This document shows positions 1-64,000 of a DNA stretch of 64,000 nt, piece after piece. The stretch comes from Candidatus Poribacteria bacterium (lineage in GTDB: Bacteria; Poribacteria; WGA-4E; WGA-3G): assembly GCA_963663765.2 (NCBI GenBank), contig CAXXUA010000015.1:320001-384000 (forward strand). The letters run 5' to 3'. Each line of letters starts with the position of its first letter. Position 1 is the stretch's first letter. The notes beneath the pieces are model-generated. The model was not told where the DNA came from. It searched no databases and saw only the letters and a list, made by a program, of their open reading frames with translations. Both the position numbers and the translations under genes were made by a program.

Positions 1-2520
1 CAAGTTTGTGAAGACTGGTCGTGTGTATTGCTCAGTATTTGCATTCCCAATGAGTTTACCATCATTTTTGTTAGGTGAAGAATCGTTGATTTTACCATTT
101 GATGTTTCATTAAAGTTCCAATAACCGACCAAGCCGGGTTCATCACCGTTTAACTGTTTATTCATGTCTGTATGGATTTCAGTTTCTGTACGTGCGATGT
201 TCCAGATTCGCACTTCATCAATTTGTCCGACGAAAGGGGATTGTGCTGATTGCTCTTCTTCATGTGAGGAACCGATTCGGAGTGGTAGTCGACTTCTATA
301 TAAGAATTCTTTATGTCTGAAATCTCTTTCTGCAATTTTATAGCCGTTTATGAAAAGTTGCATGGAGTTGTTCTTTGCATCAATGACAGCAGCGATATGA
401 TGCCATCTGTTGAGTTGGATAACATTCGGAAGAGCATAGAGTGATGCCTCACCTGCGCCACCTGGTGATGCGGCTAACTGAATTTGTCCCCCTTTCTTTA
501 GGTATAGAATATAGCTGCGGTTCTTGATGTCTGGAACGCGTTTATCACCTTTGAAGATAATTGGTGCATATCTGTTTGGATATGCGGTGGGTTTTATCCA
601 TGCGGAAACTGTCACCTGTTCTGAAATTTTGTTTAGTGTAAGACTGTCGTCTATTTCTACATAACTTCCATTACCTGAGAGATTTAACGCGGTGTCTTCA
701 ATTACCTTCCCTGTATCACCTCTTTTATGTGGAAGTTTTTGATAAAGCTCTCCCAATTTTTTGTACCATTGTGATTTATCTGGTTCAAGGTTGGTGAGAT
801 TTTCATATTGATTAACTGCTTCCAAAAGGTTTTCTGTTGCTTCGTAACTTTCAGCAAGTTTTGCAATCAGTGTGGGATCGTTTGGATTTTCTTCAACCGC
901 TTTCAATTGTTCTGGTATCCATTTTTCATATAGTTTTGCTTCTTTTGCGATTTTGTCTATTTCAGCATTTGCGCTTCTTGTTAAGTAGTTTTCCTCATCA
1001 ATATTTTTCACCTTCTGATATGTTTGAAATGCTTCTTCAAATCGTTTTGCTTTTTGGTAACTACTTGCAAGGATAAAATATAGGTACTTCAAATCCCATT
1101 TGTTGTTATTGTTCTCTACGATATTGATAGCATCATTTGCGATTTTGATAGCGGGTTCATACATTTTATTGTTAAGACATAAGGTTGCGAGTGCACCTTG
1201 GAATGAAGTGTCGTTTTTGAAACTACTTGTCGGTAATGCAGTTTCAGCTTGTTTCAACAAATCATTCGTCTTTTCAAGTTGTTTGATCTTTTTGTATGCC
1301 ACAGCTGCGAGAATTAAGCTGCGAATATTATTGGGTTCTAATTTGCTAAGTTTGAGATATGCTGCGGCAGCTTGATGATAGTCATTAGTTTTCCAATAGG
1401 ATTCAGCGAGTAATTCCATATTATCTGTGTTGTTCGTATCCTTTTCAAGATTACTTTCAATAAGTGCAATTAATGTTTCAAGTTCTCCTTGCTTATAAAA
1501 AGCATTAATTAGAGCTTCACGTTCTTTATCCCCTATAAAATTGACTGTAATACCCGATGAACCAAAGGTTGATGAAATGGTTTTTAATCTGGGTTGTCCT
1601 GACACTTCAGTTTCGTAGAATTCTAATGCAAGATCATTCTTGTTATTTTTGATGTATGTTTTCAGTAAATCTTCAATACCTCTACTTCGTTCATGGATGT
1701 TATTCTCCATTTGGTCGAGAACTTTCTTGTAAGCATCAGAAGCTTTTTCGTATTCACCTTTTTTAATTAAGATTTTAGCATGTTCTCTTAGCATTGCGGT
1801 GGTGATAGATCCATCGGTTTCTGCTTTTTCTAACATCTCTTCCAAATTACCCTGATAACGGTATAGGTTTATTAGCCGCTGTCCATTTTTCTGTTTGTCC
1901 CACTCGTGTGTAGAGTGTAAGTCAGCTTCCTTTAATGCTTTTTCGGCTGCGTTTAAATCATCAGTGAGATAATATAAATCGGTTAGGTTTAGGAATATAT
2001 CTTTGTTAGTGTGTCTTAATTCAATTGCTTTCTTGTAGTTTGCAATTGCCTCTTCATATTTCTCTTCATCAGTGTAAAGTTTTGCGAGTCGAAAGTAGTG
2101 TTTGCCAACTTCAGGTTGTGATAGAATAAATGACTGGATGAGTTCAAGTGCTTTGTTGTTCTGACCTGTCGTGATGACACTTTCAAAGAGTTTGTCTTGA
2201 TAGCTTGCATTTACAGGGTCACCGTCAAGTAGTTCATTCCAGATTTGAGTTGCTTTTTCGTGTTGTTTAGTTTGTGTGTAAAGGTTTGCAAGTTGTTTTT
2301 GCGATTCTATGTTGTTGGGTGCAGCGTTTACAATTCTTTCATACATATCAATAGCTTCGTCAATTTTGTTTTGCTTGATGTAATCTTGTGCTATTTTGAT
2401 GAATTCTTGAACAGACGGATCAGTCTTTTCAGTTTCTTGAGCATCAAGAGCTGCATTGAGTGATACGATAGTGATTGTAATTAGTAGGCATAAGTAGTAC
2501 AACATTTTTTTGTAAGTCAT
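1..2520 (-). CDS. Secreted TPR-repeat protein with LamG-like jellyroll domain, runs off the left edge (partial)
   Basis: Not in the ORF track. ATG at 2520 with GGAG upstream; reads MTYKKMLYYLCLLITITIVSLNAALDAQE (signal peptide), then TPR-like helices (IDEAIDMYERIVNAAPNN). The same frame near the left edge gives LamG motifs VTVSAWIKP, WHHIAAV, GQIDEVRIWN, GLVGYWNFNE. Frame checked at both ends only. Confidence 0.85.
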   Translation of the reverse strand, partial: MTYKKMLYYLCLLITITIVSLNAALDAQETEKTDPSVQEFIKIAQDYIKQNKIDEAIDMYERIVNAAPNNIESQKQLANLYTQTKQHEKATQIWNELLDGDPVNASYQDKLFESVITTGQNNKALELIQSFILSQPEVGKHYFRLAKLYTDEEKYEEAIANYKKAIELRHTNKDIFLNLTDLYYLTDDLNAAEKALKEADLHSTHEWDKQKNGQRLINLYRYQGNLEEMLEKAETDGSITTAMLREHAKILIKKGEYEKASDAYKKVLDQMENNIHERSRGIEDLLKTYIKNNKNDLALEFYETEVSGQPRLKTISSTFGSSGITVNFIGDKEREALINAFYKQGELETLIALIESNLEKDTNNTDNMELLAESYWKTNDYHQAAAAYLKLSKLEPNNIRSLILAAVAYKKIKQLEKTNDLLKQAETALPTSSFKNDTSFQGALATLCLNNKMYEPAIKIANDAINIVENNNNKWDLKYLYFILASSYQKAKRFEEAFQTYQKVKNIDEENYLTRSANAEIDKIAKEAKLYEKWIPEQLKAVEENPNDPTLIAKLAESYEATENLLEAVNQYENLTNLEPDKSQWYKKLGELYQKLPHKRGDTGKVIEDTALNLSGNGSYVEIDDSLTLNKISEQVTVSAWIKPTAYPNRYAPIIFKGDKRVPDIKNRSYILYLKKGGQIQLAASPGGAGEASLYALPNVIQLNRWHHIAAVIDAKNNSMQLFINGYKIAERDFRHKEFLYRSRLPLRIGSSHEEEQSAQSPFVGQIDEVRIWNIARTETEIHTDMNKQLNGDEPGLVGYWNFNETSNGKINDSSPNKNDGKLIGNANTEQYTRPVFTNL

Positions 2521-2533
2521 TATATTGTATCTC

Positions 2534-4588
2534 CTATGAAATTGTGGAAGTTTTTCCTTTCAGTTCTTTTATTTGGTCGCGTAGTTTTGCTGCGAGTTCA
2601 AAATCAAGGTCTATAGCAGCTTTGTGCATTTGACGAGTTAGGTCGTCGATTATTGTTTCAATGTCTTCAATTGCGCTTGTTTCTTTAACCATTGGAATAG
2701 GATCATCAGGTTCTTCAGTTAAGTATTCCTCTGTAGATTCAGAGATAAGTTGCTGAATTGCTTTTTGAATAGTTGCGGGTGTAATGTCATTATCTTCGTT
2801 GTATTTGAACTGGATTTCACGACGGCGGGAGGTCTCCGCGATTGCATCAGCCATTGCATCCGTGATGGTATCACCGTACATTAGGACTTCTCCATCAACG
2901 TTCCGCGCTGCGCGACCAGATGTTTGGACAAGCGATGTGACGGAACGTAGAAAACCAGGACGGTCAGCGTCAAGGATGGCTACAAGAGAGACTTCAGGTA
3001 GGTCGAGACCTTCCCGCAATAGATTTATACCTATGAGTACATCAAATTCACCTTCACGTAGTTGTCGTAGGATTCTTGCTCTATCAAAGACATCAATTTC
3101 AGAATGCATGTAGTTTGCTCGGATGCCTGCTTCAATAAAATACTCGCTTAGATCTTCTGCCATCCGTTTTGTGAGTGTTGTTACCAACACGCGTTGTTTC
3201 TGTTTTACACGTTCATTTATCTTACCGATGAGATGGTCGATTTGTCCACGAACGGGATGTACAGAGATTTGTGGGTCTATCAAACCTGTGGGACGTATGA
3301 TCTGTTCAACTATTTTGCCGCCTTCTTCCATTTCGTATTTTCCGGGTGTAGCAGAAACATATATGACTTGATCAATATAGGCTTCTACCTCCTCAAATTT
3401 TAGGGGTCTGTTGTCTAATGCGGACGGTAGACGGAAGCCGTATTCAACGAGTGTTGTTTTTCTTGCACGGTCACCTCGGTACATACCTTTTAGTTGTGGG
3501 ATTGTAACATGTGATTCATCTATGAATATGAAGAAATCAGCAGGAAAATAGTTGAGAAGGCAGTATGGTGGTTCTCCCGGTTGCAAACCGGACAGATGTC
3601 GTGAATAGTTTTCAATTCCTGAACAGTAACCGACCTCACGTAACATTTCTAAATCGAACCTTGTTCTTTGTTCAATGCGTTGTGCTTCAAGGAGTTTGTT
3701 TTCTTTTTCAAAAGTTGCGATTCTGTCATGGAGTTCAAGTTCAATGTTGATCAGAGCATCCTCAAAGATGTCAGCATTAGTCATGAAATGTTTTGCAGGA
3801 TATATTTCCAGTGTATGCAGTTTGTTTAATATTTCTCCAGTAACTGTATCTATTTCGCAAATTCTATCCACTTCATCTCCGAAGAGTTCAATTCGGAATG
3901 CGCTTTCACTATATGCTGGAAACACTTCTATTACATCTCCGCGAACGCGAAAAGTTCCTTGCCAAAAGTCAACGTCGTTTCGGACGTACTGGATATCCAC
4001 TAAAGCGCGTAGGAACTCATCTCTTTTAATGTAATTGCCGACTTCTAAATCAACCTTTTGTCCTTCAAATTCGCGGGGTGAACCGAGACCGTATAAACAG
4101 GAAACACTTGCTACAATGATGACATCTTGTCTTGACATCAGGGATGCGGTTGAAGCGAGTCGCATGCGTGTGATTTCCTCGTTAATTCGGACATCCTTTT
4201 CAATAAAAGTATCGGTAGATGGGATGTATGCTTCAGGTTGATAGTATTCGTAATCGCTGACGAAATAGTGGACAGCATTGTGTGGGAAAAAGGATTTGAA
4301 TTCGTGGTAGAGTTGTGCGGAGAGCGTTTTATTTGGTGAAATGACGAGTGTTGGACGTTGGATATTCTGTATGACATTCGCCATTGTATAGGTCTTACCC
4401 GAACCTGTAACACCTAACAAAGTTTGTGCTCTCTCGCCTTTTAGAATTCCGTTAGTGAGTTTTTCGATTGCTTGTGGTTGGTCTCCCTGTGGATCGAATT
4501 CCGATGTTAATTCAAAAGGTGTTGATGGTATTTCATGATTTACATTGATGGGTGAAATTGATGGGCGCGGTTCAAAGTGCTCTCTCAT
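2534..4588 (-). CDS. uvrB: Excinuclease ABC subunit B
   Basis: GVTGSGKT, YYQPEAY, DESH, GFRLPSALDNRPL, C-terminal UVR coiled coil (DFELAAKLRDQI). Confidence 0.98.
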   Translation of the reverse strand: MREHFEPRPSISPINVNHEIPSTPFELTSEFDPQGDQPQAIEKLTNGILKGERAQTLLGVTGSGKTYTMANVIQNIQRPTLVISPNKTLSAQLYHEFKSFFPHNAVHYFVSDYEYYQPEAYIPSTDTFIEKDVRINEEITRMRLASTASLMSRQDVIIVASVSCLYGLGSPREFEGQKVDLEVGNYIKRDEFLRALVDIQYVRNDVDFWQGTFRVRGDVIEVFPAYSESAFRIELFGDEVDRICEIDTVTGEILNKLHTLEIYPAKHFMTNADIFEDALINIELELHDRIATFEKENKLLEAQRIEQRTRFDLEMLREVGYCSGIENYSRHLSGLQPGEPPYCLLNYFPADFFIFIDESHVTIPQLKGMYRGDRARKTTLVEYGFRLPSALDNRPLKFEEVEAYIDQVIYVSATPGKYEMEEGGKIVEQIIRPTGLIDPQISVHPVRGQIDHLIGKINERVKQKQRVLVTTLTKRMAEDLSEYFIEAGIRANYMHSEIDVFDRARILRQLREGEFDVLIGINLLREGLDLPEVSLVAILDADRPGFLRSVTSLVQTSGRAARNVDGEVLMYGDTITDAMADAIAETSRRREIQFKYNEDNDITPATIQKAIQQLISESTEEYLTEEPDDPIPMVKETSAIEDIETIIDDLTRQMHKAAIDLDFELAAKLRDQIKELKGKTSTIS

Positions 4589-4645
4589 TTCTATTCCTAT
4601 AGTTTTCTCATGTTATACTGGATATTTATATAAAAGGCAACATAT

Positions 4646-7165
4646 TTAATGTTTATCACAGATTTTGGTAGGTGCTTGTCCGATTATAAAAGGTTCGTTA
4701 CTGACATTTTCTTCTGGACAGTTTTCTTTGTTTTTAAGTAGCCCCGTTGTGTTATCAATTTCCCAGAATTCAATTCCCTCTGGTACAGCGAATTCTCTTT
4801 CTGGACCTCTTGATGCGTCATCAATGAATTCTGCCCAGATGGGAAGAGCAGCCCATGCTCCCTGTTCGTTGTAGTTTCGTACATTACTTTTTTGTCTGTC
4901 AAGACCGACCCACACACCTACAACCATGTCAGCGGAATACCCAACGAACCAAGCATCTACATTCTCATTAGTAGTGCCAGTTTTTCCGCCAATTGGACGT
5001 GTGATGTAATATGGTTTACGTAATGCGCGGTTCCCTGTTCCTTTCTTAATAACACTTTGAAGGAAGGATGTGATCTGATATGCGACTTTTTCATCTATAA
5101 CACGTGTACGATCCTGTTGGTAGCTGTCTGTTGGATAAATCAGGTTTCCATCAGGGTCAGTAATATACTCAATGTATCTTGGCTCAACTTTTATACCTCG
5201 ATTTGCAAATACACCATAAGCGGAAGTTAATTCCAGTACTGTCATACCAAATGAACCTAAAGTAAGTGCAGGTTTTTTGGGGTCCATTGCAGTTGAAATC
5301 CCGAAATCTTTTGCGAGTTCAACGATTCTAACAATTCCATCTCTATATCCGTCTTCAGTGATTTTTGTTTCCCATGCGGCTCTTGCTGTTGGTACGTTAA
5401 TTGATTTCATTAGTATTTTCCTGACTGTGACAGGTCCATCATGTTTATATTTAGTATAGTTGTCAACTTCCCAAATCTGACCAGGTACGTGTTCAATCGC
5501 CCAAGGTTCATCTATTATGATTGTGGCTGGTGTGAGTATAGCAGGATCTTCCATAAGAGCAGCGAAGACGATAGGTTTGAATGCTGAACCTGGTTGTCGC
5601 TTTGAACTTCCTACTGCACGGTTTAGGAAGTTGTGATAGCTCATTTTTTTGATATGAGGATTATTACCATTAATGCTATATTCACGTCCACCGACCATTG
5701 CTTTAACATAGCCGGATTGTGGGTCAAAAGCGATTAGAGCGGCTTGCAAATAGTTTTCTTGAGGGTGAATACCTTGAGGATTATTTTTGTTTTGATCATA
5801 ATTTGGTACGTGAGTACCCCATCTTCCATCCATATACCGTAAATGTTTTGCAACAGCATTCATAGCGATGGATTGCATGGACATGTCAATTGTAGTGTAT
5901 ACTTTCAAACCTTCACTGTATAAACTATCTTTGAGTTCAGAGATGTTGCTAAGTTCAGATTGAATGTGGTCTAAGAAGTGACCAGCAGTATTCTGTTTTT
6001 CTCTTAATAAAGTCTGTGTTGGTATCTGGACATGTATCGGTTGAATTCGGTTATTTTCGTATTCCTGTTGGTTTATAAAACCTTGATTGAACATTGCATT
6101 TAGGACGACATTGCGACGTTTTTTTGCATTTTCAGGGTTTGTCAATGGGGAGTACATAGATGTGCCTTTTGGAATTCCTGCCAGTAGAGCACATTCATGA
6201 AAATCGAGTTCAGCGACTTCTTTTTCAAAGAAAGCCATAGCTGCTTTTTGTACACCATAGAGTTGTTGTCCCCCAAATCTACCGAAGTCAATAAAGTTGA
6301 GATATGCTTCAAGGATTTGTGATTTTGAAAGAGTTTTTTCAATTCTGAATGCGAGTAAAATTTCTCTTGTTTTTCGTGCAAGTGTCCGCTGATTTTTTTC
6401 TGATTGCAGGTAGAAATTGCGTGTGAGTTGCTGCGTTAGTGTGCTTGTTGCACCGAGTCTTTCTCCCCCTAAAAACGCATCCTTAAATGCGCCACCGAGT
6501 CGGATTATGTCAATACCTGTATGTTGAAAGAAACGTCTATCTTCAATAGCAATGAAAGCGTCAGTCAATTTTGCTGGCATTGAATCCAGGGATATGATAG
6601 TTCGTGTCGTATCATCAAGACCTGATGATTCTTGTATTAGTTCTGGTTCAAGGAAGAAGTTTATAATTGAGATACCATCTGAGTTTAGAATAGTATCAAG
6701 TTTTCCATTTTTGACATTGAGATGCAGTCGTTTTGCTTCAGTTCCAGTGGTCATATTTGGATATTCAAATTCTCGTAGGAATATATCTATTGTTCCATTC
6801 TCTTTCCCTTTTTCTCCAGTGAGTTTGTGTGAATATTGTCCTGGATAGTTTACCCCTTTTCCATCGTTTTTTAATTCCTCATAGTCCAAACGATGTTTCT
6901 GGAGTTTATCAATCAGAAATGCAGCAGAATCTTTGCGTTGTACTTCACATATAGATGAATATACTTCAAGGTGCTGTCGCCAAGTTTGTGAATCGTTTTT
7001 GTATTCTAAGTTGATCAAATCAATTTCAGCAACATCTTCCCAACATCCAAGCATAAATCCGCTTGCAACGCCTATTCCAAAGCAGATAACAAGGAAGATA
7101 AGGATAAGACCCAGGAAGATTGTACTAAGGATTACTTGTAATGTATTATACAATAACTTTTTCAT
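4646..7165 (-). CDS. Class A penicillin-binding protein (PBP1A/1B-like transglycosylase-transpeptidase)
   Basis: N-terminal TM; EDRRFFQH and STLTQQL glycosyltransferase motifs; SAFK, SIN and KTGT transpeptidase motifs; ATG 7165 has a GGAG RBS. Confidence 0.93.
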   Translation of the reverse strand: MKKLLYNTLQVILSTIFLGLILIFLVICFGIGVASGFMLGCWEDVAEIDLINLEYKNDSQTWRQHLEVYSSICEVQRKDSAAFLIDKLQKHRLDYEELKNDGKGVNYPGQYSHKLTGEKGKENGTIDIFLREFEYPNMTTGTEAKRLHLNVKNGKLDTILNSDGISIINFFLEPELIQESSGLDDTTRTIISLDSMPAKLTDAFIAIEDRRFFQHTGIDIIRLGGAFKDAFLGGERLGATSTLTQQLTRNFYLQSEKNQRTLARKTREILLAFRIEKTLSKSQILEAYLNFIDFGRFGGQQLYGVQKAAMAFFEKEVAELDFHECALLAGIPKGTSMYSPLTNPENAKKRRNVVLNAMFNQGFINQQEYENNRIQPIHVQIPTQTLLREKQNTAGHFLDHIQSELSNISELKDSLYSEGLKVYTTIDMSMQSIAMNAVAKHLRYMDGRWGTHVPNYDQNKNNPQGIHPQENYLQAALIAFDPQSGYVKAMVGGREYSINGNNPHIKKMSYHNFLNRAVGSSKRQPGSAFKPIVFAALMEDPAILTPATIIIDEPWAIEHVPGQIWEVDNYTKYKHDGPVTVRKILMKSINVPTARAAWETKITEDGYRDGIVRIVELAKDFGISTAMDPKKPALTLGSFGMTVLELTSAYGVFANRGIKVEPRYIEYITDPDGNLIYPTDSYQQDRTRVIDEKVAYQITSFLQSVIKKGTGNRALRKPYYITRPIGGKTGTTNENVDAWFVGYSADMVVGVWVGLDRQKSNVRNYNEQGAWAALPIWAEFIDDASRGPEREFAVPEGIEFWEIDNTTGLLKNKENCPEENVSNEPFIIGQAPTKICDKH

Positions 7166-7192
7166 ATTATACTCCACTATTTGTGAAATAAA

Positions 7193-7813
7193 CTAAGGTG
7201 TACGGTCTAAGTCTGCTTTTCTAACACGTTTAATTGTGCATCCGATTGCACGTGTCTTTTTCTGTTTTTCAGGTATGACTTTACCGTCCAAAAGCAGATT
7301 CAATATGTTCGTTAGGTAGTGATTCTTAGGAGATTTTCGGTTGTCGTCTATTGCACCTTTATAGCGTAGGATATGTTTATTATCTATAACAAACACTTCA
7401 GGTGTTCTTCGAGCTTGAAAATAGTCAGCGATGACGTTTTCTGGATCAATAAGAATAGGGAATTCAAGTTTGTGTTTCGTCTGATATTTTTTTATATCTT
7501 CACTTGTTTCATGTTTATTTGAGTGAATACCGACAAATTGGACTTCTTTTTCTTTGTAGTCCTTTGTGAGTTTTACAATACGTTCAATATATTCATCCAA
7601 TACAGGACATTCTGTAGCAAGAAAAATAAGTACAATTGCTTTTTTGTCTTTACTAAGTTTCTTTAAGGTATGAGTTTTTTTCTCTGTGTCCTTTAGGGAC
7701 CATTCCTTAACCTTTTCATCAATTTTTGCGATATTGTCGTTATTTTCTTCGTCTGCTGAAATGAAAAAGGAAATGAAAAAAAATAAACCGATAAAGGCAT
7801 ACGACTTACGCAT
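7193..7813 (-). CDS. Exported thioredoxin-fold redoxin (AhpC/TSA-like)
   Basis: Signal peptide, ATECPV, TPEVFVID, YKGAIDD, GCTIK; AGGAG before ATG 7813. Confidence 0.85.
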   Translation of the reverse strand: MRKSYAFIGLFFFISFFISADEENNDNIAKIDEKVKEWSLKDTEKKTHTLKKLSKDKKAIVLIFLATECPVLDEYIERIVKLTKDYKEKEVQFVGIHSNKHETSEDIKKYQTKHKLEFPILIDPENVIADYFQARRTPEVFVIDNKHILRYKGAIDDNRKSPKNHYLTNILNLLLDGKVIPEKQKKTRAIGCTIKRVRKADLDRTP

Positions 7814-8003
7814 TTTTAGTTCTCCTATGTTATAAAACGTTACAAACATAATTGCGTTTATAATGAGTTTACATTATCTTAAGTTGTAAAAACTAATTTT
7901 CGGAATATAGTATAAAATACATAATAACGAAAAATTATATTGATTTTTTTATTATATAGTGTAACAATGTAACATATTTTTCAGTATATAGCAAACTGTA
8001 CGA

Positions 8004-8188
8004 CAGGGTTATTCAGTATTAGACATTTTAACTGTTTCCCGAGAAAATCGCGACCGATAAAACAAGAAATCAACGGTATGAATGCGCGTATGGCATTCCC
8101 CGGCTATGCCTTTTGGCATAGCCCAGGGCGCTCCTACTGCGGGATTCTTTTTGAGAAATTCACTCATTAGGAAAACTGAATAACCATG
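8004..8188. mobile_element. Non-autonomous MITE with ISAs1-like ends
   Basis: Ends CAGGGTTATTCAGT ... ACTGAATAACCATG resemble the IRs of the ISAs1 at 26856-28170; no ORF. Confidence 0.65.
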
Positions 8189-8309
8189 GATATTGATAGT
8201 TTTTCTACAGTTTGCTCAAACCATAATTTATTTTAATTTTTCAACTATTGAATAAAATGGAGGTATTCAAGGGAGTTCAAAATTATTAGTATCAGGATTA
8301 GTATTATTT

Positions 8310-9470
8310 ATGTGTCTATTTGCTATAACAGTAACAGCAACAGCACAAGAACCAATTCTCGGACCCTATCTTTGGATGTTCGTTAAGTTGGATGCAAATC
8401 AGGGTGGACAAGCAGCTACAGATGTTGATTCCCTTGCAGCTGCGAGTAATAATGTTGTTACTGAAGAAATGGTTGCAAGCAATGGCGCGACTGAGGGTGA
8501 TACAGTTGGTGATTTTCAATGGACATCTGCTGACTTACCCGATAGTGGTAACATAAATGAAGTTGCTACGCAAGCAGGTTTCACAGAAGTTGATATAGAC
8601 GATGTGACTTCTTACGCACTGTATACGTACAATTCCGATAAAGATCAAGCACTGACAATGGCGACTGGGAGTGATGATTCTATCAAAGTATGGCTTAATG
8701 GTGAAGTCGTTTTTTCTAACGCTGTTAATCGTGGAGCATCCAGATGGCAGGATGAGTTTCCCATCAATTTGGTACAGGGTGACAACTTATTCTTAGTCAA
8801 AGTTAGTGATCGTAGTGGTGGTTGGGGTATGCATGTTGGTATATCTGAAACGCCTTTAATTCCTGTGCAAGAAATACTCACAAATTGGATTTGGATGATG
8901 GCTCGAACAGAAGTGAACCAGGGTGGCGCGGATTCTACACACATAGATTCACTTGCTGTTGCAAGTAACAATAAGGTTACTGAAGAAGATGTGGCTAAGA
9001 ACGGGGTGACTGAAGGGGATACTGTTGGTGATTATCAGTGGACTCTTGCGGAATTACCACAAAATGGTGATCTTAATGTTCTTGTCAATCAAGCAGGAAT
9101 AGAAGCAGGGGATTTAGATGATGTGACTGCATACGGAATTGTTACTCTTGTTGCAGAAGAAGCAATGGAAGATGTTGTGATGGTAGCAGGGAGTGATGAT
9201 TCAATTAAAGTTTGGCTTAATGGAGAAGTCGTTCACTCTAATGCGGCGAATCGAGGTAGATCCAGATGGCAAGAAGAGTTTACAGTTAATCTGAATAAAG
9301 GTGACAACTTATTGATGGTTAAATGTAGTGATCGAAACGGTGGATGGGGTATGCACTTTGGAGTTCGTGGGAATGTAGAAACTGCGTATAAACCATCCGA
9401 TCAACTTTTTAGTGTTGATGCTGTTGGTAAGTTTGTTACTACATGGGGTAAACTCAAAAACTCCAAATAA
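8310..9470 (+). CDS. Secreted protein with two internal repeats (PA14-like beta-sandwich) and C-terminal TTWGxLK tail
   Basis: GSDDSIKVWLNGEVV and GGWGMH each occur twice; ends VDAVGKFVTTWGKLKNSK; true start probably near 8271. Confidence 0.8.
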   Translation: MCLFAITVTATAQEPILGPYLWMFVKLDANQGGQAATDVDSLAAASNNVVTEEMVASNGATEGDTVGDFQWTSADLPDSGNINEVATQAGFTEVDIDDVTSYALYTYNSDKDQALTMATGSDDSIKVWLNGEVVFSNAVNRGASRWQDEFPINLVQGDNLFLVKVSDRSGGWGMHVGISETPLIPVQEILTNWIWMMARTEVNQGGADSTHIDSLAVASNNKVTEEDVAKNGVTEGDTVGDYQWTLAELPQNGDLNVLVNQAGIEAGDLDDVTAYGIVTLVAEEAMEDVVMVAGSDDSIKVWLNGEVVHSNAANRGRSRWQEEFTVNLNKGDNLLMVKCSDRNGGWGMHFGVRGNVETAYKPSDQLFSVDAVGKFVTTWGKLKNSK

Positions 9471-9519
9471 TCTACATTTATGGTAGACTTTGGACTTAAT
9501 TTCTTATTTAGACAGTTAA

Positions 9520-9627
9520 CAGGACTTATGCAGTTTTCATGATCTGATGAAGAATTATGACGAAAATATTGTAATTTTCAGCATTTTTCTGTTTCCAGTG
9601 CCAAATCAAGAAATCAACAAAATCAAG
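9520..9627. mobile_element. Truncated copy of the CAGGACTTACGCA-ended MITE family
   Basis: Reverse-complement similarity to the right halves of 38734-38905 and 53944-54155. Confidence 0.7.
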
Positions 9628-9628
9628 T

Positions 9629-9669
9629 AATCGTTTAGTTTGAAATTTGAAATTTCAAACTAAACGATT
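9629..9669. terminator. Perfect 20-bp inverted repeat between convergent genes, possible bidirectional terminator
   Basis: AATCGTTTAGTTTGAAATTT-G-AAATTTCAAACTAAACGATT. Confidence 0.55.
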
Positions 9670-9718
9670 TTGTTTTGCTGTCATGTCGATTGTAATCTGG
9701 ATATAAAAACATAAGGTG

Positions 9719-10471
9719 TTATGTAATTGTTGATGCCAAGAATTCTGTTAGTTCATGCAAATGTGTGAGTTGTACATCAACGACTGACAGGTCAAGACAT
9801 TCTTTTGATTGATTTCCAACCATCCAAGCAGTCCACATTCCTACGTTTTTTGCACCAACCATATCTGCTTTATAACTATCACCAACATAGATTGCTTCTT
9901 GAGGTGAGACATTCAACTCTGATAATGCTGCCTGAAAAATGCGCGGATCAGGTTTTGCACAACCAAACACTGTCGAATCAATGATGACATCAAGTATAGG
10001 AGACAATTTGTATTCATCGCACCACCCACGAGTATTACCGAAATTATTGCTTATGACACCGAGTTTGTAGTTGTTCTTTAGTGATTCAAGCCAAAGTAGA
10101 TTTTTTGAGAGGCTTTTGGATGCACCTTCGCAAAACCAATCAACATATTGGTTCTTCAGTTCGTCGCTCAAGTTTAATCTTGTGAAGATTCCTTCAGCAA
10201 TTGCCTCAGATGTTTCTCTAAGAGTGCAACGTGCAGCAGCAAGTTCAGACGCAACTACACCTTTAGGTAACATTGAACCATCTTGATAGGACCAATTTGG
10301 ATTACTTTCACCCAGTGCAAATTCAGTTACAGCTGCCCTATCTGCAACATCAAATTCTTCGCGTGTTATTTCAGGATTGTGTATATGAATAAACTGATAA
10401 GTTCTTTCTAACCAGTGTATACCGTTTCCATCTAAAGTTCCGCCGAAATCAAAAATTAATGCCCGAATCAT
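9719..10471 (-). CDS. HAD-superfamily hydrolase
   Basis: FDFGGTL, ISN, KPDPRIF, VGDSYKADMVGA motifs. Confidence 0.9.
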   Translation of the reverse strand: MIRALIFDFGGTLDGNGIHWLERTYQFIHIHNPEITREEFDVADRAAVTEFALGESNPNWSYQDGSMLPKGVVASELAAARCTLRETSEAIAEGIFTRLNLSDELKNQYVDWFCEGASKSLSKNLLWLESLKNNYKLGVISNNFGNTRGWCDEYKLSPILDVIIDSTVFGCAKPDPRIFQAALSELNVSPQEAIYVGDSYKADMVGAKNVGMWTAWMVGNQSKECLDLSVVDVQLTHLHELTEFLASTIT

Positions 10472-10507
10472 ATATGTATTACTTCCTTTTAAGTTTTTTC
10501 TTTAAAT

Positions 10508-11557
10508 TTACAGATTTAGTCTTGAAGTTAGTGTTTTTACTACTTCATCTGTTGTTATTTCTTGCATACATTGTTGCGGGAAGTCTTTTCTAAAACATGC
10601 ATGTTTATAACAGGGTCTACAATATACGGATTTTTCTATGATTGTATGATCTAAGCCGTAGGGTTGATGTCTTTTTGGATCTGTAGGACCGAAAAGTGCT
10701 ACTGTGGGAGTTTTTACAGCAGCAGCAATGTGCATTGGACCGCTATCACAAGTAAGACAAATTTCGCAGCGTTCTAATAGTGCTCCAAGTTGCATAATAT
10801 TTGTTTTTCCAACGAGATTTATAGCTGATTTAGGGATTGTAATATCTTTCATTTTAGTCTGTTCTTCGGTTGTACCTGTTAAAACAATTTTATATTTTGG
10901 TGCAATGTTTGATATTTTATGGATTGCTTCTACGAAATTATTCAAACTCCACTGTTTTGTTCGCCAAGTTGTACCTAAATTTATAGCTATTAACGGGTCT
11001 TCTGTAGTGACACCTTCACATTGTAGAATGGTTTTGATGTCTTGACGGTCATCATCTGTATGCCAGAATTCTAATTGTGAGATTGTGTTAAATTTGGTTA
11101 AGTCATTTGTATATTGTTTAGAATCAACTTTGTTGAGTAGTTGAATGACTGTTAAATATCTATCCACTTCATGCAAATTGGTATTGCTTTGACATGATTT
11201 TGTAAGTAAGAGTCCTCGTCCTTTATAGTTTGACCCTATACGTATGGGGATCCTTGCTAAGAATGGAATAAGTGCATTACGATATGAAGTAGGATGCAAC
11301 ACTACAGCTATATCAAAAGAAAATTTGCGAATTTTGCGGATAAGCCTTATCAGTGATTTGTCAGTGGAACCGTGTTTTGTGTCAAGGATACATCTGTCAA
11401 CATAAGGATTCTCATTCATTAATTCAGTAACGAGTGGACGCATCAGTAGCGAGAGTTGTGATTTGACATAAATATGTTTCAGTGCTCGCAAAGTAGGTGT
11501 AAGTAGGACCATATCCCCGATCCAAGCCCCAGTGTGACACACAAGTATTTTTTGCAT
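10508..11557 (-). CDS. GT9 glycosyltransferase (LPS heptosyltransferase II-like)
   Basis: WIGDMVL, HEVDRYL, DSGPMHIAAA, ALFGPT; ATG 11557 is coupled (TAATG) to the upstream stop. Confidence 0.9.
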   Translation of the reverse strand: MQKILVCHTGAWIGDMVLLTPTLRALKHIYVKSQLSLLMRPLVTELMNENPYVDRCILDTKHGSTDKSLIRLIRKIRKFSFDIAVVLHPTSYRNALIPFLARIPIRIGSNYKGRGLLLTKSCQSNTNLHEVDRYLTVIQLLNKVDSKQYTNDLTKFNTISQLEFWHTDDDRQDIKTILQCEGVTTEDPLIAINLGTTWRTKQWSLNNFVEAIHKISNIAPKYKIVLTGTTEEQTKMKDITIPKSAINLVGKTNIMQLGALLERCEICLTCDSGPMHIAAAVKTPTVALFGPTDPKRHQPYGLDHTIIEKSVYCRPCYKHACFRKDFPQQCMQEITTDEVVKTLTSRLNL

Positions 11558-12432
11558 TAGAAAAAGAACGGGTTTGACCAAGCTTTTTTGCCGGTCTCGT
11601 CGGTTATTTCGATTCGGACATATTTTGTATTATTAGGTACCGTATAAGTTGCCTCAGTCAACAGAGATCCGTTATTAGGTATAAAACGTCTACCACGACT
11701 ACGTTCAGCTTTAAAAACGATAGACCGTGCTTCAGAACACTTAACAGACAGTTTATTGTCAATAAAGCTTATATCATTTATTTCGGGTCCGAGTGTTGAG
11801 TAGAATGAACCGGTTCGTAGTGCTTCCATGATATTATCCAGTGTTAAATCTTGTGCTTTTACCATTATCCACCCATGGAAGCAATCATGTTCTGTTCCGT
11901 GTGCATCATCTGCAGCAATGCCGAGTACTGGACCGCATTTATCCAACAGGTCATCCCATGATTGTTCGGAAAAACCTTTACCAATTCCCATGCAAGTATC
12001 GTTATAGACTTCAACAGCGAAATAGCCGCGTAATGGTAGATAATCTGAGATAGTATGTCCACACCAATAGGGATGGCACAGAACTGCTTCCCCACCTTGT
12101 TCCTTTATTTCGTCAATAACGGCATTAGGATGCATTTTTGCACAGTTTATGGGATTATGAATATTGATTGCAACAATATGATATGTTGGACCTCCGTAAG
12201 GATTTGGAGGGTGGACTTCGCTACCAGAGATTGCAAGGAAATCTGTGTCACTATATGCTTGAACATCATTGACTTTGCGGTGATCTGTTAGGACGAGAAA
12301 ATCGTAACCTACCTCCCTATATGCATTGAAACGATCAGACATTGACAGTTTACCATCCGATTCTGTAGAGTGGCTATGGGTATTCCCCCGATACCATTGT
12401 CCCGGTTGAGTAAAAGGATTTTTGGAAAACAT
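11557..12432 (-). CDS. PHP-domain metallohydrolase (CehA/McbA-like)
   Basis: HSHSTESDG, TDH, HP, DDAH, terminal AWSNP. Confidence 0.88.
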   Translation of the reverse strand: MFSKNPFTQPGQWYRGNTHSHSTESDGKLSMSDRFNAYREVGYDFLVLTDHRKVNDVQAYSDTDFLAISGSEVHPPNPYGGPTYHIVAINIHNPINCAKMHPNAVIDEIKEQGGEAVLCHPYWCGHTISDYLPLRGYFAVEVYNDTCMGIGKGFSEQSWDDLLDKCGPVLGIAADDAHGTEHDCFHGWIMVKAQDLTLDNIMEALRTGSFYSTLGPEINDISFIDNKLSVKCSEARSIVFKAERSRGRRFIPNNGSLLTEATYTVPNNTKYVRIEITDETGKKAWSNPFFF

Positions 12433-12535
12433 TGTTATCTCCTTAGAAAAAATATTTTGTATGTTCAGAGCAAGATATTAAATTAGTGATGTAATTCATC
12501 AATTATAACGTTAATTATGTTTATTCTAATACAGA

Positions 12536-12565
12536 ATTGTAGCATGTAGCAAAGTAAATTGTCAA
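12536..12565 (-). promoter_or_regulatory. Sigma70-type promoter for the leftward PHP-GT9-HAD operon
   Basis: Minus strand TTGACA-N18-TACAAT with extended -10 TG. Confidence 0.55.
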
Positions 12566-12590
12566 CAGTATAGGTGTGTCTGCATTATAA

Positions 12591-12660
12591 AGGAGTGTAA
12601 AGTTTTTGCATGCGTTGAGGGGTGTTTGGAATCGCCAGAAGCAATAAACTTTACTCACCC
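12591..12660. mobile_element. 70-bp mini-MITE of the GGGTGTGTAAAGTTTT-ended family
   Basis: Imperfect IRs AGGAGTGTAAAGTTT / AAACTTTACTCACCC flanked by GCATTATAA and GTATTATAA (8/9 direct repeat). Confidence 0.45.
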
Positions 12661-12676
12661 GTATTATAATTTAACC

Positions 12677-12705
12677 TTGACACCAACGCAATTAACAGGT
12701 ATCAT
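12677..12705 (+). promoter_or_regulatory. Sigma70-type promoter for the NHL gene
   Basis: TTGACA-N17-TATCAT ending 21 nt before the ATG. Confidence 0.6.
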
Positions 12706-12726
12706 ATTACAAAAATATAAAGGATT

Positions 12727-14766
12727 ATGATGTACAGCAGAATTAACATGAAATCTAATAAGAATTGTTATTTGTCGGTTTTTTTGATTTTATTTTTTGT
12801 TTTAAATACACTATTATTACAGTCTGATGCGGTCGATTTTATTACATATCAACAAGAATTTTCAGGTAAAGGATCTACACAAGGTGCATTTGGGAAAGAA
12901 ATACACATTGCTTTCAAACAAAATATCTATGTCAGTGATACAGAAAATCGGTTGATTCAGAAGTTATCACCAACAGGTGAGTTCCTTCTACAAATTCCCT
13001 CTGACCCAGAATCCCAAGAAAATATCCTACGTAAACCTGTTCATTTGACAGTTGATGAGATGGGTAATATCTATGTGGCAGATATAACCACACATCATAT
13101 AACAGAAACTGCAGACCCAAAAATATATATTTTTGCACCATGTGTTTATAAATTCAATTCAACAGGAAAACTCCAACACACCTACTTTGTTGATCCCGTA
13201 AATGAAAAGCCTGGGGTGGTTATTCCTGCAAAGTTGATGATCGATGAAAACGATAAAACTGCTTTTGGTGTTCAACCTACTGGGTATGATCGTGCTTTAC
13301 GTGTTGCAGTGAATTCAAAAAACCAACTCTATATCTTGGATGCAAATCGGGGTCGTATTCACAAGTTTGCTACGGATGGAAAAAAGTTGCTGACATTTGG
13401 AAGATATGGTGCTGGAGCTGGTGAATTTGATAAAGACGCATCGGATTTTACAATTGATGTAAATGGTAATATATTTGTTGCTGATACTGGTAACCATCGA
13501 ATTGTTAAGTTTAGTTCTGATGGAGAATATATCGGCAGTTTTGGTAAGAAGGGACGTGACAATGGTGAGTTTGTAAAACCTTTAGCAATAGTAGCATTGC
13601 CATCTGGGCAGCTATTGGTGAAAGATAGTAGTCGATTTCGTAGGAAGGTTGGTGGTTTACCCGAAGTTATCGCCCTTTCACCGACATTAACTCAGTTGTC
13701 AGAAAGTACTCCTGGGCAGACAGAACTTGCTGAGACAATAACAAATGCTACACGTGCGCAATATGGACCATTTGCACCGAATGTTACAGCTGCTGATACT
13801 GCATCGCTAAATCGTCGTTTACGTCTGCTTGAAGAAGCTGAATATAGACGTTACTATGATGAGAATGAATATGGTGAAGTTGATGATGATGAACTTGCAG
13901 AAGAACTCAAACGTGCTGACATCCGATTGACACTGTTTCACAATGTTATTTCACGGGTGCAAAAGTTTGAAAACAGTGGTAAATATGTTGGTCGTATAAT
14001 TTATGAAACAGACCAGTTGAGTGAAGAAAAGCACGATTTGACTTTTCTTGTTATAGATCCATCTGGACATCTTTATTTGCGTGATACTAGTGATTTCACT
14101 ATAATTCAATATGCTATTAGCGGGTTCACTATAAAACCGTCTCACATGAATGGTTTTTATAGTGCTCGTTTTGCAAATTTAAGTAATAATTATCTGGAAG
14201 ACTATGAGGATATTGACTTTTCAACTGATGTTCAAGACGAACTCAATCAGTTGGAACTCAAAAACTTGTTAGGTTGGACATATAGCCTATCTGAAAAATG
14301 GCATTTTTCACTCCTTGATGAGTTTACTTATGCTGAACAGGATGAGAGATACATTACACCTGCTAAGGTAGAGGATAGTTTTGATTTTGATACACAAGCA
14401 GTAGAAAATGCGTTTGTAGTGAATTTGAAGTTAATCACAAATCCAAATCCTTATCGGTATAAGGAGCTGAATCTTTCTATTGGTCGTGTTGATGGAACAT
14501 CAGATTTGGCTCAGGACGCACTATTTCCTGATTTGAATAAACAGCAGCGGATTGATACTGGAGATGCAAACTCTACAGTAATTGAATTAAATTGGGATGT
14601 CTGGTCAAAAACAAACCTGTGGTTTCGCTATGCAGACTTGAATCCAGCTGAGACAAGTCGGAATTTTGTCCGAAGGTTTTATGACGTATCGGGGGATCTG
14701 TATGAAGTATTTGGAAGTCGGAATCAAGCAAGGCAGTTTCTGGGAGAGTTGACCATAAAGTTTTAA
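12727..14766 (+). CDS. Secreted NHL-repeat protein with putative C-terminal beta-barrel
   Basis: Signal peptide; NHL repeats IYVSDTENRLIQK and IFVADTGNHRIVKF; C-terminus FLGELTIKF. Confidence 0.82.
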   Translation: MMYSRINMKSNKNCYLSVFLILFFVLNTLLLQSDAVDFITYQQEFSGKGSTQGAFGKEIHIAFKQNIYVSDTENRLIQKLSPTGEFLLQIPSDPESQENILRKPVHLTVDEMGNIYVADITTHHITETADPKIYIFAPCVYKFNSTGKLQHTYFVDPVNEKPGVVIPAKLMIDENDKTAFGVQPTGYDRALRVAVNSKNQLYILDANRGRIHKFATDGKKLLTFGRYGAGAGEFDKDASDFTIDVNGNIFVADTGNHRIVKFSSDGEYIGSFGKKGRDNGEFVKPLAIVALPSGQLLVKDSSRFRRKVGGLPEVIALSPTLTQLSESTPGQTELAETITNATRAQYGPFAPNVTAADTASLNRRLRLLEEAEYRRYYDENEYGEVDDDELAEELKRADIRLTLFHNVISRVQKFENSGKYVGRIIYETDQLSEEKHDLTFLVIDPSGHLYLRDTSDFTIIQYAISGFTIKPSHMNGFYSARFANLSNNYLEDYEDIDFSTDVQDELNQLELKNLLGWTYSLSEKWHFSLLDEFTYAEQDERYITPAKVEDSFDFDTQAVENAFVVNLKLITNPNPYRYKELNLSIGRVDGTSDLAQDALFPDLNKQQRIDTGDANSTVIELNWDVWSKTNLWFRYADLNPAETSRNFVRRFYDVSGDLYEVFGSRNQARQFLGELTIKF

Positions 14767-14820
14767 GTGTTTGTTATAAAGAGTATAGTAACTAACTTTC
14801 AATGAGTAATAATTTTAAAT

Positions 14821-15795
14821 ATGGAATTTCGTGCATTATACCCTGAAGAATTTGAACCGTGGTTAGACCATGTTTCACAAGTTTTTTGGGGTGGTCGTCA
14901 ATATTTTATCAACCATTGGCAAAACGATCTTTGGTTAGATTTAGAAGGAGTGCGTGTCGCTGTTGATGATGGTCAGATCGTCAGCACGGTGCGCGTTTTT
15001 ATTCGAAAGATGTATTTCCATGGTGAGACGGTATCCATTGGGGGTATAGGTGAAGTGAGTACTCGAAGTGAATACCGAAAGCGTGGATTAGCAACACAAC
15101 TTCTCAAAGATTCTATTCAGTTTATGGAAGAACGCGGTATAGTAGTTTCCATGCTTCACGGTAACCAACGTATTTATTCTGATTTGGGTTGGGAACATAT
15201 TCCACTATACTATTCAAAGAAGGAAATAATCGGCAATAGACAGAATGAATGGGTAGTTCGTCCCGTTAATTATCAGGATATTAATGAAGTAAATAAAATT
15301 GCATCACTTTACGATTCTTATTCCAGCAAATTCAACGGCACAATTGTTAGAGATGATATAGGATATTGGACTGATTGGGTGCGGACAGAATCACCTGATC
15401 TGTGGGTTGCAGTTCGGGACGATGAAATAGTTGGTTATATCTCTGTGAATTTGCATGACAGGAAGTTGCATGTCAAAGAGTTTGTAGTTTCAGATGCTTG
15501 CTATATGCAAGATAGTGGAACACAGTTTTTTGAGATTTTGGTATCTGATATAATTGCGCAAATGAGTGAGGAAAGTCTTGATGTAGAATTTCCTGCACCT
15601 ATTGCCGGTGGATTCAAGGAAAAATTCTATTCTCATGGAAGTGCGATGTATCGTGTTATTGATCCATCTGCATTACCCACAGAGTTTTCAATAAAACGTA
15701 GTGATGTTTTTGCAGATTTGATGCATTATCAAGTTGAATCCATCAGGCAAGATATACGGTCGCATCATGTGTTCTGGCGAACTGATGGTTTTTGA
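14821..15795 (+). CDS. GNAT N-acetyltransferase (Eis-like)
   Basis: GGIGEVSTRSEYRKRGLATQLL acetyl-CoA motif; second GNAT-like domain. Confidence 0.85.
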   Translation: MEFRALYPEEFEPWLDHVSQVFWGGRQYFINHWQNDLWLDLEGVRVAVDDGQIVSTVRVFIRKMYFHGETVSIGGIGEVSTRSEYRKRGLATQLLKDSIQFMEERGIVVSMLHGNQRIYSDLGWEHIPLYYSKKEIIGNRQNEWVVRPVNYQDINEVNKIASLYDSYSSKFNGTIVRDDIGYWTDWVRTESPDLWVAVRDDEIVGYISVNLHDRKLHVKEFVVSDACYMQDSGTQFFEILVSDIIAQMSEESLDVEFPAPIAGGFKEKFYSHGSAMYRVIDPSALPTEFSIKRSDVFADLMHYQVESIRQDIRSHHVFWRTDGF

Positions 15796-15796
15796 T

Positions 15797-16086
15797 GGGT
15801 GTTTAAAGTTTTTTGCGTGCAGAATCACGGATTACACGGATTTCGCGGAGTGCGCGGATAAGATACCTGCATGAGTACGTATCGCATATATGATGTTGGT
15901 ATAATCAATTAGACCTGAGAATGTAATCTTTTCTGTGCTATCGGTGAAATCCTTGGAATACATTTGGGTGTATGCTATTGGAAGAAGACGCGTGTGGTAT
16001 TTGACTCACTATGATTCCTGCAGTTGATTTGGTGATACTGACAACCCAACGATCCAGACAACACCCTGCCAAAACTTTACACATCC
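15797..16086. mobile_element. MITE-like element, GGGTGTGTAAAGTTTT-ended family
   Basis: IRs GGGTGTTTAAAGTTTT / AAAACTTTACACATCC (14/16); contains CACGGATT short repeats near 15826-15860. Confidence 0.5.
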
Positions 16087-16094
16087 GGTTTTGA

Positions 16095-16146
16095 CTGGGT
16101 TATTTAGTTTTAAGATTCTATCGTTATACAAGTTAACTTTGGGTTA
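16095..16146. mobile_element. Remnant end of an ISAs1-family element
   Basis: CTGGGTTATTTAGTTTTAA...CAAGTTAACT matches the IS end at 26856-26900 apart from a few changes. Confidence 0.65.
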
Positions 16147-16181
16147 AGATTAGTGAAATATATACAGAACTTAAGCAAAAA

Positions 16182-16250
16182 CGGTAGGCGTGCTTTGTAA
16201 GCGCGCTCTTGGGACTTGATGTACCAGCGCGCTTACAAAGCACGCCTACC
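16182..16250. repeat. GTAG-type REP doublet (REPIN-like hairpin)
   Basis: GGTAGGCGTGCTTTGTAAGCGCGCT ... AGCGCGCTTACAAAGCACGCCTACC, 25-bp perfect IR, preceded by a degenerate MITE end CAGAACTTAAGCA. Confidence 0.8.
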
Positions 16251-16286
16251 AGGGTAGGTTAGATAAAATTACCTAATTAATTTTTT

Positions 16287-16332
16287 AATCTTCATTAAAT
16301 CCTGGTTCAAATCTTCATTAAATCCTGGTTCA
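16287..16332. repeat. 23-bp tandem duplication
   Basis: AATCTTCATTAAATCCTGGTTCA x2. Confidence 0.9.
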
Positions 16333-16433
16333 AACAAAGAATGAGCTAACTCCCAAAAATAAACTAACTCAAGGATTAACAACTGTGATAGAATTTATTC
16401 AATAAAATGAAAACTGAATAACACTGCGGTTCT

Positions 16434-16753
16434 GAGTGTGTGAAAAGTTTTTGTAGAAACCCTGATATAATAGTGGCTTTTAGAATTATTTTTGCACATT
16501 CAGGTGTAGGAGGGAACTCCGATTCCCGACTATCAAGGCGTTCAGTCGCGATTCGGAGTTCCCTCCTACAGAACAAGTGCAAACTTAATTGTATATTTCA
16601 CTATAAAAGAAGTATCTAAAGTTTCTATCAAAGCTTGCTTGACGTTAGGGAACTGTGGACATCGTAGAGGCGAGGTTTCCTCGTCTGCGTAAAACCTCTG
16701 TTCGGGCGGGGAGACCCCGCCCCTATGCACAGTAACCAAAACTTTACACACCC
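16434..16753. mobile_element. MITE-like element (GGGTGTGTAAAGTTTT family) containing two REP doublets
   Basis: Ends GAGTGTGTGAAAAGTTTT / AAAACTTTACACACCC, both flanked by CGGTTCT; internal GTAGGAGGGAACTCCGA...TCGGAGTTCCCTCCTAC (16506-16569) and GTAGAGGCGAGG...CCCCGCCCCTA (16664-16725). Confidence 0.6.
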
Positions 16754-16770
16754 CGGTTCTGATACGAACA

Positions 16771-16799
16771 TTGACAATATCAGTAATATGTGCTATAAT
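16771..16799 (+). promoter_or_regulatory. Consensus sigma70 promoter upstream of rhodanese-moeB
   Basis: TTGACA-N17-TATAAT with extended -10 TG; palindrome TTCAAG-N6-CTTGAA at 16803-16820 over the predicted start site. Confidence 0.75.
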
Positions 16800-16854
16800 C
16801 TGTTCAAGATATTACTTGAATCCCTTGCTAAATTATACCAATTCAAATAAATCT

Positions 16855-16970
16855 TGTCTCATTAAGGAATTCTACTGTTTACTGGCAGGGGGTTACTCTC
16901 CTCGGTAGGAGCGACCTCCCGGTCGCGACCGTGATGTCGCTCCTACCAGATTTCCGCTGCTAATGAGACA
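16855..16970. repeat. Nested inverted repeat with REP hairpin in the moeB leader
   Basis: TGTCTCATTA / TAATGAGACA enclosing GGTAGGAGCGAC...GTCGCTCCTACC (16904-16947). Confidence 0.65.
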
Positions 16971-17080
16971 TTATCACATGAAAATGGTATTACCAAGTAT
17001 GATTAGAGTGTATCAAACAAAAAATAGTCTTCAGTATGTGAAATTGAGTTTAAAAAGAGATTAATTTGGAGAACAATAAT

Positions 17081-18268
17081 ATGAAATCGTATAGAGAGAT
17101 CGTAGAGGAGGCAAAAACTGAAATCCCAGAGGTGACTGTTGCTGATGTGAAAGTTGAGCAGGAGCAAGGGAGTGACTTTGTGCTTCTGGATGTACGTGAT
17201 GAGGATGAATATCGGGCTGGATATATTCCAGATGCTGTTCACGTTACCCGCGGAATGTTGGAATTTTCTGTTGAGAATTATATTCCGGACAGGGATAAAA
17301 AGGTTGTGGTTTATTGTGCTGCAGGACTTCGTTCACTGCTTGCAGCAAAATCGCTTCGTGAAATGGGGTATACAGATACTGTATCTATGGCAGGTGGTTA
17401 TCGTGATTGGACAGCAGCTGGGTTACCTACAGCACAAGATAAACCGATGTCACATGAACAACTTGACAGATATAGCAGACATTTTATGTTAACCGAAGTC
17501 GGTGAACAAGGTCAGGCAAAGTTGCTGGATGCAAGGGTTTTACTTGTCGGTGCTGGTGGGTTAGGGTCTCCTGCAGGTGTTTACCTTGGAGCAGCTGGAA
17601 TTGGTCACATGGGTGTTATAGACTCTGATGTGGTGGAGTTAAGCAATCTACAACGCCAGATTCTACACCGCACTGAGGCGGTCGGTACACCAAAGGTTCA
17701 ATCTGCAACAACGACCATAAAATCACTAAATCCGGATGTTGAGATTACACCGTATAACCTTCGTTTGACCGCAGACAATGTTGAAGAGATCTTTTCTGAA
17801 TATGACCTGATTGTTGATGGGTGTGATAACTTTGCTACACGTTTCCTTGTGAATGATGCAGCAGTGTTTATGAATAAACCGATAGTACATGGCAGTATTT
17901 TTCAGTTTGAGGGACAGGTTACTTTGTTTAAACCGAATGAAGGTCCGTGTTACCGATGCATGTATCCGACTCCGCCGCCACCCGGTTTGGTTCCAAGCTG
18001 AAGTGAAGCAGGTGTCCTGGGCGTGCTCCCAGGTGTAATTGGTGTGATGATGGCAACGGAAGCGATTAAGTATATCATCGGTATTGGTGAACCGCTTATT
18101 GGTAGACTTATACTTTATGAAGCACTCAGTATGACCTATCGCGAGATGAAAGTTCCTCGTGATGAGAATTGCCCGATCTGTGGTGAGAATCCGAGTATAA
18201 CAAAACTCATAGACGATTATGATGCGGCTGCGGAGAATCCTGAAACTTTTGCACCCGCTGCTGATTGA
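17081..18268 (+). CDS. moeB: Rhodanese-MoeB/ThiF fusion adenylyltransferase, probable selenoprotein (TGA at 17999-18001)
   Basis: Rhodanese YCAAGLRS; ThiF RYSRH, GAGGLGS, SNLQRQ, CYRC; reads PPPPGLVPS-TGA-SEAGVLGVLPGVIG in frame through to CPICG; GGAG RBS before ATG 17081. Confidence 0.88.
18016..18033 (+). promoter_or_regulatory. Putative bacterial SECIS hairpin
   Basis: CCTGGG-CGTGCT-CCCAGG stem-loop; the loop starts 21 nt after the UGA and has GU at loop positions 2-3. Confidence 0.65.
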
Positions 18269-18297
18269 TAATAGGTGAATTTCAGTTTAGGAACTTA

Positions 18298-19395
18298 ATG
18301 TCAAAAAATTTAAGTACCCAAGAACCGGAAATACTTAGCTTTTCCGACATCCCGATTGAACCCTTTCCGGACCGAAGCACACGCTGGTTGTTCGAAGACA
18401 AAGAGTACGTCCGGGGCCTGGTAGACATCCTTGCAAGCGAATTGGCGGCGTGTATTGATTTCAGTCGCTTATCGCAAATTAACAGGAGTTTTATACCCGA
18501 CACGTTACGCGAGCAAGAGTCTGATATGGTGTTTACCGCGCCGTTTCAGACTGAATCTGGAACAGATGAGCTGTTAATTTATATCCTCATTGAACATCAA
18601 TCCACGGTTGACCCGATAATGGGTTTCCGGGTGCTGTTTTACATGATGCAGATTTGGGATTTCCAACGTAGAGGATGGGAGTCTGAGAATGTGCCCAAAA
18701 GTCAGTGGCGTTTCCGACCAATCCTCCCAATTGTGTATTATACAGGCGAAAAGCGATGGAGTAACCCACTTACACTTGATGCGATAATAGATATGCCGGA
18801 TGTGCTCGCGAGGTTTGTTCCAAAATTTGATATGCTGTTTCTCAGTGTTAATGATACCGATGTAACGCACCTAAAGGAAACTGACCAGCCATTAGGGTGG
18901 TTGTTAACAGTTCTTCAAAAGGAAAATGCGGACGAGGAAACGCTAATTGATGCATTGCTTGATACGTTTTCACACTTCGACACACTGGAAGAGGAATACG
19001 CACCACAGCGGCGTAAAGCGATGATCTATCTCATCTTGTTCATACTACATCGCCGCCCTCCTGAAGAACACAAAAATTTGATTACACTCATTGATCAGAG
19101 AACACACGATATGGAGGTAGAAACCATGGCACAATCAATCATTGAAATTACCAAAGAAGAAGGTAGAGAAGAAGGAAGAGAAGAAGGTAGAGAAGAAGGA
19201 AGAGAAGAAGGTAGAACACAAGCAAAACGGGAGTCAATCATAAAACTGATACAATCCCGATTTGATGTTCTCCCTGAGGCTGTTGCCACTGAGATTGATT
19301 CGATACAGAGTCTTTCCCACCTCGATTCGATCTTTGATAAAGCATTGACCGCAGAAACAATTGATGAAATTGGGTTGCAAAACAACGACAAGTAA
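18298..19395 (+). CDS. Rpn/YhgA-family PD-(D/E)XK nuclease (recombination-promoting nuclease / putative transposase)
   Basis: SFIPDTLREQESDMVF, YILIEHQS, PIVYYTG, C-terminal (EEGR)5 repeat; AGGA RBS before ATG 18298. Confidence 0.92.
   Translation: MSKNLSTQEPEILSFSDIPIEPFPDRSTRWLFEDKEYVRGLVDILASELAACIDFSRLSQINRSFIPDTLREQESDMVFTAPFQTESGTDELLIYILIEHQSTVDPIMGFRVLFYMMQIWDFQRRGWESENVPKSQWRFRPILPIVYYTGEKRWSNPLTLDAIIDMPDVLARFVPKFDMLFLSVNDTDVTHLKETDQPLGWLLTVLQKENADEETLIDALLDTFSHFDTLEEEYAPQRRKAMIYLILFILHRRPPEEHKNLITLIDQRTHDMEVETMAQSIIEITKEEGREEGREEGREEGREEGRTQAKRESIIKLIQSRFDVLPEAVATEIDSIQSLSHLDSIFDKALTAETIDEIGLQNNDK
19126..19395 (+). CDS. Putative intragenic small protein (RpnS-type antitoxin), 89 aa
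   Basis: GGAGGT at 19113-19118, 7 nt before in-frame ATG (MAQSIIEITKEEGR...). Confidence 0.6.
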   Translation: MAQSIIEITKEEGREEGREEGREEGREEGRTQAKRESIIKLIQSRFDVLPEAVATEIDSIQSLSHLDSIFDKALTAETIDEIGLQNNDK

Positions 19396-19425
19396 TACAA
19401 TTAAATAGTGAAACAGAAGCAGTGG

Positions 19426-19981
19426 ACCTAAAGGAAACTGACCAGCCATTAGGGTGGTTGTTAACAGTTCTTCAAAAGGAAAATGCGGACGAGGAAACGC
19501 TAATTGATGCATTGCTTGATACGTTTTCATACTTCGACACACTGGATGAGGAATACGCACCACAGCGGCGTAAAGCGATGATCTATCTCATCTTGTTCAT
19601 ACTACATCGCCGCCCTCCTGAAGAACACAAAAATTTGATTACACTCATTGATCAGAGAACACACGATATGGAGGTAGAAACCATGGCACAATCAATCATT
19701 GAAATTACCAAAGAAGAAGGTAGAGAAGAAGGTAGAGAAGAAGGTAGAACACAAGCAAAACGGGAGTCAATCATAAAACTGATACAAGAGAAGAAGGTAG
19801 AACACAAGCAAAACGGGAGTCAATCATAAAACTGATACAATCCCGATTTGATGTTCTCCCTGATGCTGTTGCCACTGAGATTGATTCGATACAGAGTCTT
19901 TCCCACCTCGATTCGATCTTTGATAAAGCATTGACCGCAGAAACAATTGATGAAATTGGGTTGCAAAACAACGACAAGTAA
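19426..19981 (+). pseudogene. Near-identical duplicate of the Rpn C-terminal half, frameshifted
   Basis: Repeats 18869-19395 with a few substitutions, two fewer 12-bp EEGR units and a 53-bp tandem duplication (19735-19787 / 19788-19840); internal ATG 19683. Confidence 0.85.
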
Positions 19982-20011
19982 TACTATTAAATAGTGAAAC
20001 AGAAGCAGCGG

Positions 20012-20562
20012 ACCTAAAGGAAACTGACCAGCCATTAGGGTGGTTGTTAACAGTTCTTCAAAAGGAAAATGCTGATATAGAAGCACTAAGCAAAGCCTTG
20101 TTTGATGCGGTGCCGCACGTTAAACATCTACGTAAGATGATCGCTTATTTGGTCTTGTTAATTTTACATCGGCGACCTGCTGAAGAACATAAGGACTTAA
20201 TACGACTTGTTGAACAACAGTCACACAATATAAAGGTAGAAAATATGGCAAGAACAATGGCAGAAGTTCTCATAGAACAAGGCTTTGTAGAAGGCTATGC
20301 AAAAACCATAGCTGAAAGTGTAGCAAAGGGTATAGAACCAAATTTAGCACATGGTGTAAAGCTTGGCATAGAGCAAGGTAAAATCTTAGCAAAACAGGAA
20401 AACATTATCAAAGTACTATACTCCCGATTTAGTGCTATTCCTGATCCTGTTAGAAGCAAGATTCACTTGATACATGACATTGCTCGCCTTGATACTATTT
20501 TTGACAAAGCATTGACCGCAGAAACAATTGATGAAATCAAGCTGCAAAACGACGATAGTTAA
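20012..20562 (+). CDS. Divergent Rpn C-terminal cassette; probable small ORF from ATG 20245 (105 aa)
   Basis: Shares about 60 bp with rpn, diverges, then reconverges at FDKALTAETIDEI; AAGGT before ATG 20245 (MARTMAEVLIEQG). Confidence 0.65.
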
Positions 20563-20612
20563 CAGTTTGCGTAAGTACTATGGACGTACTTTAAAAGAGA
20601 GGAAGCCTGTCT

Positions 20613-23288
20613 ATGCCGAAAAAACCTATTAACCATTATGAACATACCGACAAACTACCCAATAACCCGACCCAAGAACTGAGCGGTTTTGCTGAAAACG
20701 ATGACTTTGCACCGACACGATACCCGCGCGATGTTGCACTTGACCCGCAATTAGTTTGGAAAGGCAAAGACCAACAGAACGATGCCGATCTTGAGGTGCC
20801 AGCAGTCCCTATCTACATTTAGGAACATATTCAACCGCAAGCTATTAGTGAAGTACTTCGCGCACAACAACAGAAAGAATCGGAACAAATCGGAACGCTT
20901 TTTGAAGGATTCAACGACCTTGACTTTGAGCAGAAAATTGAGTTTTACCAACACGAACAGAACTGGCATAACCGCTTTATCCTTGGCGATTCACTTGCTG
21001 TGATGAACTCTCTCGCCGAAAAAGAGGGATTTAAAAATAGTGTGCAAACTATCTTTTTTGACCCGCCTTATGGTATCAAATTTAGCAGTAATTGGCAGGT
21101 TAGCACCCGAAAACGTGAAGTCAGCGATACAAAAGCAGAAGACGTTACGCCACAACCCGAACAAATTAAAGCATTTCGGGATACATGGAAAAACGGCATC
21201 AACTCTTACCTCACCTATTTACGTGATCGACTTACAATTGCCCGTGAATTGCTCGCGGATAGTGGTAGTATCTTTATCCAAATTAGTGATGAGAACGTTC
21301 ATTTTGTTAGGTGCTTGTTAGATGAAGTGTTCGGAGATACCAATTTTGTTAACACAATCACCTGGACTCGAGGTGGAATGACTTCTTCAGAAGGGTTAGC
21401 TGCAATCTCTGATTATCTGTTATGGTATGCAAAAGACAAAGAACAAATGAAGTACCGTCCTCTTTGGATAAAGTGGGATGAACACACACCAGACCCACTC
21501 TTAAGACATCACACACAAGTTGAATTTCCAGATGGAACACGGCGCAGAATGACGCAAGCAGAAAAAGAAAATCCAGCGTTATTGCCTCAGGGAATAAAGC
21601 GATTTCGAGAATCTCAAGCAACATCACAGACTGCTGGTAGTGCCACCTTTGAGTATGAATTTGAAGGTAATATTTTTATACCTCCCCGTGGAAGAGGTTG
21701 GGCATCAAACCGTGAAGGACTAAACCTTCTTGCTAAGCAGGGAAGACTTGTCAAATCAGGACAGAGAATCAATTACATTCGATACGCTGGCGATTTTCCG
21801 GGACGTGCTATGACCAACATGTGGACAGATACCTCACGTGGAGGTTCTGGAAAAACCTACATTGTAGAGACAAACCCGACAGTTATCCAAAGGTGCATGC
21901 TCATGACAACAGATCCAGGGGACTTAGTCCTCGATCCAACTTGTGGCAGCGGCACAACCGCTTATGTCGCAGAACAGTGGGGAAGACGTTGGATAACAGT
22001 AGATACTTCAAAGGTAGCACTTGCGTTGGCACGTACCCGCCTCATGTCTGCCAAATATCCTTACTATCGCCTTCAAGATGCAGACGACATCAAGAAGGGA
22101 TTTGCCTATAAAACTGCACCGTATGTTAGTCTTTCAGATATGGCAAATAACACAGAGATTGACGACATCCATGCAGAATACGCAGAGAAATTAGATCCGC
22201 TCCGTGCCGAAATGAATCGCCTTCTTGAACAAAATTGGGAAGAGTGGGAGGTACCAACTGAAACCGATACGGAATGGGATACGGAATTTCAGGAACTTCA
22301 TCGTAAATGGCTTGTCCTCAAACGCGAACGACAATTAGCGATGGATGCCTCCACTGCAAAACGCGCCAAAAGTGAGACACTTTACGATCAACCTTATGTG
22401 GATAGAAAACGGGTTCGCGTCACAGGTCCATTCACGGTAGAGAGTTTATCCCCGAATTTTGCTCTTGAGCAAACCGATGCAGAATCCCAAACGTCAATAT
22501 CTTCTGAGAGTGTACAAGAGTATCACCAACATATCATAGAACATCTCAGAACAGCGGGCATACAAAGTGGTTTCAAAGATCAAGGTATCAATTTTGACTG
22601 GATAGAAGAATATCCAGGCGAATGGGTTCATGCTGAAGGCATGTGGGTTGACAAAGAGGAAAAACAACATCACATTGCTATCAGCATTGGTCCACAGTAT
22701 GATACGGTGGGTAAACAGTGGATACGTGAAGCAGCGAAGGAGGCTGTCCGAAAAATCGCAGAATATGACCTACTTATTGTGGCGGGAATCACATTTGAAT
22801 GTTATACTGCTAATGAGGTATCACGAATTGGCCAATTGCCGATACTGCCAGTCAAAATTAGTCCTGAGTTAATGGTGCGTGAACTCAAAAACACGGGTGA
22901 GGGCAATCTGTTTATGGTGTTCGGCGAACCGGATGTGGACATTGTAGAGAATAAAGATGGCACAATCTCTGTTAAACTCTTGGGTGTGGATGTATACGAT
23001 CCTGTGAAGGGGTTACTCCGTTCGGAAACGCCAGAGGACATCGCGTGTTGGTTCATTGATACCGCTTACAACGGCGAGGCGTTTATCGTGCGGCATGCAT
23101 ATTTTACGGGTGAAAACGAACCTTACAAGCAGCTGCAAAAAGCACTCAAAGCAGAAATTAACGAGGAGGCGTGGGTGGCACTATATCGGACAGAAAGCAT
23201 CCCATTTACCAAGCCTGAGTCTGGTAAAATTGCAGTGAAGGTTATCAATCATTATGGTGACGAGGTGATGAAAGAGTATAAGGTTTAG
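20613..23288 (+). pseudogene. Type III RM-like N6-adenine DNA methyltransferase (Mod) interrupted by in-frame TAG at 20820-20822
   Basis: DPQLVWKGKD, VPIYI-TAG-EHIQP, NRFILGDSL, DPPYGI, LDPTCGSGTT, KIAVKVINHYGDEVMK, all in one frame. Confidence 0.85.
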
Positions 23289-23316
23289 ACAAATAGCGTC
23301 AACACGGAGAGAGAAA

Positions 23317-24678
23317 ATGATTACACACATACGAATGAAAAACTTCAAGTCGTGGAAAGATAGCGGTGAAGTTCAACTTGCGCCGTTGACAGGCTTTTTC
23401 GGTACAAATAGTTCTGGGAAGAGTAGTTTGTTGCAAATGCTGCTACTGCTTAAGCAGACAACGGAGCAGGAGAATACCGAAGAAGTTATCTTCTTTGGAA
23501 ACAACGGCTCTTATGTCAATTTAGGTAATTTCCATGAAGTGATTCACGGTCATAGTCAAGAAAATCATCTTGAGTTGGAGTTTGGATATAAACTTCACAA
23601 GACTTATAGTCTTCGATGGAATGTAACGGATAAAGAACCGTGGGAATCAAGAATAGATCGGTTTGCATTTAATACAGTGATTTCTAAAGCAAATGGGAAA
23701 GTAGATGTAAAGAACTTTTCATATGCTGATTCTTCCGGAAGTTGGAAAATTGCCTGGTACATTAAGGAAATAAAGAGATCGGTATATGGCGGTCCCTTAT
23801 TCATTAACGAAGATAGTTTAGGATACGGACAAGTGACAAACTGCTACGGTACTCCAACAACAAAGGATATAGGCTCGTATCAAAGACCAGAGAAAGAATA
23901 TATAAAATTTTTCTCACAACTTTTTGAAAAATTGTTTTTGAATCTATATTATCTTGGACCAACTCGTGTGGATCCACGACGAGACTATAATTGGCAAGGT
24001 ATGCATCCTGAGCATTCTGATCGATGGGGAGATAAAACAATTGACGCGCTTCTCTCTGCGCGTGTGCGAAATTTGAAAACCTCTCATAAGAAAGAAGATG
24101 TTCCAATTGAGGGAAGAATTTCAGATTGGTTACAAAAGATGGACTTAGCCCATTCGTTCTCGCTTAATTGGATAGAAGCACAGGGCAGCAAAACCTATGA
24201 AGTCCGTATCCAAAAAACTCAATCAAGTCCACTTGTTACATTAGTTGATATGGGTTACGGTTTATCTCAATTCTTACCAGTGTTAGTCCTTTGCTACTAT
24301 GCACCAGAAGGTTCAACCTTAATTTTGGAACAACCCGGTATTCACCTTCATCCAATGGTTCAATCCCAACTTGCGGATCTGCTGATAGAGGTTGTCAACG
24401 AAAGGAACCTGCAGATTTTGGTGGAAAGCCACAGTGAACATCTGTTAACTCGTTTACAAAGACGAATCGTCGAAGAAAAGATTGCTGCAGATCAGACTGC
24501 ATTCTATTTTTGCCGTAACAATGATGGTGCTTCCACTATTGAAAAATTAGATGTAGACGAAGCGTCTGGGGATATCAAGAACTGGCCAGAAAACTTTTTC
24601 GGTGATGTGATGGGTGATATGTTTGCGATGACAGACAAACAGGTCGAAAGCATAGCAGAAAAGAGAACGGAGGGTTAA
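23317..24678 (+). CDS. ABC-type (AAA_15/21-like) ATPase with DUF3696-like C-terminus, copy 1
   Basis: Walker A GTNSSGKS, signature-like GYGLSQ, Walker B LILEQP, ESHSEH, terminal NWPENFFG. Confidence 0.88.
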   Translation: MITHIRMKNFKSWKDSGEVQLAPLTGFFGTNSSGKSSLLQMLLLLKQTTEQENTEEVIFFGNNGSYVNLGNFHEVIHGHSQENHLELEFGYKLHKTYSLRWNVTDKEPWESRIDRFAFNTVISKANGKVDVKNFSYADSSGSWKIAWYIKEIKRSVYGGPLFINEDSLGYGQVTNCYGTPTTKDIGSYQRPEKEYIKFFSQLFEKLFLNLYYLGPTRVDPRRDYNWQGMHPEHSDRWGDKTIDALLSARVRNLKTSHKKEDVPIEGRISDWLQKMDLAHSFSLNWIEAQGSKTYEVRIQKTQSSPLVTLVDMGYGLSQFLPVLVLCYYAPEGSTLILEQPGIHLHPMVQSQLADLLIEVVNERNLQILVESHSEHLLTRLQRRIVEEKIAADQTAFYFCRNNDGASTIEKLDVDEASGDIKNWPENFFGDVMGDMFAMTDKQVESIAEKRTEG

Positions 24679-25196
24679 TGGACGCAGTTGTGATTGATAC
24701 GAACGTTTTAGTAGTCGCAAATGGCAAGGCTGCTGCGCCGCAGGCATCCGATAAATGCATCAAACTCTGTCGCGCAAAGCTTGCAGCAATACTTAGAAGT
24801 TCCGAGAAGATATTACTTGATGACAAAAAGCGAATAATTCGAGAGTACAGAAGGAACCTAAATGACAAAGGACGTGGACACGGAGATCGGTTTTGGCTGG
24901 AATTAAAAAGAAGATTTTATAATCCTAAAAGTTATCCTGATACGGTTGTCACGGTTGAAATTACCACGTTAGCAGGAAACGGCACTGAATTTGAGGAATT
25001 TCCTAATGATGACGCGGCACTAAGCGATTTTCATAAAAAAGATAAAAAATTTGTTGCTGTTGCCATTGTTTACCAACGCGACTTTGAAGATGAAGCACCT
25101 ATCCTAAAAGCAGAAGATAGGGGTTGGGATGAATTTAAAACCGCCCTGGCTGCTCATCGTGTTTACGTTCATGCTATCTGTGAGGACAACACCTAA
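24678..25196 (+). CDS. PIN-domain protein (putative RNase), copy 1
   Basis: VVIDTNVL, IREY, DKKFVAVA, EDRGW acidic set; TAATG coupling to the ATPase. Confidence 0.75.
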   Translation: MDAVVIDTNVLVVANGKAAAPQASDKCIKLCRAKLAAILRSSEKILLDDKKRIIREYRRNLNDKGRGHGDRFWLELKRRFYNPKSYPDTVVTVEITTLAGNGTEFEEFPNDDAALSDFHKKDKKFVAVAIVYQRDFEDEAPILKAEDRGWDEFKTALAAHRVYVHAICEDNT

Positions 25197-25333
25197 AGAC
25201 CTTTTGATATAAGATAACGTTGGAACACTGTTATGCAGAGACCTATAAAAAATCTTGCACCGTGTGCTAAATGTGCGTCTATCCTACTTAATTGTCTGAA
25301 TCGCGAATTATACCGATCATGAGGAAAGGAAAA

Positions 25334-26656
25334 ATGATTACACATATACGAATGAAAAACTTCAAGTCGTGGAAAGATAGCGGTGAGGTTCAACTTGCCC
25401 CGTTGACGGGCTTTTTCGGGACAAATAGTTCTGGGAAGAGCAGTCTGTTGCAGATGCTGTTATTGCTTAAGCAGACAACGGAGCAGGAGGATGCGGAAGA
25501 AGTTATCTTCTTCGGTAATGAAAATTCCCTTGTCAATCTTGGTTATTTCCATGAAGTTATTCATGGGCATCAAGAGGATGAAGAACTTGAGTTAGAGTTT
25601 GGGTGTAAATTCCCAGAATCAATGACAATCAGAATCACCCAATATAGGCTGGAGCCAGATGAAGTTAAATTTGATTCTTTCAATTTTGAGACTACTATCA
25701 AGAAATATGGTAATTCACAGGATGTCAATCGTATTTGTTACGATATCGGAGGAAAGGGAATTAATAAAATAAAGTTAGAAGGTAACGAAATTTCCTATTG
25801 TGGCAAACGCCTCTTCACGGGTACTTATAAAAACTGCTATAGTATAGAAGAGACAACGCAAGCTTTTCCAGGTTCAAACGAATCATTTTACTTGCTTTCG
25901 TCTAAATTTGAGGAGCTTTTTTCACATGTTTTTTATCTGGGACCAACCCGCAAACATCCACAACGCTACTATCATTGGGAGGGTGATTTTCCTGAAACTC
26001 CCGGACAGTGGGGTGGTCAGACAATTGATGCTCTTCTCTCCGCTCGTATAGATCAGCGAACGACCCCTTATAAAGCAAAAAATGTCCCAATTGAGGAACG
26101 AATCTCAGCATGGTTGCAAAAAATGGAATTAGCGTACGCCTTTGAATTTGCACGGAGCGGTCCACGGGATAACAAAAACTATGAATTCCGAATCCAAAGG
26201 GGGCCGAAAAGTATTAAAGTGACATTGGCAGACATAGGTTATGGAGTTGCACAATTTCTTCCTGTTCTGGTTCTGAGTTATTATGTTCCGATCGGATCCA
26301 CGCTGATCCTTGAAGAACCTGGGACTCATCTTCATCCCAAAGCACAAGCTGACATCGCAGATCTCTTGATAGAGGTTGTCAATGAACGGAAACTACAGAT
26401 TTTAGTAGAAAGCCATAGTGAACACCTGTTAACTCGCCTGCAACGAAGAATTGCAGAAGAAAAGATTAGCAGTGAACAAACTGCCCTCTATTTTTGTCGG
26501 AACAATGAAGGCGTTTCTAATATTGAACGTTTAGAAATGGATGAATTTGGTAACATAGAAAACTGGCCAGAAAACTTTTTTGGCAATGAGATGGGAGATC
26601 TGTTCGCAATGACTGATGCGCAAAGGGAACGTCAAAAGAGTGCGGAGGGTGAATGA
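25334..26656 (+). CDS. ABC-type ATPase with DUF3696-like C-terminus, copy 2
   Basis: First 52 aa identical to copy 1; same motifs; AGGA RBS before ATG 25334. Confidence 0.88.
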   Translation: MITHIRMKNFKSWKDSGEVQLAPLTGFFGTNSSGKSSLLQMLLLLKQTTEQEDAEEVIFFGNENSLVNLGYFHEVIHGHQEDEELELEFGCKFPESMTIRITQYRLEPDEVKFDSFNFETTIKKYGNSQDVNRICYDIGGKGINKIKLEGNEISYCGKRLFTGTYKNCYSIEETTQAFPGSNESFYLLSSKFEELFSHVFYLGPTRKHPQRYYHWEGDFPETPGQWGGQTIDALLSARIDQRTTPYKAKNVPIEERISAWLQKMELAYAFEFARSGPRDNKNYEFRIQRGPKSIKVTLADIGYGVAQFLPVLVLSYYVPIGSTLILEEPGTHLHPKAQADIADLLIEVVNERKLQILVESHSEHLLTRLQRRIAEEKISSEQTALYFCRNNEGVSNIERLEMDEFGNIENWPENFFGNEMGDLFAMTDAQRERQKSAEGE

Positions 26657-26855
26657 ACGCTGTTATTGTAGATACGAATGTAATCGTGATTGCAAATGGT
26701 GTTGCACAACATGCCTCTGCAGACTGTATAGAACGTTGTCAGGATAGACTTGAGCAGATTTTCAACCATCATGAAATCGTTGTTGTTGACGACAGATGGC
26801 GAATTCTTGGGGAGTACAATCGTCATACAGACCCAAACTCCCGAAAAGGAATTGG

Positions 26856-28170
26856 CAGGGTTATTTAGTTTTAAAAACTCTCAGTTATCAAGTTAACTGC
26901 GAGTTTAGGTTTTGAAGCTAAGTATTTTATCTCATCTGCTATACGCGTTATCCCAGCAAATCGCAACACTGCTAATGCTGTATTTCGCAAAGCAGCCATG
27001 ATTTGTGGAATAGCACCGCATCGGACAGACGATGCGTCTTCTCCAAGTTGTGTATCACGCATCCAATGCGACTTGTTCTCTATTGACCAATGCCCACGGC
27101 GTAGCTCAAGTAAACGTTGGGCAGAAGTTTCTTCGGGTGTCAGACTTGTAATACCATAATGGATTTTGGTTTTTTCTTCTCCTGTTTTCGTATTTTTGTA
27201 AGTATAACGATATTGGAACACTTGTGCTATACCTGGCCAATCCAGATATGCGTTGAGACTTGTGCTTGCTTTCAAACACCTTGTCTCTATTCTACCATGT
27301 GATTTTTCAGAAGTCTCGTGAGTGTAAATAGGGGCTCCCAATTTAGGATGTGGTGTGTTATCAGAAAGCGTGTCTGGAACGTCTTGAAAGAGTTTTTGGA
27401 TCTCATCGTAAAGGTCCGGTTGGTTCTTTTTGACAGGGAGCACATAGTCTCCATTACCCTCTATGATGGCGTGGCAGAAAGGTCGCTGTGTCAAAAGTGC
27501 GTCTGTTGTGATGACTTTACCACTCACATCAAAGTTTTTGAGGATCTCTGTTGAGATCGGTATTTCGTTGGTTTTATCACTGACACCTTTTTGTGTAAGT
27601 GTGACGCCTAACTCATGAGACACAACAGAGAGTAAATGGCTTATTGTCGCACCACTTTTCTTACTGGCACGCATCGTTTTACCGTCTATAGCGACTGCGT
27701 CAAGACAACCTTCTAAATCAGGTCGACTTTGACAAACGTCTTCTACCCAGTCTGTAAATGTCTTTTCAACAGCATCAGCATCTAAATCTTTTAGAACATT
27801 ATGTATTGTTGCGGGACAAGGTGTTTTCTTGTGTGTAAAACCGAGTGTTCTTGCGAGGTCTGGTTGGGTTCGGGCCCAAGTTGCGATGGATGTATATCCT
27901 TTATGTCCAGTCATAAAACCAATAATGTTAAGTCCGATGATTGATTTCAATGGGTGTCGTTTTCCTTTATTGTTGCGCGGGTCTTGGATTTCTGCTAATC
28001 TATCTAACAAGTGTCGAGAGTTTTTCTCTGGCATTTTTCACCTCAAAGGTAAGATTTTTTAGGTGAAGTATAGCAGATATAGCGCGATAAATCACGCTAT
28101 ATCTGCATATCCAAAAATATTAACGATTGTGATAAAAAACAACCAAAACTCCTAAAACTAAATAACCCTG
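26856..28170 (-). mobile_element. ISAs1-family insertion sequence, 1315 bp
   Basis: 18-bp perfect IRs CAGGGTTATTTAGTTTTA; 9-bp target duplication AGGAATTGG (26847-26855, 28171-28179). Confidence 0.95.
26871..28034 (-). CDS. ISAs1-family DDE transposase
   Basis: DPR..GKRH, AIDGKT, KTNEIP, TTDALLTQ, VKKNQP, HGRIETR, RGHWSIEN..HW.RD..GED. Confidence 0.96.
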   Translation of the reverse strand: MPEKNSRHLLDRLAEIQDPRNNKGKRHPLKSIIGLNIIGFMTGHKGYTSIATWARTQPDLARTLGFTHKKTPCPATIHNVLKDLDADAVEKTFTDWVEDVCQSRPDLEGCLDAVAIDGKTMRASKKSGATISHLLSVVSHELGVTLTQKGVSDKTNEIPISTEILKNFDVSGKVITTDALLTQRPFCHAIIEGNGDYVLPVKKNQPDLYDEIQKLFQDVPDTLSDNTPHPKLGAPIYTHETSEKSHGRIETRCLKASTSLNAYLDWPGIAQVFQYRYTYKNTKTGEEKTKIHYGITSLTPEETSAQRLLELRRGHWSIENKSHWMRDTQLGEDASSVRCGAIPQIMAALRNTALAVLRFAGITRIADEIKYLASKPKLAVNLITESF

Positions 28171-28509
28171 AGGAATTGGTGATATGTTTGTAAAAATGCT
28201 ACTGCGAAATCAGAAGAACCCGAATGTCTGTACAATGGTGCATATTACCTCATTAGCAGGAAACGGGACCGATTTTGAAGAATTTCCTACTGACAATGCC
28301 TTATGCAGTTTTGACCCAGACGATAGAAAATTCATCGCTGTTGCCCTTGCACATCAGCGAGACGCTGAAGAAACCCCAACTATTTTATTAGCAATAGACA
28401 GAGGTTGGCTTGAATTTATGTCCGCGCTGGCAAGCCACGGAGTCACCGTTGACCTTATCTGTAAAAAAGACATCCAACGTCCACGTCAAGATTAAAAGAA
28501 GGTATTCAA

Positions 28510-31500
28510 ATGGCAAAAGTCACTATAGAAAATCCTGTTATCAACAGTCCTTTTGAGAAACCGCAACGACATTTTGTCTTTACACAGCGCGGGATTACTG
28601 AGGATATTGAAGAAGGAAGACGTCAAAGTGAATACTTTATCCCGATGCCGAAACCGAAAAAACAGTCACAGGACGCGCAAATGAAACTTCTTCCCGACCC
28701 AGAAGTACGGGAGGCGAACATGTTTATAAACAGAGTGCGTGCCCAAGTAACAGCATGGAGGAACAATGGTTATCCTGGTGTAACCCCAACAACAAGACGT
28801 TTGCTTGAATATTGGAACAAGCCTGAAAACGAACCACGTCTCTTTTTCTGTCAACGCGAAGCAGTGGAAACCGCTATCTATCTGAATGAATGTGAAAACA
28901 AAAATCGCAGTGATTCATTCCATAAACAACTTTTGACTGCGAACAATGAAGCAAACCCTGATCTATACCGAGTTGCATTCAAGATGGCAACGGGCTCCGG
29001 TAAAACGGTAGTAATGGGAATGCTTATCGTGTATCACACGTTGAACAAAAGAGTGAATTCCCGAAGCGAACGTTATGCTGATGCATTTCTTATCGTCACA
29101 CCTGGTGTAACAATTCGTGACCGTTTGCAGGTACTCCTTCCTGAAAACCCTGAAAACGACTACCAAAAAATGAATTTATTACCTCATGGGGACTATGATA
29201 CTCTCTGTCAAGCTAAAATAGCGATTACAAATTATCACGCTTTTCAAACTAGAAAAAAGGAAAAATTGAGCAAAGTAAGCGAACAAGTTCTCGGAAAAGA
29301 GAGTGCAAATAATTTCAGAGAAACTCCAGATGAGATGGTTGTGAGAGTCTGTCGTAGTCTTGGTAGAAAGAAAAACATAATTGTTATGAATGACGAAGCA
29401 CATCACTGTTTCCATCGAAAAAATGATACGGAATCTGAGTTAACGCAGGACAATCCGCGTTTATGGATAAGTGGACTTGATGCTGTGAAAGCAAAAATCG
29501 GTATTAAAACCGTTTACGATTTATCTGCAACACCATTCTTTCTGAGCGGTTCGGGGTATTCAACCACTACCCAGAGTGGAAAGAAACTCAAAGAAGGTGT
29601 TCTATTTCCGTGGGTCGTATCAGATTTTGCATTGATAGATGCAATAGAAAGTGGCATCGCAAAGGTGCCGCGCGTTCCTGTTGCAGACGATACAATGGCA
29701 AGTGATCCGATTTATCGCCGCCTGTGGGACATCGTTGGAACGAAACTTAAAGGAATAACAACCGATGGGGAACCGCAGCTGCCACAAGAATTGGAGACAG
29801 CACTCCAAAGCCTCTATACCAATTATGAAAAAGCGTATGACTTATGGCAGAAAAACCCACACGGATTGACACCGCCTGTCATGATAGTTGTTTGCAATAA
29901 CACAAGGGTATCCAAACTTGTTTACGATTGGATTGCCGGATGGGAAAAAGTAACTACTGATGGAGAAAAGGTAATAGAAAAAGGAAATTTGCCGATTTTC
30001 AACAATGAGGAGAACGGTGAGTGGAGTGAAAAGTTAAGCACATTGCTTATTGACAGCAAACAGTTGGAGTCTGGTGAGGCATTAAAAGGCGAGTTTAAAA
30101 AAGCCTCCAAAACACAAATTGAACAGTTCATGCACAAGATGAACGTAGAAAAAGTTACAGATGAGGATTTGTTACGTGAAGTGCTAAATACTGTTGGAAA
30201 AAAGGATAAACTTGGCGAAAAAATTAAATGTGTTGTGTCAGTATCCATGTTAAGTGAAGGATGGGATGCAAGGCGGGTAACGCATATCCTTGGCGTACGT
30301 GCATTTAGTACACAGTTGCTCTGTGAACAGGTTGTCGGGAGAGGTTTGCGCCGTTCTACTTATGATGTCGAAAAGACAACTATCCAAATTAACGAAAATG
30401 AGATAAACTTGGAAACTTTTCCGCCAGAATACGCTGAAGTTTATGGGGTACCGTTCTCATTTATCCCTGCCACTGGTAGTGGGAAGGCAATACAACCTAA
30501 TCCTGTGACAGAAGTTAAGGCGTTACCTGAAAGAAAGGCAAAGTGCGAAATCACATTTCCGAGACTTGTTGGCTATCATCCGTGCCTCCCATCTGAAAAG
30601 TTGGATGCCAATTTTACTGAAGATTCTCGCTATGAGCTTTCTACAGCAGAGATTCCGTCACGTATAGAAATTGAGGCAATTACTGGCTCGGTAATAGAGG
30701 TTGAATCACCTTATCTGAAGAAGTTCCGACTGCAAGAAACCGAGTTTTACCTTGCCAAAGTACTTATGGATAATTACTTATGTGACACTGAGAAAGATGC
30801 GAAATGGTGGCTTTTTCCAGAACTGCTTCGTATCACGCGGCGATGGATGAAAGACTGTGTTACCTATAAAGACAACACACATCCCCAGTTTTTTCATATT
30901 GGCGAAATCGCACGGAAGGCGGCATTTCGGATTCACATGGGAATTCTCAACGCAGAAAAACAATCTGAAAACGAAGATTTTAAAAATAATGGTTCAGAGA
31001 AAACATTCATCCCGATTTTTTCCCAATCCTCTCGTCTTAAAGGGCGTACGGGTTCAACGACAGATGTCCTATTTGAAACCTCACGCCCCACATGGGAAAC
31101 AAAACCTGACAAATGTCACATTTCGCATGTTGTAGCTGACACAGAATCTTGGGAGCAGAAGACCGCGCAAGCACTGGAGCAAATGGATGAGGTAGTTACT
31201 TATGCCAAAAATCACAATTTGGGTTTCACGATTCCATGCATCAATCACAACGGGGAAAGTCGTCAATATGTTCCTGACTTTATCACCCGCATTCTAAGCG
31301 GAGAGAGCGGTTCCACTGATGGTAATGTCAACCTGATTCTTGAGGTCTCTGGCATGCCGAGGGAGGATAAAGTTCAGAAGGTCAACACGATCAAAAATAT
31401 GTGGTTACCAGCAGTGAACGGTAGTAGCGAGTTTGGAAAATGGGATTTTCTTGAAATCACCGATCCGTGGAACATACAAAACACTATCCGCCAATATCTA

Positions 31501-31518
31501 AACCTAAATGCGGCGTAA
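28510..31518 (+). CDS. Type III-like restriction endonuclease subunit (Res; SF2 helicase plus PD-(D/E)XK nuclease)
   Basis: FFCQREAVET, MATGSGKT, DEAHHC, SEGWD, QVVGRGLRR, C-terminal YVPDF...ILEV. Confidence 0.9.
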   Translation: MAKVTIENPVINSPFEKPQRHFVFTQRGITEDIEEGRRQSEYFIPMPKPKKQSQDAQMKLLPDPEVREANMFINRVRAQVTAWRNNGYPGVTPTTRRLLEYWNKPENEPRLFFCQREAVETAIYLNECENKNRSDSFHKQLLTANNEANPDLYRVAFKMATGSGKTVVMGMLIVYHTLNKRVNSRSERYADAFLIVTPGVTIRDRLQVLLPENPENDYQKMNLLPHGDYDTLCQAKIAITNYHAFQTRKKEKLSKVSEQVLGKESANNFRETPDEMVVRVCRSLGRKKNIIVMNDEAHHCFHRKNDTESELTQDNPRLWISGLDAVKAKIGIKTVYDLSATPFFLSGSGYSTTTQSGKKLKEGVLFPWVVSDFALIDAIESGIAKVPRVPVADDTMASDPIYRRLWDIVGTKLKGITTDGEPQLPQELETALQSLYTNYEKAYDLWQKNPHGLTPPVMIVVCNNTRVSKLVYDWIAGWEKVTTDGEKVIEKGNLPIFNNEENGEWSEKLSTLLIDSKQLESGEALKGEFKKASKTQIEQFMHKMNVEKVTDEDLLREVLNTVGKKDKLGEKIKCVVSVSMLSEGWDARRVTHILGVRAFSTQLLCEQVVGRGLRRSTYDVEKTTIQINENEINLETFPPEYAEVYGVPFSFIPATGSGKAIQPNPVTEVKALPERKAKCEITFPRLVGYHPCLPSEKLDANFTEDSRYELSTAEIPSRIEIEAITGSVIEVESPYLKKFRLQETEFYLAKVLMDNYLCDTEKDAKWWLFPELLRITRRWMKDCVTYKDNTHPQFFHIGEIARKAAFRIHMGILNAEKQSENEDFKNNGSEKTFIPIFSQSSRLKGRTGSTTDVLFETSRPTWETKPDKCHISHVVADTESWEQKTAQALEQMDEVVTYAKNHNLGFTIPCINHNGESRQYVPDFITRILSGESGSTDGNVNLILEVSGMPREDKVQKVNTIKNMWLPAVNGSSEFGKWDFLEITDPWNIQNTIRQYLNLNAA

Positions 31519-32356
31519 ATACCGACTCCTTATCTTACTTTCCCCTGTTATTCTCTGGTTATTTTGTTTCTTTTTCCTTCCCCTTATCTCAGTCTTCATC
31601 TATAGTTTTTTGGAACGTGGCACGTATGGTGGAGTACGATGGATATTCACATTGGAAAATTATCAAAGTATTTTGGATGGTGTCTATATTGGCATTTTCT
31701 GGCGATCAATATCAACAGCATTGGTTTGCACAGTCATCTGCTTATTACTTGGATATCCGTTTGCATATTATCTTGCATATTACCGTCCAAAGTTTCGGAA
31801 CATCCTGTTGCTTCTTGTTGTTGTGCCGTTTTGGATAAACTTTCTAATTCGTACTTATGCGTGGATATTAATTCTACGGACAGAAGGACTTTTGAATAGT
31901 TTCCTATCCTTACTTATTCCAAGTGTTCAACCTTTAGAAATTCTAAATACACCTTTCGCTGTGCAGATTGGTTTGGTATATGGATATTTGCCTTTCATGA
32001 TACTTCCACTCTATGCTGCGCTGGAACAATTGGATTTTTCATTAGTTGATGCTGCTAAGGATTTAGGTGCAACTTCCCGTAGAGCGTTTTGGCATGTAAC
32101 ATTTCCGTTGAGTATACCCGGAGTACTTGCAGGTTCAATGTTGGTTTTTATCCCGACAGTAGGTGCATTTCTAACACCTGATATTCTCGGTGGAGGAAAA
32201 GTAATTTTTGTTGGAAATGTCATTGAACTTCAATTCAAAAGTTTCCGAAATTTTCCATTTGGTGCTGCACTATCTTTTGTACTTATGGGGATCGTGTTTA
32301 TGGGAACTGTGGTTTATTTTAAGACTTTGCAGAGAACTGAGTCTATTGAAACATAG
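31508..32356 (+). CDS. potB: Spermidine/putrescine ABC transporter permease PotB-like
   Basis: PFWINFLIRTYAW, YLPFMILPLY, EAA-like loop DAAKDLGA. Confidence 0.85.
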   Translation: MRRKYRLLILLSPVILWLFCFFFLPLISVFIYSFLERGTYGGVRWIFTLENYQSILDGVYIGIFWRSISTALVCTVICLLLGYPFAYYLAYYRPKFRNILLLLVVVPFWINFLIRTYAWILILRTEGLLNSFLSLLIPSVQPLEILNTPFAVQIGLVYGYLPFMILPLYAALEQLDFSLVDAAKDLGATSRRAFWHVTFPLSIPGVLAGSMLVFIPTVGAFLTPDILGGGKVIFVGNVIELQFKSFRNFPFGAALSFVLMGIVFMGTVVYFKTLQRTESIET

Positions 32357-32376
32357 AGTAAGGACATATTACTGTT

Positions 32377-33168
32377 ATGTCTACAATATCATCAAAAAGA
32401 TTATTTGAAACTAATGTTGTCATAGTATTTCTATTTCTTTATATTCCTATCATCGTTGTAGTTGTATTCTCATTCAATAGTGGTGATCAGATTTCGGTAT
32501 GGGAAGGTTTTTCATTTGACTGGTATGCAAAATTGTTTAATAATCCTGATGTTTGGAGAGCATGCAAAAACAGTTTGATTATTGCATGTGCTGCGACAAT
32601 CATATCCACAATCATAGGTACAGCGGCTGCAGTAGCATTGAATACATATCGTTTTAGATTACGAAACACAATAATTCACACGTTATATCTACCCATGATA
32701 ATTCCAGATATAGTTTTGGCAATTGCGTTATTAACTTTCTATTCGCAACTCAAACTACCTATTGGATTAACTTCTGTAATTGTCGCCCATATAGTATTTA
32801 ATGTAAGTTATGTAACCATAGTTGTAAGTGCGCGTTTACAGGGATATGACAGTACGGTAGAGGAAGCAGCGCTTGATCTTGGTGCAAACGAATGGCAGAC
32901 ATTTTGGAGAATTACATTTCCAATGATAGCACCTGGAATTATTGGCGGAGCATTACTTGCGTTTACTTTATCAATAGACGACTTTGTCATAACTTTCTTC
33001 ACTGCGGGTGTTGGTAAGACGACACTGTCTGTGCATATTTATAATAGTCTAAAATTTGGTATTACACCAGAACTTAACGCAATTTCAACGATGATGTTAG
33101 TAAACTCAATTGTATTGATTCTTCTATTTGTATGGTTACGCGGTAAGAACACACGTCGTACAATCTGA
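32377..33168 (+). CDS. potC: Spermidine/putrescine ABC transporter permease PotC-like
   Basis: FLYIPI...FSFN, EEAALDLGA, FTLSIDDFVITFF, GITPELNAIST. Confidence 0.87.
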   Translation: MSTISSKRLFETNVVIVFLFLYIPIIVVVVFSFNSGDQISVWEGFSFDWYAKLFNNPDVWRACKNSLIIACAATIISTIIGTAAAVALNTYRFRLRNTIIHTLYLPMIIPDIVLAIALLTFYSQLKLPIGLTSVIVAHIVFNVSYVTIVVSARLQGYDSTVEEAALDLGANEWQTFWRITFPMIAPGIIGGALLAFTLSIDDFVITFFTAGVGKTTLSVHIYNSLKFGITPELNAISTMMLVNSIVLILLFVWLRGKNTRRTI

Positions 33169-33312
33169 CTATATGATTCAACTAATCTGTCAAACATTTT
33201 AACCCTCTATGACAAAATTTAGATGAAATTATTGACTAAATGTGATAATATATTCTGAGAACACACGTGAATTCAAAATTTGGATGATAATTAGATATTT
33301 GGAGGAAGATAA

Positions 33313-33519
33313 ATGTTTGGTCATTGGGAGATACTAGCTTTAGTCTTAGTTGCCTTACTTCTTTTTGGAGGTAAACGCATACCTGAATTGGCACGTGGAC
33401 TTGGTAAAAGTGTTACGAACTTCAAAGCTGGACTAAAAGAGGATCAGGTTGACGAAAATGAAACAGAACAGGATGGAAAACCACCACAGAAGGAAAATAC
33501 AAGCAATATTCTGGAATAG
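33313..33519 (+). CDS. tatA: Twin-arginine translocase TatA/E
   Basis: LLLFGGKRIPELARGLGKSVTNFK; GGAGG RBS. Confidence 0.93.
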   Translation: MFGHWEILALVLVALLLFGGKRIPELARGLGKSVTNFKAGLKEDQVDENETEQDGKPPQKENTSNILE

Positions 33520-33521
33520 AG

Positions 33522-33845
33522 ATGAAAGACAAATTACCTGATTTTCTGCAAGAAGTAATTGAGGAGTATCCTGAAGTTTGGCAGGCATATCAAGGGTTAG
33601 GTGAGGCATGTGGAACTGCAGGACCTCTTGATGCGAAGACTGTTCGGTTGACCAAACTTGCCTTGGCTATCGGTGCAAAGTCTGAAGGTGCAGTGCATTC
33701 ACATACTCGGCGTGCATTACGGGAAGGTATCACGCGTGAAGAGTTACAACAAGTTGCATTACTTGCAATAACATCCATCGGTTGGTCATCAAGTATGGCT
33801 GCACTTTCTTGGATACAAGATGTTGTGGACAAACAGTCAGTATGA
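33522..33845 (+). CDS. Carboxymuconolactone decarboxylase (AhpD-like) family protein
   Basis: GPLDAKTVRLTKLALAIG, AVHSHTRRAL. Confidence 0.85.
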   Translation: MKDKLPDFLQEVIEEYPEVWQAYQGLGEACGTAGPLDAKTVRLTKLALAIGAKSEGAVHSHTRRALREGITREELQQVALLAITSIGWSSSMAALSWIQDVVDKQSV

Positions 33846-33855
33846 GAAAATCAAC

Positions 33856-35106
33856 ATGGAAAATAGACAAAAACGTCATAGTTTTATACACAATAGACTT
33901 ACGTTTGGAGTTTTTGTTCTTATAATTATCTTTTTGTACAATCCATCTGTTAGTAAGTGTGAGACGCATAAAAGAGAAGTACAAAAAGGCATTGAATACA
34001 TAAAGTTGGGACTTTATGAAAAAGCAATTGATACCTTTAAATCGGTTTTATCACAAAATCCTAATGATGTGAATGTACTTTATCAGCTTGCTAATGTGTA
34101 TAAATTACAAGATGATATGGAATTAGCGATAGATACATCAATAAGATTATTAACAATAAATAAGACAAAAAAGAATCCTGCAAATAGTCAGTTGTACGGG
34201 TTTACACATCTATTACTCTCAGAAATTTATTGTAAACAAAGTAAATTAGAAATTGCAGAACAGCATGCAATTGCTGCAGTTCAAAGTTGCCCGAAGGTAG
34301 CTGACACACATTACCGTCTTGGCTATATTTACACACATCAAGCGAAGTTTAACATTGCACTGAAGGCATTTCAGAAGACGTTGGAAATAAAACCTGATTT
34401 TCCTGAAGTCTATGAGTGGCGTGGTTTGATAGCGATAATGCAAAATAAGCCAGAGGAAGCAATATCATACTATAAAACATCAATCCAAAAAAAGCCTTAT
34501 GTCCAAAGTGCGTACTATAATCTTGCCAAAGCTTACCGACTTCTCGGTGACATGAAATCTGCATCTGAACAATTGAAACTGTTTCAACAGATGAAGTCTT
34601 ACTATGATAAGACTTATGCTATTGAAGGTCTATTAAAAGAAAACCCATTAGATGCTACACTTCGATTAAAATTAGCAGAACTACATTTAACACATAAACA
34701 TATCATTGCTGCAATTGATACTTACAAAGCACTGATTGTGTTGAATCCTGAATTCGTTCAAGGGTATGATAAGTTGGGTAGGTTGTATATGGACATCAAC
34801 AGACCGCAACTTGCAATTCCACTATTAAATAAGGTGCTTGAGTTGAATCCAAACGCGGTTGAAGCACATGTTCGATTAGGATGGATCCATTCATTGCAAG
34901 AGATGTATGACAAAGCGGAATCACATTTGCAAAAAGCAATAAAGAAGATGCCGAAACTGACTCTGGCATACCACGGGTTAGCTGAAATTTATATAAAACA
35001 GGGTTTTATTAATAAAGCAAAAAAAGTCTATCAAGATATTACGAAGATTGATCCTAACGACAAAGAGGCATGGGCAGCATTACGTAAATTAGAACGTAAG
35101 AAGTAA
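33856..35106 (+). CDS. TPR-repeat protein, exported
   Basis: N-terminal hydrophobic segment; many TPR units (HYRLGYIY, YYNLAKAY, AHVRLGWI). Confidence 0.88.
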   Translation: MENRQKRHSFIHNRLTFGVFVLIIIFLYNPSVSKCETHKREVQKGIEYIKLGLYEKAIDTFKSVLSQNPNDVNVLYQLANVYKLQDDMELAIDTSIRLLTINKTKKNPANSQLYGFTHLLLSEIYCKQSKLEIAEQHAIAAVQSCPKVADTHYRLGYIYTHQAKFNIALKAFQKTLEIKPDFPEVYEWRGLIAIMQNKPEEAISYYKTSIQKKPYVQSAYYNLAKAYRLLGDMKSASEQLKLFQQMKSYYDKTYAIEGLLKENPLDATLRLKLAELHLTHKHIIAAIDTYKALIVLNPEFVQGYDKLGRLYMDINRPQLAIPLLNKVLELNPNAVEAHVRLGWIHSLQEMYDKAESHLQKAIKKMPKLTLAYHGLAEIYIKQGFINKAKKVYQDITKIDPNDKEAWAALRKLERKK

Positions 35107-35145
35107 GCCTTTTATATAGAAAATAGGTTTTAAAATAATCAATCT

Positions 35146-36858
35146 ATGTCAAAGTTATACTATATCCATAAGATTATTCTCTTCAATTTTTTCACCCCAA
35201 AGGTATTAATTTTTTCTATTTTATTCCAATATTCGGTAATAAGTTTTGCTGAATCCATTTTTCTTGATGTAACCGAGTCTGCTGGTATACATTTTGAGCA
35301 TTCAGATGGCAGGAGTGGTTTAAGATTATTCAATGAATTTCTCGGTTCTGGTTGTGGTTTTTTTGACTATGACAATGATGGACACCTTGATATCTATTTC
35401 GTCAATGGAGCAAATCAGATAGGACATTCACAAGACGAGAAGTTACGGAATGTGCTTTATAGAAACAACGGTGATGGCACATTCTCTGATACTACCAAAA
35501 TTGCAGGTGTGGGTAGTACTTCTTATGGAGTTGGTGCTACCGTTGGAGATTATGATAATGATGGAGACCTTGATCTATATGTCACAAATTTTGGTGTAGA
35601 TCAACTCTATCGTAATAATGGTGATGGTAGTTTTACAGAAATTACAAAGCAAGCACGAGTAATAAATGAAAAATGGGGAACAAGTTGTGCATTTGCGGAT
35701 GTTGATAATGATGGGGATATAGACCTATATATAACGAATTACGCTGATTATAATCCGAAGGAAGAAATACGATGTGAGGAAAAAGGAGTTCATATTTATT
35801 GTGGACCGCATGCATACCCTGCAGTTCATGATACTTTCTATAAGAACAACGGTGATGGCACATTTACTGATATGTCAACTCTGTTTCAGCCTAAAAGTCT
35901 TGAACCGATGCATGGTTTAGGCGTGACGTTCGGTGATTATGATGTAGATGGGGATATAGACTTATATGTAGCAAACGATCAAGACCCGAATTTTCTATTT
36001 CGGAACATAGAAAAAAATCAGATATTAGAGGTTGCATTAATTTCTGGTGTTTGTTACAATGATATGGGTAAAGAAGAAGCTGGAATGGGAACTGATTTCG
36101 GCGACTATAACAACGATGGTAAACTTGACCTTACCGTCAGCAACTATCAGACAGAGACTAATACACTGTATCATAATTACGATGGTAGTTTCTTTATTGA
36201 CAATACCATACCTTCAGGAATTGCTGAAGTGACCCATGGGTACCTTGGTTGGGGAATTAAGTTTATTGATTATGATAACGATGGGTATCAAGACATCTTT
36301 GTAGCGAATGGACATTTGATGGATAATATTACAATGCTTGAAAAGCATGTTTCTTATCCTCAAAAGAATCTGTTGTTTAGAAATTTAGGAGATGGTAAGT
36401 TTACTAATGTAAGAACACAGAATGATGGTTTGACGTTGAAAAAGGTTAGTCGTGGTGTTGCTGTTGGTGATTACGATAATGATGGCGATCTTGATATATT
36501 AGTGTCTAATATCAATCAACGTCCTGATCTACTGCAAAATGTAGTTGGCAACCAAAACAATTGGATTCAGATTAAGGTAGTTGGTAGGATAAGCAACCGT
36601 TCAGGAATTGGTACAAGAATCAAGGTAGTGACTGGAAATCATGTTCAGAATCGTGAAGTGCAGAGTAGCGGGAGTTATCTATCATTTCATGATTTGCGTG
36701 CTCATATTGGTGTTGGAACAGCGAAACAGATTGATTTTATTGAAATTTGCTGGACATCTGGACAAACTGACAGCGGTACAAATCTATCTGTTAATCATAG
36801 GTATTTAGCCGTTGAAGGAGAAAAAATTGTCCCTTTAGAAAAAACAATTAGTAATTAA
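35146..36858 (+). CDS. CRTAC1-like FG-GAP / ASPIC-UnbV domain protein
   Basis: Repeated DYDNDGDLD motifs, YRNNGDGTF, C-terminal SNRSGIGTRI...GSYLS. Confidence 0.92.
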   Translation: MSKLYYIHKIILFNFFTPKVLIFSILFQYSVISFAESIFLDVTESAGIHFEHSDGRSGLRLFNEFLGSGCGFFDYDNDGHLDIYFVNGANQIGHSQDEKLRNVLYRNNGDGTFSDTTKIAGVGSTSYGVGATVGDYDNDGDLDLYVTNFGVDQLYRNNGDGSFTEITKQARVINEKWGTSCAFADVDNDGDIDLYITNYADYNPKEEIRCEEKGVHIYCGPHAYPAVHDTFYKNNGDGTFTDMSTLFQPKSLEPMHGLGVTFGDYDVDGDIDLYVANDQDPNFLFRNIEKNQILEVALISGVCYNDMGKEEAGMGTDFGDYNNDGKLDLTVSNYQTETNTLYHNYDGSFFIDNTIPSGIAEVTHGYLGWGIKFIDYDNDGYQDIFVANGHLMDNITMLEKHVSYPQKNLLFRNLGDGKFTNVRTQNDGLTLKKVSRGVAVGDYDNDGDLDILVSNINQRPDLLQNVVGNQNNWIQIKVVGRISNRSGIGTRIKVVTGNHVQNREVQSSGSYLSFHDLRAHIGVGTAKQIDFIEICWTSGQTDSGTNLSVNHRYLAVEGEKIVPLEKTISN

Positions 36859-36866
36859 GTTCATAT

Positions 36867-37649
36867 TTGAGGTGCATTTTGAAACATTCTTTTATATTGT
36901 TAACACTTATGTTTGTTAGCATATCAATATCTTTTGCAGTTGAAGATTCCCTATTCTTGTATATGTCTTTTGATACAATAGATGGAGATGAAGTTATAGA
37001 CCATTCAATATATGGAAATCATGGTCAAATTATGGGTGATACAAAGCACGTTACAGGAAGATTTGATAAAGCCCTGGAATTTGATGGTGATATGGATTTT
37101 GTAGAAATCGCACATCATGAATCCTTAACCGTGGATGAGGCTTTGACTGCTATGGCTTGGATCAAACCTGAGAGACATTCAGGACCTGGTAACGCACAAT
37201 GGCAAGGAATCTTTGCAAAAGGTAGTAACCCACGTTCTTACAGTCTCTGGACTCATAGAGATAGCAAATGTCTACATTTAAGTATAGGCCCGTCCAGCAC
37301 AGGCGGGAGTAATTGTAATACTGAGCTTAAGTTAAATGTGTGGCAACATGTCGCTGTGCATTTTGTTGATGGTACTCACCGTTATTGGATCAATGGAGAA
37401 AAAATTGGAGAATTCAGTGACAAACCGAATCCTCCTGGATTAGAAGATACAAACCCTGTGGTTATTGGAACAGCAGGGGGTAACAATATACGATGGTTTC
37501 TCGGCATGATTGATGAAGTGCGTATCTGGAACCGAGCTCTATCAGAAAATGAAATTAAGGATCAGATGAACAAAGGCCATTTTGATATCTTTCCAGTAGA
37601 CCCGAGACAAAAACTTACAACGACATGGGGATACCTCAAAGAAGAATAA
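36867..37649 (+). CDS. Secreted LamG-like jellyroll protein, paralog 1
   Basis: Signal peptide, TAMAWIKP, WQHVA, IDEVRIWNRAL, tail VDPRQKLTTTWGYLK. Confidence 0.9.
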   Translation: MRCILKHSFILLTLMFVSISISFAVEDSLFLYMSFDTIDGDEVIDHSIYGNHGQIMGDTKHVTGRFDKALEFDGDMDFVEIAHHESLTVDEALTAMAWIKPERHSGPGNAQWQGIFAKGSNPRSYSLWTHRDSKCLHLSIGPSSTGGSNCNTELKLNVWQHVAVHFVDGTHRYWINGEKIGEFSDKPNPPGLEDTNPVVIGTAGGNNIRWFLGMIDEVRIWNRALSENEIKDQMNKGHFDIFPVDPRQKLTTTWGYLKEE

Positions 37650-37707
37650 TTCATCTTACATTCATTAATTGTTATGTTGCATCATATAATACAAATAAAG
37701 GAGTAAA

Positions 37708-38490
37708 ATGAAAACTATAAGTATAATGTTAGTTTTTATTTCATTAATTGTAACAGTCTCATTTGCGCAGGATGAACTTGATGATTCTCTTATCCTTTCC
37801 ATGTCTTTTGATACAATTGAAGGTGAGAAAGTAACTGACCATTCAATATATGGAAACCATGGCGATGTAAAGGGGGATCCTGAACTTGTTGAGGGGAAAT
37901 TTGGGAAAGCATTGCAGCTAAACGGTCAAAGTGATTGGGTTGAAATCCCACATCATGAAAGCCTCACGGTTGATAAAAACGTTACCGTCATGGTTTGGAT
38001 TAATGCTGAAAGACATACCGGACCGAATGAAGCGCAATGGCAAGGAATTTTAGCGAAAGGCAACGACCCACGATCCTATAGTTTCTATACAGATTCAAAT
38101 TGCAAATGTCTACATTTCAGTGTCGGTCCACCGAATGGAGGAGGCTCACTCAGCCAAGGTGAAGTTGCGTTAAATGCATGGCAACATGTTGTCGCTCAGA
38201 TAGATAATGGAACACACCGTTATTGGATTAATGGTGAGAATGTTGGTGAATCTGCAAACAGACCGGATCCTCCAGGTTTAACAGACACATCCAATGTTTT
38301 TATTGGAAGAAATAGTGGAGGAGTTGCCCAAGTGTTCCTCGGTTTGATGGATGAAGTTCGTATCTGGAACCGTGCTCTCACTGAAGAAGAAATTAACGAT
38401 CAGATGAATAAAGGTCACTTTGAGATCTTTCCAGTAGATCCACGGCAAAAACTAACAACAACATGGGGATATCTCAAAGTAAAACAGTAA
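37708..38490 (+). CDS. Secreted LamG-like jellyroll protein, paralog 2
   Basis: Tandem paralog of the same length with the same motifs and tail; AAGGAG RBS. Confidence 0.9.
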   Translation: MKTISIMLVFISLIVTVSFAQDELDDSLILSMSFDTIEGEKVTDHSIYGNHGDVKGDPELVEGKFGKALQLNGQSDWVEIPHHESLTVDKNVTVMVWINAERHTGPNEAQWQGILAKGNDPRSYSFYTDSNCKCLHFSVGPPNGGGSLSQGEVALNAWQHVVAQIDNGTHRYWINGENVGESANRPDPPGLTDTSNVFIGRNSGGVAQVFLGLMDEVRIWNRALTEEEINDQMNKGHFEIFPVDPRQKLTTTWGYLKVKQ

Positions 38491-38549
38491 ATGTCATGCA
38501 GACTATTAAGGTTCGCCTTAACAAGTGTTCAATTGTGTTTAAAAAAACA

Positions 38550-38636
38550 CTGTTGAAATGGTAGTTGGGTTTCAAACTGGTACTGCAGTCGACCCAAGAG
38601 ATTAATTTGGCAACGACATGGAGTGCTATTAAGTAG
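38550..38636 (+). pseudogene. Orphan remnant encoding only a C-terminal TTW tail
   Basis: Reads TVEMVVGFQTGTAVDPRD, then after a +1 shift LATTWSAIK-stop. Confidence 0.6.
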
Positions 38637-38674
38637 AAGAAATAACTGATTTCTATCTTACACCATTTGGTTCT

Positions 38675-38704
38675 TAAAGGTGAACTCATTTGGGTTCACC
38701 TTTA
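38675..38704 (+). terminator. Intrinsic terminator-like hairpin after the LamG cluster
   Basis: TAAAGGTGAACTCA-TT-TGGGTTCACCTTTA. Confidence 0.6.
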
Positions 38705-38733
38705 CACTTTCAACAAAAACAAACATTCTGGTA

Positions 38734-38905
38734 CAGGACTTACGCACCCAACGGTAGGCGGGGAATGCCTAAACGGCATTCATCCCCGGGGAATACCATA
38801 AGGTATTCATATCGTTGATTTGGCGCTGGAAACCGAAAAAATGCTGAAAATTACACCATTTTCGTCATAATACTTCATCAAATCATGAAATCTGCGTAAG
38901 TCCTG
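38734..38905. mobile_element. 172-bp MITE with CAGGACTTACGCA inverted repeats
   Basis: Perfect 13-bp IRs CAGGACTTACGCA / TGCGTAAGTCCTG; homologous to 53944-54155 and 9520-9627. Confidence 0.82.
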
Positions 38906-38930
38906 TGTTAAAACAAAGGGGAAACAAAAA

Positions 38931-39329
38931 GTGAAAGGAAAATTCATTGCATCTGCAGAAGTTGAGCGAGACCAATTAGATTGGGGTACAGTCGGTTGGT
39001 TGAGCCGACCAGAGTCTACTAGTGCAAAAGATATTGTTGCTATGGAAGTCAGTTTATCACCTGGCTTTGGACATGATTTCCATAAACATCCTGAACAGGA
39101 AGAGGTGATATATGTCATAGAAGGCAGCGTGGAACAGTGGCTTGAGGATGAGAAGCAAACATTAAATGCTGGGGATTCTGTCTTTATTGCTGCGGATGTC
39201 GTCCATGCATCCTTCAATGTTTCGTCTAAACCAGCAAAGTTATTTGTTACCCTCAGTCCAAGTAAAGGTGAAGAAGGGTACCAACTCATTGATGTATATA
39301 ATGATGCTCCATGGAATACTCTTCGCTGA
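38931..39329 (+). CDS. Cupin-domain protein
   Basis: HDFHKHPEQEEVIYVIEG, GDSVFI...VHA. Confidence 0.9.
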   Translation: MKGKFIASAEVERDQLDWGTVGWLSRPESTSAKDIVAMEVSLSPGFGHDFHKHPEQEEVIYVIEGSVEQWLEDEKQTLNAGDSVFIAADVVHASFNVSSKPAKLFVTLSPSKGEEGYQLIDVYNDAPWNTLR

Positions 39330-39403
39330 AATACTTATATTGTTAGATTGGCAAAAAAAACTAAATTACTTTAAGATATTAAACACCATGTTGTTGAAAA
39401 TAT

Positions 39404-40234
39404 ATGCTTGAAGCACAAGTAACAGAGTCATCTTCGCAAATCCGACAGCAGATGCGGGAATTCTACGAAACATCAGAATCCTACAAGAATCTCTTGTCTG
39501 CACATGACGAAGAATATCTACAAGCCTATGTTAACTTGGTCATCCGTTTTGCGCCATCAGGTTCCAAGATTTTAGATCTCGGTTGTGGAAATGGGATTTC
39601 ATCCCGCATGTTAAACCAAGCATGCTATGATGTAGTAGGGACCGATATTTCAAAACTCTTTCTTGAAGAAGCTCAAGAATGGTGTAATGAAAAACTACGA
39701 TACCAAGTATGTGATGTTTTGGAACTACCTTTTGATAATGATTCCTTTGATGTTATTTGTTCAAACGAACTGATTGAACACCTTCCAGATGTGGAAACTG
39801 CATTGAAGGAGATGATTCGAGTAGTTCGAAAAGGTGGAAGGATTGTACTTTCAGGTCCAAATCTCAGTTCTCCCTTAACACCATTTCTCGACTGGTTTCG
39901 TTTGATGTGTGGTAAAGAGGGTAGATCTATTTGGGGAGAAACAAAAAAGCAAGCATTTCAACAATTAATATACAACTTTAGACTTTATATACGAAAACGA
40001 TTATTAACAAAACATCCAAAATTCATTTATCGTGAACCAGAACTCCAGAACGTTGCTATTGGTGGTGATGCTGATAGTGCTTATTATGCAAATCCTATTG
40101 ATATTGCGCAGTTTTTTAAGTTACATGGTGTAATTATAGAAAAAAAAGCTGTAGGTTTTGGTTTTAAAGGGAGGATTGTTGCTAATATGTTCCCATATTT
40201 GAGTCCTTACATTACTATGGTTTTACAAAAATGA
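39404..40234 (+). CDS. Class I SAM-dependent methyltransferase
   Basis: [25 protein letters not shown]. Confidence 0.9.
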
Positions 40235-41070
40235 ACATCCGTTCAAATGATTTTGTATTAGAAATAGGAAGTGGTCATAATCCAAATATACGTTCAGATG
40301 TATTATGTGATAAATTCATTGATGATGATGAACAACGCGGAGGAAAGATCGTCACTGATAGACCGATTGTAGAAGCAGATGGACAGTTTTTACCTTTTGC
40401 AGATAATTCATTTGATTATGTAATTTGTTTACATGTATTAGAACATGTTGAAGATCCAGAGTACCTACTTTCTGAAATGATGCGAGTATCCACCAGAGGA
40501 TATATTGAAACTCCATCTGAAGTAGGTGAGTTGATCTATGGTTGGCCTTATCATAACTGGATTGTTAACGCTGTTGATGGTAAGCTTGTAATTAGAGAAA
40601 ACGAAAAGAAAGCTGCATTCGGTCAACTTTTTCATACTTTGGCTGCACAGGATAAGTATTGGAGAAAGTTTCATATCATGCACCATCGTCTGTTTCTTGT
40701 GCAATATGAATGGGAGAGTAAAATTGAATATGAAATTATGGAGCAAACGGAATCACCATTGAATTTGAAATGTCCCCAAACCATTGAAGATTTATTGTCA
40801 TCTCCTCACTTAAATGAAAATAATGATCAATTATTAGTAACTATAAAAAGTTTGGTGCCTCGAGATCTTGTTTCACCTATAAAATCACTTATATCTAAAA
40901 GTAGGAGACGAAATAGGAAAACACTAAAAGAGATTCTCGTTTGTCCAAAGTGTAAGGACGAAATTGTTTGGCAAGAAAACAAAATTCATTGTAAGAATTG
41001 TGAACAGGACTACCCAATTATTGATGGAATCCCGAGATTAGCAATTACACCAGAATTTAGACATAAGTAG
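40231..41070 (+). CDS. Methyltransferase-domain protein fused to a Trm112-like zinc ribbon
   Basis: [19 protein letters not shown]; C-terminal LVCPKCK...CKNC...[10 protein letters not shown]; ATGA overlap with the upstream gene. Confidence 0.8.
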
Positions 41071-41100
41071 TACATTTAACCTAAATTTTCATAATAATTC

Positions 41101-42066
41101 ATGGATACTATGAAATCAAATAACATTGAAAACAGAGATATTGTGATAATAGGAGGAGGAACTGCGGGTTTTGCAGCGGGTGTATATACATCACGTGCAA
41201 TGTTGCAACCAGTTCTATTAACTGGAGACGCACTTGGTGGTCAGCTCTCCTTAACACTTGACCTTGAGAACTATCCTGGCTTTTTTGGTACTGAAGCATC
41301 TGCGTTTATTCAAGGAATGCAGGAACAGGCTGAACGATTTGGAACTGAAGTTAAATTTGATACTGTTACTGATGTTGATTTCGCGACGCATCCGTTTGTA
41401 GTTAAGTCTTATGAAAAAGAGTACCATGCAAAATCTGTGATTATTTGTACTGGTGCTTCTCCACGCACTTTAGACATTCCTGGGGAAGAAGGGTATGGTG
41501 GACGTGGTGTATCTTATTGTGCGACTTGTGATGGGTTTTTCTTTCAAGACCAACGGCTTATCGTTGTTGGTGGAGGAGACGCAGCATTGGAGGAAGGAAT
41601 TTTTCTCACCAAATATGCATCTGAGGTATTTGTAGTTCATCGTCGAGATCAACTCCGTGCTAGCCAAATTATGCAAGAACGAGCATTCAAAAACGATAAG
41701 ATCAAATTTATTTGGGATACCGTTGTTGAAGAAATTTGCGGGGATGACGATAAGGTAACTGGCGCGAAACTCAAGAATATCAAGACAGACGAAACTGAAC
41801 TATTCCCAATTGATGGTGTTTTTATCTTTATAGGTCATATTCCAAATACCGAACTATTTACCGATGTTATAGACATGGATGATCAGGGGTATATCATTGT
41901 TGACAGTATGCAACGGACTAATATAGACGGTGTTTTCGCAGCGGGGGATGTGCATGACCATGTGTTCCGCCAAGCAATTACTGCTGCTGGTGCAGGAGCG
42001 GCAGCTGCAATTGCATCTGAAAAATTTGTTGCCGAATTGGAAAACCGAACATATCCTGGGAATTAA
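41101..42066 (+). CDS. trxB: Thioredoxin-disulfide reductase
   Basis: GGQL, GRGVSYCATCDG, VGGGDAALEE, HRRD, FAAGD, RQAITAAG. Confidence 0.95.
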   Translation: MDTMKSNNIENRDIVIIGGGTAGFAAGVYTSRAMLQPVLLTGDALGGQLSLTLDLENYPGFFGTEASAFIQGMQEQAERFGTEVKFDTVTDVDFATHPFVVKSYEKEYHAKSVIICTGASPRTLDIPGEEGYGGRGVSYCATCDGFFFQDQRLIVVGGGDAALEEGIFLTKYASEVFVVHRRDQLRASQIMQERAFKNDKIKFIWDTVVEEICGDDDKVTGAKLKNIKTDETELFPIDGVFIFIGHIPNTELFTDVIDMDDQGYIIVDSMQRTNIDGVFAAGDVHDHVFRQAITAAGAGAAAAIASEKFVAELENRTYPGN

Positions 42067-42084
42067 TTTTGTAGGTCTTATTCT

Positions 42085-43722
42085 ATGGTTAATAACAAGA
42101 ATCAACGTCTGTCCCTCGGATTAGATTCAAGTACGCAGAGTCTATCTGCAATCGTAATTGACATTGACACTGCAGAGAAGTGCTTTGAACTCTCTATTGA
42201 TTATCGCGCAGATGAGCGAACGAACTGCTTCGGTGTAGGAGAAGACTATATCTTACATTCCAAATCTGAGGGTGAAGCTGAACAACCACCATTAATGTAC
42301 CTTGCATCACTTGACGCAATTTTCTCAGATATGCAAATGGCTGGGATTGAATTAGAGAATATCGCTGTAATCAACACTTCAGGACAACAACATGGACATG
42401 TTTACCTGAATAAGAATGTATCCATCATTTTCTCTAACTTACAAAGACAAGAAAGTAGTACATTAGAATTAAAGACACTCTTAGCTGGAGTATTTTCGTA
42501 CTCTACTGCACCTATATGGATGACTGCTAATACTGTTTCGCAAGCAAATCATGTTCGTGAAGCAGTTGGTGGTAAGACAACGATGATTGAACTATCGGGA
42601 TCGGATGCACCGTTGAGATTCACTGGTGCAGTTATCCGTCGCGTTGCAGAGCAATATCCAGAAAAATATGATGCGACGGAAAGAATCCAACTCATCAGTA
42701 GTTTTATCCCGGCAGTGTTGTCAGCAAATCCTAATGTCCCAATAGATATTGGCAATGGTTGTGGCATGTCTCTGATGAATTATTCTGATAAGATTTGGGA
42801 TAAGGAATTGATTGGTGCAACAGCAGACGGTTTGCCTAATGGTTCTGAGGATTTACTAAAGAAATTACCGGAACTAAGTACACCCGACACAGTTGTTGGA
42901 AATATTGCTACATATTTTATAGAAAAATATGGGTTTTCTGAAGAATGTGCAATCATAGCAGGATCAGGGGATAATCCACAAGCAAAGGTGCCAATTGCAG
43001 GAGACCTTCTTAGTCTTGGAACAAGTTTTGTCAATATGGTTTCTACAGATGGAAAAACCCTTGACCCAGAAGGTTATGCGAATGCAATGTATGATGGTAT
43101 TGGTCGTCCGTTTATGTTTGGATGTCGTACGAATGGCGCGATGGTTTGGGATTCTGTCAGGAATATGTATGGACTATCTAAAGAGGAATATGAACCTGCT
43201 GAAGCAGTTTTAAGTGATGTTCCGCTTGGAAAGTATATGACATTTTGGCAGCCGAAAACAGAATCCTTCCCTGTCTCAGGAGTTTTTGATCTAACAAGAA
43301 CAACAGAACTACATACAGCGAATTTAGCGAACGATTATACTGGTGTGATTGAGACAAGTCTTGCTGCAGTCTATGTCTATTCCCAAGTATTCACACAACA
43401 GACACAAGAACCACTTTATGTAACTGGAGGTGCAACAGATAGTCTGCAAATTATGCGCCGTGTGGCAGGAATTTGGAATAGACCTGTTGTATCCGTAGAA
43501 AAAGGTGGTGCTGCACTTGGTGCTGCAGTGGCTGGTGCGAAAACGTATAGTAACCATATAGATGTACCATTTAATGTTGAAGAATTCAGTGCATCTGTTT
43601 TGAAACGTGGCGAACACATTCAACCTAAAGACCCTGATGTAGCAGCCTATCATGGAGATGGTAAGTATCTAATGAGATTTCGTCAAGAATATGAGCGCAT
43701 CATCAGTGATAACCCAGTGTAG
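42085..43722 (+). CDS. FGGY-family sugar kinase, xylulokinase-like
   Basis: GLDSSTQS, SGQQHG, RFTG, GDNP, SLGTS, TGGA. Confidence 0.85.
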   Translation: MVNNKNQRLSLGLDSSTQSLSAIVIDIDTAEKCFELSIDYRADERTNCFGVGEDYILHSKSEGEAEQPPLMYLASLDAIFSDMQMAGIELENIAVINTSGQQHGHVYLNKNVSIIFSNLQRQESSTLELKTLLAGVFSYSTAPIWMTANTVSQANHVREAVGGKTTMIELSGSDAPLRFTGAVIRRVAEQYPEKYDATERIQLISSFIPAVLSANPNVPIDIGNGCGMSLMNYSDKIWDKELIGATADGLPNGSEDLLKKLPELSTPDTVVGNIATYFIEKYGFSEECAIIAGSGDNPQAKVPIAGDLLSLGTSFVNMVSTDGKTLDPEGYANAMYDGIGRPFMFGCRTNGAMVWDSVRNMYGLSKEEYEPAEAVLSDVPLGKYMTFWQPKTESFPVSGVFDLTRTTELHTANLANDYTGVIETSLAAVYVYSQVFTQQTQEPLYVTGGATDSLQIMRRVAGIWNRPVVSVEKGGAALGAAVAGAKTYSNHIDVPFNVEEFSASVLKRGEHIQPKDPDVAAYHGDGKYLMRFRQEYERIISDNPV

Positions 43723-43757
43723 CAGTGATGTAAATAAAAAATACTGTTTGAAACATT

Positions 43758-44252
43758 ATGAATAAAATTACACAAATTCTTGGTAAAGATAAGTTAACTC
43801 ACATTGATGATAAGGGTGACACTAAGATGGTTGACGTTGGTGGTAAACCACAGTCCTTACGTACAGCTATAGCTAAAGGACATGTGACTGCTCAACCTGA
43901 AACATTAGATCTCATCGCAGAACAACAGATGAAAAAAGGCAATGTATTAGAAGTTGCGCGTCTTGCAGGATTTATGGCAGCAAAGAGAACAAGTGACCTT
44001 ATTCCTTTGTGCCATCCACTAAATCTTACATCAATTCGGGTAGATGTATCCATAGACAATGAGAGAATAGAAATTGAAGCAGAGGTACAGACTATTGGAC
44101 GTACTGGTGTGGAGATGGAAGCTCTCACTGCTGTATCTGTTGCAGGTTTAACTGTATATGACATGTGTAAAGCTGTTGACAGAGAGATGTCAATATCTGA
44201 TATAAGATTGGTAAAGAAAACGGGTGGAACAAGCGGCGATTTCAGTTTGTAA
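43758..44252 (+). CDS. moaC: Cyclic pyranopterin monophosphate synthase
   Basis: LTHID...MVDV, LIPLCHP, TGVEMEAL, YDMCKAVD, KTGG.SG. Confidence 0.96.
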   Translation: MNKITQILGKDKLTHIDDKGDTKMVDVGGKPQSLRTAIAKGHVTAQPETLDLIAEQQMKKGNVLEVARLAGFMAAKRTSDLIPLCHPLNLTSIRVDVSIDNERIEIEAEVQTIGRTGVEMEALTAVSVAGLTVYDMCKAVDREMSISDIRLVKKTGGTSGDFSL

Positions 44253-44283
44253 TACTAATCTGAATCATACCACTAAAAGAGTT

Positions 44284-44312
44284 TTGTTAGTACCCAGAAA
44301 AAGTGTTATAAT
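44284..44312 (+). promoter_or_regulatory. Sigma70-type promoter
   Basis: TTGTTA-N17-TATAAT with extended -10 TG. Confidence 0.5.
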
Positions 44313-44366
44313 AGACTTATAGGTATATATTTAAAAGAAGAATACTGCATAAGTGGAGAAAGAAAA

Positions 44367-47273
44367 ATGCGTCGAATTATTATAGCGAGTATGGTTGTTT
44401 TTCTATTCGTCTGTACAACGACTTTCGCAACAGATTATGTTTTAATTATCGGAGGCGTGGCTGGTGAGAAATCCTATTATGACAAGTTTTGGAGTGCAAC
44501 TTCACGATTTCACGAATTACTTACACATCAGTACGGTTTTTCTGACGAACAAATTACATTTTTATTTGAAGATGAGGGGTCAACTCCTGGACTTGTCACG
44601 GGTCAAGCTAAACGCGAACCAATATTAGAATCCTTCGCGCAACTTGTAGAAAAGGTACAACCGACTGATAGATTCATTCTATTGATGATTGGGCATGCTA
44701 CAAGTTCATCAGAAGGTGTGAAGTTTAATTTGCCCGGTCGCGATATTACACAACAAGAATACACAGACAGTATCAATAAAATTTCAGCTAAGCAACAACT
44801 ACTGGTATTTGGTTTTCAATACAGTGCCAGGATTGTCAAAAGTATCAGTTCTGAGGGGCGTGTTATCATTACATCAAGTTCTGTTAAGGAAGGTCATGCA
44901 TCCCAAGCAAGTTTTGGTGACCTTTTTGTTGATGTATTCTCAGAACCAACCGCAGATGCAAACACCGACGGAGCAATTTCTCTCTTAGAGGCATATCTTT
45001 GGCTTCAATCACGTGTTGATCAATGGTATGAAGAAGATGGTTCAGTACAAGTGGAACATCCACATCTTGATGATAATGGAGACGGTCGAGCGTCGCGTAA
45101 GGACGTTGTAGAAACTGGTGAAGGGACACTTTCAGACAAAACTTTTTTGGGTAAACGTCTTACACCGCTGCCGCCATTAGAAGCAACTACTTCAGATAAC
45201 CAGCAAGAAGGATTGGAACAGACACCGGAGAACGGTAATGAGTTAGACGAAGTGTTACCTCCAAATTTGCATGAACAAGGTAAGATGAAAGGTAATACCT
45301 CTTTACCATATAATTTCATCAGTGAAGAAGACGAAGAAAACATAAATAAACGAATAGAAAACGCACCTTCATCTGCTGATTATCCAAAAAACGGCGCAGT
45401 TATATTATGGGAAGCGGAAGTATATAATGTAAATGAAGAGGGTAGACACATCTATTCCACGCGTCGTATTGTCAAAATCTTTAATGAAGATGGATATCAC
45501 TACGGTGAGATAAAAATCCCTTATGCTCAAGGAGGTGATGATGTTACTATTCATCACGCCTACACGCTGCAACCTGATGGCAAAAAAATTGAATTAGATA
45601 AGAATGAAATTGTACGCGGTATTACCCCAGCAGGTGCTGAAGCAGCGGGTCTTCTTGTCAATACACGTTTGATGTATTTTGAACTACCAGAAGTCTCAGA
45701 TGGGTGTATAATAGACTATGCTTATTCCGCAAAGAACTTCAGGGATGCCATGAAAGGTGAGTTTTTTCAACAGGTGTTTTTCCAAGTTGATGAACCTGTG
45801 AATTATTACCGACTTTCTACACATATACCTAAGAAAAAAGAACTTCTTTATCACGTTGATGGTCCAAAAATCAAACCGGCGATCACTGAAAACAGTTATA
45901 CGCGCACTTATTCTTTTGAGACGAAAGATGTGCCAGCATTACGTAGAGAACCATTGATGCCAGATGTATCGGACCTTGCTTATAGCATTAGTGTTTCTTC
46001 ACTAAAGTCTTGGGATCAATTGGTCACCTGGTATGCAACACTCATTCGTGAACAAGATAGAGTTACTGATGAAATAGAGCATAAAACAAAAGAAATATTA
46101 GTTGGTGCACTGACACGTGAAGAAAAGATTAAGCGATTATATGAATATGTTGCGACAAACATAAATTATGCTGGGGATGAACGAGGAATTTGGGGTATCA
46201 AACCGTATCCAGCTGCAAAAGTTTTGGAATTGGAATGGGGAGACTGTAAAGGAAAATCCACTCTACTTTCAACTATGCTTCGTGTTGCAGAGATTGATTC
46301 TTATCCAGTGCTTATCTCCGCAGGGAAGGCAAGTCAAATAGTTACTGACGTACCATCACTGTCCTATTTTAATCACATGATTCTCGCAGTAGATGGTGGA
46401 AAAAATAAAGATCTGATTTGGCTTGATCCAACTGCAAGTACTTATGCCTATGGTGATTTTCCTTCCGCGGACCAAAACAGATGGACGCTTATTGTCAATA
46501 CAGATGCAGACACAACTGAGGGTATAGTTGTTGATGCACAGAGTAGAAATAGTGAGGATAATCAGATACTGGATGGAGATACGGTCAAGAAACATCTCTA
46601 TGCATTACAAAAGAGTCCGTTACTTCCCGCTAATGCAAACATACGTAATACCTCAACAAAAGTCATAGTTAAAGAGGATTTGAGTGTTGAAGTAACACAT
46701 CAGTTGAAAGTTTCTGGCGATTTCAATGCCAGGTTACGTGCGCGATTAAACAATACCAGTCAACGTGAAGAACGAATTCATTTGTTACGCAATACATTGG
46801 AATTGGATGATCGCGCCAAAATAAAGCATGTTGAAATCTCTGATACACAGCAATTAGGTCCTGAATTAGAAATTAAAATTACATGGTCATGTAAGGATTA
46901 CTTGTATAGGATGGGCGACCAATATATTCTGGAGTTACCTGTTGCGAAACATCCGTATGCTGAATTATTGCAGGAAGAAGACCGTATCCATCCTGCAGTT
47001 ATAGGCAAGACACTCACTCTTGAGGATAATATCATTGTTGAAACAGAAGCACCATTTATCGTTATAATGGTTCCAGAAGAAAAGAAACTTCAAACTGATA
47101 TAGCGGACCTTCTCCTGCAATTTAAGAAATCTGGTCAGAATGCTGAAATGAAACAGATGGTTCGTTTCCATTCTCCCACTGTTAAACCCGAAAATGTTTC
47201 ACAACTCATAGATGTCGTCAGAATCGCTTCTAATCCGAGTACAAAACGTTTTATTCTAACAAAAAAGAATTAG
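44367..47273 (+). CDS. Secreted protein: caspase-fold-like N-terminus plus DUF3857 plus transglutaminase-like domain
   Basis: Signal peptide; LIIGG...LMIGH; GDCKGKS, FNHMI and WLDPT triad motifs. Confidence 0.78.
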   Translation: MRRIIIASMVVFLFVCTTTFATDYVLIIGGVAGEKSYYDKFWSATSRFHELLTHQYGFSDEQITFLFEDEGSTPGLVTGQAKREPILESFAQLVEKVQPTDRFILLMIGHATSSSEGVKFNLPGRDITQQEYTDSINKISAKQQLLVFGFQYSARIVKSISSEGRVIITSSSVKEGHASQASFGDLFVDVFSEPTADANTDGAISLLEAYLWLQSRVDQWYEEDGSVQVEHPHLDDNGDGRASRKDVVETGEGTLSDKTFLGKRLTPLPPLEATTSDNQQEGLEQTPENGNELDEVLPPNLHEQGKMKGNTSLPYNFISEEDEENINKRIENAPSSADYPKNGAVILWEAEVYNVNEEGRHIYSTRRIVKIFNEDGYHYGEIKIPYAQGGDDVTIHHAYTLQPDGKKIELDKNEIVRGITPAGAEAAGLLVNTRLMYFELPEVSDGCIIDYAYSAKNFRDAMKGEFFQQVFFQVDEPVNYYRLSTHIPKKKELLYHVDGPKIKPAITENSYTRTYSFETKDVPALRREPLMPDVSDLAYSISVSSLKSWDQLVTWYATLIREQDRVTDEIEHKTKEILVGALTREEKIKRLYEYVATNINYAGDERGIWGIKPYPAAKVLELEWGDCKGKSTLLSTMLRVAEIDSYPVLISAGKASQIVTDVPSLSYFNHMILAVDGGKNKDLIWLDPTASTYAYGDFPSADQNRWTLIVNTDADTTEGIVVDAQSRNSEDNQILDGDTVKKHLYALQKSPLLPANANIRNTSTKVIVKEDLSVEVTHQLKVSGDFNARLRARLNNTSQREERIHLLRNTLELDDRAKIKHVEISDTQQLGPELEIKITWSCKDYLYRMGDQYILELPVAKHPYAELLQEEDRIHPAVIGKTLTLEDNIIVETEAPFIVIMVPEEKKLQTDIADLLLQFKKSGQNAEMKQMVRFHSPTVKPENVSQLIDVVRIASNPSTKRFILTKKN

Positions 47274-47328
47274 TACAATTAGTCTATAATATTTACATTT
47301 CACTTATCAAGTAAAAAGGAGAGAGTAT

Positions 47329-48336
47329 ATGCCAGCCACCGAAGAAGTTAAAGCCATTGAAGAATTGATGGAAAGTCAAGAATTAATTGTTGCACAGTTG
47401 AGAAAAGTCATTATCGGTCAAGAAGAGGTGATCAATCAGATGTTGATGGCTCTCTTTGCTGGTGGTCATTGTCTGGTAGAAGGTGTTCCCGGTTTAGCAA
47501 AGACACTAATGATTAAAACACTTTCAGATATACTCAATCTTAAATTTAAACGAATCCAGTTTACACCAGATCTCATGCCTGCTGATATTATCGGTACTGA
47601 TGTGCTTGAGGAGGATCGCACTACGGGACATCGTACGATACGATTCATTCAGGGACCAATTTTCGCGAATATCCTACTTGCTGATGAAATTAATCGTACT
47701 CCGCCAAAAACACAAGCAGCCCTTTTGGAAGCAATGCAGGAACACCATGTTACAGCTGGTGGTACTCAGTATAAATTGACAGAACCATTCTTTGTACTAG
47801 CAACGCAAAATCCAATTGAACAAGAAGGTACATATCCTTTACCTGAAGCACAACTTGATCGCTTTATGTTTAAGATAGTAATTAATTATCCGACTGAAGC
47901 GGAAGAGGTAGATATTGTAGCTGCAACCACAGGTGCTGAAGAACCAGAATTAGAAACAGCTCTTTCTGGTGATGCTATTGTCGCACTGCATCGGATCGTA
48001 CGAAGAGTACCTGCTGCGGATAATGTTGTTCAATATGCAGTAAAACTTGCACGTGCAACACGTCCAAAGGATAAGGATTCCCCCGAATTTATTCAACAAT
48101 GGGTGCGTTGGGGGGCAGGTCCCCGTGCAGGTCAATATCTCATTTTAGGTGCAAAAGCAAGGGCTATTCTCAAAGGTCGTTATAACGCCTCAATTGAGGA
48201 TGTAAAAACCGTTGCACCAGCAGTACTAAGGCACCGTTTATTAACGAATTTCCACGCTGAAGCTGAGGGTGTTGATGCTGATGCGGTTGTTCAACAACTT
48301 ATAGAGACTGTTCAAGAACCTTCTGTCAGAATGTAA
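47329..48336 (+). CDS. MoxR-family AAA+ ATPase
   Basis: [53 protein letters not shown]. Confidence 0.96.
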
Positions 48337-48422
48337 AGTGTCATATATAGTTGCCAACAAAATTGTATACTGATTGAGGTATTAATAGAGTTTTTAGTTC
48401 TTTTATATTGGTATGCAAAACT

Positions 48423-49097
48423 ATGAAAGTATCAGTCATAATTCCAGTCTTGAATGAAGAAGGTGCTATTGCAAAGGTTATTGACGACATACCTAAGACA
48501 TTAGTTCATGAAATAATTGTAGTTGATAACGGGTGTACTGACCAAACTGTTAAAATTGCACGAGAACATGGAGCGAAAATAGTAAAGGAACCACAAAAAG
48601 GCTACGGTAGTGCATGTTTAATGGGTATCAAGACAGTGGAATCATCCGACATCATTGTTTTCTTAGATGGTGATTATAGCGATGACCCAACACAGATGAA
48701 TAAGCTTATTGAGCCTATCAATGAAGGTTTCGCAGATTTTGTCATCGGTAAACGTGTTCCGTGTGAAAAAGGAGCGTTGTTACCACAAGCAGCTTTCGGA
48801 AACAGACTTGCAACCTACTTAATGAATATCTTATTCGGCACTCAATATTCTGATTTAGGTCCATTTCGTGCTATTCGATATGAAAAACTCTTTGCATTGA
48901 ATATGCAGGATAAAAACTACGGTTGGACGATTGAGATGCAAATCAAAGCTGCTAAAATGGGTTTAACTATACTTGAAGTGCCTGTCAGTTACCGGAAGCG
49001 AATTGGAACATCAAAGATTAGCGGTACTTTCATCGGAAGTATTCGTGCTGGAGTCAAAATATTGACTTCACTATTTAGGTATGGTATCTCAATCTAA
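48423..49097 (+). CDS. GT2 glycosyltransferase
   Basis: VIIPVLNEE, VVDNG, GYGSAC, FLDGD, DLGPFRAI. Confidence 0.93.
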   Translation: MKVSVIIPVLNEEGAIAKVIDDIPKTLVHEIIVVDNGCTDQTVKIAREHGAKIVKEPQKGYGSACLMGIKTVESSDIIVFLDGDYSDDPTQMNKLIEPINEGFADFVIGKRVPCEKGALLPQAAFGNRLATYLMNILFGTQYSDLGPFRAIRYEKLFALNMQDKNYGWTIEMQIKAAKMGLTILEVPVSYRKRIGTSKISGTFIGSIRAGVKILTSLFRYGISI

Positions 49098-49157
49098 TCC
49101 AATCAGTAAACTGGAGTTTAATTTGGAATGTTATGTAAACAACCAATTAGATAATAC

Positions 49158-50123
49158 ATGAAGGACTTTAGACACGAACGATATTGGTACATTAAAAGAC
49201 ATAATTTCTTGCATGCTCTCACTAAGGCAGATACTGATGCCTTAATAACAATTACAAAATTCAAAATACTAAAGCATGCTGAACATATTATTGAACAGGG
49301 TGTTTATCTGATTAAAGAAGGTAGGATAAAAATATCTGAACACATGTCAGATGTTAAAACTGTTAAGATAGAAGAACTATCTGAAAAGCCAGACAAAGAA
49401 GATAATGTACAGACCACAGAGGTACTGGCTAAAGGTGAGATTTTTGGCGTTATAGACGACGAAGATGTACACTCAGATAACAACTTAAAACCATACTTTT
49501 TAGCAGAGACTTTGACTGAAGTTTGCATAGGTATTATTTCTATTCGTGATTTTAAGTTTTTCCTTAAACGAAAACCACATTTGGTCTTACCACTTCAGAA
49601 TGGAATGAAATATTATAAAGAGTTCAGGAACTTTAATTTACATTTCATGGGAAAAAATAACTTCATCAATTGGAGTAATTCCATAGCTAAAAACACTTCA
49701 TTCAGTTTATTTAATGGAGAAAGTAGACATACCAACGCATTGAGTAATATTACCTTTAGAAGTGTATCCTCCCGACTGGCTCTGTTATTGCAGAATCTTG
49801 CACTTACACCCAATTCAAAAGGGAAAGTATTAACACATAGAGTAACAAAAAACCAGATAGCAAAACTTATTGGATGTTCAAACGAAACTGTTGAGAATTA
49901 TTTAAAAACTTTGAGAAATCATACAGTAATTGATTATCGAATGGGAAAGATACAAATTATAAATCAATGGATGTTAAAGAAGATTGCTGATGCAAGAATG
50001 AAGACTTTATTGCCACCTAAAGATTCTAATACTATTCAAGATTACGAATATGACTTGCAGGCAATGACAAATCTTCAAGAGGAAGTTAAGATTGAATCAA
50101 TCTCCGCTCATACATCACTATAA
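49158..50123 (+). CDS. Crp/Fnr-family transcriptional regulator
   Basis: YLIKEGRIKI, GEIFG, RLALLL, HTH TKNQIAKLIGCSNETV. Confidence 0.8.
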   Translation: MKDFRHERYWYIKRHNFLHALTKADTDALITITKFKILKHAEHIIEQGVYLIKEGRIKISEHMSDVKTVKIEELSEKPDKEDNVQTTEVLAKGEIFGVIDDEDVHSDNNLKPYFLAETLTEVCIGIISIRDFKFFLKRKPHLVLPLQNGMKYYKEFRNFNLHFMGKNNFINWSNSIAKNTSFSLFNGESRHTNALSNITFRSVSSRLALLLQNLALTPNSKGKVLTHRVTKNQIAKLIGCSNETVENYLKTLRNHTVIDYRMGKIQIINQWMLKKIADARMKTLLPPKDSNTIQDYEYDLQAMTNLQEEVKIESISAHTSL

Positions 50124-50167
50124 TATTGAATTTACATTAAAAATTAACGGAATATAGGTTTTTTAAT

Positions 50168-51544
50168 ATGAAGATTACCAATCCCTATCTTAAATATGAC
50201 CAACAGATGGTTGGTCATATTTACACAAGCAGCGAAGTCATGGATAATTTGACTGTATTGTGCGATGATTTTGGATCACGTTTTGCTGGTACACCTGAAG
50301 AATACAAGGCAGCAACTTTTATCGCTGAAACATTCAATAGGTATGGACTAAAGAATGTTAGATTAGAAGATTACCCCTATGCGGGATGGACACGTGGTAC
50401 TGCCTTGCTAAGAATAATTGAACCTATCCAACGAGATTTACATTGCATTTCACTACCATACTGTCCTTCTCAAAAAATCACTGCTGAACTCGTATCTGTA
50501 GGATTTGGAAGTCCAAATGAGTATAGTGAACTCGGTGAATACGCACATGGAAAACTGGTGATGGCAAAAAGTGCATCACTTCAGAATCTTGGTAGATGGG
50601 TACATCGAAAAGAAAAATATGAAAGAGCAGTACTCAGTGGTGCATTAGCTTTTATTTTTGTTAGTGAACACCCTGGAGTTGGACCAGAAACCGGAAGTTT
50701 ACAAAACAACAGACCTGCACCTATACCCGGAATATCTGTCTGCAAGGAAGATGGTGATTTTTTAAGTCGATGTGTAGATCGTTTTGGAAAAGTAAAAATG
50801 CAACTACATACTACGGACATTAACGAACCGCGTACTTCATGGAATGTAATAGCTGATTTACCCGGTAAGGAGAGTTCTGAAGAGATGATTATTTTGGGTT
50901 GTCATTACGATGGACATGACATCTCACAAGGTGCACACGATCCGGCTTCAGGTATGGTATCAGTAATAGAGGCAGCACGCGTCTTGTCAAAATATACAAA
51001 AGATATATTAAAGCGGTCCGTAAGATTTATTGCTTTTGGTACAGAAGAAATTGGACTTACAGGTTCCTTTCAGTATGTAGACAAATATGCAGACGAATTG
51101 GACAATATTCGGTTGATGTTGAATATGGATGCTGCAGGTGGCAAAAGCAGAAAAGGGATAGTTTTACATCATTGGAAGGGATTGGAATCCATGTTTTTGG
51201 ATTTCCAAAAACAGATGAACGCAGATATGCCTGTTGGTCAGAAGGTGCATTCCTATTCTGATCACTTTCCATTTTTCCTGAAAGGAGTACCCTCATGTCA
51301 CATGGGTGATCCTACATCTACTCCATCCGGACGTGGCTTTGGTCATACTGCCTATGATACGATAGAAAAGGTTGAGTTAGACAACCTTAGAAGAGCCAGT
51401 TCAATCGGAGCAAGGATTGCACTGCGATGTGCAAACTTAGATGGATTTAACGCGAAACGCCGTACTCAAGAAGAAATACAACACATAGTAGATACTGACG
51501 TGGGTTTAGAAGGATACCGAATCTCGTTGAAATTGAAAGCATAA
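50168..51544 (+). CDS. M28-family metallopeptidase with PA domain
   Basis: GCHYD, AHD, GTEEIGL, NMD, SDHFPF, HTAYD. Confidence 0.9.
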   Translation: MKITNPYLKYDQQMVGHIYTSSEVMDNLTVLCDDFGSRFAGTPEEYKAATFIAETFNRYGLKNVRLEDYPYAGWTRGTALLRIIEPIQRDLHCISLPYCPSQKITAELVSVGFGSPNEYSELGEYAHGKLVMAKSASLQNLGRWVHRKEKYERAVLSGALAFIFVSEHPGVGPETGSLQNNRPAPIPGISVCKEDGDFLSRCVDRFGKVKMQLHTTDINEPRTSWNVIADLPGKESSEEMIILGCHYDGHDISQGAHDPASGMVSVIEAARVLSKYTKDILKRSVRFIAFGTEEIGLTGSFQYVDKYADELDNIRLMLNMDAAGGKSRKGIVLHHWKGLESMFLDFQKQMNADMPVGQKVHSYSDHFPFFLKGVPSCHMGDPTSTPSGRGFGHTAYDTIEKVELDNLRRASSIGARIALRCANLDGFNAKRRTQEEIQHIVDTDVGLEGYRISLKLKA

Positions 51545-51575
51545 ATGTCAATTTTAATTCAACGGTAAGAAGAAA

Positions 51576-53072
51576 ATGCAATTTTCAATAGAATCACTGT
51601 CAAAAAAAATAATATTATCTATACAAAATATGTCAGGTTCTTGTCGTACTTGTCTGAGTTTAATTCTACTTCTGCTTTCTATAGGTTTATCATATTTCAA
51701 TTTTGTGCCTTTGTCAAACGCACAGACAACGCAAAATATTCAACACGCTGTAACTCAATCAAGACGTACTGCGATTGTAACGGCAGTTGAACGTGCGAGT
51801 CCTTCTGTTGTCAACATAAGTGCAATTCGAAGTGTATCACAACAAACATCTTTTGACGAATGGTTTTGGAGAGAATTTTGGGGGGACGTGCCTTCATTTC
51901 CAAAACGTTCACTACGTGAAGTCGGTTCAGGAGTAATCATCAATAAGGATGGATATATCCTTACGAACCACCATGTAATTGAAAACGCGGAAAAGATAAA
52001 AGTTGCAGTCTCAGATGGAAGGGAATTCAATGCAAATATTGAAGGTTATGATTTCCTTTCTGATTTGGCATTGTTAAAGGTTGACACGAAGGAGGATTTA
52101 CCTGGAATAAAATGGGGTGATTCTGACGATTTGCTTATAGGAGAATGGGCACTTGCAATTGGAAATCCATTTGGTTTATCAATCGGAACTGCACAACCTA
52201 CTGTTACAATTGGTATTGTCAGTGCAACCCAGAGATCCCTCATTGTAGAACCACGTTTTTATGATGCACTTATTCAAACGGATGCGTCTGTTAATCCCGG
52301 AAATAGTGGCGGAGCTTTAGTTAATGCACTCGGTGAACTAATTGGAATCAATACTGTGATCCGTTCAACGAGTGGAGGATCACAAGGTGTTGGTTTTGCT
52401 ATCCCTGTTAACAAAGCAAAAAGAGTTCTTGAAAAAATTATACAACACGGTTGTATTGTCCCCCCTTTTCTTGGAGTTGAAATACAACCGATAACCAAAG
52501 AAATGTCAGAAAAACTCTTGGGAAAAGAGGAATCGCAAAAAACTATTCTTACACGAGGAGTTTTAGTATCAGAATTGGATAGAAACAGTCCTTTGAGTAA
52601 GGCAGGTATTAAAAGAGGAGATATAATACAAGCGATTTCGGGGCGTTTAATTAAAGATGTTACTGATTTTAAAGCGGTAGTTCGTTTGCTTCCAACAGAT
52701 ATAGCTATCAAATTTGATATTATACGACGTGGTCAGAAAAGAAGTACTTCTGTCAGACTCAGTAGATTGGAATGGGATTATATACCGCAAAGATGGGGAA
52801 TAACGTTAAGTCAACTGAAACATGATAATGACAACGCATATCGTCCAGGAGTTTCTATAACAAAAATCGATAAGGAAAGTGGGTTAGCCGATATACTCAA
52901 AAAAGGGGACATCATATATCAGATCAACGATATTACTATTCATACACTTGAGGTCTTTAAAATAGTTGACAGTAGGATTCATGCTCCCAGTAGAATTCGA
53001 CTATATTTTGAGAGAAATGGTGAAAAGAAATCTATACCTGTGACATTTAATAGAAACAATAGCAGAAGATAG
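51576..53072 (+). CDS. HtrA/DegP-family serine protease with PDZ domains
   Basis: TNHHV, DLALLKV, QTDASVNPGNSGG, two PDZ-like regions. Confidence 0.93.
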   Translation: MQFSIESLSKKIILSIQNMSGSCRTCLSLILLLLSIGLSYFNFVPLSNAQTTQNIQHAVTQSRRTAIVTAVERASPSVVNISAIRSVSQQTSFDEWFWREFWGDVPSFPKRSLREVGSGVIINKDGYILTNHHVIENAEKIKVAVSDGREFNANIEGYDFLSDLALLKVDTKEDLPGIKWGDSDDLLIGEWALAIGNPFGLSIGTAQPTVTIGIVSATQRSLIVEPRFYDALIQTDASVNPGNSGGALVNALGELIGINTVIRSTSGGSQGVGFAIPVNKAKRVLEKIIQHGCIVPPFLGVEIQPITKEMSEKLLGKEESQKTILTRGVLVSELDRNSPLSKAGIKRGDIIQAISGRLIKDVTDFKAVVRLLPTDIAIKFDIIRRGQKRSTSVRLSRLEWDYIPQRWGITLSQLKHDNDNAYRPGVSITKIDKESGLADILKKGDIIYQINDITIHTLEVFKIVDSRIHAPSRIRLYFERNGEKKSIPVTFNRNNSRR

Positions 53073-53189
53073 GTGTTTTTTTGATAATAAGCATATTTGT
53101 TTGTCTATAGACAAGAAAATTATGCTAAGATCAATTTTGTGAAATGTCACATAGATTTTACAAGTTTATTCTAAAAAACTGGAGAATGA

Positions 53190-53915
53190 ATGATGAAATT
53201 ACAGTTACCCACAATCATAATCGTCTGCTTTTCTGTTGTTCTTATACTCACGATACATTTTTGGGGTGGAAGGGATTTTCAAACCATTGAAGAAGGAAAT
53301 GATGAGAGCATTGAGTTTAGGTTAATCAGGATAGATGCTAAAAACGCATATATTGCAAAGGACTATCACAATGCAATTGAATTATATGACCAGGCTTTTG
53401 ATATGCGTCCAGATAATGCAGAAGTCTGTAATGATCTCGGTTCTGCTCATTACGACCTTGCGATTAAGAATGCCGGTCCTCTCTGGCCAGCTTGGAAGGA
53501 TATAACTGTTAGTGGATCGGTTGAGGAAGCAATTACAGAACTTGATTTAGCAATAGAAAAAGTAGAATCTGGTTATTTTCGTATAAAAACAAACTCTACT
53601 TCCATTGCAAGAGATTTACAGGCAATAGCAGTTGACAAAGGTGCATCAGTATTTCCATATTACGGAAGCACACAGACAACCCTTAATATTCTGATTGGCC
53701 CTACAAAAGAACACTTACTACAAGCGAAGTTGTTATATCAAAGATCAATTGAACTGAAGTCTACATATCCAGCACCTTATCGCAATCTTGGATCGTTGTA
53801 TATGAAGATCGGAATTACTGATAAGGCGATTAATTTATATCGGGAAGCGCATAAACGCCAACCAAGTGACGAAGAACTTGCAGAATATCTACACCAATTT
53901 AAAAGCGGTTTCTAA
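53190..53915 (+). CDS. Membrane-anchored TPR protein
   Basis: N-terminal TM; TPR units NDLGSAHY and YRNLGSLY. Confidence 0.78.
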   Translation: MMKLQLPTIIIVCFSVVLILTIHFWGGRDFQTIEEGNDESIEFRLIRIDAKNAYIAKDYHNAIELYDQAFDMRPDNAEVCNDLGSAHYDLAIKNAGPLWPAWKDITVSGSVEEAITELDLAIEKVESGYFRIKTNSTSIARDLQAIAVDKGASVFPYYGSTQTTLNILIGPTKEHLLQAKLLYQRSIELKSTYPAPYRNLGSLYMKIGITDKAINLYREAHKRQPSDEELAEYLHQFKSGF

Positions 53916-53943
53916 CTACATCATTATTTAGGGCAATATTTTA

Positions 53944-54155
53944 CAGGACTTACGCAAAAACGGTAGGTGGTGAATGTCTAAAGAAGCATGCGCGTATGGC
54001 ATGCTCCATGATTCATACCCAGGGAATGCCAAAAGGCATTCATACCGTTGATTTTTTGATTTTTTGATTTGGCGCTGGAAACCTTTTAAAAAGCTGATAA
54101 TTACATCATTTTCATCATAATTCTTGATTAAAACAAGAAAACTGCATAAGTCCTA
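53944..54155. mobile_element. 212-bp MITE, CAGGACTTACGCA family
   Basis: Ends CAGGACTTACGCA / TGCATAAGTCCTA; flanked on both sides by TATTTTA. Confidence 0.82.
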
Positions 54156-54296
54156 TATTTTAATGAAACTGGCTTCACACCACTTAGCATTGACACAGAG
54201 TGCTCAAGACAAACGGAATTCTGTTGATTTCAATTTTCACAAGAAATGAGAGTTTTTTGCTGAGTATGGTGTTTGTGTATTGAAAAGCAGCTGATT

Positions 54297-57200
54297 ATGA
54301 ATAATCATAAGCAACTACGTTGTTCCGAATGCGGATTCATGAATCTGCCTGTCAATTTTTGCGGTCAATGCGGCAATAATATTGACAATACTGTTACACC
54401 AATCATTTCTTCATCTATCAACAAAGCAGAAAGACGACAACTTACCGTTCTATTCTGTGATGTAATAGATTCAACAGCGTTGACAGAACAACTAGACCCA
54501 GAGGATTTAAGACAAGTATTAGACGCATATCGAGAATCTGTCGCGAAAGTTGTGTTAGAATTTGATGGACATATCGCAAGATATTTTGGTGATGGTATTC
54601 TTGTATACTTCGGCTATCCGATTGCTCATGAAAACGCAACCCATCGAGCAGTTCAATCAGCATTGAAAATTGTAGCAGGTTTAGACGATTTGAATTCTCG
54701 TTTGATAGAAACATTTGGTATTCAGATACAAACACGACTTAGTATTGATACAGGTTTGGTAGTAGTGTGGGAAGTTGGGATGCCTATGGGTATGACAGAT
54801 GGATATATCCCCGCTTTGGAAAGATACCACGGCGATGCAATTGACATTGTCGGAAAAACACCTAACATTGCAGCGCGCATGCAGCAGATTGCACCACCTA
54901 ACGGGATCGTCGTTGGTGAAACGACTCTCAAATTGATAGAAGGACATTTCACATACAAAGACTTTGGCACGATATCAATTAAAGGGATTTCTCTACCAAT
55001 TCCAATATTTCAAATACTTGATGAATACCCAGATAGTAACCTACTAGCATTTAGACGTGAACAGAATATATTACCGCAGCAGACAAATCTAACACGGTTA
55101 ATTGGAAGAACACGTCAAGTTGCAACTTTATTGGAACGGTGGGAACTCGTTGGTACCGCTTCTGGTCAAGTCGTACTGATAGATGGAGAGGCTGGTATCG
55201 GTAAGTCACGAATTGTCGCAGTGATTGCAGAACAGGCAGCACAAGAGAACGCATTAATCCTTGAATGTCGTGGTTCTCCAGATTCCCAAAATAGTCCGCT
55301 CTACCCAATTCTTTCGCTTTTAAGACATCAATTATTAAAATTTAGTGGAACAGATACAGAAATCATACGTTTGCAGAAACTTGAACAGTTTCTAACAAAA
55401 CAAAAACTTTCAATAAATCTCTTACCTCACTTGGCAGAACTCTTAGAAATACAGGGTGATTTCAACAACAGTAGTATAAAACCTGAACAAAGACGTATAA
55501 CTACTTTACAGACACTTGTTCAGATATTCCTTAAAGCAGCACAGCGAAAAACGCTATTACTGATTTTTGAAGACTTACATTGGGTGGATCCTTCAACATT
55601 GGAGTTTCTTCAACTCCTAACAACTCGTTTGGAAAACGCTGCAATTCTTGCTATTCTAACATCACGTGCAGAAATGGCTGTCAATCAGGACAGCATGCAA
55701 GCAATAGGTAGAGCAAAACTAAAAACACTTATTGAATTGGATTGGGTTACGCAGATTACTTTAAATCAACTAAACAGAAGACAGGTTTCACAAATGATCG
55801 CAGAAGTAGCAGGAGATCAAAAAATACCTGAGGACGTTTCTAAACAAATAGCTGAAAAAACAGAAGGCGTTCCCTTATTTGTAGAAGAAATGACACGTAT
55901 GGCAATTGAATCCGATCTTCAAAGTATAGACGTTACTTCAGAAATACCCGCAACATTACATGAGTCTTTGACAGCAAGACTTGACCGGCTTGGGACTCGT
56001 AAAGAAATTGTACAACTTGGTGCAGCACTCGGAAGAGAATGGACTGCAGAACTCTTACACAAAGTCATTGTAAGTATGACTGAAGAACCTGATAAGAGTG
56101 AGTTTTTAACACACCCCGATCTGATAACGGAATTTCGTCCTACTACAGAACAGAACGTTGACCTTACTTGGCTTGAGAATGAATTACAGCAACTTGTTGA
56201 AGCAGAGATTCTACGTTGTAGACGATCTCATGAGAATAAACTAATTTACACTTTCAAACATCCTATGCTTCGTGAAACAGCTTATCAAACTTTATTAATA
56301 AGCACCCGTCAGGCGTATCACCGTCGTATCGCAGCAGTGTTACGTAAGTCATTTAAGGAAGTTGTTAGAGCACAACCAGAATTAGTTGCATATCATTATA
56401 CTGAGGGAGAAATGCACGCACGAGCTATTGAGTATTGGCAACAAGCAGGACAAAGAGCAGTAGAAAGGTCTGCGAATGTTGAAGGAGTCCAGCACTTATC
56501 ACAGGGTTTGGCATTGTTAAAAGAAATGCCAGACTCCCCAGCACGAGCAGCACGTGAGTTGGTCATTCAAACTACCTTAGGTCCAGCACTTATTGCAACT
56601 ATGGGGTATGCTGCTGTTGAAGTTGAAGAAACTTATACACGGGCAAAGACTCTATTAGAAACAATGCCAAATTACGAACGGATGCTACTCAGATTCCCTA
56701 TCCTGTTTGGTCTGTGGCTTTCTTATCTCGTGCAGGGAAAGTTACAAATCGCGAGAGAAATCGGGGAGCAGTGTCTTGCAATGGCACAGCACCAGGACAA
56801 TAGTGTGTTGGAAGTGGAAGCACATCGCGCATTAGGTGCAACTTTATTTTATCTGGGTGAGTTAAATATGGCACGTAAACACATTGAAGCTGGAATTAAA
56901 AGATACAACCCAAATCAGCATCCTGTACATGCATTCTTCCATTATCTTGCTGACCCCGGTATGACCCTGCATTCTTATGCTGCCCCCTTGTTATGGTATT
57001 TAGGTTATCCTGAACAAGCTGAAGCACAGTTGCAAGCAGCTCAAAAAATGGGTGAGCAACGACCTCATCCTTTTAGCCAAGTAGTTTTTCTACACTTTAG
57101 TGCAATGCTATACTTACAATGTCGTAATTTAGAAAAAGTTAATTCCTATGCAACTGATCTGCTTGTAACGTGTAGAGAGCACGGCTTCTCTGTTTGGGAA

Positions 57201-57794
57201 CCGACAGGTAAGATCATGAAAGGTTGGGTAATTCAGCAGATGGCTGACGACACACAACAAGAGGGAATTGCATTAATTCAAGAAGGGATTGCTGAATGGG
57301 AAGCAAACCGTTCTCGGATTTTACAACCTGTCAATCTTAGTATTCTTGCTGAAGCATATAGTTATTGTGATAGAATACAAGAAGGTCTCCAGGTAATTGA
57401 AAAAGCACTTGACGCTGTTGTTGAAATTGGTGAACACACAAATGAAGCAGAATTGTATCGCTTAAAGGGTGAGTTAATGTTGAAAACGGAAGAAAATAAC
57501 ATCTCAGTGACATACGATAATAGTAAGAAAAAACAATTTTCATTAGATATTCAACAAAAAGCGGAAGATTGTTTTGAAAAGGCATTGTATATTGCAAGAT
57601 ACCAAGAAGCAAAATCGTGGGAACTCCGAGCTGCAATCAGTCTTAGCAAACTCATGATTACACAGAACAGACATGATGCAGCATATAATCTGTTGAAACC
57701 TATTTACGAATGGTTCACAGAGGGATTTGCAACAGCAGACTTAGTAGAAGCAAAGAACTTAATAGAAAAATTAAATGGAGAAGTAACTGAATGA
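54297..57794 (+). CDS. Zinc ribbon plus class III adenylate/guanylate cyclase plus STAND-type ATPase plus TPR-like protein
   Basis: CSECG..FCGQCG; ERRQLTVLFCD, GDG, NIAARMQ; GEAGIGKS, EDLHWVD, EGVPLFVEE; terminal WFTEGFATADL. Confidence 0.92.
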   Translation: MNNHKQLRCSECGFMNLPVNFCGQCGNNIDNTVTPIISSSINKAERRQLTVLFCDVIDSTALTEQLDPEDLRQVLDAYRESVAKVVLEFDGHIARYFGDGILVYFGYPIAHENATHRAVQSALKIVAGLDDLNSRLIETFGIQIQTRLSIDTGLVVVWEVGMPMGMTDGYIPALERYHGDAIDIVGKTPNIAARMQQIAPPNGIVVGETTLKLIEGHFTYKDFGTISIKGISLPIPIFQILDEYPDSNLLAFRREQNILPQQTNLTRLIGRTRQVATLLERWELVGTASGQVVLIDGEAGIGKSRIVAVIAEQAAQENALILECRGSPDSQNSPLYPILSLLRHQLLKFSGTDTEIIRLQKLEQFLTKQKLSINLLPHLAELLEIQGDFNNSSIKPEQRRITTLQTLVQIFLKAAQRKTLLLIFEDLHWVDPSTLEFLQLLTTRLENAAILAILTSRAEMAVNQDSMQAIGRAKLKTLIELDWVTQITLNQLNRRQVSQMIAEVAGDQKIPEDVSKQIAEKTEGVPLFVEEMTRMAIESDLQSIDVTSEIPATLHESLTARLDRLGTRKEIVQLGAALGREWTAELLHKVIVSMTEEPDKSEFLTHPDLITEFRPTTEQNVDLTWLENELQQLVEAEILRCRRSHENKLIYTFKHPMLRETAYQTLLISTRQAYHRRIAAVLRKSFKEVVRAQPELVAYHYTEGEMHARAIEYWQQAGQRAVERSANVEGVQHLSQGLALLKEMPDSPARAARELVIQTTLGPALIATMGYAAVEVEETYTRAKTLLETMPNYERMLLRFPILFGLWLSYLVQGKLQIAREIGEQCLAMAQHQDNSVLEVEAHRALGATLFYLGELNMARKHIEAGIKRYNPNQHPVHAFFHYLADPGMTLHSYAAPLLWYLGYPEQAEAQLQAAQKMGEQRPHPFSQVVFLHFSAMLYLQCRNLEKVNSYATDLLVTCREHGFSVWEPTGKIMKGWVIQQMADDTQQEGIALIQEGIAEWEANRSRILQPVNLSILAEAYSYCDRIQEGLQVIEKALDAVVEIGEHTNEAELYRLKGELMLKTEENNISVTYDNSKKKQFSLDIQQKAEDCFEKALYIARYQEAKSWELRAAISLSKLMITQNRHDAAYNLLKPIYEWFTEGFATADLVEAKNLIEKLNGEVTE

Positions 57795-58651
57795 GACTTG
57801 GTGTAGTTGGGATGTGTGGAGATTTTCGCACAATAAACCAAAATGAAATAGACTCAATTAAAGAACTTCAATTTACAGGTGTGAGTTTTCATTTCGCAAG
57901 TGAAAAAATATCTGATGTTACTCCTGACGAGATCAAAAATTGTCGATTTCTCCTTGAAAACGCACATCTTGATCTGGTACAATTTGGAATAACATATCAG
58001 GAGTGTCTCTTTGATCCACATTCCTCAATTCGCAAGGCAGCTATTGAAGCAGTAAATTGTGGTATGACTGTAGCAAGAGAACTTGGTACGTTCTTTTATC
58101 TATTCAGACCCGGTAGTCTAAATCCACAGGGGGCATGGACATCACACAAAGACAACCATCTACCAGAATCTTTCGAGAGATTAGTTGAAACGTTGAAACC
58201 CATCGCGGAAAATGCAGAACGCGAAGAATTAACTCTTGTGATGGAAACACATGCAATCTCTATTATGGATTCTCCAGAAACATGTAAAGAGGTCGTGGAA
58301 AGAGTCGGTTCAGATCGATTACGGATTGTTATGGATTTTGTTAATCATTTCCAATCCCTACGACAGGTTTATGAGAGTGAAGCGCGACTCAATCATATTT
58401 TTGATGTTATGGGACCTTTTGCTCCGATGGCACACATAAAAGACATCCAAGTTGAAAATGGTTTAGTATTACATCTAAACGAGGAAGTTCCAGGTGAGGG
58501 AGAATTGGAATTAGAAATTGCATTGAAACGGTTTGACACACTATATCCAGATGGATATGGATTGATAGAACATTTACCGAAGGAAAAAATTCCAATCGCA
58601 AATGCAAATATACGTAATATTGCATCTGAAAATGGTGTAACCATATATTAA
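57791..58651 (+). CDS. Sugar phosphate isomerase/epimerase (xylose isomerase-like TIM barrel)
   Basis: VMETH, MDFVN, AHIKD, PGEG, LIEH; ATGA overlap. Confidence 0.85.
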   Translation: MRLGVVGMCGDFRTINQNEIDSIKELQFTGVSFHFASEKISDVTPDEIKNCRFLLENAHLDLVQFGITYQECLFDPHSSIRKAAIEAVNCGMTVARELGTFFYLFRPGSLNPQGAWTSHKDNHLPESFERLVETLKPIAENAEREELTLVMETHAISIMDSPETCKEVVERVGSDRLRIVMDFVNHFQSLRQVYESEARLNHIFDVMGPFAPMAHIKDIQVENGLVLHLNEEVPGEGELELEIALKRFDTLYPDGYGLIEHLPKEKIPIANANIRNIASENGVTIY

Positions 58652-58667
58652 TAGGAGTACCTTCAAC

Positions 58668-61064
58668 ATGTTGACGAAAAGACAATTCTTGCTGTTGATC
58701 CTAATACTCGGTATGGTGTTTTCTGCTTATTCTGTGATCGGTCAAGAAGAAGGATCTACAGATGATGCTGAGGATAGTCCCGGGAGTTTTTGGAATAGAC
58801 TACTTTTTCCTGTTATTGTCGCTGTTGCAATGTTTGTAATTCATGGAATAGCCTACTTAGTACGACTGTTTAAAAAAGACAGATTGCAAAAGACATTGAT
58901 GAATAAATATGTAGTCTTTCACTTGAAAGACGGTCAACGATATCATGGCACAATGCGTTTAGATTTGAAGGGTGCAGAAATTATATCTGAAGAATCCAGA
59001 CAACGTGGACAAGCACCAAGTTATATCTTTAAACAGGGACAATTAGAAAAGAGTATCGGTGCATATATTCGTTACCATGATACAATGAATGAACGTGAAA
59101 AACGCGAACGTCTTTGGGAACATGAACGTTTGCTCAATCCTCCATTGACACAACGAATAGTCAGAAAAGTCAGAAATATGTTCCTTGAACTTGGTCAAGC
59201 TGTAAAAAATGCTATGAATATGGTTGTTACCGGTCTTAAAGGTGCAGCAAAACCGATAACACAGCAGTTGGAACGTATTGATACGGCTGCATCGGAATTT
59301 GGTGGACAAGGATCTGCCGTGAAGGAACTTAATACCATCTTGGATGAACCCAAAGGTTTTATGGCAGAGGAAAGTTATGAAAGAATTATTGAACGACTCG
59401 TTGGAACGCGAGTCAAATTCCAAATTAGCGGTGTGAAACATGCAGATGGCGTATACATGGGAATATTAAAGGATTATAATGAAAAACACATGTCCTTCAT
59501 GAACATAAAAGATAAAGACGGTAAAGGTTTCAGGGATCAATGGGCTATAGAAAAAGAATATAAAGGCAATATCAACAACTTCAATATACGCGATGACCGT
59601 GGACTCAGATCTCGCCTGGTAGAAAATAATAATAATTATTTTGTAATATTTGAAAATAATACTGCTTATGCAATCCAAGTTGGTAAGATACGATTGCATG
59701 ACGGTTCACCAGATTGGGAGAGAAATCTTGAGTTTAAATGGCACATTGAACCACTCAGTGTTAGAAGGATTCGTCTGAATCCTGTTTCAAATCATAAAAT
59801 TAGTCCTTTTGATAAAGTCAGTATCCGAGAAAACAGAACACCAAGGAATTTTAAGAAATTACGTATAGAATTCAGATCTTTTCGTGATGCGGATGTTATT
59901 TTCCCGCGTGGTGGTGATGTATGTAAGATTATTGAAAGTGGAGAGAAACGTCAAGTTGAATCTTTTAGTCTTGCTTCGTTAACAGATACAATGCTTGATA
60001 GAAGTGAAATTGAGGAAATTGCAATACAAGATGCAGCAGGACGACCGATACACGGAATGAACCTTGTTCATGGCTACGTTACAAACGTCAATGAGGAACG
60101 GATAGATCTAAAGTCCGTAGATTCAAGTTACAGCCGCCGATGGGAAGTGGAAAGCGCGTATACGCACTTTGATAAAAAGCTGCGTTACAAGATTCCTTTC
60201 CGTCGTAAGTTGAATCCAATATTTGCCTACCGTCTTGTGGCACAACATGAACTTATTGAACAGATACGCGAAAACCCGCTGCAGAAAGAAGCCGTTGCAC
60301 AGTTAGCATATCCGAAAAAAGTGAAAAGAAGTCTAAGAGTTCCATTATTGAAAATGTTACCAACAAATTTAGATATTCCACTACCGCTCAAGTTGATGAC
60401 ATTCACGAGCAATGGAAAAAATGTGGAATTACCCATCCTTGAAAAGTTTGAGTATATAAATGAACATCGTATGCTCTATGAAACTGTTAATACCCTGCGG
60501 AATGAACGATTAGCAAAAATGGACATTTTATGGATTGGAAGTGGTGAAGTCTATAAGGGGGGGTATCGTCTAAACATTGATTCAGAACACCGTATCAAGA
60601 ACTTTGTCAGTCAAGGTGGTGTCGTTATTGTATCTGGACAGGATGTAAAAGCAAACTACAGACAGAGACGTGGTGCAGGATGGATACCGGAGCCGCTTAC
60701 AGGTCTTGAATATGATGAAACAGATGAACTCCTACCTACATCACAAGGTAGACGTAGTCGTATCTTCCATACACCTAACGTTCTTAACACAACACCAGAT
60801 ACTAAAGAAATACCATTGGTGCGACTTGACGATATGTGGGTAGATCCGCTTGGTAAGTGGAACTCCTTTGCGAAATCTACCGCACAAGATGCCTCAGCCT
60901 TGCTTACGCTTCCTTTCCAAGAAGGATTGTATATCGTCACAAGTCTAAAGAATGATACGGAAAGGGATGTTCAAATAAATGCTAAGATTATGGAAAATCT
61001 ATTACATTATTCAGTGAAGTGGTTGGATAACCAAAGGTGGAGACAAAGATTTAAGCTGCAATAG
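58668..61064 (+). CDS. Hypothetical membrane-anchored protein
   Basis: 798-aa ORF with AGGAG RBS and two N-terminal hydrophobic segments. Confidence 0.8.
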   Translation: MLTKRQFLLLILILGMVFSAYSVIGQEEGSTDDAEDSPGSFWNRLLFPVIVAVAMFVIHGIAYLVRLFKKDRLQKTLMNKYVVFHLKDGQRYHGTMRLDLKGAEIISEESRQRGQAPSYIFKQGQLEKSIGAYIRYHDTMNEREKRERLWEHERLLNPPLTQRIVRKVRNMFLELGQAVKNAMNMVVTGLKGAAKPITQQLERIDTAASEFGGQGSAVKELNTILDEPKGFMAEESYERIIERLVGTRVKFQISGVKHADGVYMGILKDYNEKHMSFMNIKDKDGKGFRDQWAIEKEYKGNINNFNIRDDRGLRSRLVENNNNYFVIFENNTAYAIQVGKIRLHDGSPDWERNLEFKWHIEPLSVRRIRLNPVSNHKISPFDKVSIRENRTPRNFKKLRIEFRSFRDADVIFPRGGDVCKIIESGEKRQVESFSLASLTDTMLDRSEIEEIAIQDAAGRPIHGMNLVHGYVTNVNEERIDLKSVDSSYSRRWEVESAYTHFDKKLRYKIPFRRKLNPIFAYRLVAQHELIEQIRENPLQKEAVAQLAYPKKVKRSLRVPLLKMLPTNLDIPLPLKLMTFTSNGKNVELPILEKFEYINEHRMLYETVNTLRNERLAKMDILWIGSGEVYKGGYRLNIDSEHRIKNFVSQGGVVIVSGQDVKANYRQRRGAGWIPEPLTGLEYDETDELLPTSQGRRSRIFHTPNVLNTTPDTKEIPLVRLDDMWVDPLGKWNSFAKSTAQDASALLTLPFQEGLYIVTSLKNDTERDVQINAKIMENLLHYSVKWLDNQRWRQRFKLQ

Positions 61065-61105
61065 TGCAATTATTTTAATGCTTTTGTTGGATTGTTTTAA
61101 ATCCA

Positions 61106-64000
61106 TCAGTTTGATTGATTATTTTTCTTTTTCTTATTTCCCGCCTTTTTAGGGGCTGCTTGTCCATTACCGTTTTCTATAGCCGATGCAGCTTTCTTCA
61201 GTTCCTCTAATCCCTCTACAAGTATTGCAATTCGTTCTGAGAGTGTTGGCTCTTGCTCTTCGTCTTCTACAACTTCGGTATCATTTAAATCAGTAGATGG
61301 ATTGCTTAAAAACATTTTTTCTAAAGCTAAATCAAAGGACAAATCAGCTGCCAGTTCGTGATCAGCTGCTTTAACAACAATAGTTTGAAGTGTAGGTAGA
61401 TGTAAAATAGGATCAGTTTCGTCTGTGCTTCCATTTTTCTTTTTGTCGGTACGTTCAAAGTAGATTGGTTCAACATAAAAAATACCTTCCTCAATCGGAA
61501 TTACATGTAAATTGCCTCGGATGATTTTGTTTGGTTTCCAATTTCGGAATAATTCAGCTAATTCAGAATTCTTTGGGATATCATCTTCAACGTGTTTCGG
61601 ACCTTTTACATTCAAATCATCTGGAAGTGTATAGACAATACGTTGTCCATAATTTGGAGGGTCACAACGGGCAATTAACCATCCTTTCATAAAGTTTTCT
61701 TTACGAGGTGGTGTGAAGGGTATCATGTTAACAAATTCTATTTTTTCCTCTCCGGGTAACTTTAGCATGATATAATACGGCATCATTTCTTGATCAGGTG
61801 AATCAGAATAATATGCTTCCTTTGGAATTCTCCATTGTTTGTTTCTATGGAAAAAGGTTTCAGCATTTTCAACATGATAATTGCCATACATTTTAGCTTG
61901 AATTCGAGTCAGGTAATCCGGGAACCGACGGTGCTCTTTCAACCCATCAGGCATTTCATCAATATTTTTAAATAGATTTGGAAATGCTCTTTTATAGATT
62001 TCTGTTATTGTTTCATCAACAATGTCAGTATAATAGTTTACATCACCATTATATGCATTCACAACTGCCACTCCAGAATTTCTAATATAGTTAAATCTCT
62101 TGAATCTTTTATAGCGAGGTTCAGCATATAGTTCTACACCATTTTCTTCAATTGGAGCTGTATCGTCGGTATAGAATTGAGCATTTGGAAATTTATCACT
62201 AGTAACGTAAAAGTCAACTAACCACCACAATTTTCCATCATGTATAACTATATATGGATCTGGGTCATAATCAAGAAATGGAGCAATATGTGATAAACGG
62301 TCTTTTACAAGTTTTCTGTTACTTCGCGTTCCAATTTTGCGAGCAAACATAATTCTACTTTCTGGCTTCAAGGCAGAATTACGCAATATATAAACTGAAG
62401 TGAAACGAACAGCAAAACATAACCTTCTGAAAAACCCACCTAACTCAATTCCACCCGTACCAGTATAGTGATAGCCTTTTTCTGTATATTTCGATTTTTC
62501 GTCCTGTTTTGATTCATTCTTTTTATTCTTCTTATTGGTCTGACTAGTATCAGAGGTCTTTCCTTCTTCCAATTCCACGTTGTATTCAGGTTTTTTTGTA
62601 TTGACTATAACATATTCATCTGTCATTTCACCATAGTATATCCGTGGTTGCTCTACTTCTAATTCTTGATATGACATACCTTCTTTTTGAGTAATTGGTA
62701 CACCTTTAACCCATAAGTCTGGAGAACTGCCTCCACTTACAACTTCATTTACAGGTGCAACACAAACACCGTAACCGTGTGTAAATTTTAGCTTAAGTTC
62801 TCCCCATTCTTTTGGTCCTTTGTCAGGAGAAATTTCACGAGCAGCAATCATCACTTGTCTATATTGTTCTGAAGATACTGAAAGTATATCACCTTGATCT
62901 TGACCGATACTAGTGGATTCATTTGAATCAGTATCTTGTGTATTTTCTTCAGATCCAAGTGTTCTACCAAGGTGGTATCTATCAACATCAGTGTAGGGAT
63001 GAAATTCATGGTGTAATTTTATTTCTTCATTCCGAAAAATATTGTATAGTACTCTACGGTCCCAAAATTGGATGTTGTTTTTTACATCCGGATTCCGTTC
63101 AATTATATCAAGTGTAGCTAGTCCTTTTTCATAAGGTTTTTTTACAATTTTATCTAAATCGTAAGCTATGCGTGTATCTTTCATGTGATCAGTTAAATAG
63201 ACCTGTTCAACTGGATATGCTTCACCTGCAGTCCTAACTGCCCAAAAATTTACTCCTATAGGATATAAGTGAATTAATGTAATATAACTTGTAATCCAAA
63301 GAGTTATTAATGCATACCATATTATTCGTCTCCTCCAGAACAAATTTATTAGTAAGAATAGACCGATAGCAAGAAGAATAGCAGCATAAATATATGTAGA
63401 AAAAGCAAGTTTGTCATCTGCAAAGAAAATACCAGTAAGATGTGATATTCGTCTTGATAAAGAATGTGTATAAACCTTGCCCCAAAGATTTACTTGGCTT
63501 CTCCAGATTTCAACTGCTAACAACAGTATCCAGAGAAAGCTGCCATGCAAGACGATGTGCCTTTTCACGCGTCCCATAGAACGTGCATCCCGGCGATAGT
63601 AAAAGTTGTAGAGTAAACCAACAACTGCGCAAGTTACCAATACCATAATTTGCATCCAAAGACTGACTGCTTGATGAATTGGGAAGGAAAATAGAAAGAA
63701 ATTTCGGTCTTTGCCATATAAGAATGGTTCTATTTTCTCGGTTGGACGTTCTAAAAAGCGGATGAAGGTATCATGTAAAGACATCATTGGGACAGCAAGA
63801 ATGATAGCAAGTAGAATTGTACCTACAACAAGAGTCTTGTGAAAGGACTTAGTTCGATCATGTGTCCAACGTGAAAACTCTCGTGGTTCAGGACATAGAC
63901 GATTTGCTATGAAAGCATTTACGTTCATTAATGCTACAGCAACGAAGAAAAATCCAGCGAAAAGACCCCACTTTATTTTTCTTATAGTCCAGAAAACATC
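61106..64000 (-). CDS. UPF0182-family membrane protein (5' end probably outside the window)
   Basis: FFLFSFP, DVDRY, AARE, THGYG, PRIYYGE, APFLDYDPDPY, FNYIRNS, AYNGDV, MMPYY, YVEPIY. Confidence 0.9.
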   Translation of the reverse strand, partial: DVFWTIRKIKWGLFAGFFFVAVALMNVNAFIANRLCPEPREFSRWTHDRTKSFHKTLVVGTILLAIILAVPMMSLHDTFIRFLERPTEKIEPFLYGKDRNFFLFSFPIHQAVSLWMQIMVLVTCAVVGLLYNFYYRRDARSMGRVKRHIVLHGSFLWILLLAVEIWRSQVNLWGKVYTHSLSRRISHLTGIFFADDKLAFSTYIYAAILLAIGLFLLINLFWRRRIIWYALITLWITSYITLIHLYPIGVNFWAVRTAGEAYPVEQVYLTDHMKDTRIAYDLDKIVKKPYEKGLATLDIIERNPDVKNNIQFWDRRVLYNIFRNEEIKLHHEFHPYTDVDRYHLGRTLGSEENTQDTDSNESTSIGQDQGDILSVSSEQYRQVMIAAREISPDKGPKEWGELKLKFTHGYGVCVAPVNEVVSGGSSPDLWVKGVPITQKEGMSYQELEVEQPRIYYGEMTDEYVIVNTKKPEYNVELEEGKTSDTSQTNKKNKKNESKQDEKSKYTEKGYHYTGTGGIELGGFFRRLCFAVRFTSVYILRNSALKPESRIMFARKIGTRSNRKLVKDRLSHIAPFLDYDPDPYIVIHDGKLWWLVDFYVTSDKFPNAQFYTDDTAPIEENGVELYAEPRYKRFKRFNYIRNSGVAVVNAYNGDVNYYTDIVDETITEIYKRAFPNLFKNIDEMPDGLKEHRRFPDYLTRIQAKMYGNYHVENAETFFHRNKQWRIPKEAYYSDSPDQEMMPYYIMLKLPGEEKIEFVNMIPFTPPRKENFMKGWLIARCDPPNYGQRIVYTLPDDLNVKGPKHVEDDIPKNSELAELFRNWKPNKIIRGNLHVIPIEEGIFYVEPIYFERTDKKKNGSTDETDPILHLPTLQTIVVKAADHELAADLSFDLALEKMFLSNPSTDLNDTEVVEDEEQEPTLSERIAILVEGLEELKKAASAIENGNGQAAPKKAGNKKKKNNQSN

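Follow-up and report, generated by a model that had tools for sequence, protein, structure and literature searches.

A rhodanese-MoeB gene of Candidatus Poribacteria with an in-frame UGA, probably read as selenocysteine, at the conserved crossover-loop cysteine site

Positions 17081 to 18268 of the window (the whole 64-kb stretch of DNA that was analysed; the gene and its parts lie on its forward strand) most probably hold one gene, in which UGA codon 307 would be read as selenocysteine (Sec) to yield a 395-residue, Sec-containing rhodanese-MoeB protein. From the sequence comparisons presented here we put the probability of this reading at roughly 0.88, and we infer both the actual insertion of Sec and the presence of selABCD. 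The selenoprotein family itself has been known since 2005, and the gene represents an annotation fix and no new class of system; what is new here is the occurrence in Poribacteria with relatives in Entotheonella and Nitrospinota, the evidence for repeated switching between Cys and Sec, and the SECIS-like nature of the sequence that codes for the loop.

Results

A single reading frame interrupted by one TGA

Direct reading of the sequence yields a single frame from 17081 to 18268, with ATG 17081 as its start and a TGA at 17999-18001 (codon 307) as its sole interruption; translated through this codon, the frame gives a product of 395 aa. The true stop, also a TGA (18266-18268), is followed by in-frame TAA and TAG codons, and a close relative from Candidatus Poribacteria, referred to below as L001, has TAG at the position of the final stop. 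Under translation table 11 the same stretch is called as two ORFs, 17066..18001 (311 aa from a TTG or 306 aa from the ATG) and 18023..18268 (81 aa from a GTG). The initial annotation had joined these into one frame, and this is what we find: the junction peptide is the one it gave, ...PPPPGLVPS-TGA-SEAGVLGVLPGVIG, which with Sec would read ...GLVPS-U-SEAGVLGVLPGVIGVMMATEAIK.

As assigned by Pfam, NCBIfam and alignment, codons 1-306 (17081..17998) encode a rhodanese domain, the first part of a ThiF/MoeB adenylation domain and a first CxxC motif, and codons 308-395 (18002..18265; Pfam and alignment) encode the remaining part of the ThiF/MoeB domain, a second CxxC and a C-terminal tail. In the read-through protein the Rhodanese match (PF00581) spans residues 26-112 (nt 17156-17416) and includes the active-site Cys79 (17315-17317), found in a CAAGLRS loop, and the ThiF match spans residues 131-365 (to nt 18175) and crosses the TGA. 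Invariant in an alignment of 19 proteins are C79, G82, R84 and S85 of the rhodanese loop, the GAGGLGSP motif and the cysteines of the first CxxC (C290/C293; 17948-17959). The second CxxC (C364/C367; 18170-18181) is supplied by the part downstream of the TGA, as had been proposed, and aligns with C244/C247 of E. coli MoeB; such a pair is reported to bind Zn in the structure of MoeB.

Scored against the NCBIfam model NF006444 (PRK08762, 'molybdopterin-synthase adenylyltransferase MoeB'), the read-through protein reaches 537.5 bits relative to a cut-off of 449, with residues 5-384 matched to model positions 4-383 of 387, and this cut-off is passed only when the TGA is read through. The N-terminal rhodanese domain to which attention had been drawn is present, but the PRK08762 match identifies the layout of an N-terminal rhodanese followed by MoeB as a known curated architecture that is not peculiar to this gene. 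Cys forms covered by this model share with our protein the domain order, the CxxGxRS loop of the rhodanese, GAGGLGSP and both CxxC motifs; the difference lies in codon 307, which is here a TGA and not TGC/TGT, and the name of the model makes no mention of a selenoprotein. Mobile and defence genes adjoin the rhodanese-MoeB gene.

The TGA falls on the conserved crossover-loop cysteine

HMMER alignment with proteins of solved structure places residue 307 opposite C187 of E. coli MoeB ('LTCVEAGV'), C184 of ThiF ('RNCRTAGV') and the cysteine of 'SCGEAG' in Chaetomium Uba4. In the 19-protein alignment, column 307 holds Cys in all 11 full-length relatives, and the 7 short relatives all end at residue 306; both alignments agree with the earlier proposal that the UGA sits at the conserved MoeB cysteine. 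The adenylation domain aligns with E. coli MoeB (1jw9) and ThiF (1zud/1zfn) over residues 123-370 (E-values of ~1e-57 to 1e-59), with the CxxC pairs also in register; these two proteins differ from ours in being without a rhodanese domain and in carrying Cys, not Sec, at the matched position. Uba4/MOCS3, the eukaryotic activator of Urm1 (PDB 6yub, 6z6s), likewise combines an E1-like adenylation domain and a rhodanese domain in one chain, though its rhodanese is C-terminal where ours is N-terminal, and it too has Cys and not Sec.

At the DNA level, the codon at the Cys site was counted in 79 sequences, namely the window and those 78 of 80 loci, among the matches listed, in which the loop motif was found (L063 and L073 gave no pattern match): TGC occurs in 66, TGT in 9 and TGA in 4. 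The Cys/TGA pairing among homologues expected of a selenoprotein gene is thus seen, with 75 TGC/TGT codons against 4 TGA. The 80 loci came from a search with two generic peptide patterns, and since L001 is the only close relative among the matches listed, most of them are distant Cys forms. TGA is carried by the window and by L001 (Candidatus Poribacteria; contig CBDCOJ010000031.1), L002 (Candidatus Entotheonella) and L003 (Nitrospinota), the last three with 95%, 61% and 58% amino acid identity to the window protein, respectively. Relatives belonging to three phyla share the TGA in place of the Cys codon.

Protein matches extend this picture. Among the 120 listed, 33 are only 306-307 aa long, and this short group coincides exactly with the matches at 73-93% identity; none of the remaining 87, all of them full length (388-507 aa), exceeds 65% identity. 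Conservation of the TGA in close relatives is therefore seen directly in L001 and again in the 33 of 33 listed clusters at 73% identity or more that end at the site, where for the short protein clusters the TGA is read off from the end point of the protein and at the DNA level it comes from the four sequences. Among the best 150 representatives at 50% identity, drawn from a library of 1.84 billion proteins, 11 stop exactly one residue short of the Cys site (a script picked out 10 of them, and P0282 was recognised by eye), a count that, of the 60 rows without an exact PCYRC anchor, took in P0282 alone. The lost C-terminus is found as separate ORFs of 72-82 aa in 43 clusters with 75-95% identity (P0122-P0164). 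Some of these C-terminal ORF clusters are labelled Candidatus Poribacteria, and some come from same-sized contigs.

The initial annotation had anticipated that such a gene would be mis-annotated as split, and relatives in databases do take the form of a 306-aa and a 72-82-aa ORF, named in public protein sets 'ThiF family adenylyltransferase' (306 aa) and 'hypothetical protein' (72-81 aa). With the gene split in annotation, MoeB would appear broken, and the need for selenium would be missed, wherever pathways are reconstructed for Poribacteria and other lineages associated with sponges.

The recurrence of one end point also bears on whether the premature stop could mark a pseudogene or have been introduced by faulty sequencing or assembly. 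A lone in-frame stop in an otherwise intact gene, next to mobile and defence genes, is what such an explanation would lead one to expect, but the TGA is common to L001, L002 and L003, and cluster look-ups of the 306-aa form, whose end point is the same in 33 clusters, placed it in clusters with as many as 104 members and on contigs as long as 6.6 Mb. Together with the predominantly synonymous change downstream of the TGA (29 synonymous versus 3 non-synonymous differences), these data effectively refute a pseudogene or an error already.

Selection acts on the frame downstream of the TGA

Between the window and L001, 180 of the 395 codons differ, 162 of them synonymously and 18 non-synonymously (an alternative count of 163 synonymous differences includes the stop codon, TGA versus TAG), and it is downstream of codon 307 that the 29 synonymous and 3 non-synonymous differences given above are found. 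In comparisons with more distant relatives, the seven codons from the TGA to the first possible restart show five synonymous and no non-synonymous differences relative to L002, and four synonymous and one non-synonymous relative to L003. These seven codons encode S/N-EAGVLG, part of the most conserved loop of the family, and beyond them the first in-frame ATG/GTG/TTG varies among the four TGA sequences (+8 GTG, +9 TTG, +12 GTG). The counts indicate that the downstream frame is under purifying selection from the first codon past the TGA, and the synonymous mode of codon change, combined with the shifting restart position, argues against termination with re-initiation as well as against a pseudogene.

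In a truly split gene, translation would stop at UGA 17999 and restart at a GUG/AUG within 18043-18051 or at the GUG at 18023, and the two products, of 306 and ~73-81 aa, would assemble without a covalent link. We hold this to be very unlikely, even though gene callers annotate two ORFs in the window and in the relatives and an SD-like AGGUG (18031-18035) lies 7-10 nt ahead of the GUG/AUG/AUG at 18043-18051. Across three phyla, the seven codons that separate the TGA from any in-frame ATG/GTG/TTG change almost only synonymously, and they spell SEAGVLG, which belongs to the loop that the family conserves best. The codon at which a restart would first become possible varies among the four TGA sequences. 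In 4 of 4 TGA-type DNA sequences it is precisely the Cys codon that carries the break, and a split at this point would remove the crossover-loop residue itself.

One feature of the downstream frame can be read in two ways. When the window and L001 are compared over the full gene, the longest near-identical run comprises codons 311-331 (nt 18011-18073; 21 codons with one difference) and begins four codons past the TGA, and its length was reached in 5 of 2000 permutations for this one sequence pair. The run hints at constraint at the RNA level; it could equally reflect a conserved restart signal, as a split gene would have it.

A SECIS-like hairpin follows the TGA

The fold and published constraints delineate a candidate bSECIS upper stem-loop at 18016..18033, in which a 6-bp stem, CCUGGG/CCCAGG (CCTGGG at 18016-18021, CCCAGG at 18028-18033), carries the 6-nt loop CGUGCU (18022-18027). 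The loop pair G18023-U18024 stems from a Val codon and places a G within the first two loop positions. The hairpin named in the initial annotation is accordingly present and agrees with the bSECIS model. The 21st base after the UGA, however, at which the hairpin had been said to start, is where the loop begins; the stem begins at the 15th, for a spacing of 20 nt. The hairpin discriminates little between TGA and Cys forms. As set out in the legend to Fig. 2 of PMC13188914, the model comprises an apical loop of 3-9 nt, an upper stem of 4-16 bp, a G in the first two loop positions, a spacing from the UGA of 16-37 nt and a minimum free energy (MFE) of -7.5 kcal/mol or lower, and the window hairpin lies within these bounds with its 6-nt loop, 6-bp stem, 20-nt spacing and MFE of -11.8 kcal/mol.

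A simplified script built on the constraints of PMC13188914 was used as a SECIS-like test and was passed by 4 of 4 TGA sequences. The hairpin of L002 is made from different codons, with its 3' arm shifted by one base and the loop AGUUUUG, and that of L003 has an 8-bp stem and the loop GUCC. A consensus structure computed with RNAalifold for the four TGA-type sequences covers 18003..18048 and adds, beneath the upper stem, a GU-rich lower stem (18008-18013 with 18038-18043) that overlaps the near-identical run of codons 311-331; in this calculation from four sequences only, compensatory change was seen at 2 of the 15 pairs, and the covariation term was close to zero (+0.56).

In the controls, the SECIS-like test was passed as well by 33 of 75 Cys-type loci among the matches listed (44%) and by 779 of 2000 synonymous recodings (39%) of the window's 17 downstream codons. 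The MFE of -11.8 kcal/mol ranks only at the 19th percentile of these recodings, and an 81-nt fold gave z = +0.88. With Cys forms and synonymous recodings passing too, hairpin stability was rejected as evidence; since it is mostly the conserved GVLGVLPG codons that bring the hairpin about, we treat the hairpin as weak evidence for Sec. It is real and fits the published model, proves little alone and is not beyond chance. An Rfam search of 17900-18200 at a permissive threshold returned nothing relevant, its three weak matches, to mir-12 and two snoRNA families, all falling well short of the respective gathering scores.

Evidence for repeated exchange of Cys and Sec

A quick IQ-TREE tree was calculated from the 306 residues before the site for 118 rows, consisting of the window and 78 loci, 18 of the 33 short proteins and 21 of the 87 full-length ones; the choice of protein rows was arbitrary, and in these rows Sec was assigned from the end point. 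Twenty Sec rows, including the window and L001, form one clade (SH-aLRT 99), L002 falls among six Cys forms in a clade of 100% support, and L003 is placed apart from two Cys-type proteins, P0059, with the source name Nitrospinota, being one of them. At least three changes between Sec and Cys labels are needed on this tree, and the starred branches force at least two, from which it follows that the two residues have been exchanged more than once within the subfamily. In the Poribacteria-like clade, Sec appears to be fixed, judging from these labels.

A tentative explanation, which we count as possible but doubtful, is that the crossover loop of MoeB is primed to acquire Sec. The near-invariant GVLGVLPG forces codons that are already SECIS-like in 44% of the Cys forms, the loop G-U of a Val codon being located ~20 nt past the Cys codon, so that a single change from TGC/TGT to TGA might be readable as Sec at once in a Sec-competent host. 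If true, such priming would explain the at least two to three Cys/Sec switches in one subfamily (Poribacteria-like clade, Entotheonella and Nitrospinota), as well as the fixation of Sec across the whole Poribacteria-like clade, which would in that case possess the first E1-like enzyme to act via an acyl-selenoester.

TGA usage and Sec decoding in the window and beyond

Family assignment of 42 ORFs and a tRNA scan detected no selA, selB, selD or tRNA-Sec in the 64-kb window, Pfam detected no Sel families among the 29 ORFs in the 10-kb flanks of L001 and L002, and the tRNA scan found no tRNA genes in either the window or L001. A search of the window for a second selenoprotein gene, by TGA-joined frame pairs (at least 45 aa on each side) and TGA-bounded extensions, gave MoeB alone. 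Other candidates in the window looked by eye like shadow frames. Indirect support for Sec decoding by members of the Poribacteria comes from a Sec-type group 4 hydrogenase reported from this group (PMC13582414).

TGA usage in the window also speaks to a genome-wide reassignment of TGA to a sense codon, as in genetic codes 4 or 25. TGA ends 7 of the 38 window frames of at least 200 codons, one of these being the N-terminal part of the MoeB gene itself, and it serves as the true stop of this gene; long ORFs are intact and match families under table 11. TGA being an ordinary stop, and families being matched under table 11, reassignment is excluded and may be regarded as effectively refuted already.

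UGA307 could also be recoded to something other than Sec: a tRNA-ReC (selC*) that works with SelB could insert Cys at this codon, or translation could pass it by near-cognate read-through. We judge this improbable. It is true that homologues carry Cys at site 307 and that selC*/tRNA-ReC decodes such UGA codons in some bacteria (PMC13582414), but MoeB is already classed as a Sec family, and TGA is kept across the clade down to 73% identity, a retention that is hard to explain if the product is simply Cys, as one base change would yield TGC or TGT.

Discussion

Insertion of Sec at codon 307 would place the gene in a family first described in the Sargasso Sea survey, which introduced MoeB as a new family of selenoproteins and found 11 sequences of it (Zhang, Fomenko & Gladyshev 2005, PMC1088965), and counted again in the GOS survey of 2008, with 19 Sec versus 2,262 Cys MoeB sequences (PMC2398784); the statement in the initial annotation that Sec-MoeB is known from marine metagenomes is thereby substantiated. 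MoeB is listed as a selenoprotein family in reviews of 2022 and 2026 (PMC9312934, PMC13188914), and a study of Olavius lists the family as not detected there (PMC1976440). Published tables give it as COG0476 / pfam05237 / PF00899 with the motif entry '-'. Common to the published Sec-MoeB and the gene described here are the COG0476/PF00899 MoeB type, the in-frame TGA, the existence of Cys homologues and the setting of marine microbial communities. The Sec site is likely the same as in the published family, whose accounts, in the portions available, give neither its position nor the architecture. Poribacteria, Entotheonella and Nitrospinota were not found named as Sec-MoeB hosts in the accessible portions of the selenoprotein survey literature, and the string 'Poribacter' is absent from the accessible text of PMC13188914.

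Sec at this site would occupy the position of the nucleophile in the E1 crossover loop, that is, of the residue that forms the thioester in Uba4, which makes it of biochemical interest for the activation of sulfur carriers. In the available account of Uba4, the cysteine of the crossover loop is C202; adenylated Urm1 becomes linked to it as a thioester, which the rhodanese persulfide then attacks to give a thiocarboxylate (PMC7527816). By analogy, and with the carrier as well as the selenoester chemistry modelled on homologues, a series of events can be proposed for the Poribacteria protein. SelB with Sec-tRNA(Sec) would bind the hairpin at 18016-18033 as the ribosome meets UGA 17999-18001, deliver Sec at codon 307 and so avert termination. 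In the finished protein, the adenylation domain would adenylate the C-terminal glycine of a predicted MoaD/ThiS/Urm1-like sulfur carrier, Sec307 in the crossover loop would attack the acyl-adenylate to form an acyl-selenoester, and a persulfide on Cys79 of the rhodanese domain would attack the selenoester in turn, so that the carrier would leave as a thiocarboxylate that could serve molybdopterin synthesis or a related sulfur transfer. Selenium would improve the loop residue as a nucleophile and also as a leaving group.

C184 of ThiF forms an acyl-disulfide with ThiS, and C187 of E. coli MoeB is reported to be dispensable, in that it can be mutated without loss of activity; if so, not every MoeB would have to use this residue in catalysis. 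Our literature search, which was not aimed at this point, found no report of an enzyme of this family tested with Se at the crossover-loop site. With respect to the predicted carrier, a family search of neighbouring ORFs found no MoaD/ThiS-like gene beside the MoeB gene in the window, L001 or L002. MoaC is encoded at 43758-44252 of the window.

Rhodanese-MoeB genes of the TGA type in other phyla

Rhodanese-MoeB genes carrying TGA at the same cysteine site are found on a Candidatus Entotheonella chromosome (locus L002, 10916-10978) and in a Nitrospinota MAG (locus L003, 2105-2167), and the downstream hairpin is present at both loci, each in its own version. In the tree, the nearest relatives of both genes are Cys forms, homologs with cysteine at this site.

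Genomic surroundings of the rhodanese-MoeB gene

The window gene ends in a triple stop (18266-18274) in which the real stop TGA is followed in frame and without a gap by TAA and TAG. Its close relative in another Candidatus Poribacteria locus, L001, has one TAG as terminator. The triple stop may protect a Sec-decoding host from read-through at this end of the gene, or may have arisen by chance.

The ~1.3 kb upstream of the gene (15800-17080) are without a long ORF and feature several near-perfect long palindromes of the pattern GGTAGG...CCTACC, located at 16183-16250 (25-nt arms, 100% complementarity), 16505-16570 (27-nt arms, 93% complementarity) and 16904-16947 (22-nt arms, no spacer), as well as a 23-nt tandem duplication at 16287-16332. 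These palindromes may be REP- or MITE-like elements.

The stretch directly downstream (18265-20562) begins with a gene for an Rpn-family recombination-promoting nuclease/putative transposase (TIGR01784) at 18265-19395; two shorter paralogous fragments occupy 19422-19829 and 20044-20562. All three have EGREEGREEGR repeats, and all are absent from the syntenic place in L001. Compared with L001, the region that follows (21000-31518) looks like an insertion, a defense or mobile island. Within it, a 762-aa protein includes a CcrM-like adenine methyltransferase segment, and two AAA ATPases show weak MAD3-like matches. A 172-aa ORF comes after each of these ATPases, and the AAA ATPase/172-aa ORF pairs are also found in L001. 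The island further encodes a transposase of the ISAs1 family (minus strand, 26871-28034) and, at 28510-31518, a restriction endonuclease of the BPTD_3080 family (1041 bits). PotB/PotC permeases come next in the window and in L001 alike.

Finally, 21-26 kb downstream of rhodanese-MoeB (39404-44252) are two adjacent SAM-methyltransferase genes, a gene at 41101-42066 for the thioredoxin reductase TrxB, a sugar-kinase-like gene and, at 43758-44252, MoaC. The presence of MoaC shows that molybdenum cofactor precursors are made in this organism.

What the first reader, a model, noticed from the sequence alone, without database searches (positions are those of the whole stretch)
23317..28495. Candidate new defence system: tandem ABC-ATPase/PIN-nuclease modules embedded between type III mod and res
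Seen: mod - ATPase1 - PIN1 - ATPase2 - PIN2 - res, all on one strand. Each ATPase is translationally coupled to its PIN gene (TAATG, ATGA), and an Rpn locus lies just upstream. Established: ABC-ATPase sensor plus nuclease effector pairs are a recurring anti-phage design (PARIS AriAB with TOPRIM, Septu PtuAB with HNH), and PrrC is an ABC-ATPase anticodon nuclease that guards a type I RM system from within its operon. I do not recognise a named system made of a DUF3696-type ATPase and a stand-alone PIN RNase inside a type III locus. Inference: a back-up abortive-infection layer in which the ATPase holds the PIN inactive until a phage protein or RM inhibition releases RNA cleavage. No antitoxin gene of the VapB type lies beside either PIN.
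Basis: partly seen in the sequence, partly recalled or inferred. Interest (0 to 1): 0.85.

Follow-up and report, generated by a model that had tools for sequence, protein, structure and literature searches.

The report
Known HEC-03 defence pairs inside restriction locus
The two ATPase-plus-PIN-nuclease gene pairs are real, but they belong to HEC-03, an anti-phage system already described and lab-tested, here sitting in tandem inside a partly broken restriction-modification locus at a defence hotspot shared by many Poribacteria.

Summary
The gene order mod - ATPase1 - PIN1 - ATPase2 - PIN2 - res is real, and so are the TAATG and ATGA overlaps. Two details were missed. PIN2 is split by a 1,315-bp ISAs1-family insertion sequence whose transposase lies on the opposite strand. 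The mod gene carries an in-frame TAG at codon 70.

The system is not new. Both ATPases and both PINs match the PADLOC-DB v2 models of HEC-03 (E 1e-113, 1e-110, 8e-22). HEC-03 is an ABC-ATPase plus VapC-like PIN pair. Payne et al. (bioRxiv 2024) showed that it protects E. coli from phages, needs both genes and is toxic when induced. An AlphaFold model of PIN1 (pLDDT 95) has a PIN fold with the four acidic residues conserved.

The new part is the context. The locus fills one chromosomal site, moeB | ... | ABC-permease genes, in many Poribacteria genomes. That site holds one to three diverged HEC-03 modules, with or without the flanking type III-like mod and res. In the closest res lineage, 14 of 16 loci have a HEC-03 PIN just upstream of res. 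ATPases and PIN clades have re-assorted, and a roughly 100-residue ATPase insert is hypervariable.

Verdict: a known system in a new arrangement and phylum. Interest is modest.

The parts
18265..19395 (+). Rpn/YhgA-like PD-(D/E)xK protein at the left edge of the island. It is conserved upstream of mod in L012, L013 and L036.
   Evidence: PF04754 E 4e-25; homologues at 73-75% identity in the same position
19422..20562 (+). Two small ORFs (19422-19829 and 20044-20562) that resemble the C-terminal part of Rpn, with 12-, 24- and 53-nt tandem repeats.
   Evidence: BLAST assignment to Rpn; tandem repeats; no Pfam or PADLOC hit
20613..23288 (+). Type III-like mod (N6 adenine methyltransferase, 891 codons) with a premature in-frame TAG at 20820-20822. 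It is probably a pseudogene.
   Evidence: PADLOC MTase_III PDLC03632 E 6e-224, PF01555 E 1e-32; N-terminal 69 aa match the same model; best solved relatives are type III Mod proteins (EcoP15I Mod E 4e-16); TAG versus Gln in 10 of 10 homologues
23317..24678 (+). HEC-03 ABC ATPase of module 1. Walker A is GTNSSGKSS, Walker B is LILEQP and the tail is DUF3696.
   Evidence: PDLC04148 E 3.5e-113; NsnB model E 5e-65; AAA_15, AAA_21 and DUF3696; motifs
24678..25196 (+). HEC-03 PIN nuclease of module 1 (clade A), intact. The acidic residues D7, E56, D122 and D147 are present.
   Evidence: PDLC04147 E 8e-22; AF2 pLDDT 95.4; best 41 structural matches are PIN domains, top VapC21 with Z 9.9; conservation
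25334..26656 (+). HEC-03 ABC ATPase of module 2 (440 aa, Walker B LILEEP). It is 58% identical to ATPase1. The first 52 residues are identical, and residues 91-210 are 23-30% identical.
   Evidence: PDLC04148 E 2e-110; 94% identical to the second ATPase of L012
26653..26855 (+). 5' part of the module 2 PIN gene (clade B), codons 1-67 plus 2 nt, cut by the IS.
   Evidence: PDLC04147 positions 3-67, E 1.7e-13; 73% identical to the second PIN of L017
26856..28170 (-). ISAs1-family insertion sequence (transposase gene 26871-28034) with 18-bp inverted repeats. It is flanked by the 9-bp target duplication AGGAATTGG at 26847-26855 and 28171-28179.
   Evidence: NF033564 E 2e-69, DDE_Tnp_1 and DDE_Tnp_1_assoc; ends read; 11 full-length copies at 99-100% identity in the genome
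28180..28495 (+). 3' part of the module 2 PIN gene. Together with the 5' part it gives 519 nt, the same length as PIN1.
   Evidence: PDLC04147 positions 69-154, E 5e-11; 81% identical to the second PIN of L017
28510..31518 (+). Type III-like res (SF2 helicase and endonuclease, 1002 aa), intact. Its stop overlaps the start of the next gene, an ABC-transporter permease (31508-32356).
   Evidence: NF046055 BPTD_3080 family restriction endonuclease, 1041.5 bits against a cut-off of 800; PF04851 E 1e-9; permease PF00528

Best explanation
The region holds two tandem copies of the known anti-phage system HEC-03. Each copy is an ABC-type ATPase with a DUF3696 tail, translationally coupled to a small VapC-like PIN nuclease. 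The copies sit between the mod and res genes of a type III-like restriction-modification system, in a genome most like Candidatus Poribacteria.

Shown here:
- Family membership of all four genes.
- A PIN fold with an intact set of acidic residues in PIN1.
- An ABC ATPase with an intact Walker A motif.
- The two modules are old paralogues (PIN clades A and B), not a recent duplication.
- Module 2 is inactivated by a recent IS insertion, and mod is truncated by a nonsense codon. Only module 1 and res look intact.
- The locus lies in a chromosomal hotspot between moeB and two ABC-permease genes. In related genomes this site carries one to three such modules, with or without mod and res.

Taken from the literature: HEC-03 protects E. 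coli against phages, needs both genes and is toxic when over-expressed.

Inferred mechanism:
- The ATPase oligomer holds the PIN nuclease through its DUF3696 tail, as modelled for the homologous NsnB-NsnC pair of Menshen.
- The hypervariable roughly 100-residue insert after the Walker A helix senses a phage cue.
- ATP binding, more likely than fast hydrolysis, then frees or activates the PIN. The reason is that the catalytic Glu of Walker B is Gln in 56 of 62 family members examined.
- The PIN then cuts RNA and stops the infection, probably at a cost to the cell.
- Several diverged modules in a row would widen the range of cues sensed.
- The modules act independently of the RM enzymes.
For: Family membership and fold:
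- PADLOC HEC-03 models match ATPase1 and ATPase2 at E 3.5e-113 and 2.1e-110. PIN1 matches at 8e-22 and the two PIN2 pieces at 1.7e-13 and 5.3e-11.
- Payne et al. preprint: HEC-03 is an ABC ATPase plus a VapC-like PIN, both genes are required, and IPTG was omitted because of toxicity.
- PIN1 model pLDDT is 95.4. VIA-align ranks 1-41 are all PIN domains, with the top hit VapC21 at Z 9.9, rmsd 3.5 and 126 aligned residues.
- D7, E56 and D147 are at least 90% conserved and D122 is invariant in 140 diverse relatives. Nine of these 140 reach Pfam PIN_3.
- The ATPase profile hits an OLD-family ATPase and Rad50 among solved structures.

Link to Menshen:
- The NsnB model matches at E 5e-65.
- The Menshen paper PMC12065111 models NsnB tetramers that bind the PIN-like domain of NsnC through DUF3696, and reports Walker B DE replaced by EN (passages read).
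- Walker B is EQ in 56 of 62 ATPases.

Diversity of the modules:
- Residues 91-195 of the ATPase show 6-29% mean pairwise identity, against 80-99% in the core.
- There are three PIN clades.
- The ATPase tree needs 12 changes of PIN-clade label. The minimum is 3 and the shuffled mean is 22.4.

Hotspot and independence from the RM genes:
- perm1 lies downstream in 26 of 33 Poribacterial loci and moeB lies upstream in 14 of 33. Of the 33 loci, 21 lack full mod and res, and 4 of those keep relics.

Decay in this genome:
- The IS has 11 near-identical copies in the genome.
Against: - No experiment on this locus exists, and the tested HEC-03 came from another phylum.
- The substrate of the PIN and the trigger are unknown, also in the literature read.
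- The binding mode is inferred by homology only.
- The first PIN model, built from close homologues only, was poor (pLDDT 57). The good model depends on the deeper alignment.
- Foldseek gave PIN hits only at weak E-values (best 0.017).
- Pfam itself does not call PIN1 a PIN domain.
- That Gln sits at the catalytic-Glu position rests on motif alignment, not on a structure.
- The strong linkage with one res lineage (14 of 16) could mean a functional tie to the RM enzymes that the independence reading underrates.
- The ATPase tree was a quick search and may be blurred by recombination inside the gene.
Confidence: 0.85

Rival explanations
1. RM-guard model, the first reader's idea and analogous to PrrC with EcoprrI. 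The ATPase-PIN modules are held silent by the Mod/Res complex and are released when a phage inhibits restriction. The embedding between mod and res would then be functionally required.
For: - In the res lineage closest to the window (at least 65% identity), 14 of 16 loci have a HEC-03 PIN within 1.5 kb upstream of res. One has mod directly upstream and one has neither. None of 14 more distant res loci has a PIN there.
- mod-[module]n-res recurs in 8 fully visible loci.
- All intergenic gaps are short: 28, 137 and 14 nt.
- The Menshen paper reports that 27.9% of Menshen operons lie beside BREX, type I or type III RM genes.
Against: - HEC-03 alone protected an E. coli strain that lacks RM, per the methods passage read.
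- 21 of 33 Poribacterial loci have modules at the same site without full mod or res, and relics show the RM genes were lost while the modules stayed.
- In other phyla the pair sits beside different systems, such as a DrmMI-like methylase with an SNF2 helicase in L050 and L053.
- In this window mod is already truncated.
Confidence: 0.12
2. Addiction or stabilisation module. The ATPase-PIN pair acts mainly as a toxin-antitoxin-like cassette that stabilises the island or hotspot, rather than as a phage sensor.
For: - The PIN is VapC-like.
- Over-expression of HEC-03 is toxic.
- The modules persist at the site while the neighbouring RM genes decay.
Against: - Phage protection over several orders of magnitude was measured for HEC-03.
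- The ATPase insert is hypervariable, as expected for a sensor under an arms race and not for an antitoxin.
- An IS could knock out PIN2 while leaving ATPase2, and this says nothing for addiction.
Confidence: 0.08
3. Decaying, non-functional locus in this genome. The RM system is dead because mod has a nonsense codon, module 2 is dead because of the IS, and module 1 may be silent as well.
For: - TAG at codon 70 of mod. It is present in contigs of three runs.
- IS in PIN2.
- The IS family is active, with 11 copies.
Against: - ATPase1, PIN1, ATPase2 and res keep full-length open frames and all conserved motifs.
- This reading is compatible with the best explanation for module 1.
Confidence: 0.2

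Closest known systems
HEC-03 (Hma-embedded candidate 03; Payne, Hughes, Fineran, Jackson, bioRxiv 10.1101/2024.01.29.577857; PADLOC-DB v2.0.0 models PDLC04148 and PDLC04147)
   Same: It is a two-gene system of an ABC ATPase followed by a small VapC-like PIN protein, without a VapB antitoxin. Both window pairs match both models over nearly their full length. It is also embedded within another multi-gene defence locus.
   Different: Here the host locus is a type III-like RM (mod plus a BPTD_3080-family res), not Hma. The modules stand in tandem (two here, up to three in relatives) and are old paralogues. They occupy a fixed chromosomal hotspot in Poribacteria. The paper calls the ATPase A and the PIN B, whereas the PADLOC model names are the other way round.
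Menshen (NsnABC), especially the NsnB-NsnC core (PMC12065111)
   Same: The ATPase is an NsnB-type ABC ATPase with a DUF3696 tail (NsnB model E 5e-65) and a non-canonical Walker B. The partner begins with a PIN-fold domain. Partner domains are shuffled between loci. It is often found beside RM systems, including type III.
   Different: There is no NsnA (ParB-DUF262) gene. The PIN keeps its acidic catalytic residues and has no C-terminal nuclease domain. In NsnC the PIN-like domain is inactive and a separate effector domain carries the toxicity.
PARIS (AriA/AriB), Septu (PtuA/PtuB), Gabija (GajA/GajB)
   Same: Each pairs an ABC or OLD-type ATPase with a nuclease effector. The AriA, GajA and PtuA models give weaker hits to the window ATPases.
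   Different: The effector families differ (TOPRIM or HNH against PIN). The HEC-03 model scores are far higher than those for AriA (377 against 95 bits).
PrrC with EcoprrI (recalled, not tested here)
   Same: It is an ABC-ATPase-linked RNase encoded inside an RM operon.
   Different: PrrC is a single polypeptide with its own anticodon-nuclease domain inside a type Ic locus, and it depends on the RM proteins. Here the nuclease is a separate PIN protein, and the modules also occur without RM genes.
VapBC type II toxin-antitoxin systems
   Same: They share the PIN fold and acidic active-site residues. The best structural matches are VapC toxins.
   Different: There is no VapB gene. The upstream, translationally coupled partner is a 440-453-aa ATPase. 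Sequence similarity to VapC is not detectable: Pfam gives no hit for PIN1, and the profile search against solved structures gives nothing significant.

Membership tests
HEC-03 | ABC ATPase that matches the HEC-03 ATPase model | tested here: met
   PDLC04148: ATPase1 E 3.5e-113 (377 bits); ATPase2 E 2.1e-110, profile positions 1-452 of 458
HEC-03 | Small PIN protein that matches the HEC-03 PIN model | tested here: met
   PDLC04147: PIN1 E 8e-22, positions 3-153 of 159; PIN2 pieces cover positions 3-67 and 69-154
HEC-03 | ATPase gene directly followed by the PIN gene on the same strand | tested here: met
   Overlaps of 1 nt and 4 nt; 56 of 62 junctions in relatives overlap by 1 or 4 nt
HEC-03 | VapC-like PIN fold with conserved acidic active-site residues | tested here: met
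   AF2 pLDDT 95.4; VIA Z 9.9-8.0 for 15 VapC/PIN chains; D7, E56, D122 and D147 conserved
HEC-03 | Both genes needed for phage defence; toxic on over-expression | not testable with these tools
   Known only for the published representative
Menshen (NsnABC) | NsnA sensor with ParB-DUF262 in the operon | tested here: not met
   No NsnA hit for any ORF between 18265 and 35106 in the PADLOC scans
Menshen (NsnABC) | NsnB-type ABC ATPase with DUF3696 | tested here: met
   PDLC03878 E 5e-65 and 4.5e-64; PF12476
Menshen (NsnABC) | NsnC: inactive PIN-like domain fused to a C-terminal nuclease | tested here: not met
   The PIN proteins are 172 aa, are a single domain and keep D-E-D-D
VapBC toxin-antitoxin | Small VapB antitoxin gene adjacent to the PIN gene | tested here: not met
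   The PIN start overlaps the ATPase stop, and downstream lie a 137-nt spacer or res
Type III restriction-modification | Mod: N6 adenine methyltransferase of the type III family | tested here: met
   PADLOC MTase_III E 6e-224; EcoP15I Mod E 3.8e-16. The gene is interrupted by TAG at codon 70
Type III restriction-modification | Res: SF2 helicase-type restriction subunit next to mod | tested here: inconclusive
   PF04851 ResIII E 1e-9 and NF046055 restriction endonuclease at 1041 bits, but PADLOC REase_III models hit only weakly (E 2e-6). There was no sequence match to solved structures, and the endonuclease motif was not examined
Hma (helicase, methylase, ATPase) | Flanking genes match the Hma models | tested here: inconclusive
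   The six PADLOC hits of res include no Hma model. The mod list shows 25 of 49 hits, none of them Hma, so a weak Hma hit below rank 25 cannot be excluded

The most novel reading that the evidence does not exclude
In Poribacteria, HEC-03 has grown into a polymorphic sensor-effector array that is tied to one lineage of type III-like RM systems. The composite locus is mod-[ATPase-PIN]x1-3-res and sits at a fixed hotspot between moeB and ABC-permease genes. Three PIN clades re-assort with ATPases whose roughly 100-residue insert is hypervariable. The RM layer and a multi-specificity abortive layer would then be inherited and exchanged as one cassette, and perhaps co-regulated. This would be a composite immune locus not described in the papers I could read.
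Probability: 0.35. Interest if true: 0.55.

Novelty: new member of a known kind. Interest (0 to 1): 0.3.

Why it matters
The finding does not add a new defence system, and it should be annotated as HEC-03. It does show three things.
- HEC-03 is also nested in type III-like RM loci. The guilt-by-embedding work, in the parts I read, covered Hma, BREX, DISARM and type I RM.
- In a sponge-symbiont phylum, HEC-03 forms arrays of up to three diverged modules at one chromosomal hotspot.
- ATPase and PIN partners re-assort, while one ATPase insert evolves very fast.

This gives a natural set of variants for asking which part of the ATPase senses the phage, and whether any ATPase can control any PIN. 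The mechanism of HEC-03 and its link to Menshen are still open, and these loci make that question testable.

Tried and rejected
- Complex prediction on ATPase1 plus PIN1, one copy each with alignments A3 and A2, gave no answer (score 0.06, mark 0.32). This is no evidence either way. The expected assembly, an ATPase dimer or tetramer with PIN, exceeded the size limit and was not tried.
- The first AlphaFold run, with 39 close homologues, gave a poor model (pLDDT 57). It was replaced by a run with 140 diverse relatives.
- Sequence searches of the PIN profiles against solved structures found nothing significant.
- Foldseek against the PDB found PIN domains only at E of 0.017 or weaker.
- The ESM Atlas gave only a weak PIN_3 lead, at rank 20 with score 0.91.
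- The promoter and terminator scan of 18000-32500 was at the chance level: 32 found against 30.8 expected, and 14 against 12.1. No operon structure is claimed from it.
- The idea that the two modules are a recent duplication or gene conversion was rejected. The identical 52 N-terminal residues are encoded by DNA that is only 85% identical, and the PINs belong to different old clades.
- The idea that Gln in Walker B is a defect of ATPase1 was rejected. It is the family norm, found in 56 of 62 members.
- No RNA holder was listed among the public runs, so nothing can be said on expression.
- No contig joined across the IS, that is, no empty-site allele, in the four runs laid. Contigs drop rare variants, so this does not show that the allele is absent.
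- Look-ups of earlier scan notes by place and by sequence gave nothing.


Full report
**What is there**

The + strand carries, in order:
- an Rpn/YhgA gene at 18265-19395 (PF04754, E 4e-25);
- two small Rpn-C-terminal-like ORFs;
- mod at 20613-23288;
- ATPase1 at 23317-24678;
- PIN1 at 24678-25196;
- a 137-nt spacer;
- ATPase2 at 25334-26656 (real ATG start);
- PIN2;
- res at 28510-31518.

Two things were missed. First, PIN2 is cut after codon 67 by a 1,315-bp ISAs1-family insertion sequence at 26856-28170.
- Its transposase gene lies on the minus strand (NF033564, E 2e-69).
- It has 18-bp perfect inverted repeats and a 9-bp target duplication.
- The two PIN2 pieces add up to 519 nt, exactly the length of PIN1.
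- The genome holds 11 full-length copies of this IS at 99-100% identity, so the insertion is recent.

Second, mod has an in-frame TAG at 20820-20822, where 10 of 10 homologues have a Gln codon. Contigs from three public runs of two studies cover 20600-23358 without a difference. One of these runs may be the source sample.

**What it is**

Both ATPases match the PADLOC-DB v2 model PDLC04148 at E 3.5e-113 and 2.1e-110. PIN1 matches PDLC04147 at E 8e-22. The two PIN2 pieces match the two halves of that model. These are the models of HEC-03.

I read passages and sections 5 and 7 of Payne et al. (bioRxiv 10.1101/2024.01.29.577857). According to them:
- HEC-03 is an ABC ATPase with a PIN protein similar to VapC.
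- It was found embedded in Hma systems.
- It lowered plaquing of at least two phages by orders of magnitude in an E. coli strain without RM.
- Both genes were needed.
- It was assayed without IPTG because of apparent toxicity.

The paper names the ATPase A and the PIN B. The PADLOC model names are the reverse.

Pfam sees AAA_15, AAA_21 and DUF3696 in the ATPases and nothing in the PINs. I therefore tested the PIN assignment by structure.
- With 39 close homologues the model was poor (pLDDT 57).
- With 140 diverse relatives from a library-wide profile search (1,021 proteins at E up to 0.001; alignment) it reached pLDDT 95.4.
- An exhaustive structural comparison put PIN domains at ranks 1 to 41. 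The top hit was VapC21, with Z 9.9, rmsd 3.5 and 126 residues aligned.
- Foldseek agreed only weakly, with a best E of 0.017.
- D7, E56 and D147 are at least 90% conserved and D122 is invariant. They sit where PIN domains carry their four acidic residues relative to the strands and helices of the model. The canonical placement is recalled.
- Nine of the 140 relatives reach Pfam PIN_3.

**Relation to Menshen**

The ATPases also match the NsnB model of Menshen (E 5e-65). I read passages of the Menshen paper (PMC12065111). It describes the following:
- NsnB is an ABC ATPase with a DUF3696 tail and a Walker B in which DE is replaced by EN.
- NsnC is an inactive PIN-like domain fused to a nuclease.
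- AlphaFold 3 models show NsnB tetramers holding the PIN-like domain through DUF3696.

In the window family, Walker B reads EQ in 56 of 62 ATPases and EE in 5 of them, ATPase2 included. HEC-03 thus looks like a minimal NsnB-NsnC-type core in which the PIN itself is the effector. My own test of binding gave no answer.

**Context in other genomes**

A scan of species-representative genomes found 46 loci.
- 31 are titled Candidatus Poribacteria.
- 2 are titled 'uncultured bacterium'. The PIN of one of them (L022) nests within Poribacterial PIN clade A in the tree. The PIN of the other (L018) was too short to be placed in the tree.
- 13 are from other phyla.

All 46 have the ATPase directly before the PIN.

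Among the 33 Poribacterial-type loci:
- 16 have two or more modules and 4 have three.
- 11 have a full res after the last PIN. Of these, 8 also show mod before the first ATPase, and the other 3 are cut by contig ends.
- One locus (L020) reads mod-module-mod-module-res.
- 21 have no full mod or res.
- None of the 13 loci from other phyla has more than one module.

The flanks show that this is one chromosomal site. The first permease gene that follows res in the window lies just downstream in 26 of the 33 loci. moeB lies upstream in 14 of the 33. Four of the loci without RM genes keep relics of the mod C-terminus right before the ATPase, or relics of res before the permease (L018, L025, L028, L031). 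In those lineages the RM genes were lost while the modules stayed.

Starting from res instead, the NF046055 family is present above its cut-off in 88 of 151 genomes sampled from the phylum. I examined the 30 best loci.
- 16 have res at least 65% identical to the window's. Of these, 14 have a HEC-03 PIN within 1.5 kb upstream, 1 has mod directly upstream and 1 has neither.
- None of the 14 more distant res loci has a PIN there.
- These 30 are the top-scoring loci, not a random sample.

In two Pseudomonadota loci (L050, L053) the pair follows a DrmMI-like methylase, and in L053 also an SNF2 helicase. This fits the published Hma/DISARM-like contexts.

**Evolution of the modules**

The Poribacterial PINs form three well-supported clades.
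- PIN1 is in clade A.
- The PIN2 pieces are closest to clade B, at 73% and 81% identity to the second PIN of L017.
- Order in arrays is mostly A, then B, then C, with exceptions such as L023.

The two window ATPases are 58% identical overall. Residues 1-52 are identical, although the DNA there is only 85% identical, and residues 91-210 are 23-30% identical. Across 47 Poribacterial ATPases, residues 91-195 have 6-29% mean pairwise identity, against 80-99% around the Walker motifs. This region lies after the Walker A helix, where the papers place Insert 1 of ABC ATPases.

On a quick ATPase tree the PIN-clade label needs 12 changes. The minimum is 3 and the shuffled mean is 22.4. One strongly supported group of five closely related ATPases is paired with PINs of all three clades. 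The partners are therefore linked, but they have re-assorted repeatedly.

**How it most likely works**

- Shown: family membership, the PIN fold with acidic residues, the ABC ATPase with Walker A, the tight coupling and the independence of the gene pair from RM genes across genomes.
- From the literature: anti-phage activity, the need for both genes and toxicity.
- Inferred: the ATPase oligomer holds the PIN by the DUF3696 tail; the hypervariable insert senses a phage cue; nucleotide binding releases or activates the PIN, which cuts RNA; tandem diverged modules broaden sensing.

In this genome only module 1 and res look intact.

**Novelty**

Earlier notes of this scan reached the same identification for similar pairs in other genomes. 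These are leads, not evidence.

Four points do not appear in the parts of the two papers I read:
- nesting in a type III-like RM lineage;
- arrays of up to three modules;
- the fixed Poribacterial hotspot;
- the re-assortment of partners.

I searched the paper library for 'HEC-03', 'Hma-embedded', 'guilt-by-embedding' and Poribacteria with defence terms. For HEC-03 itself I found only the preprint and papers that list it. Supplementary tables were closed and may hold type III contexts.

**Scores**

Interest is 0.3. The finding is a new member of a known kind.

Noticed in passing
window 17066-18268: A moeB/moeZ-like gene (rhodanese plus ThiF, PRK08762 at 418 bits) has an in-frame TGA at 17999-18001. 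The codon sits where MoeB proteins carry a conserved Cys before the E-A-G-V-L-G motif (motif recalled). A 6-bp hairpin begins about 12 nt downstream. The genome has selB (361.6 bits, cut-off 242) and an adjacent tRNA-Sec (78.5 bits, gathering score 47). This is probably a selenocysteine-containing MoeB and not a broken gene.
   Followed up: partly
window 18265-20562: The Rpn/YhgA gene is followed by two small ORFs that resemble only the Rpn C-terminal part and carry 12-, 24- and 53-nt tandem repeats. The same Rpn plus short Rpn-like ORF arrangement precedes mod in L013 and L036. It may be a toxin with small partner proteins, but this is untested.
   Followed up: partly
window 26856-28170 and the whole genome: The ISAs1-family IS that splits PIN2 has 11 full-length copies at 99-100% identity plus fragments in the 6.35-Mb genome. 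It is an actively expanding element.
   Followed up: yes
window 31508-31518: The res stop overlaps the start of an ABC-transporter permease gene by 11 nt. In relatives without res, the last PIN gene ends a few tens of bases before the same permease gene. The defence cassette therefore abuts a housekeeping operon in every state of the hotspot.
   Followed up: partly
L020:5959-18201: One Poribacteria genome has mod-module-mod-module-res, with two full mod genes (893 aa each). In L023 and L034 mod is split into two ORFs.
   Followed up: no
ATPase Walker B, window 24316-24333 and relatives: The residue that follows the Walker B acidic residue is Gln, not Glu, in 56 of 62 HEC-03-type ATPases. This resembles the EN dyad reported for Menshen NsnB, and suggests slow or no ATP hydrolysis as a family trait.
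   Followed up: partly
PADLOC-DB v2.0.0 models PDLC04147 and PDLC04148: The model named HEC-03A is the PIN protein and HEC-03B is the ATPase. The preprint text calls the ATPase HEC-03A and the PIN HEC-03B.
   Followed up: yes
PIN family alignment A2 (PIN1 residues 27, 31, 105-110, 168): Besides the acidic residues, the family keeps C27 and C168 (at least 90% conserved) and an E-F-P motif in a 25-residue loop between strand 3 and the next helix. These features are absent from classical VapC and may be a metal site or the ATPase contact.
   Followed up: no
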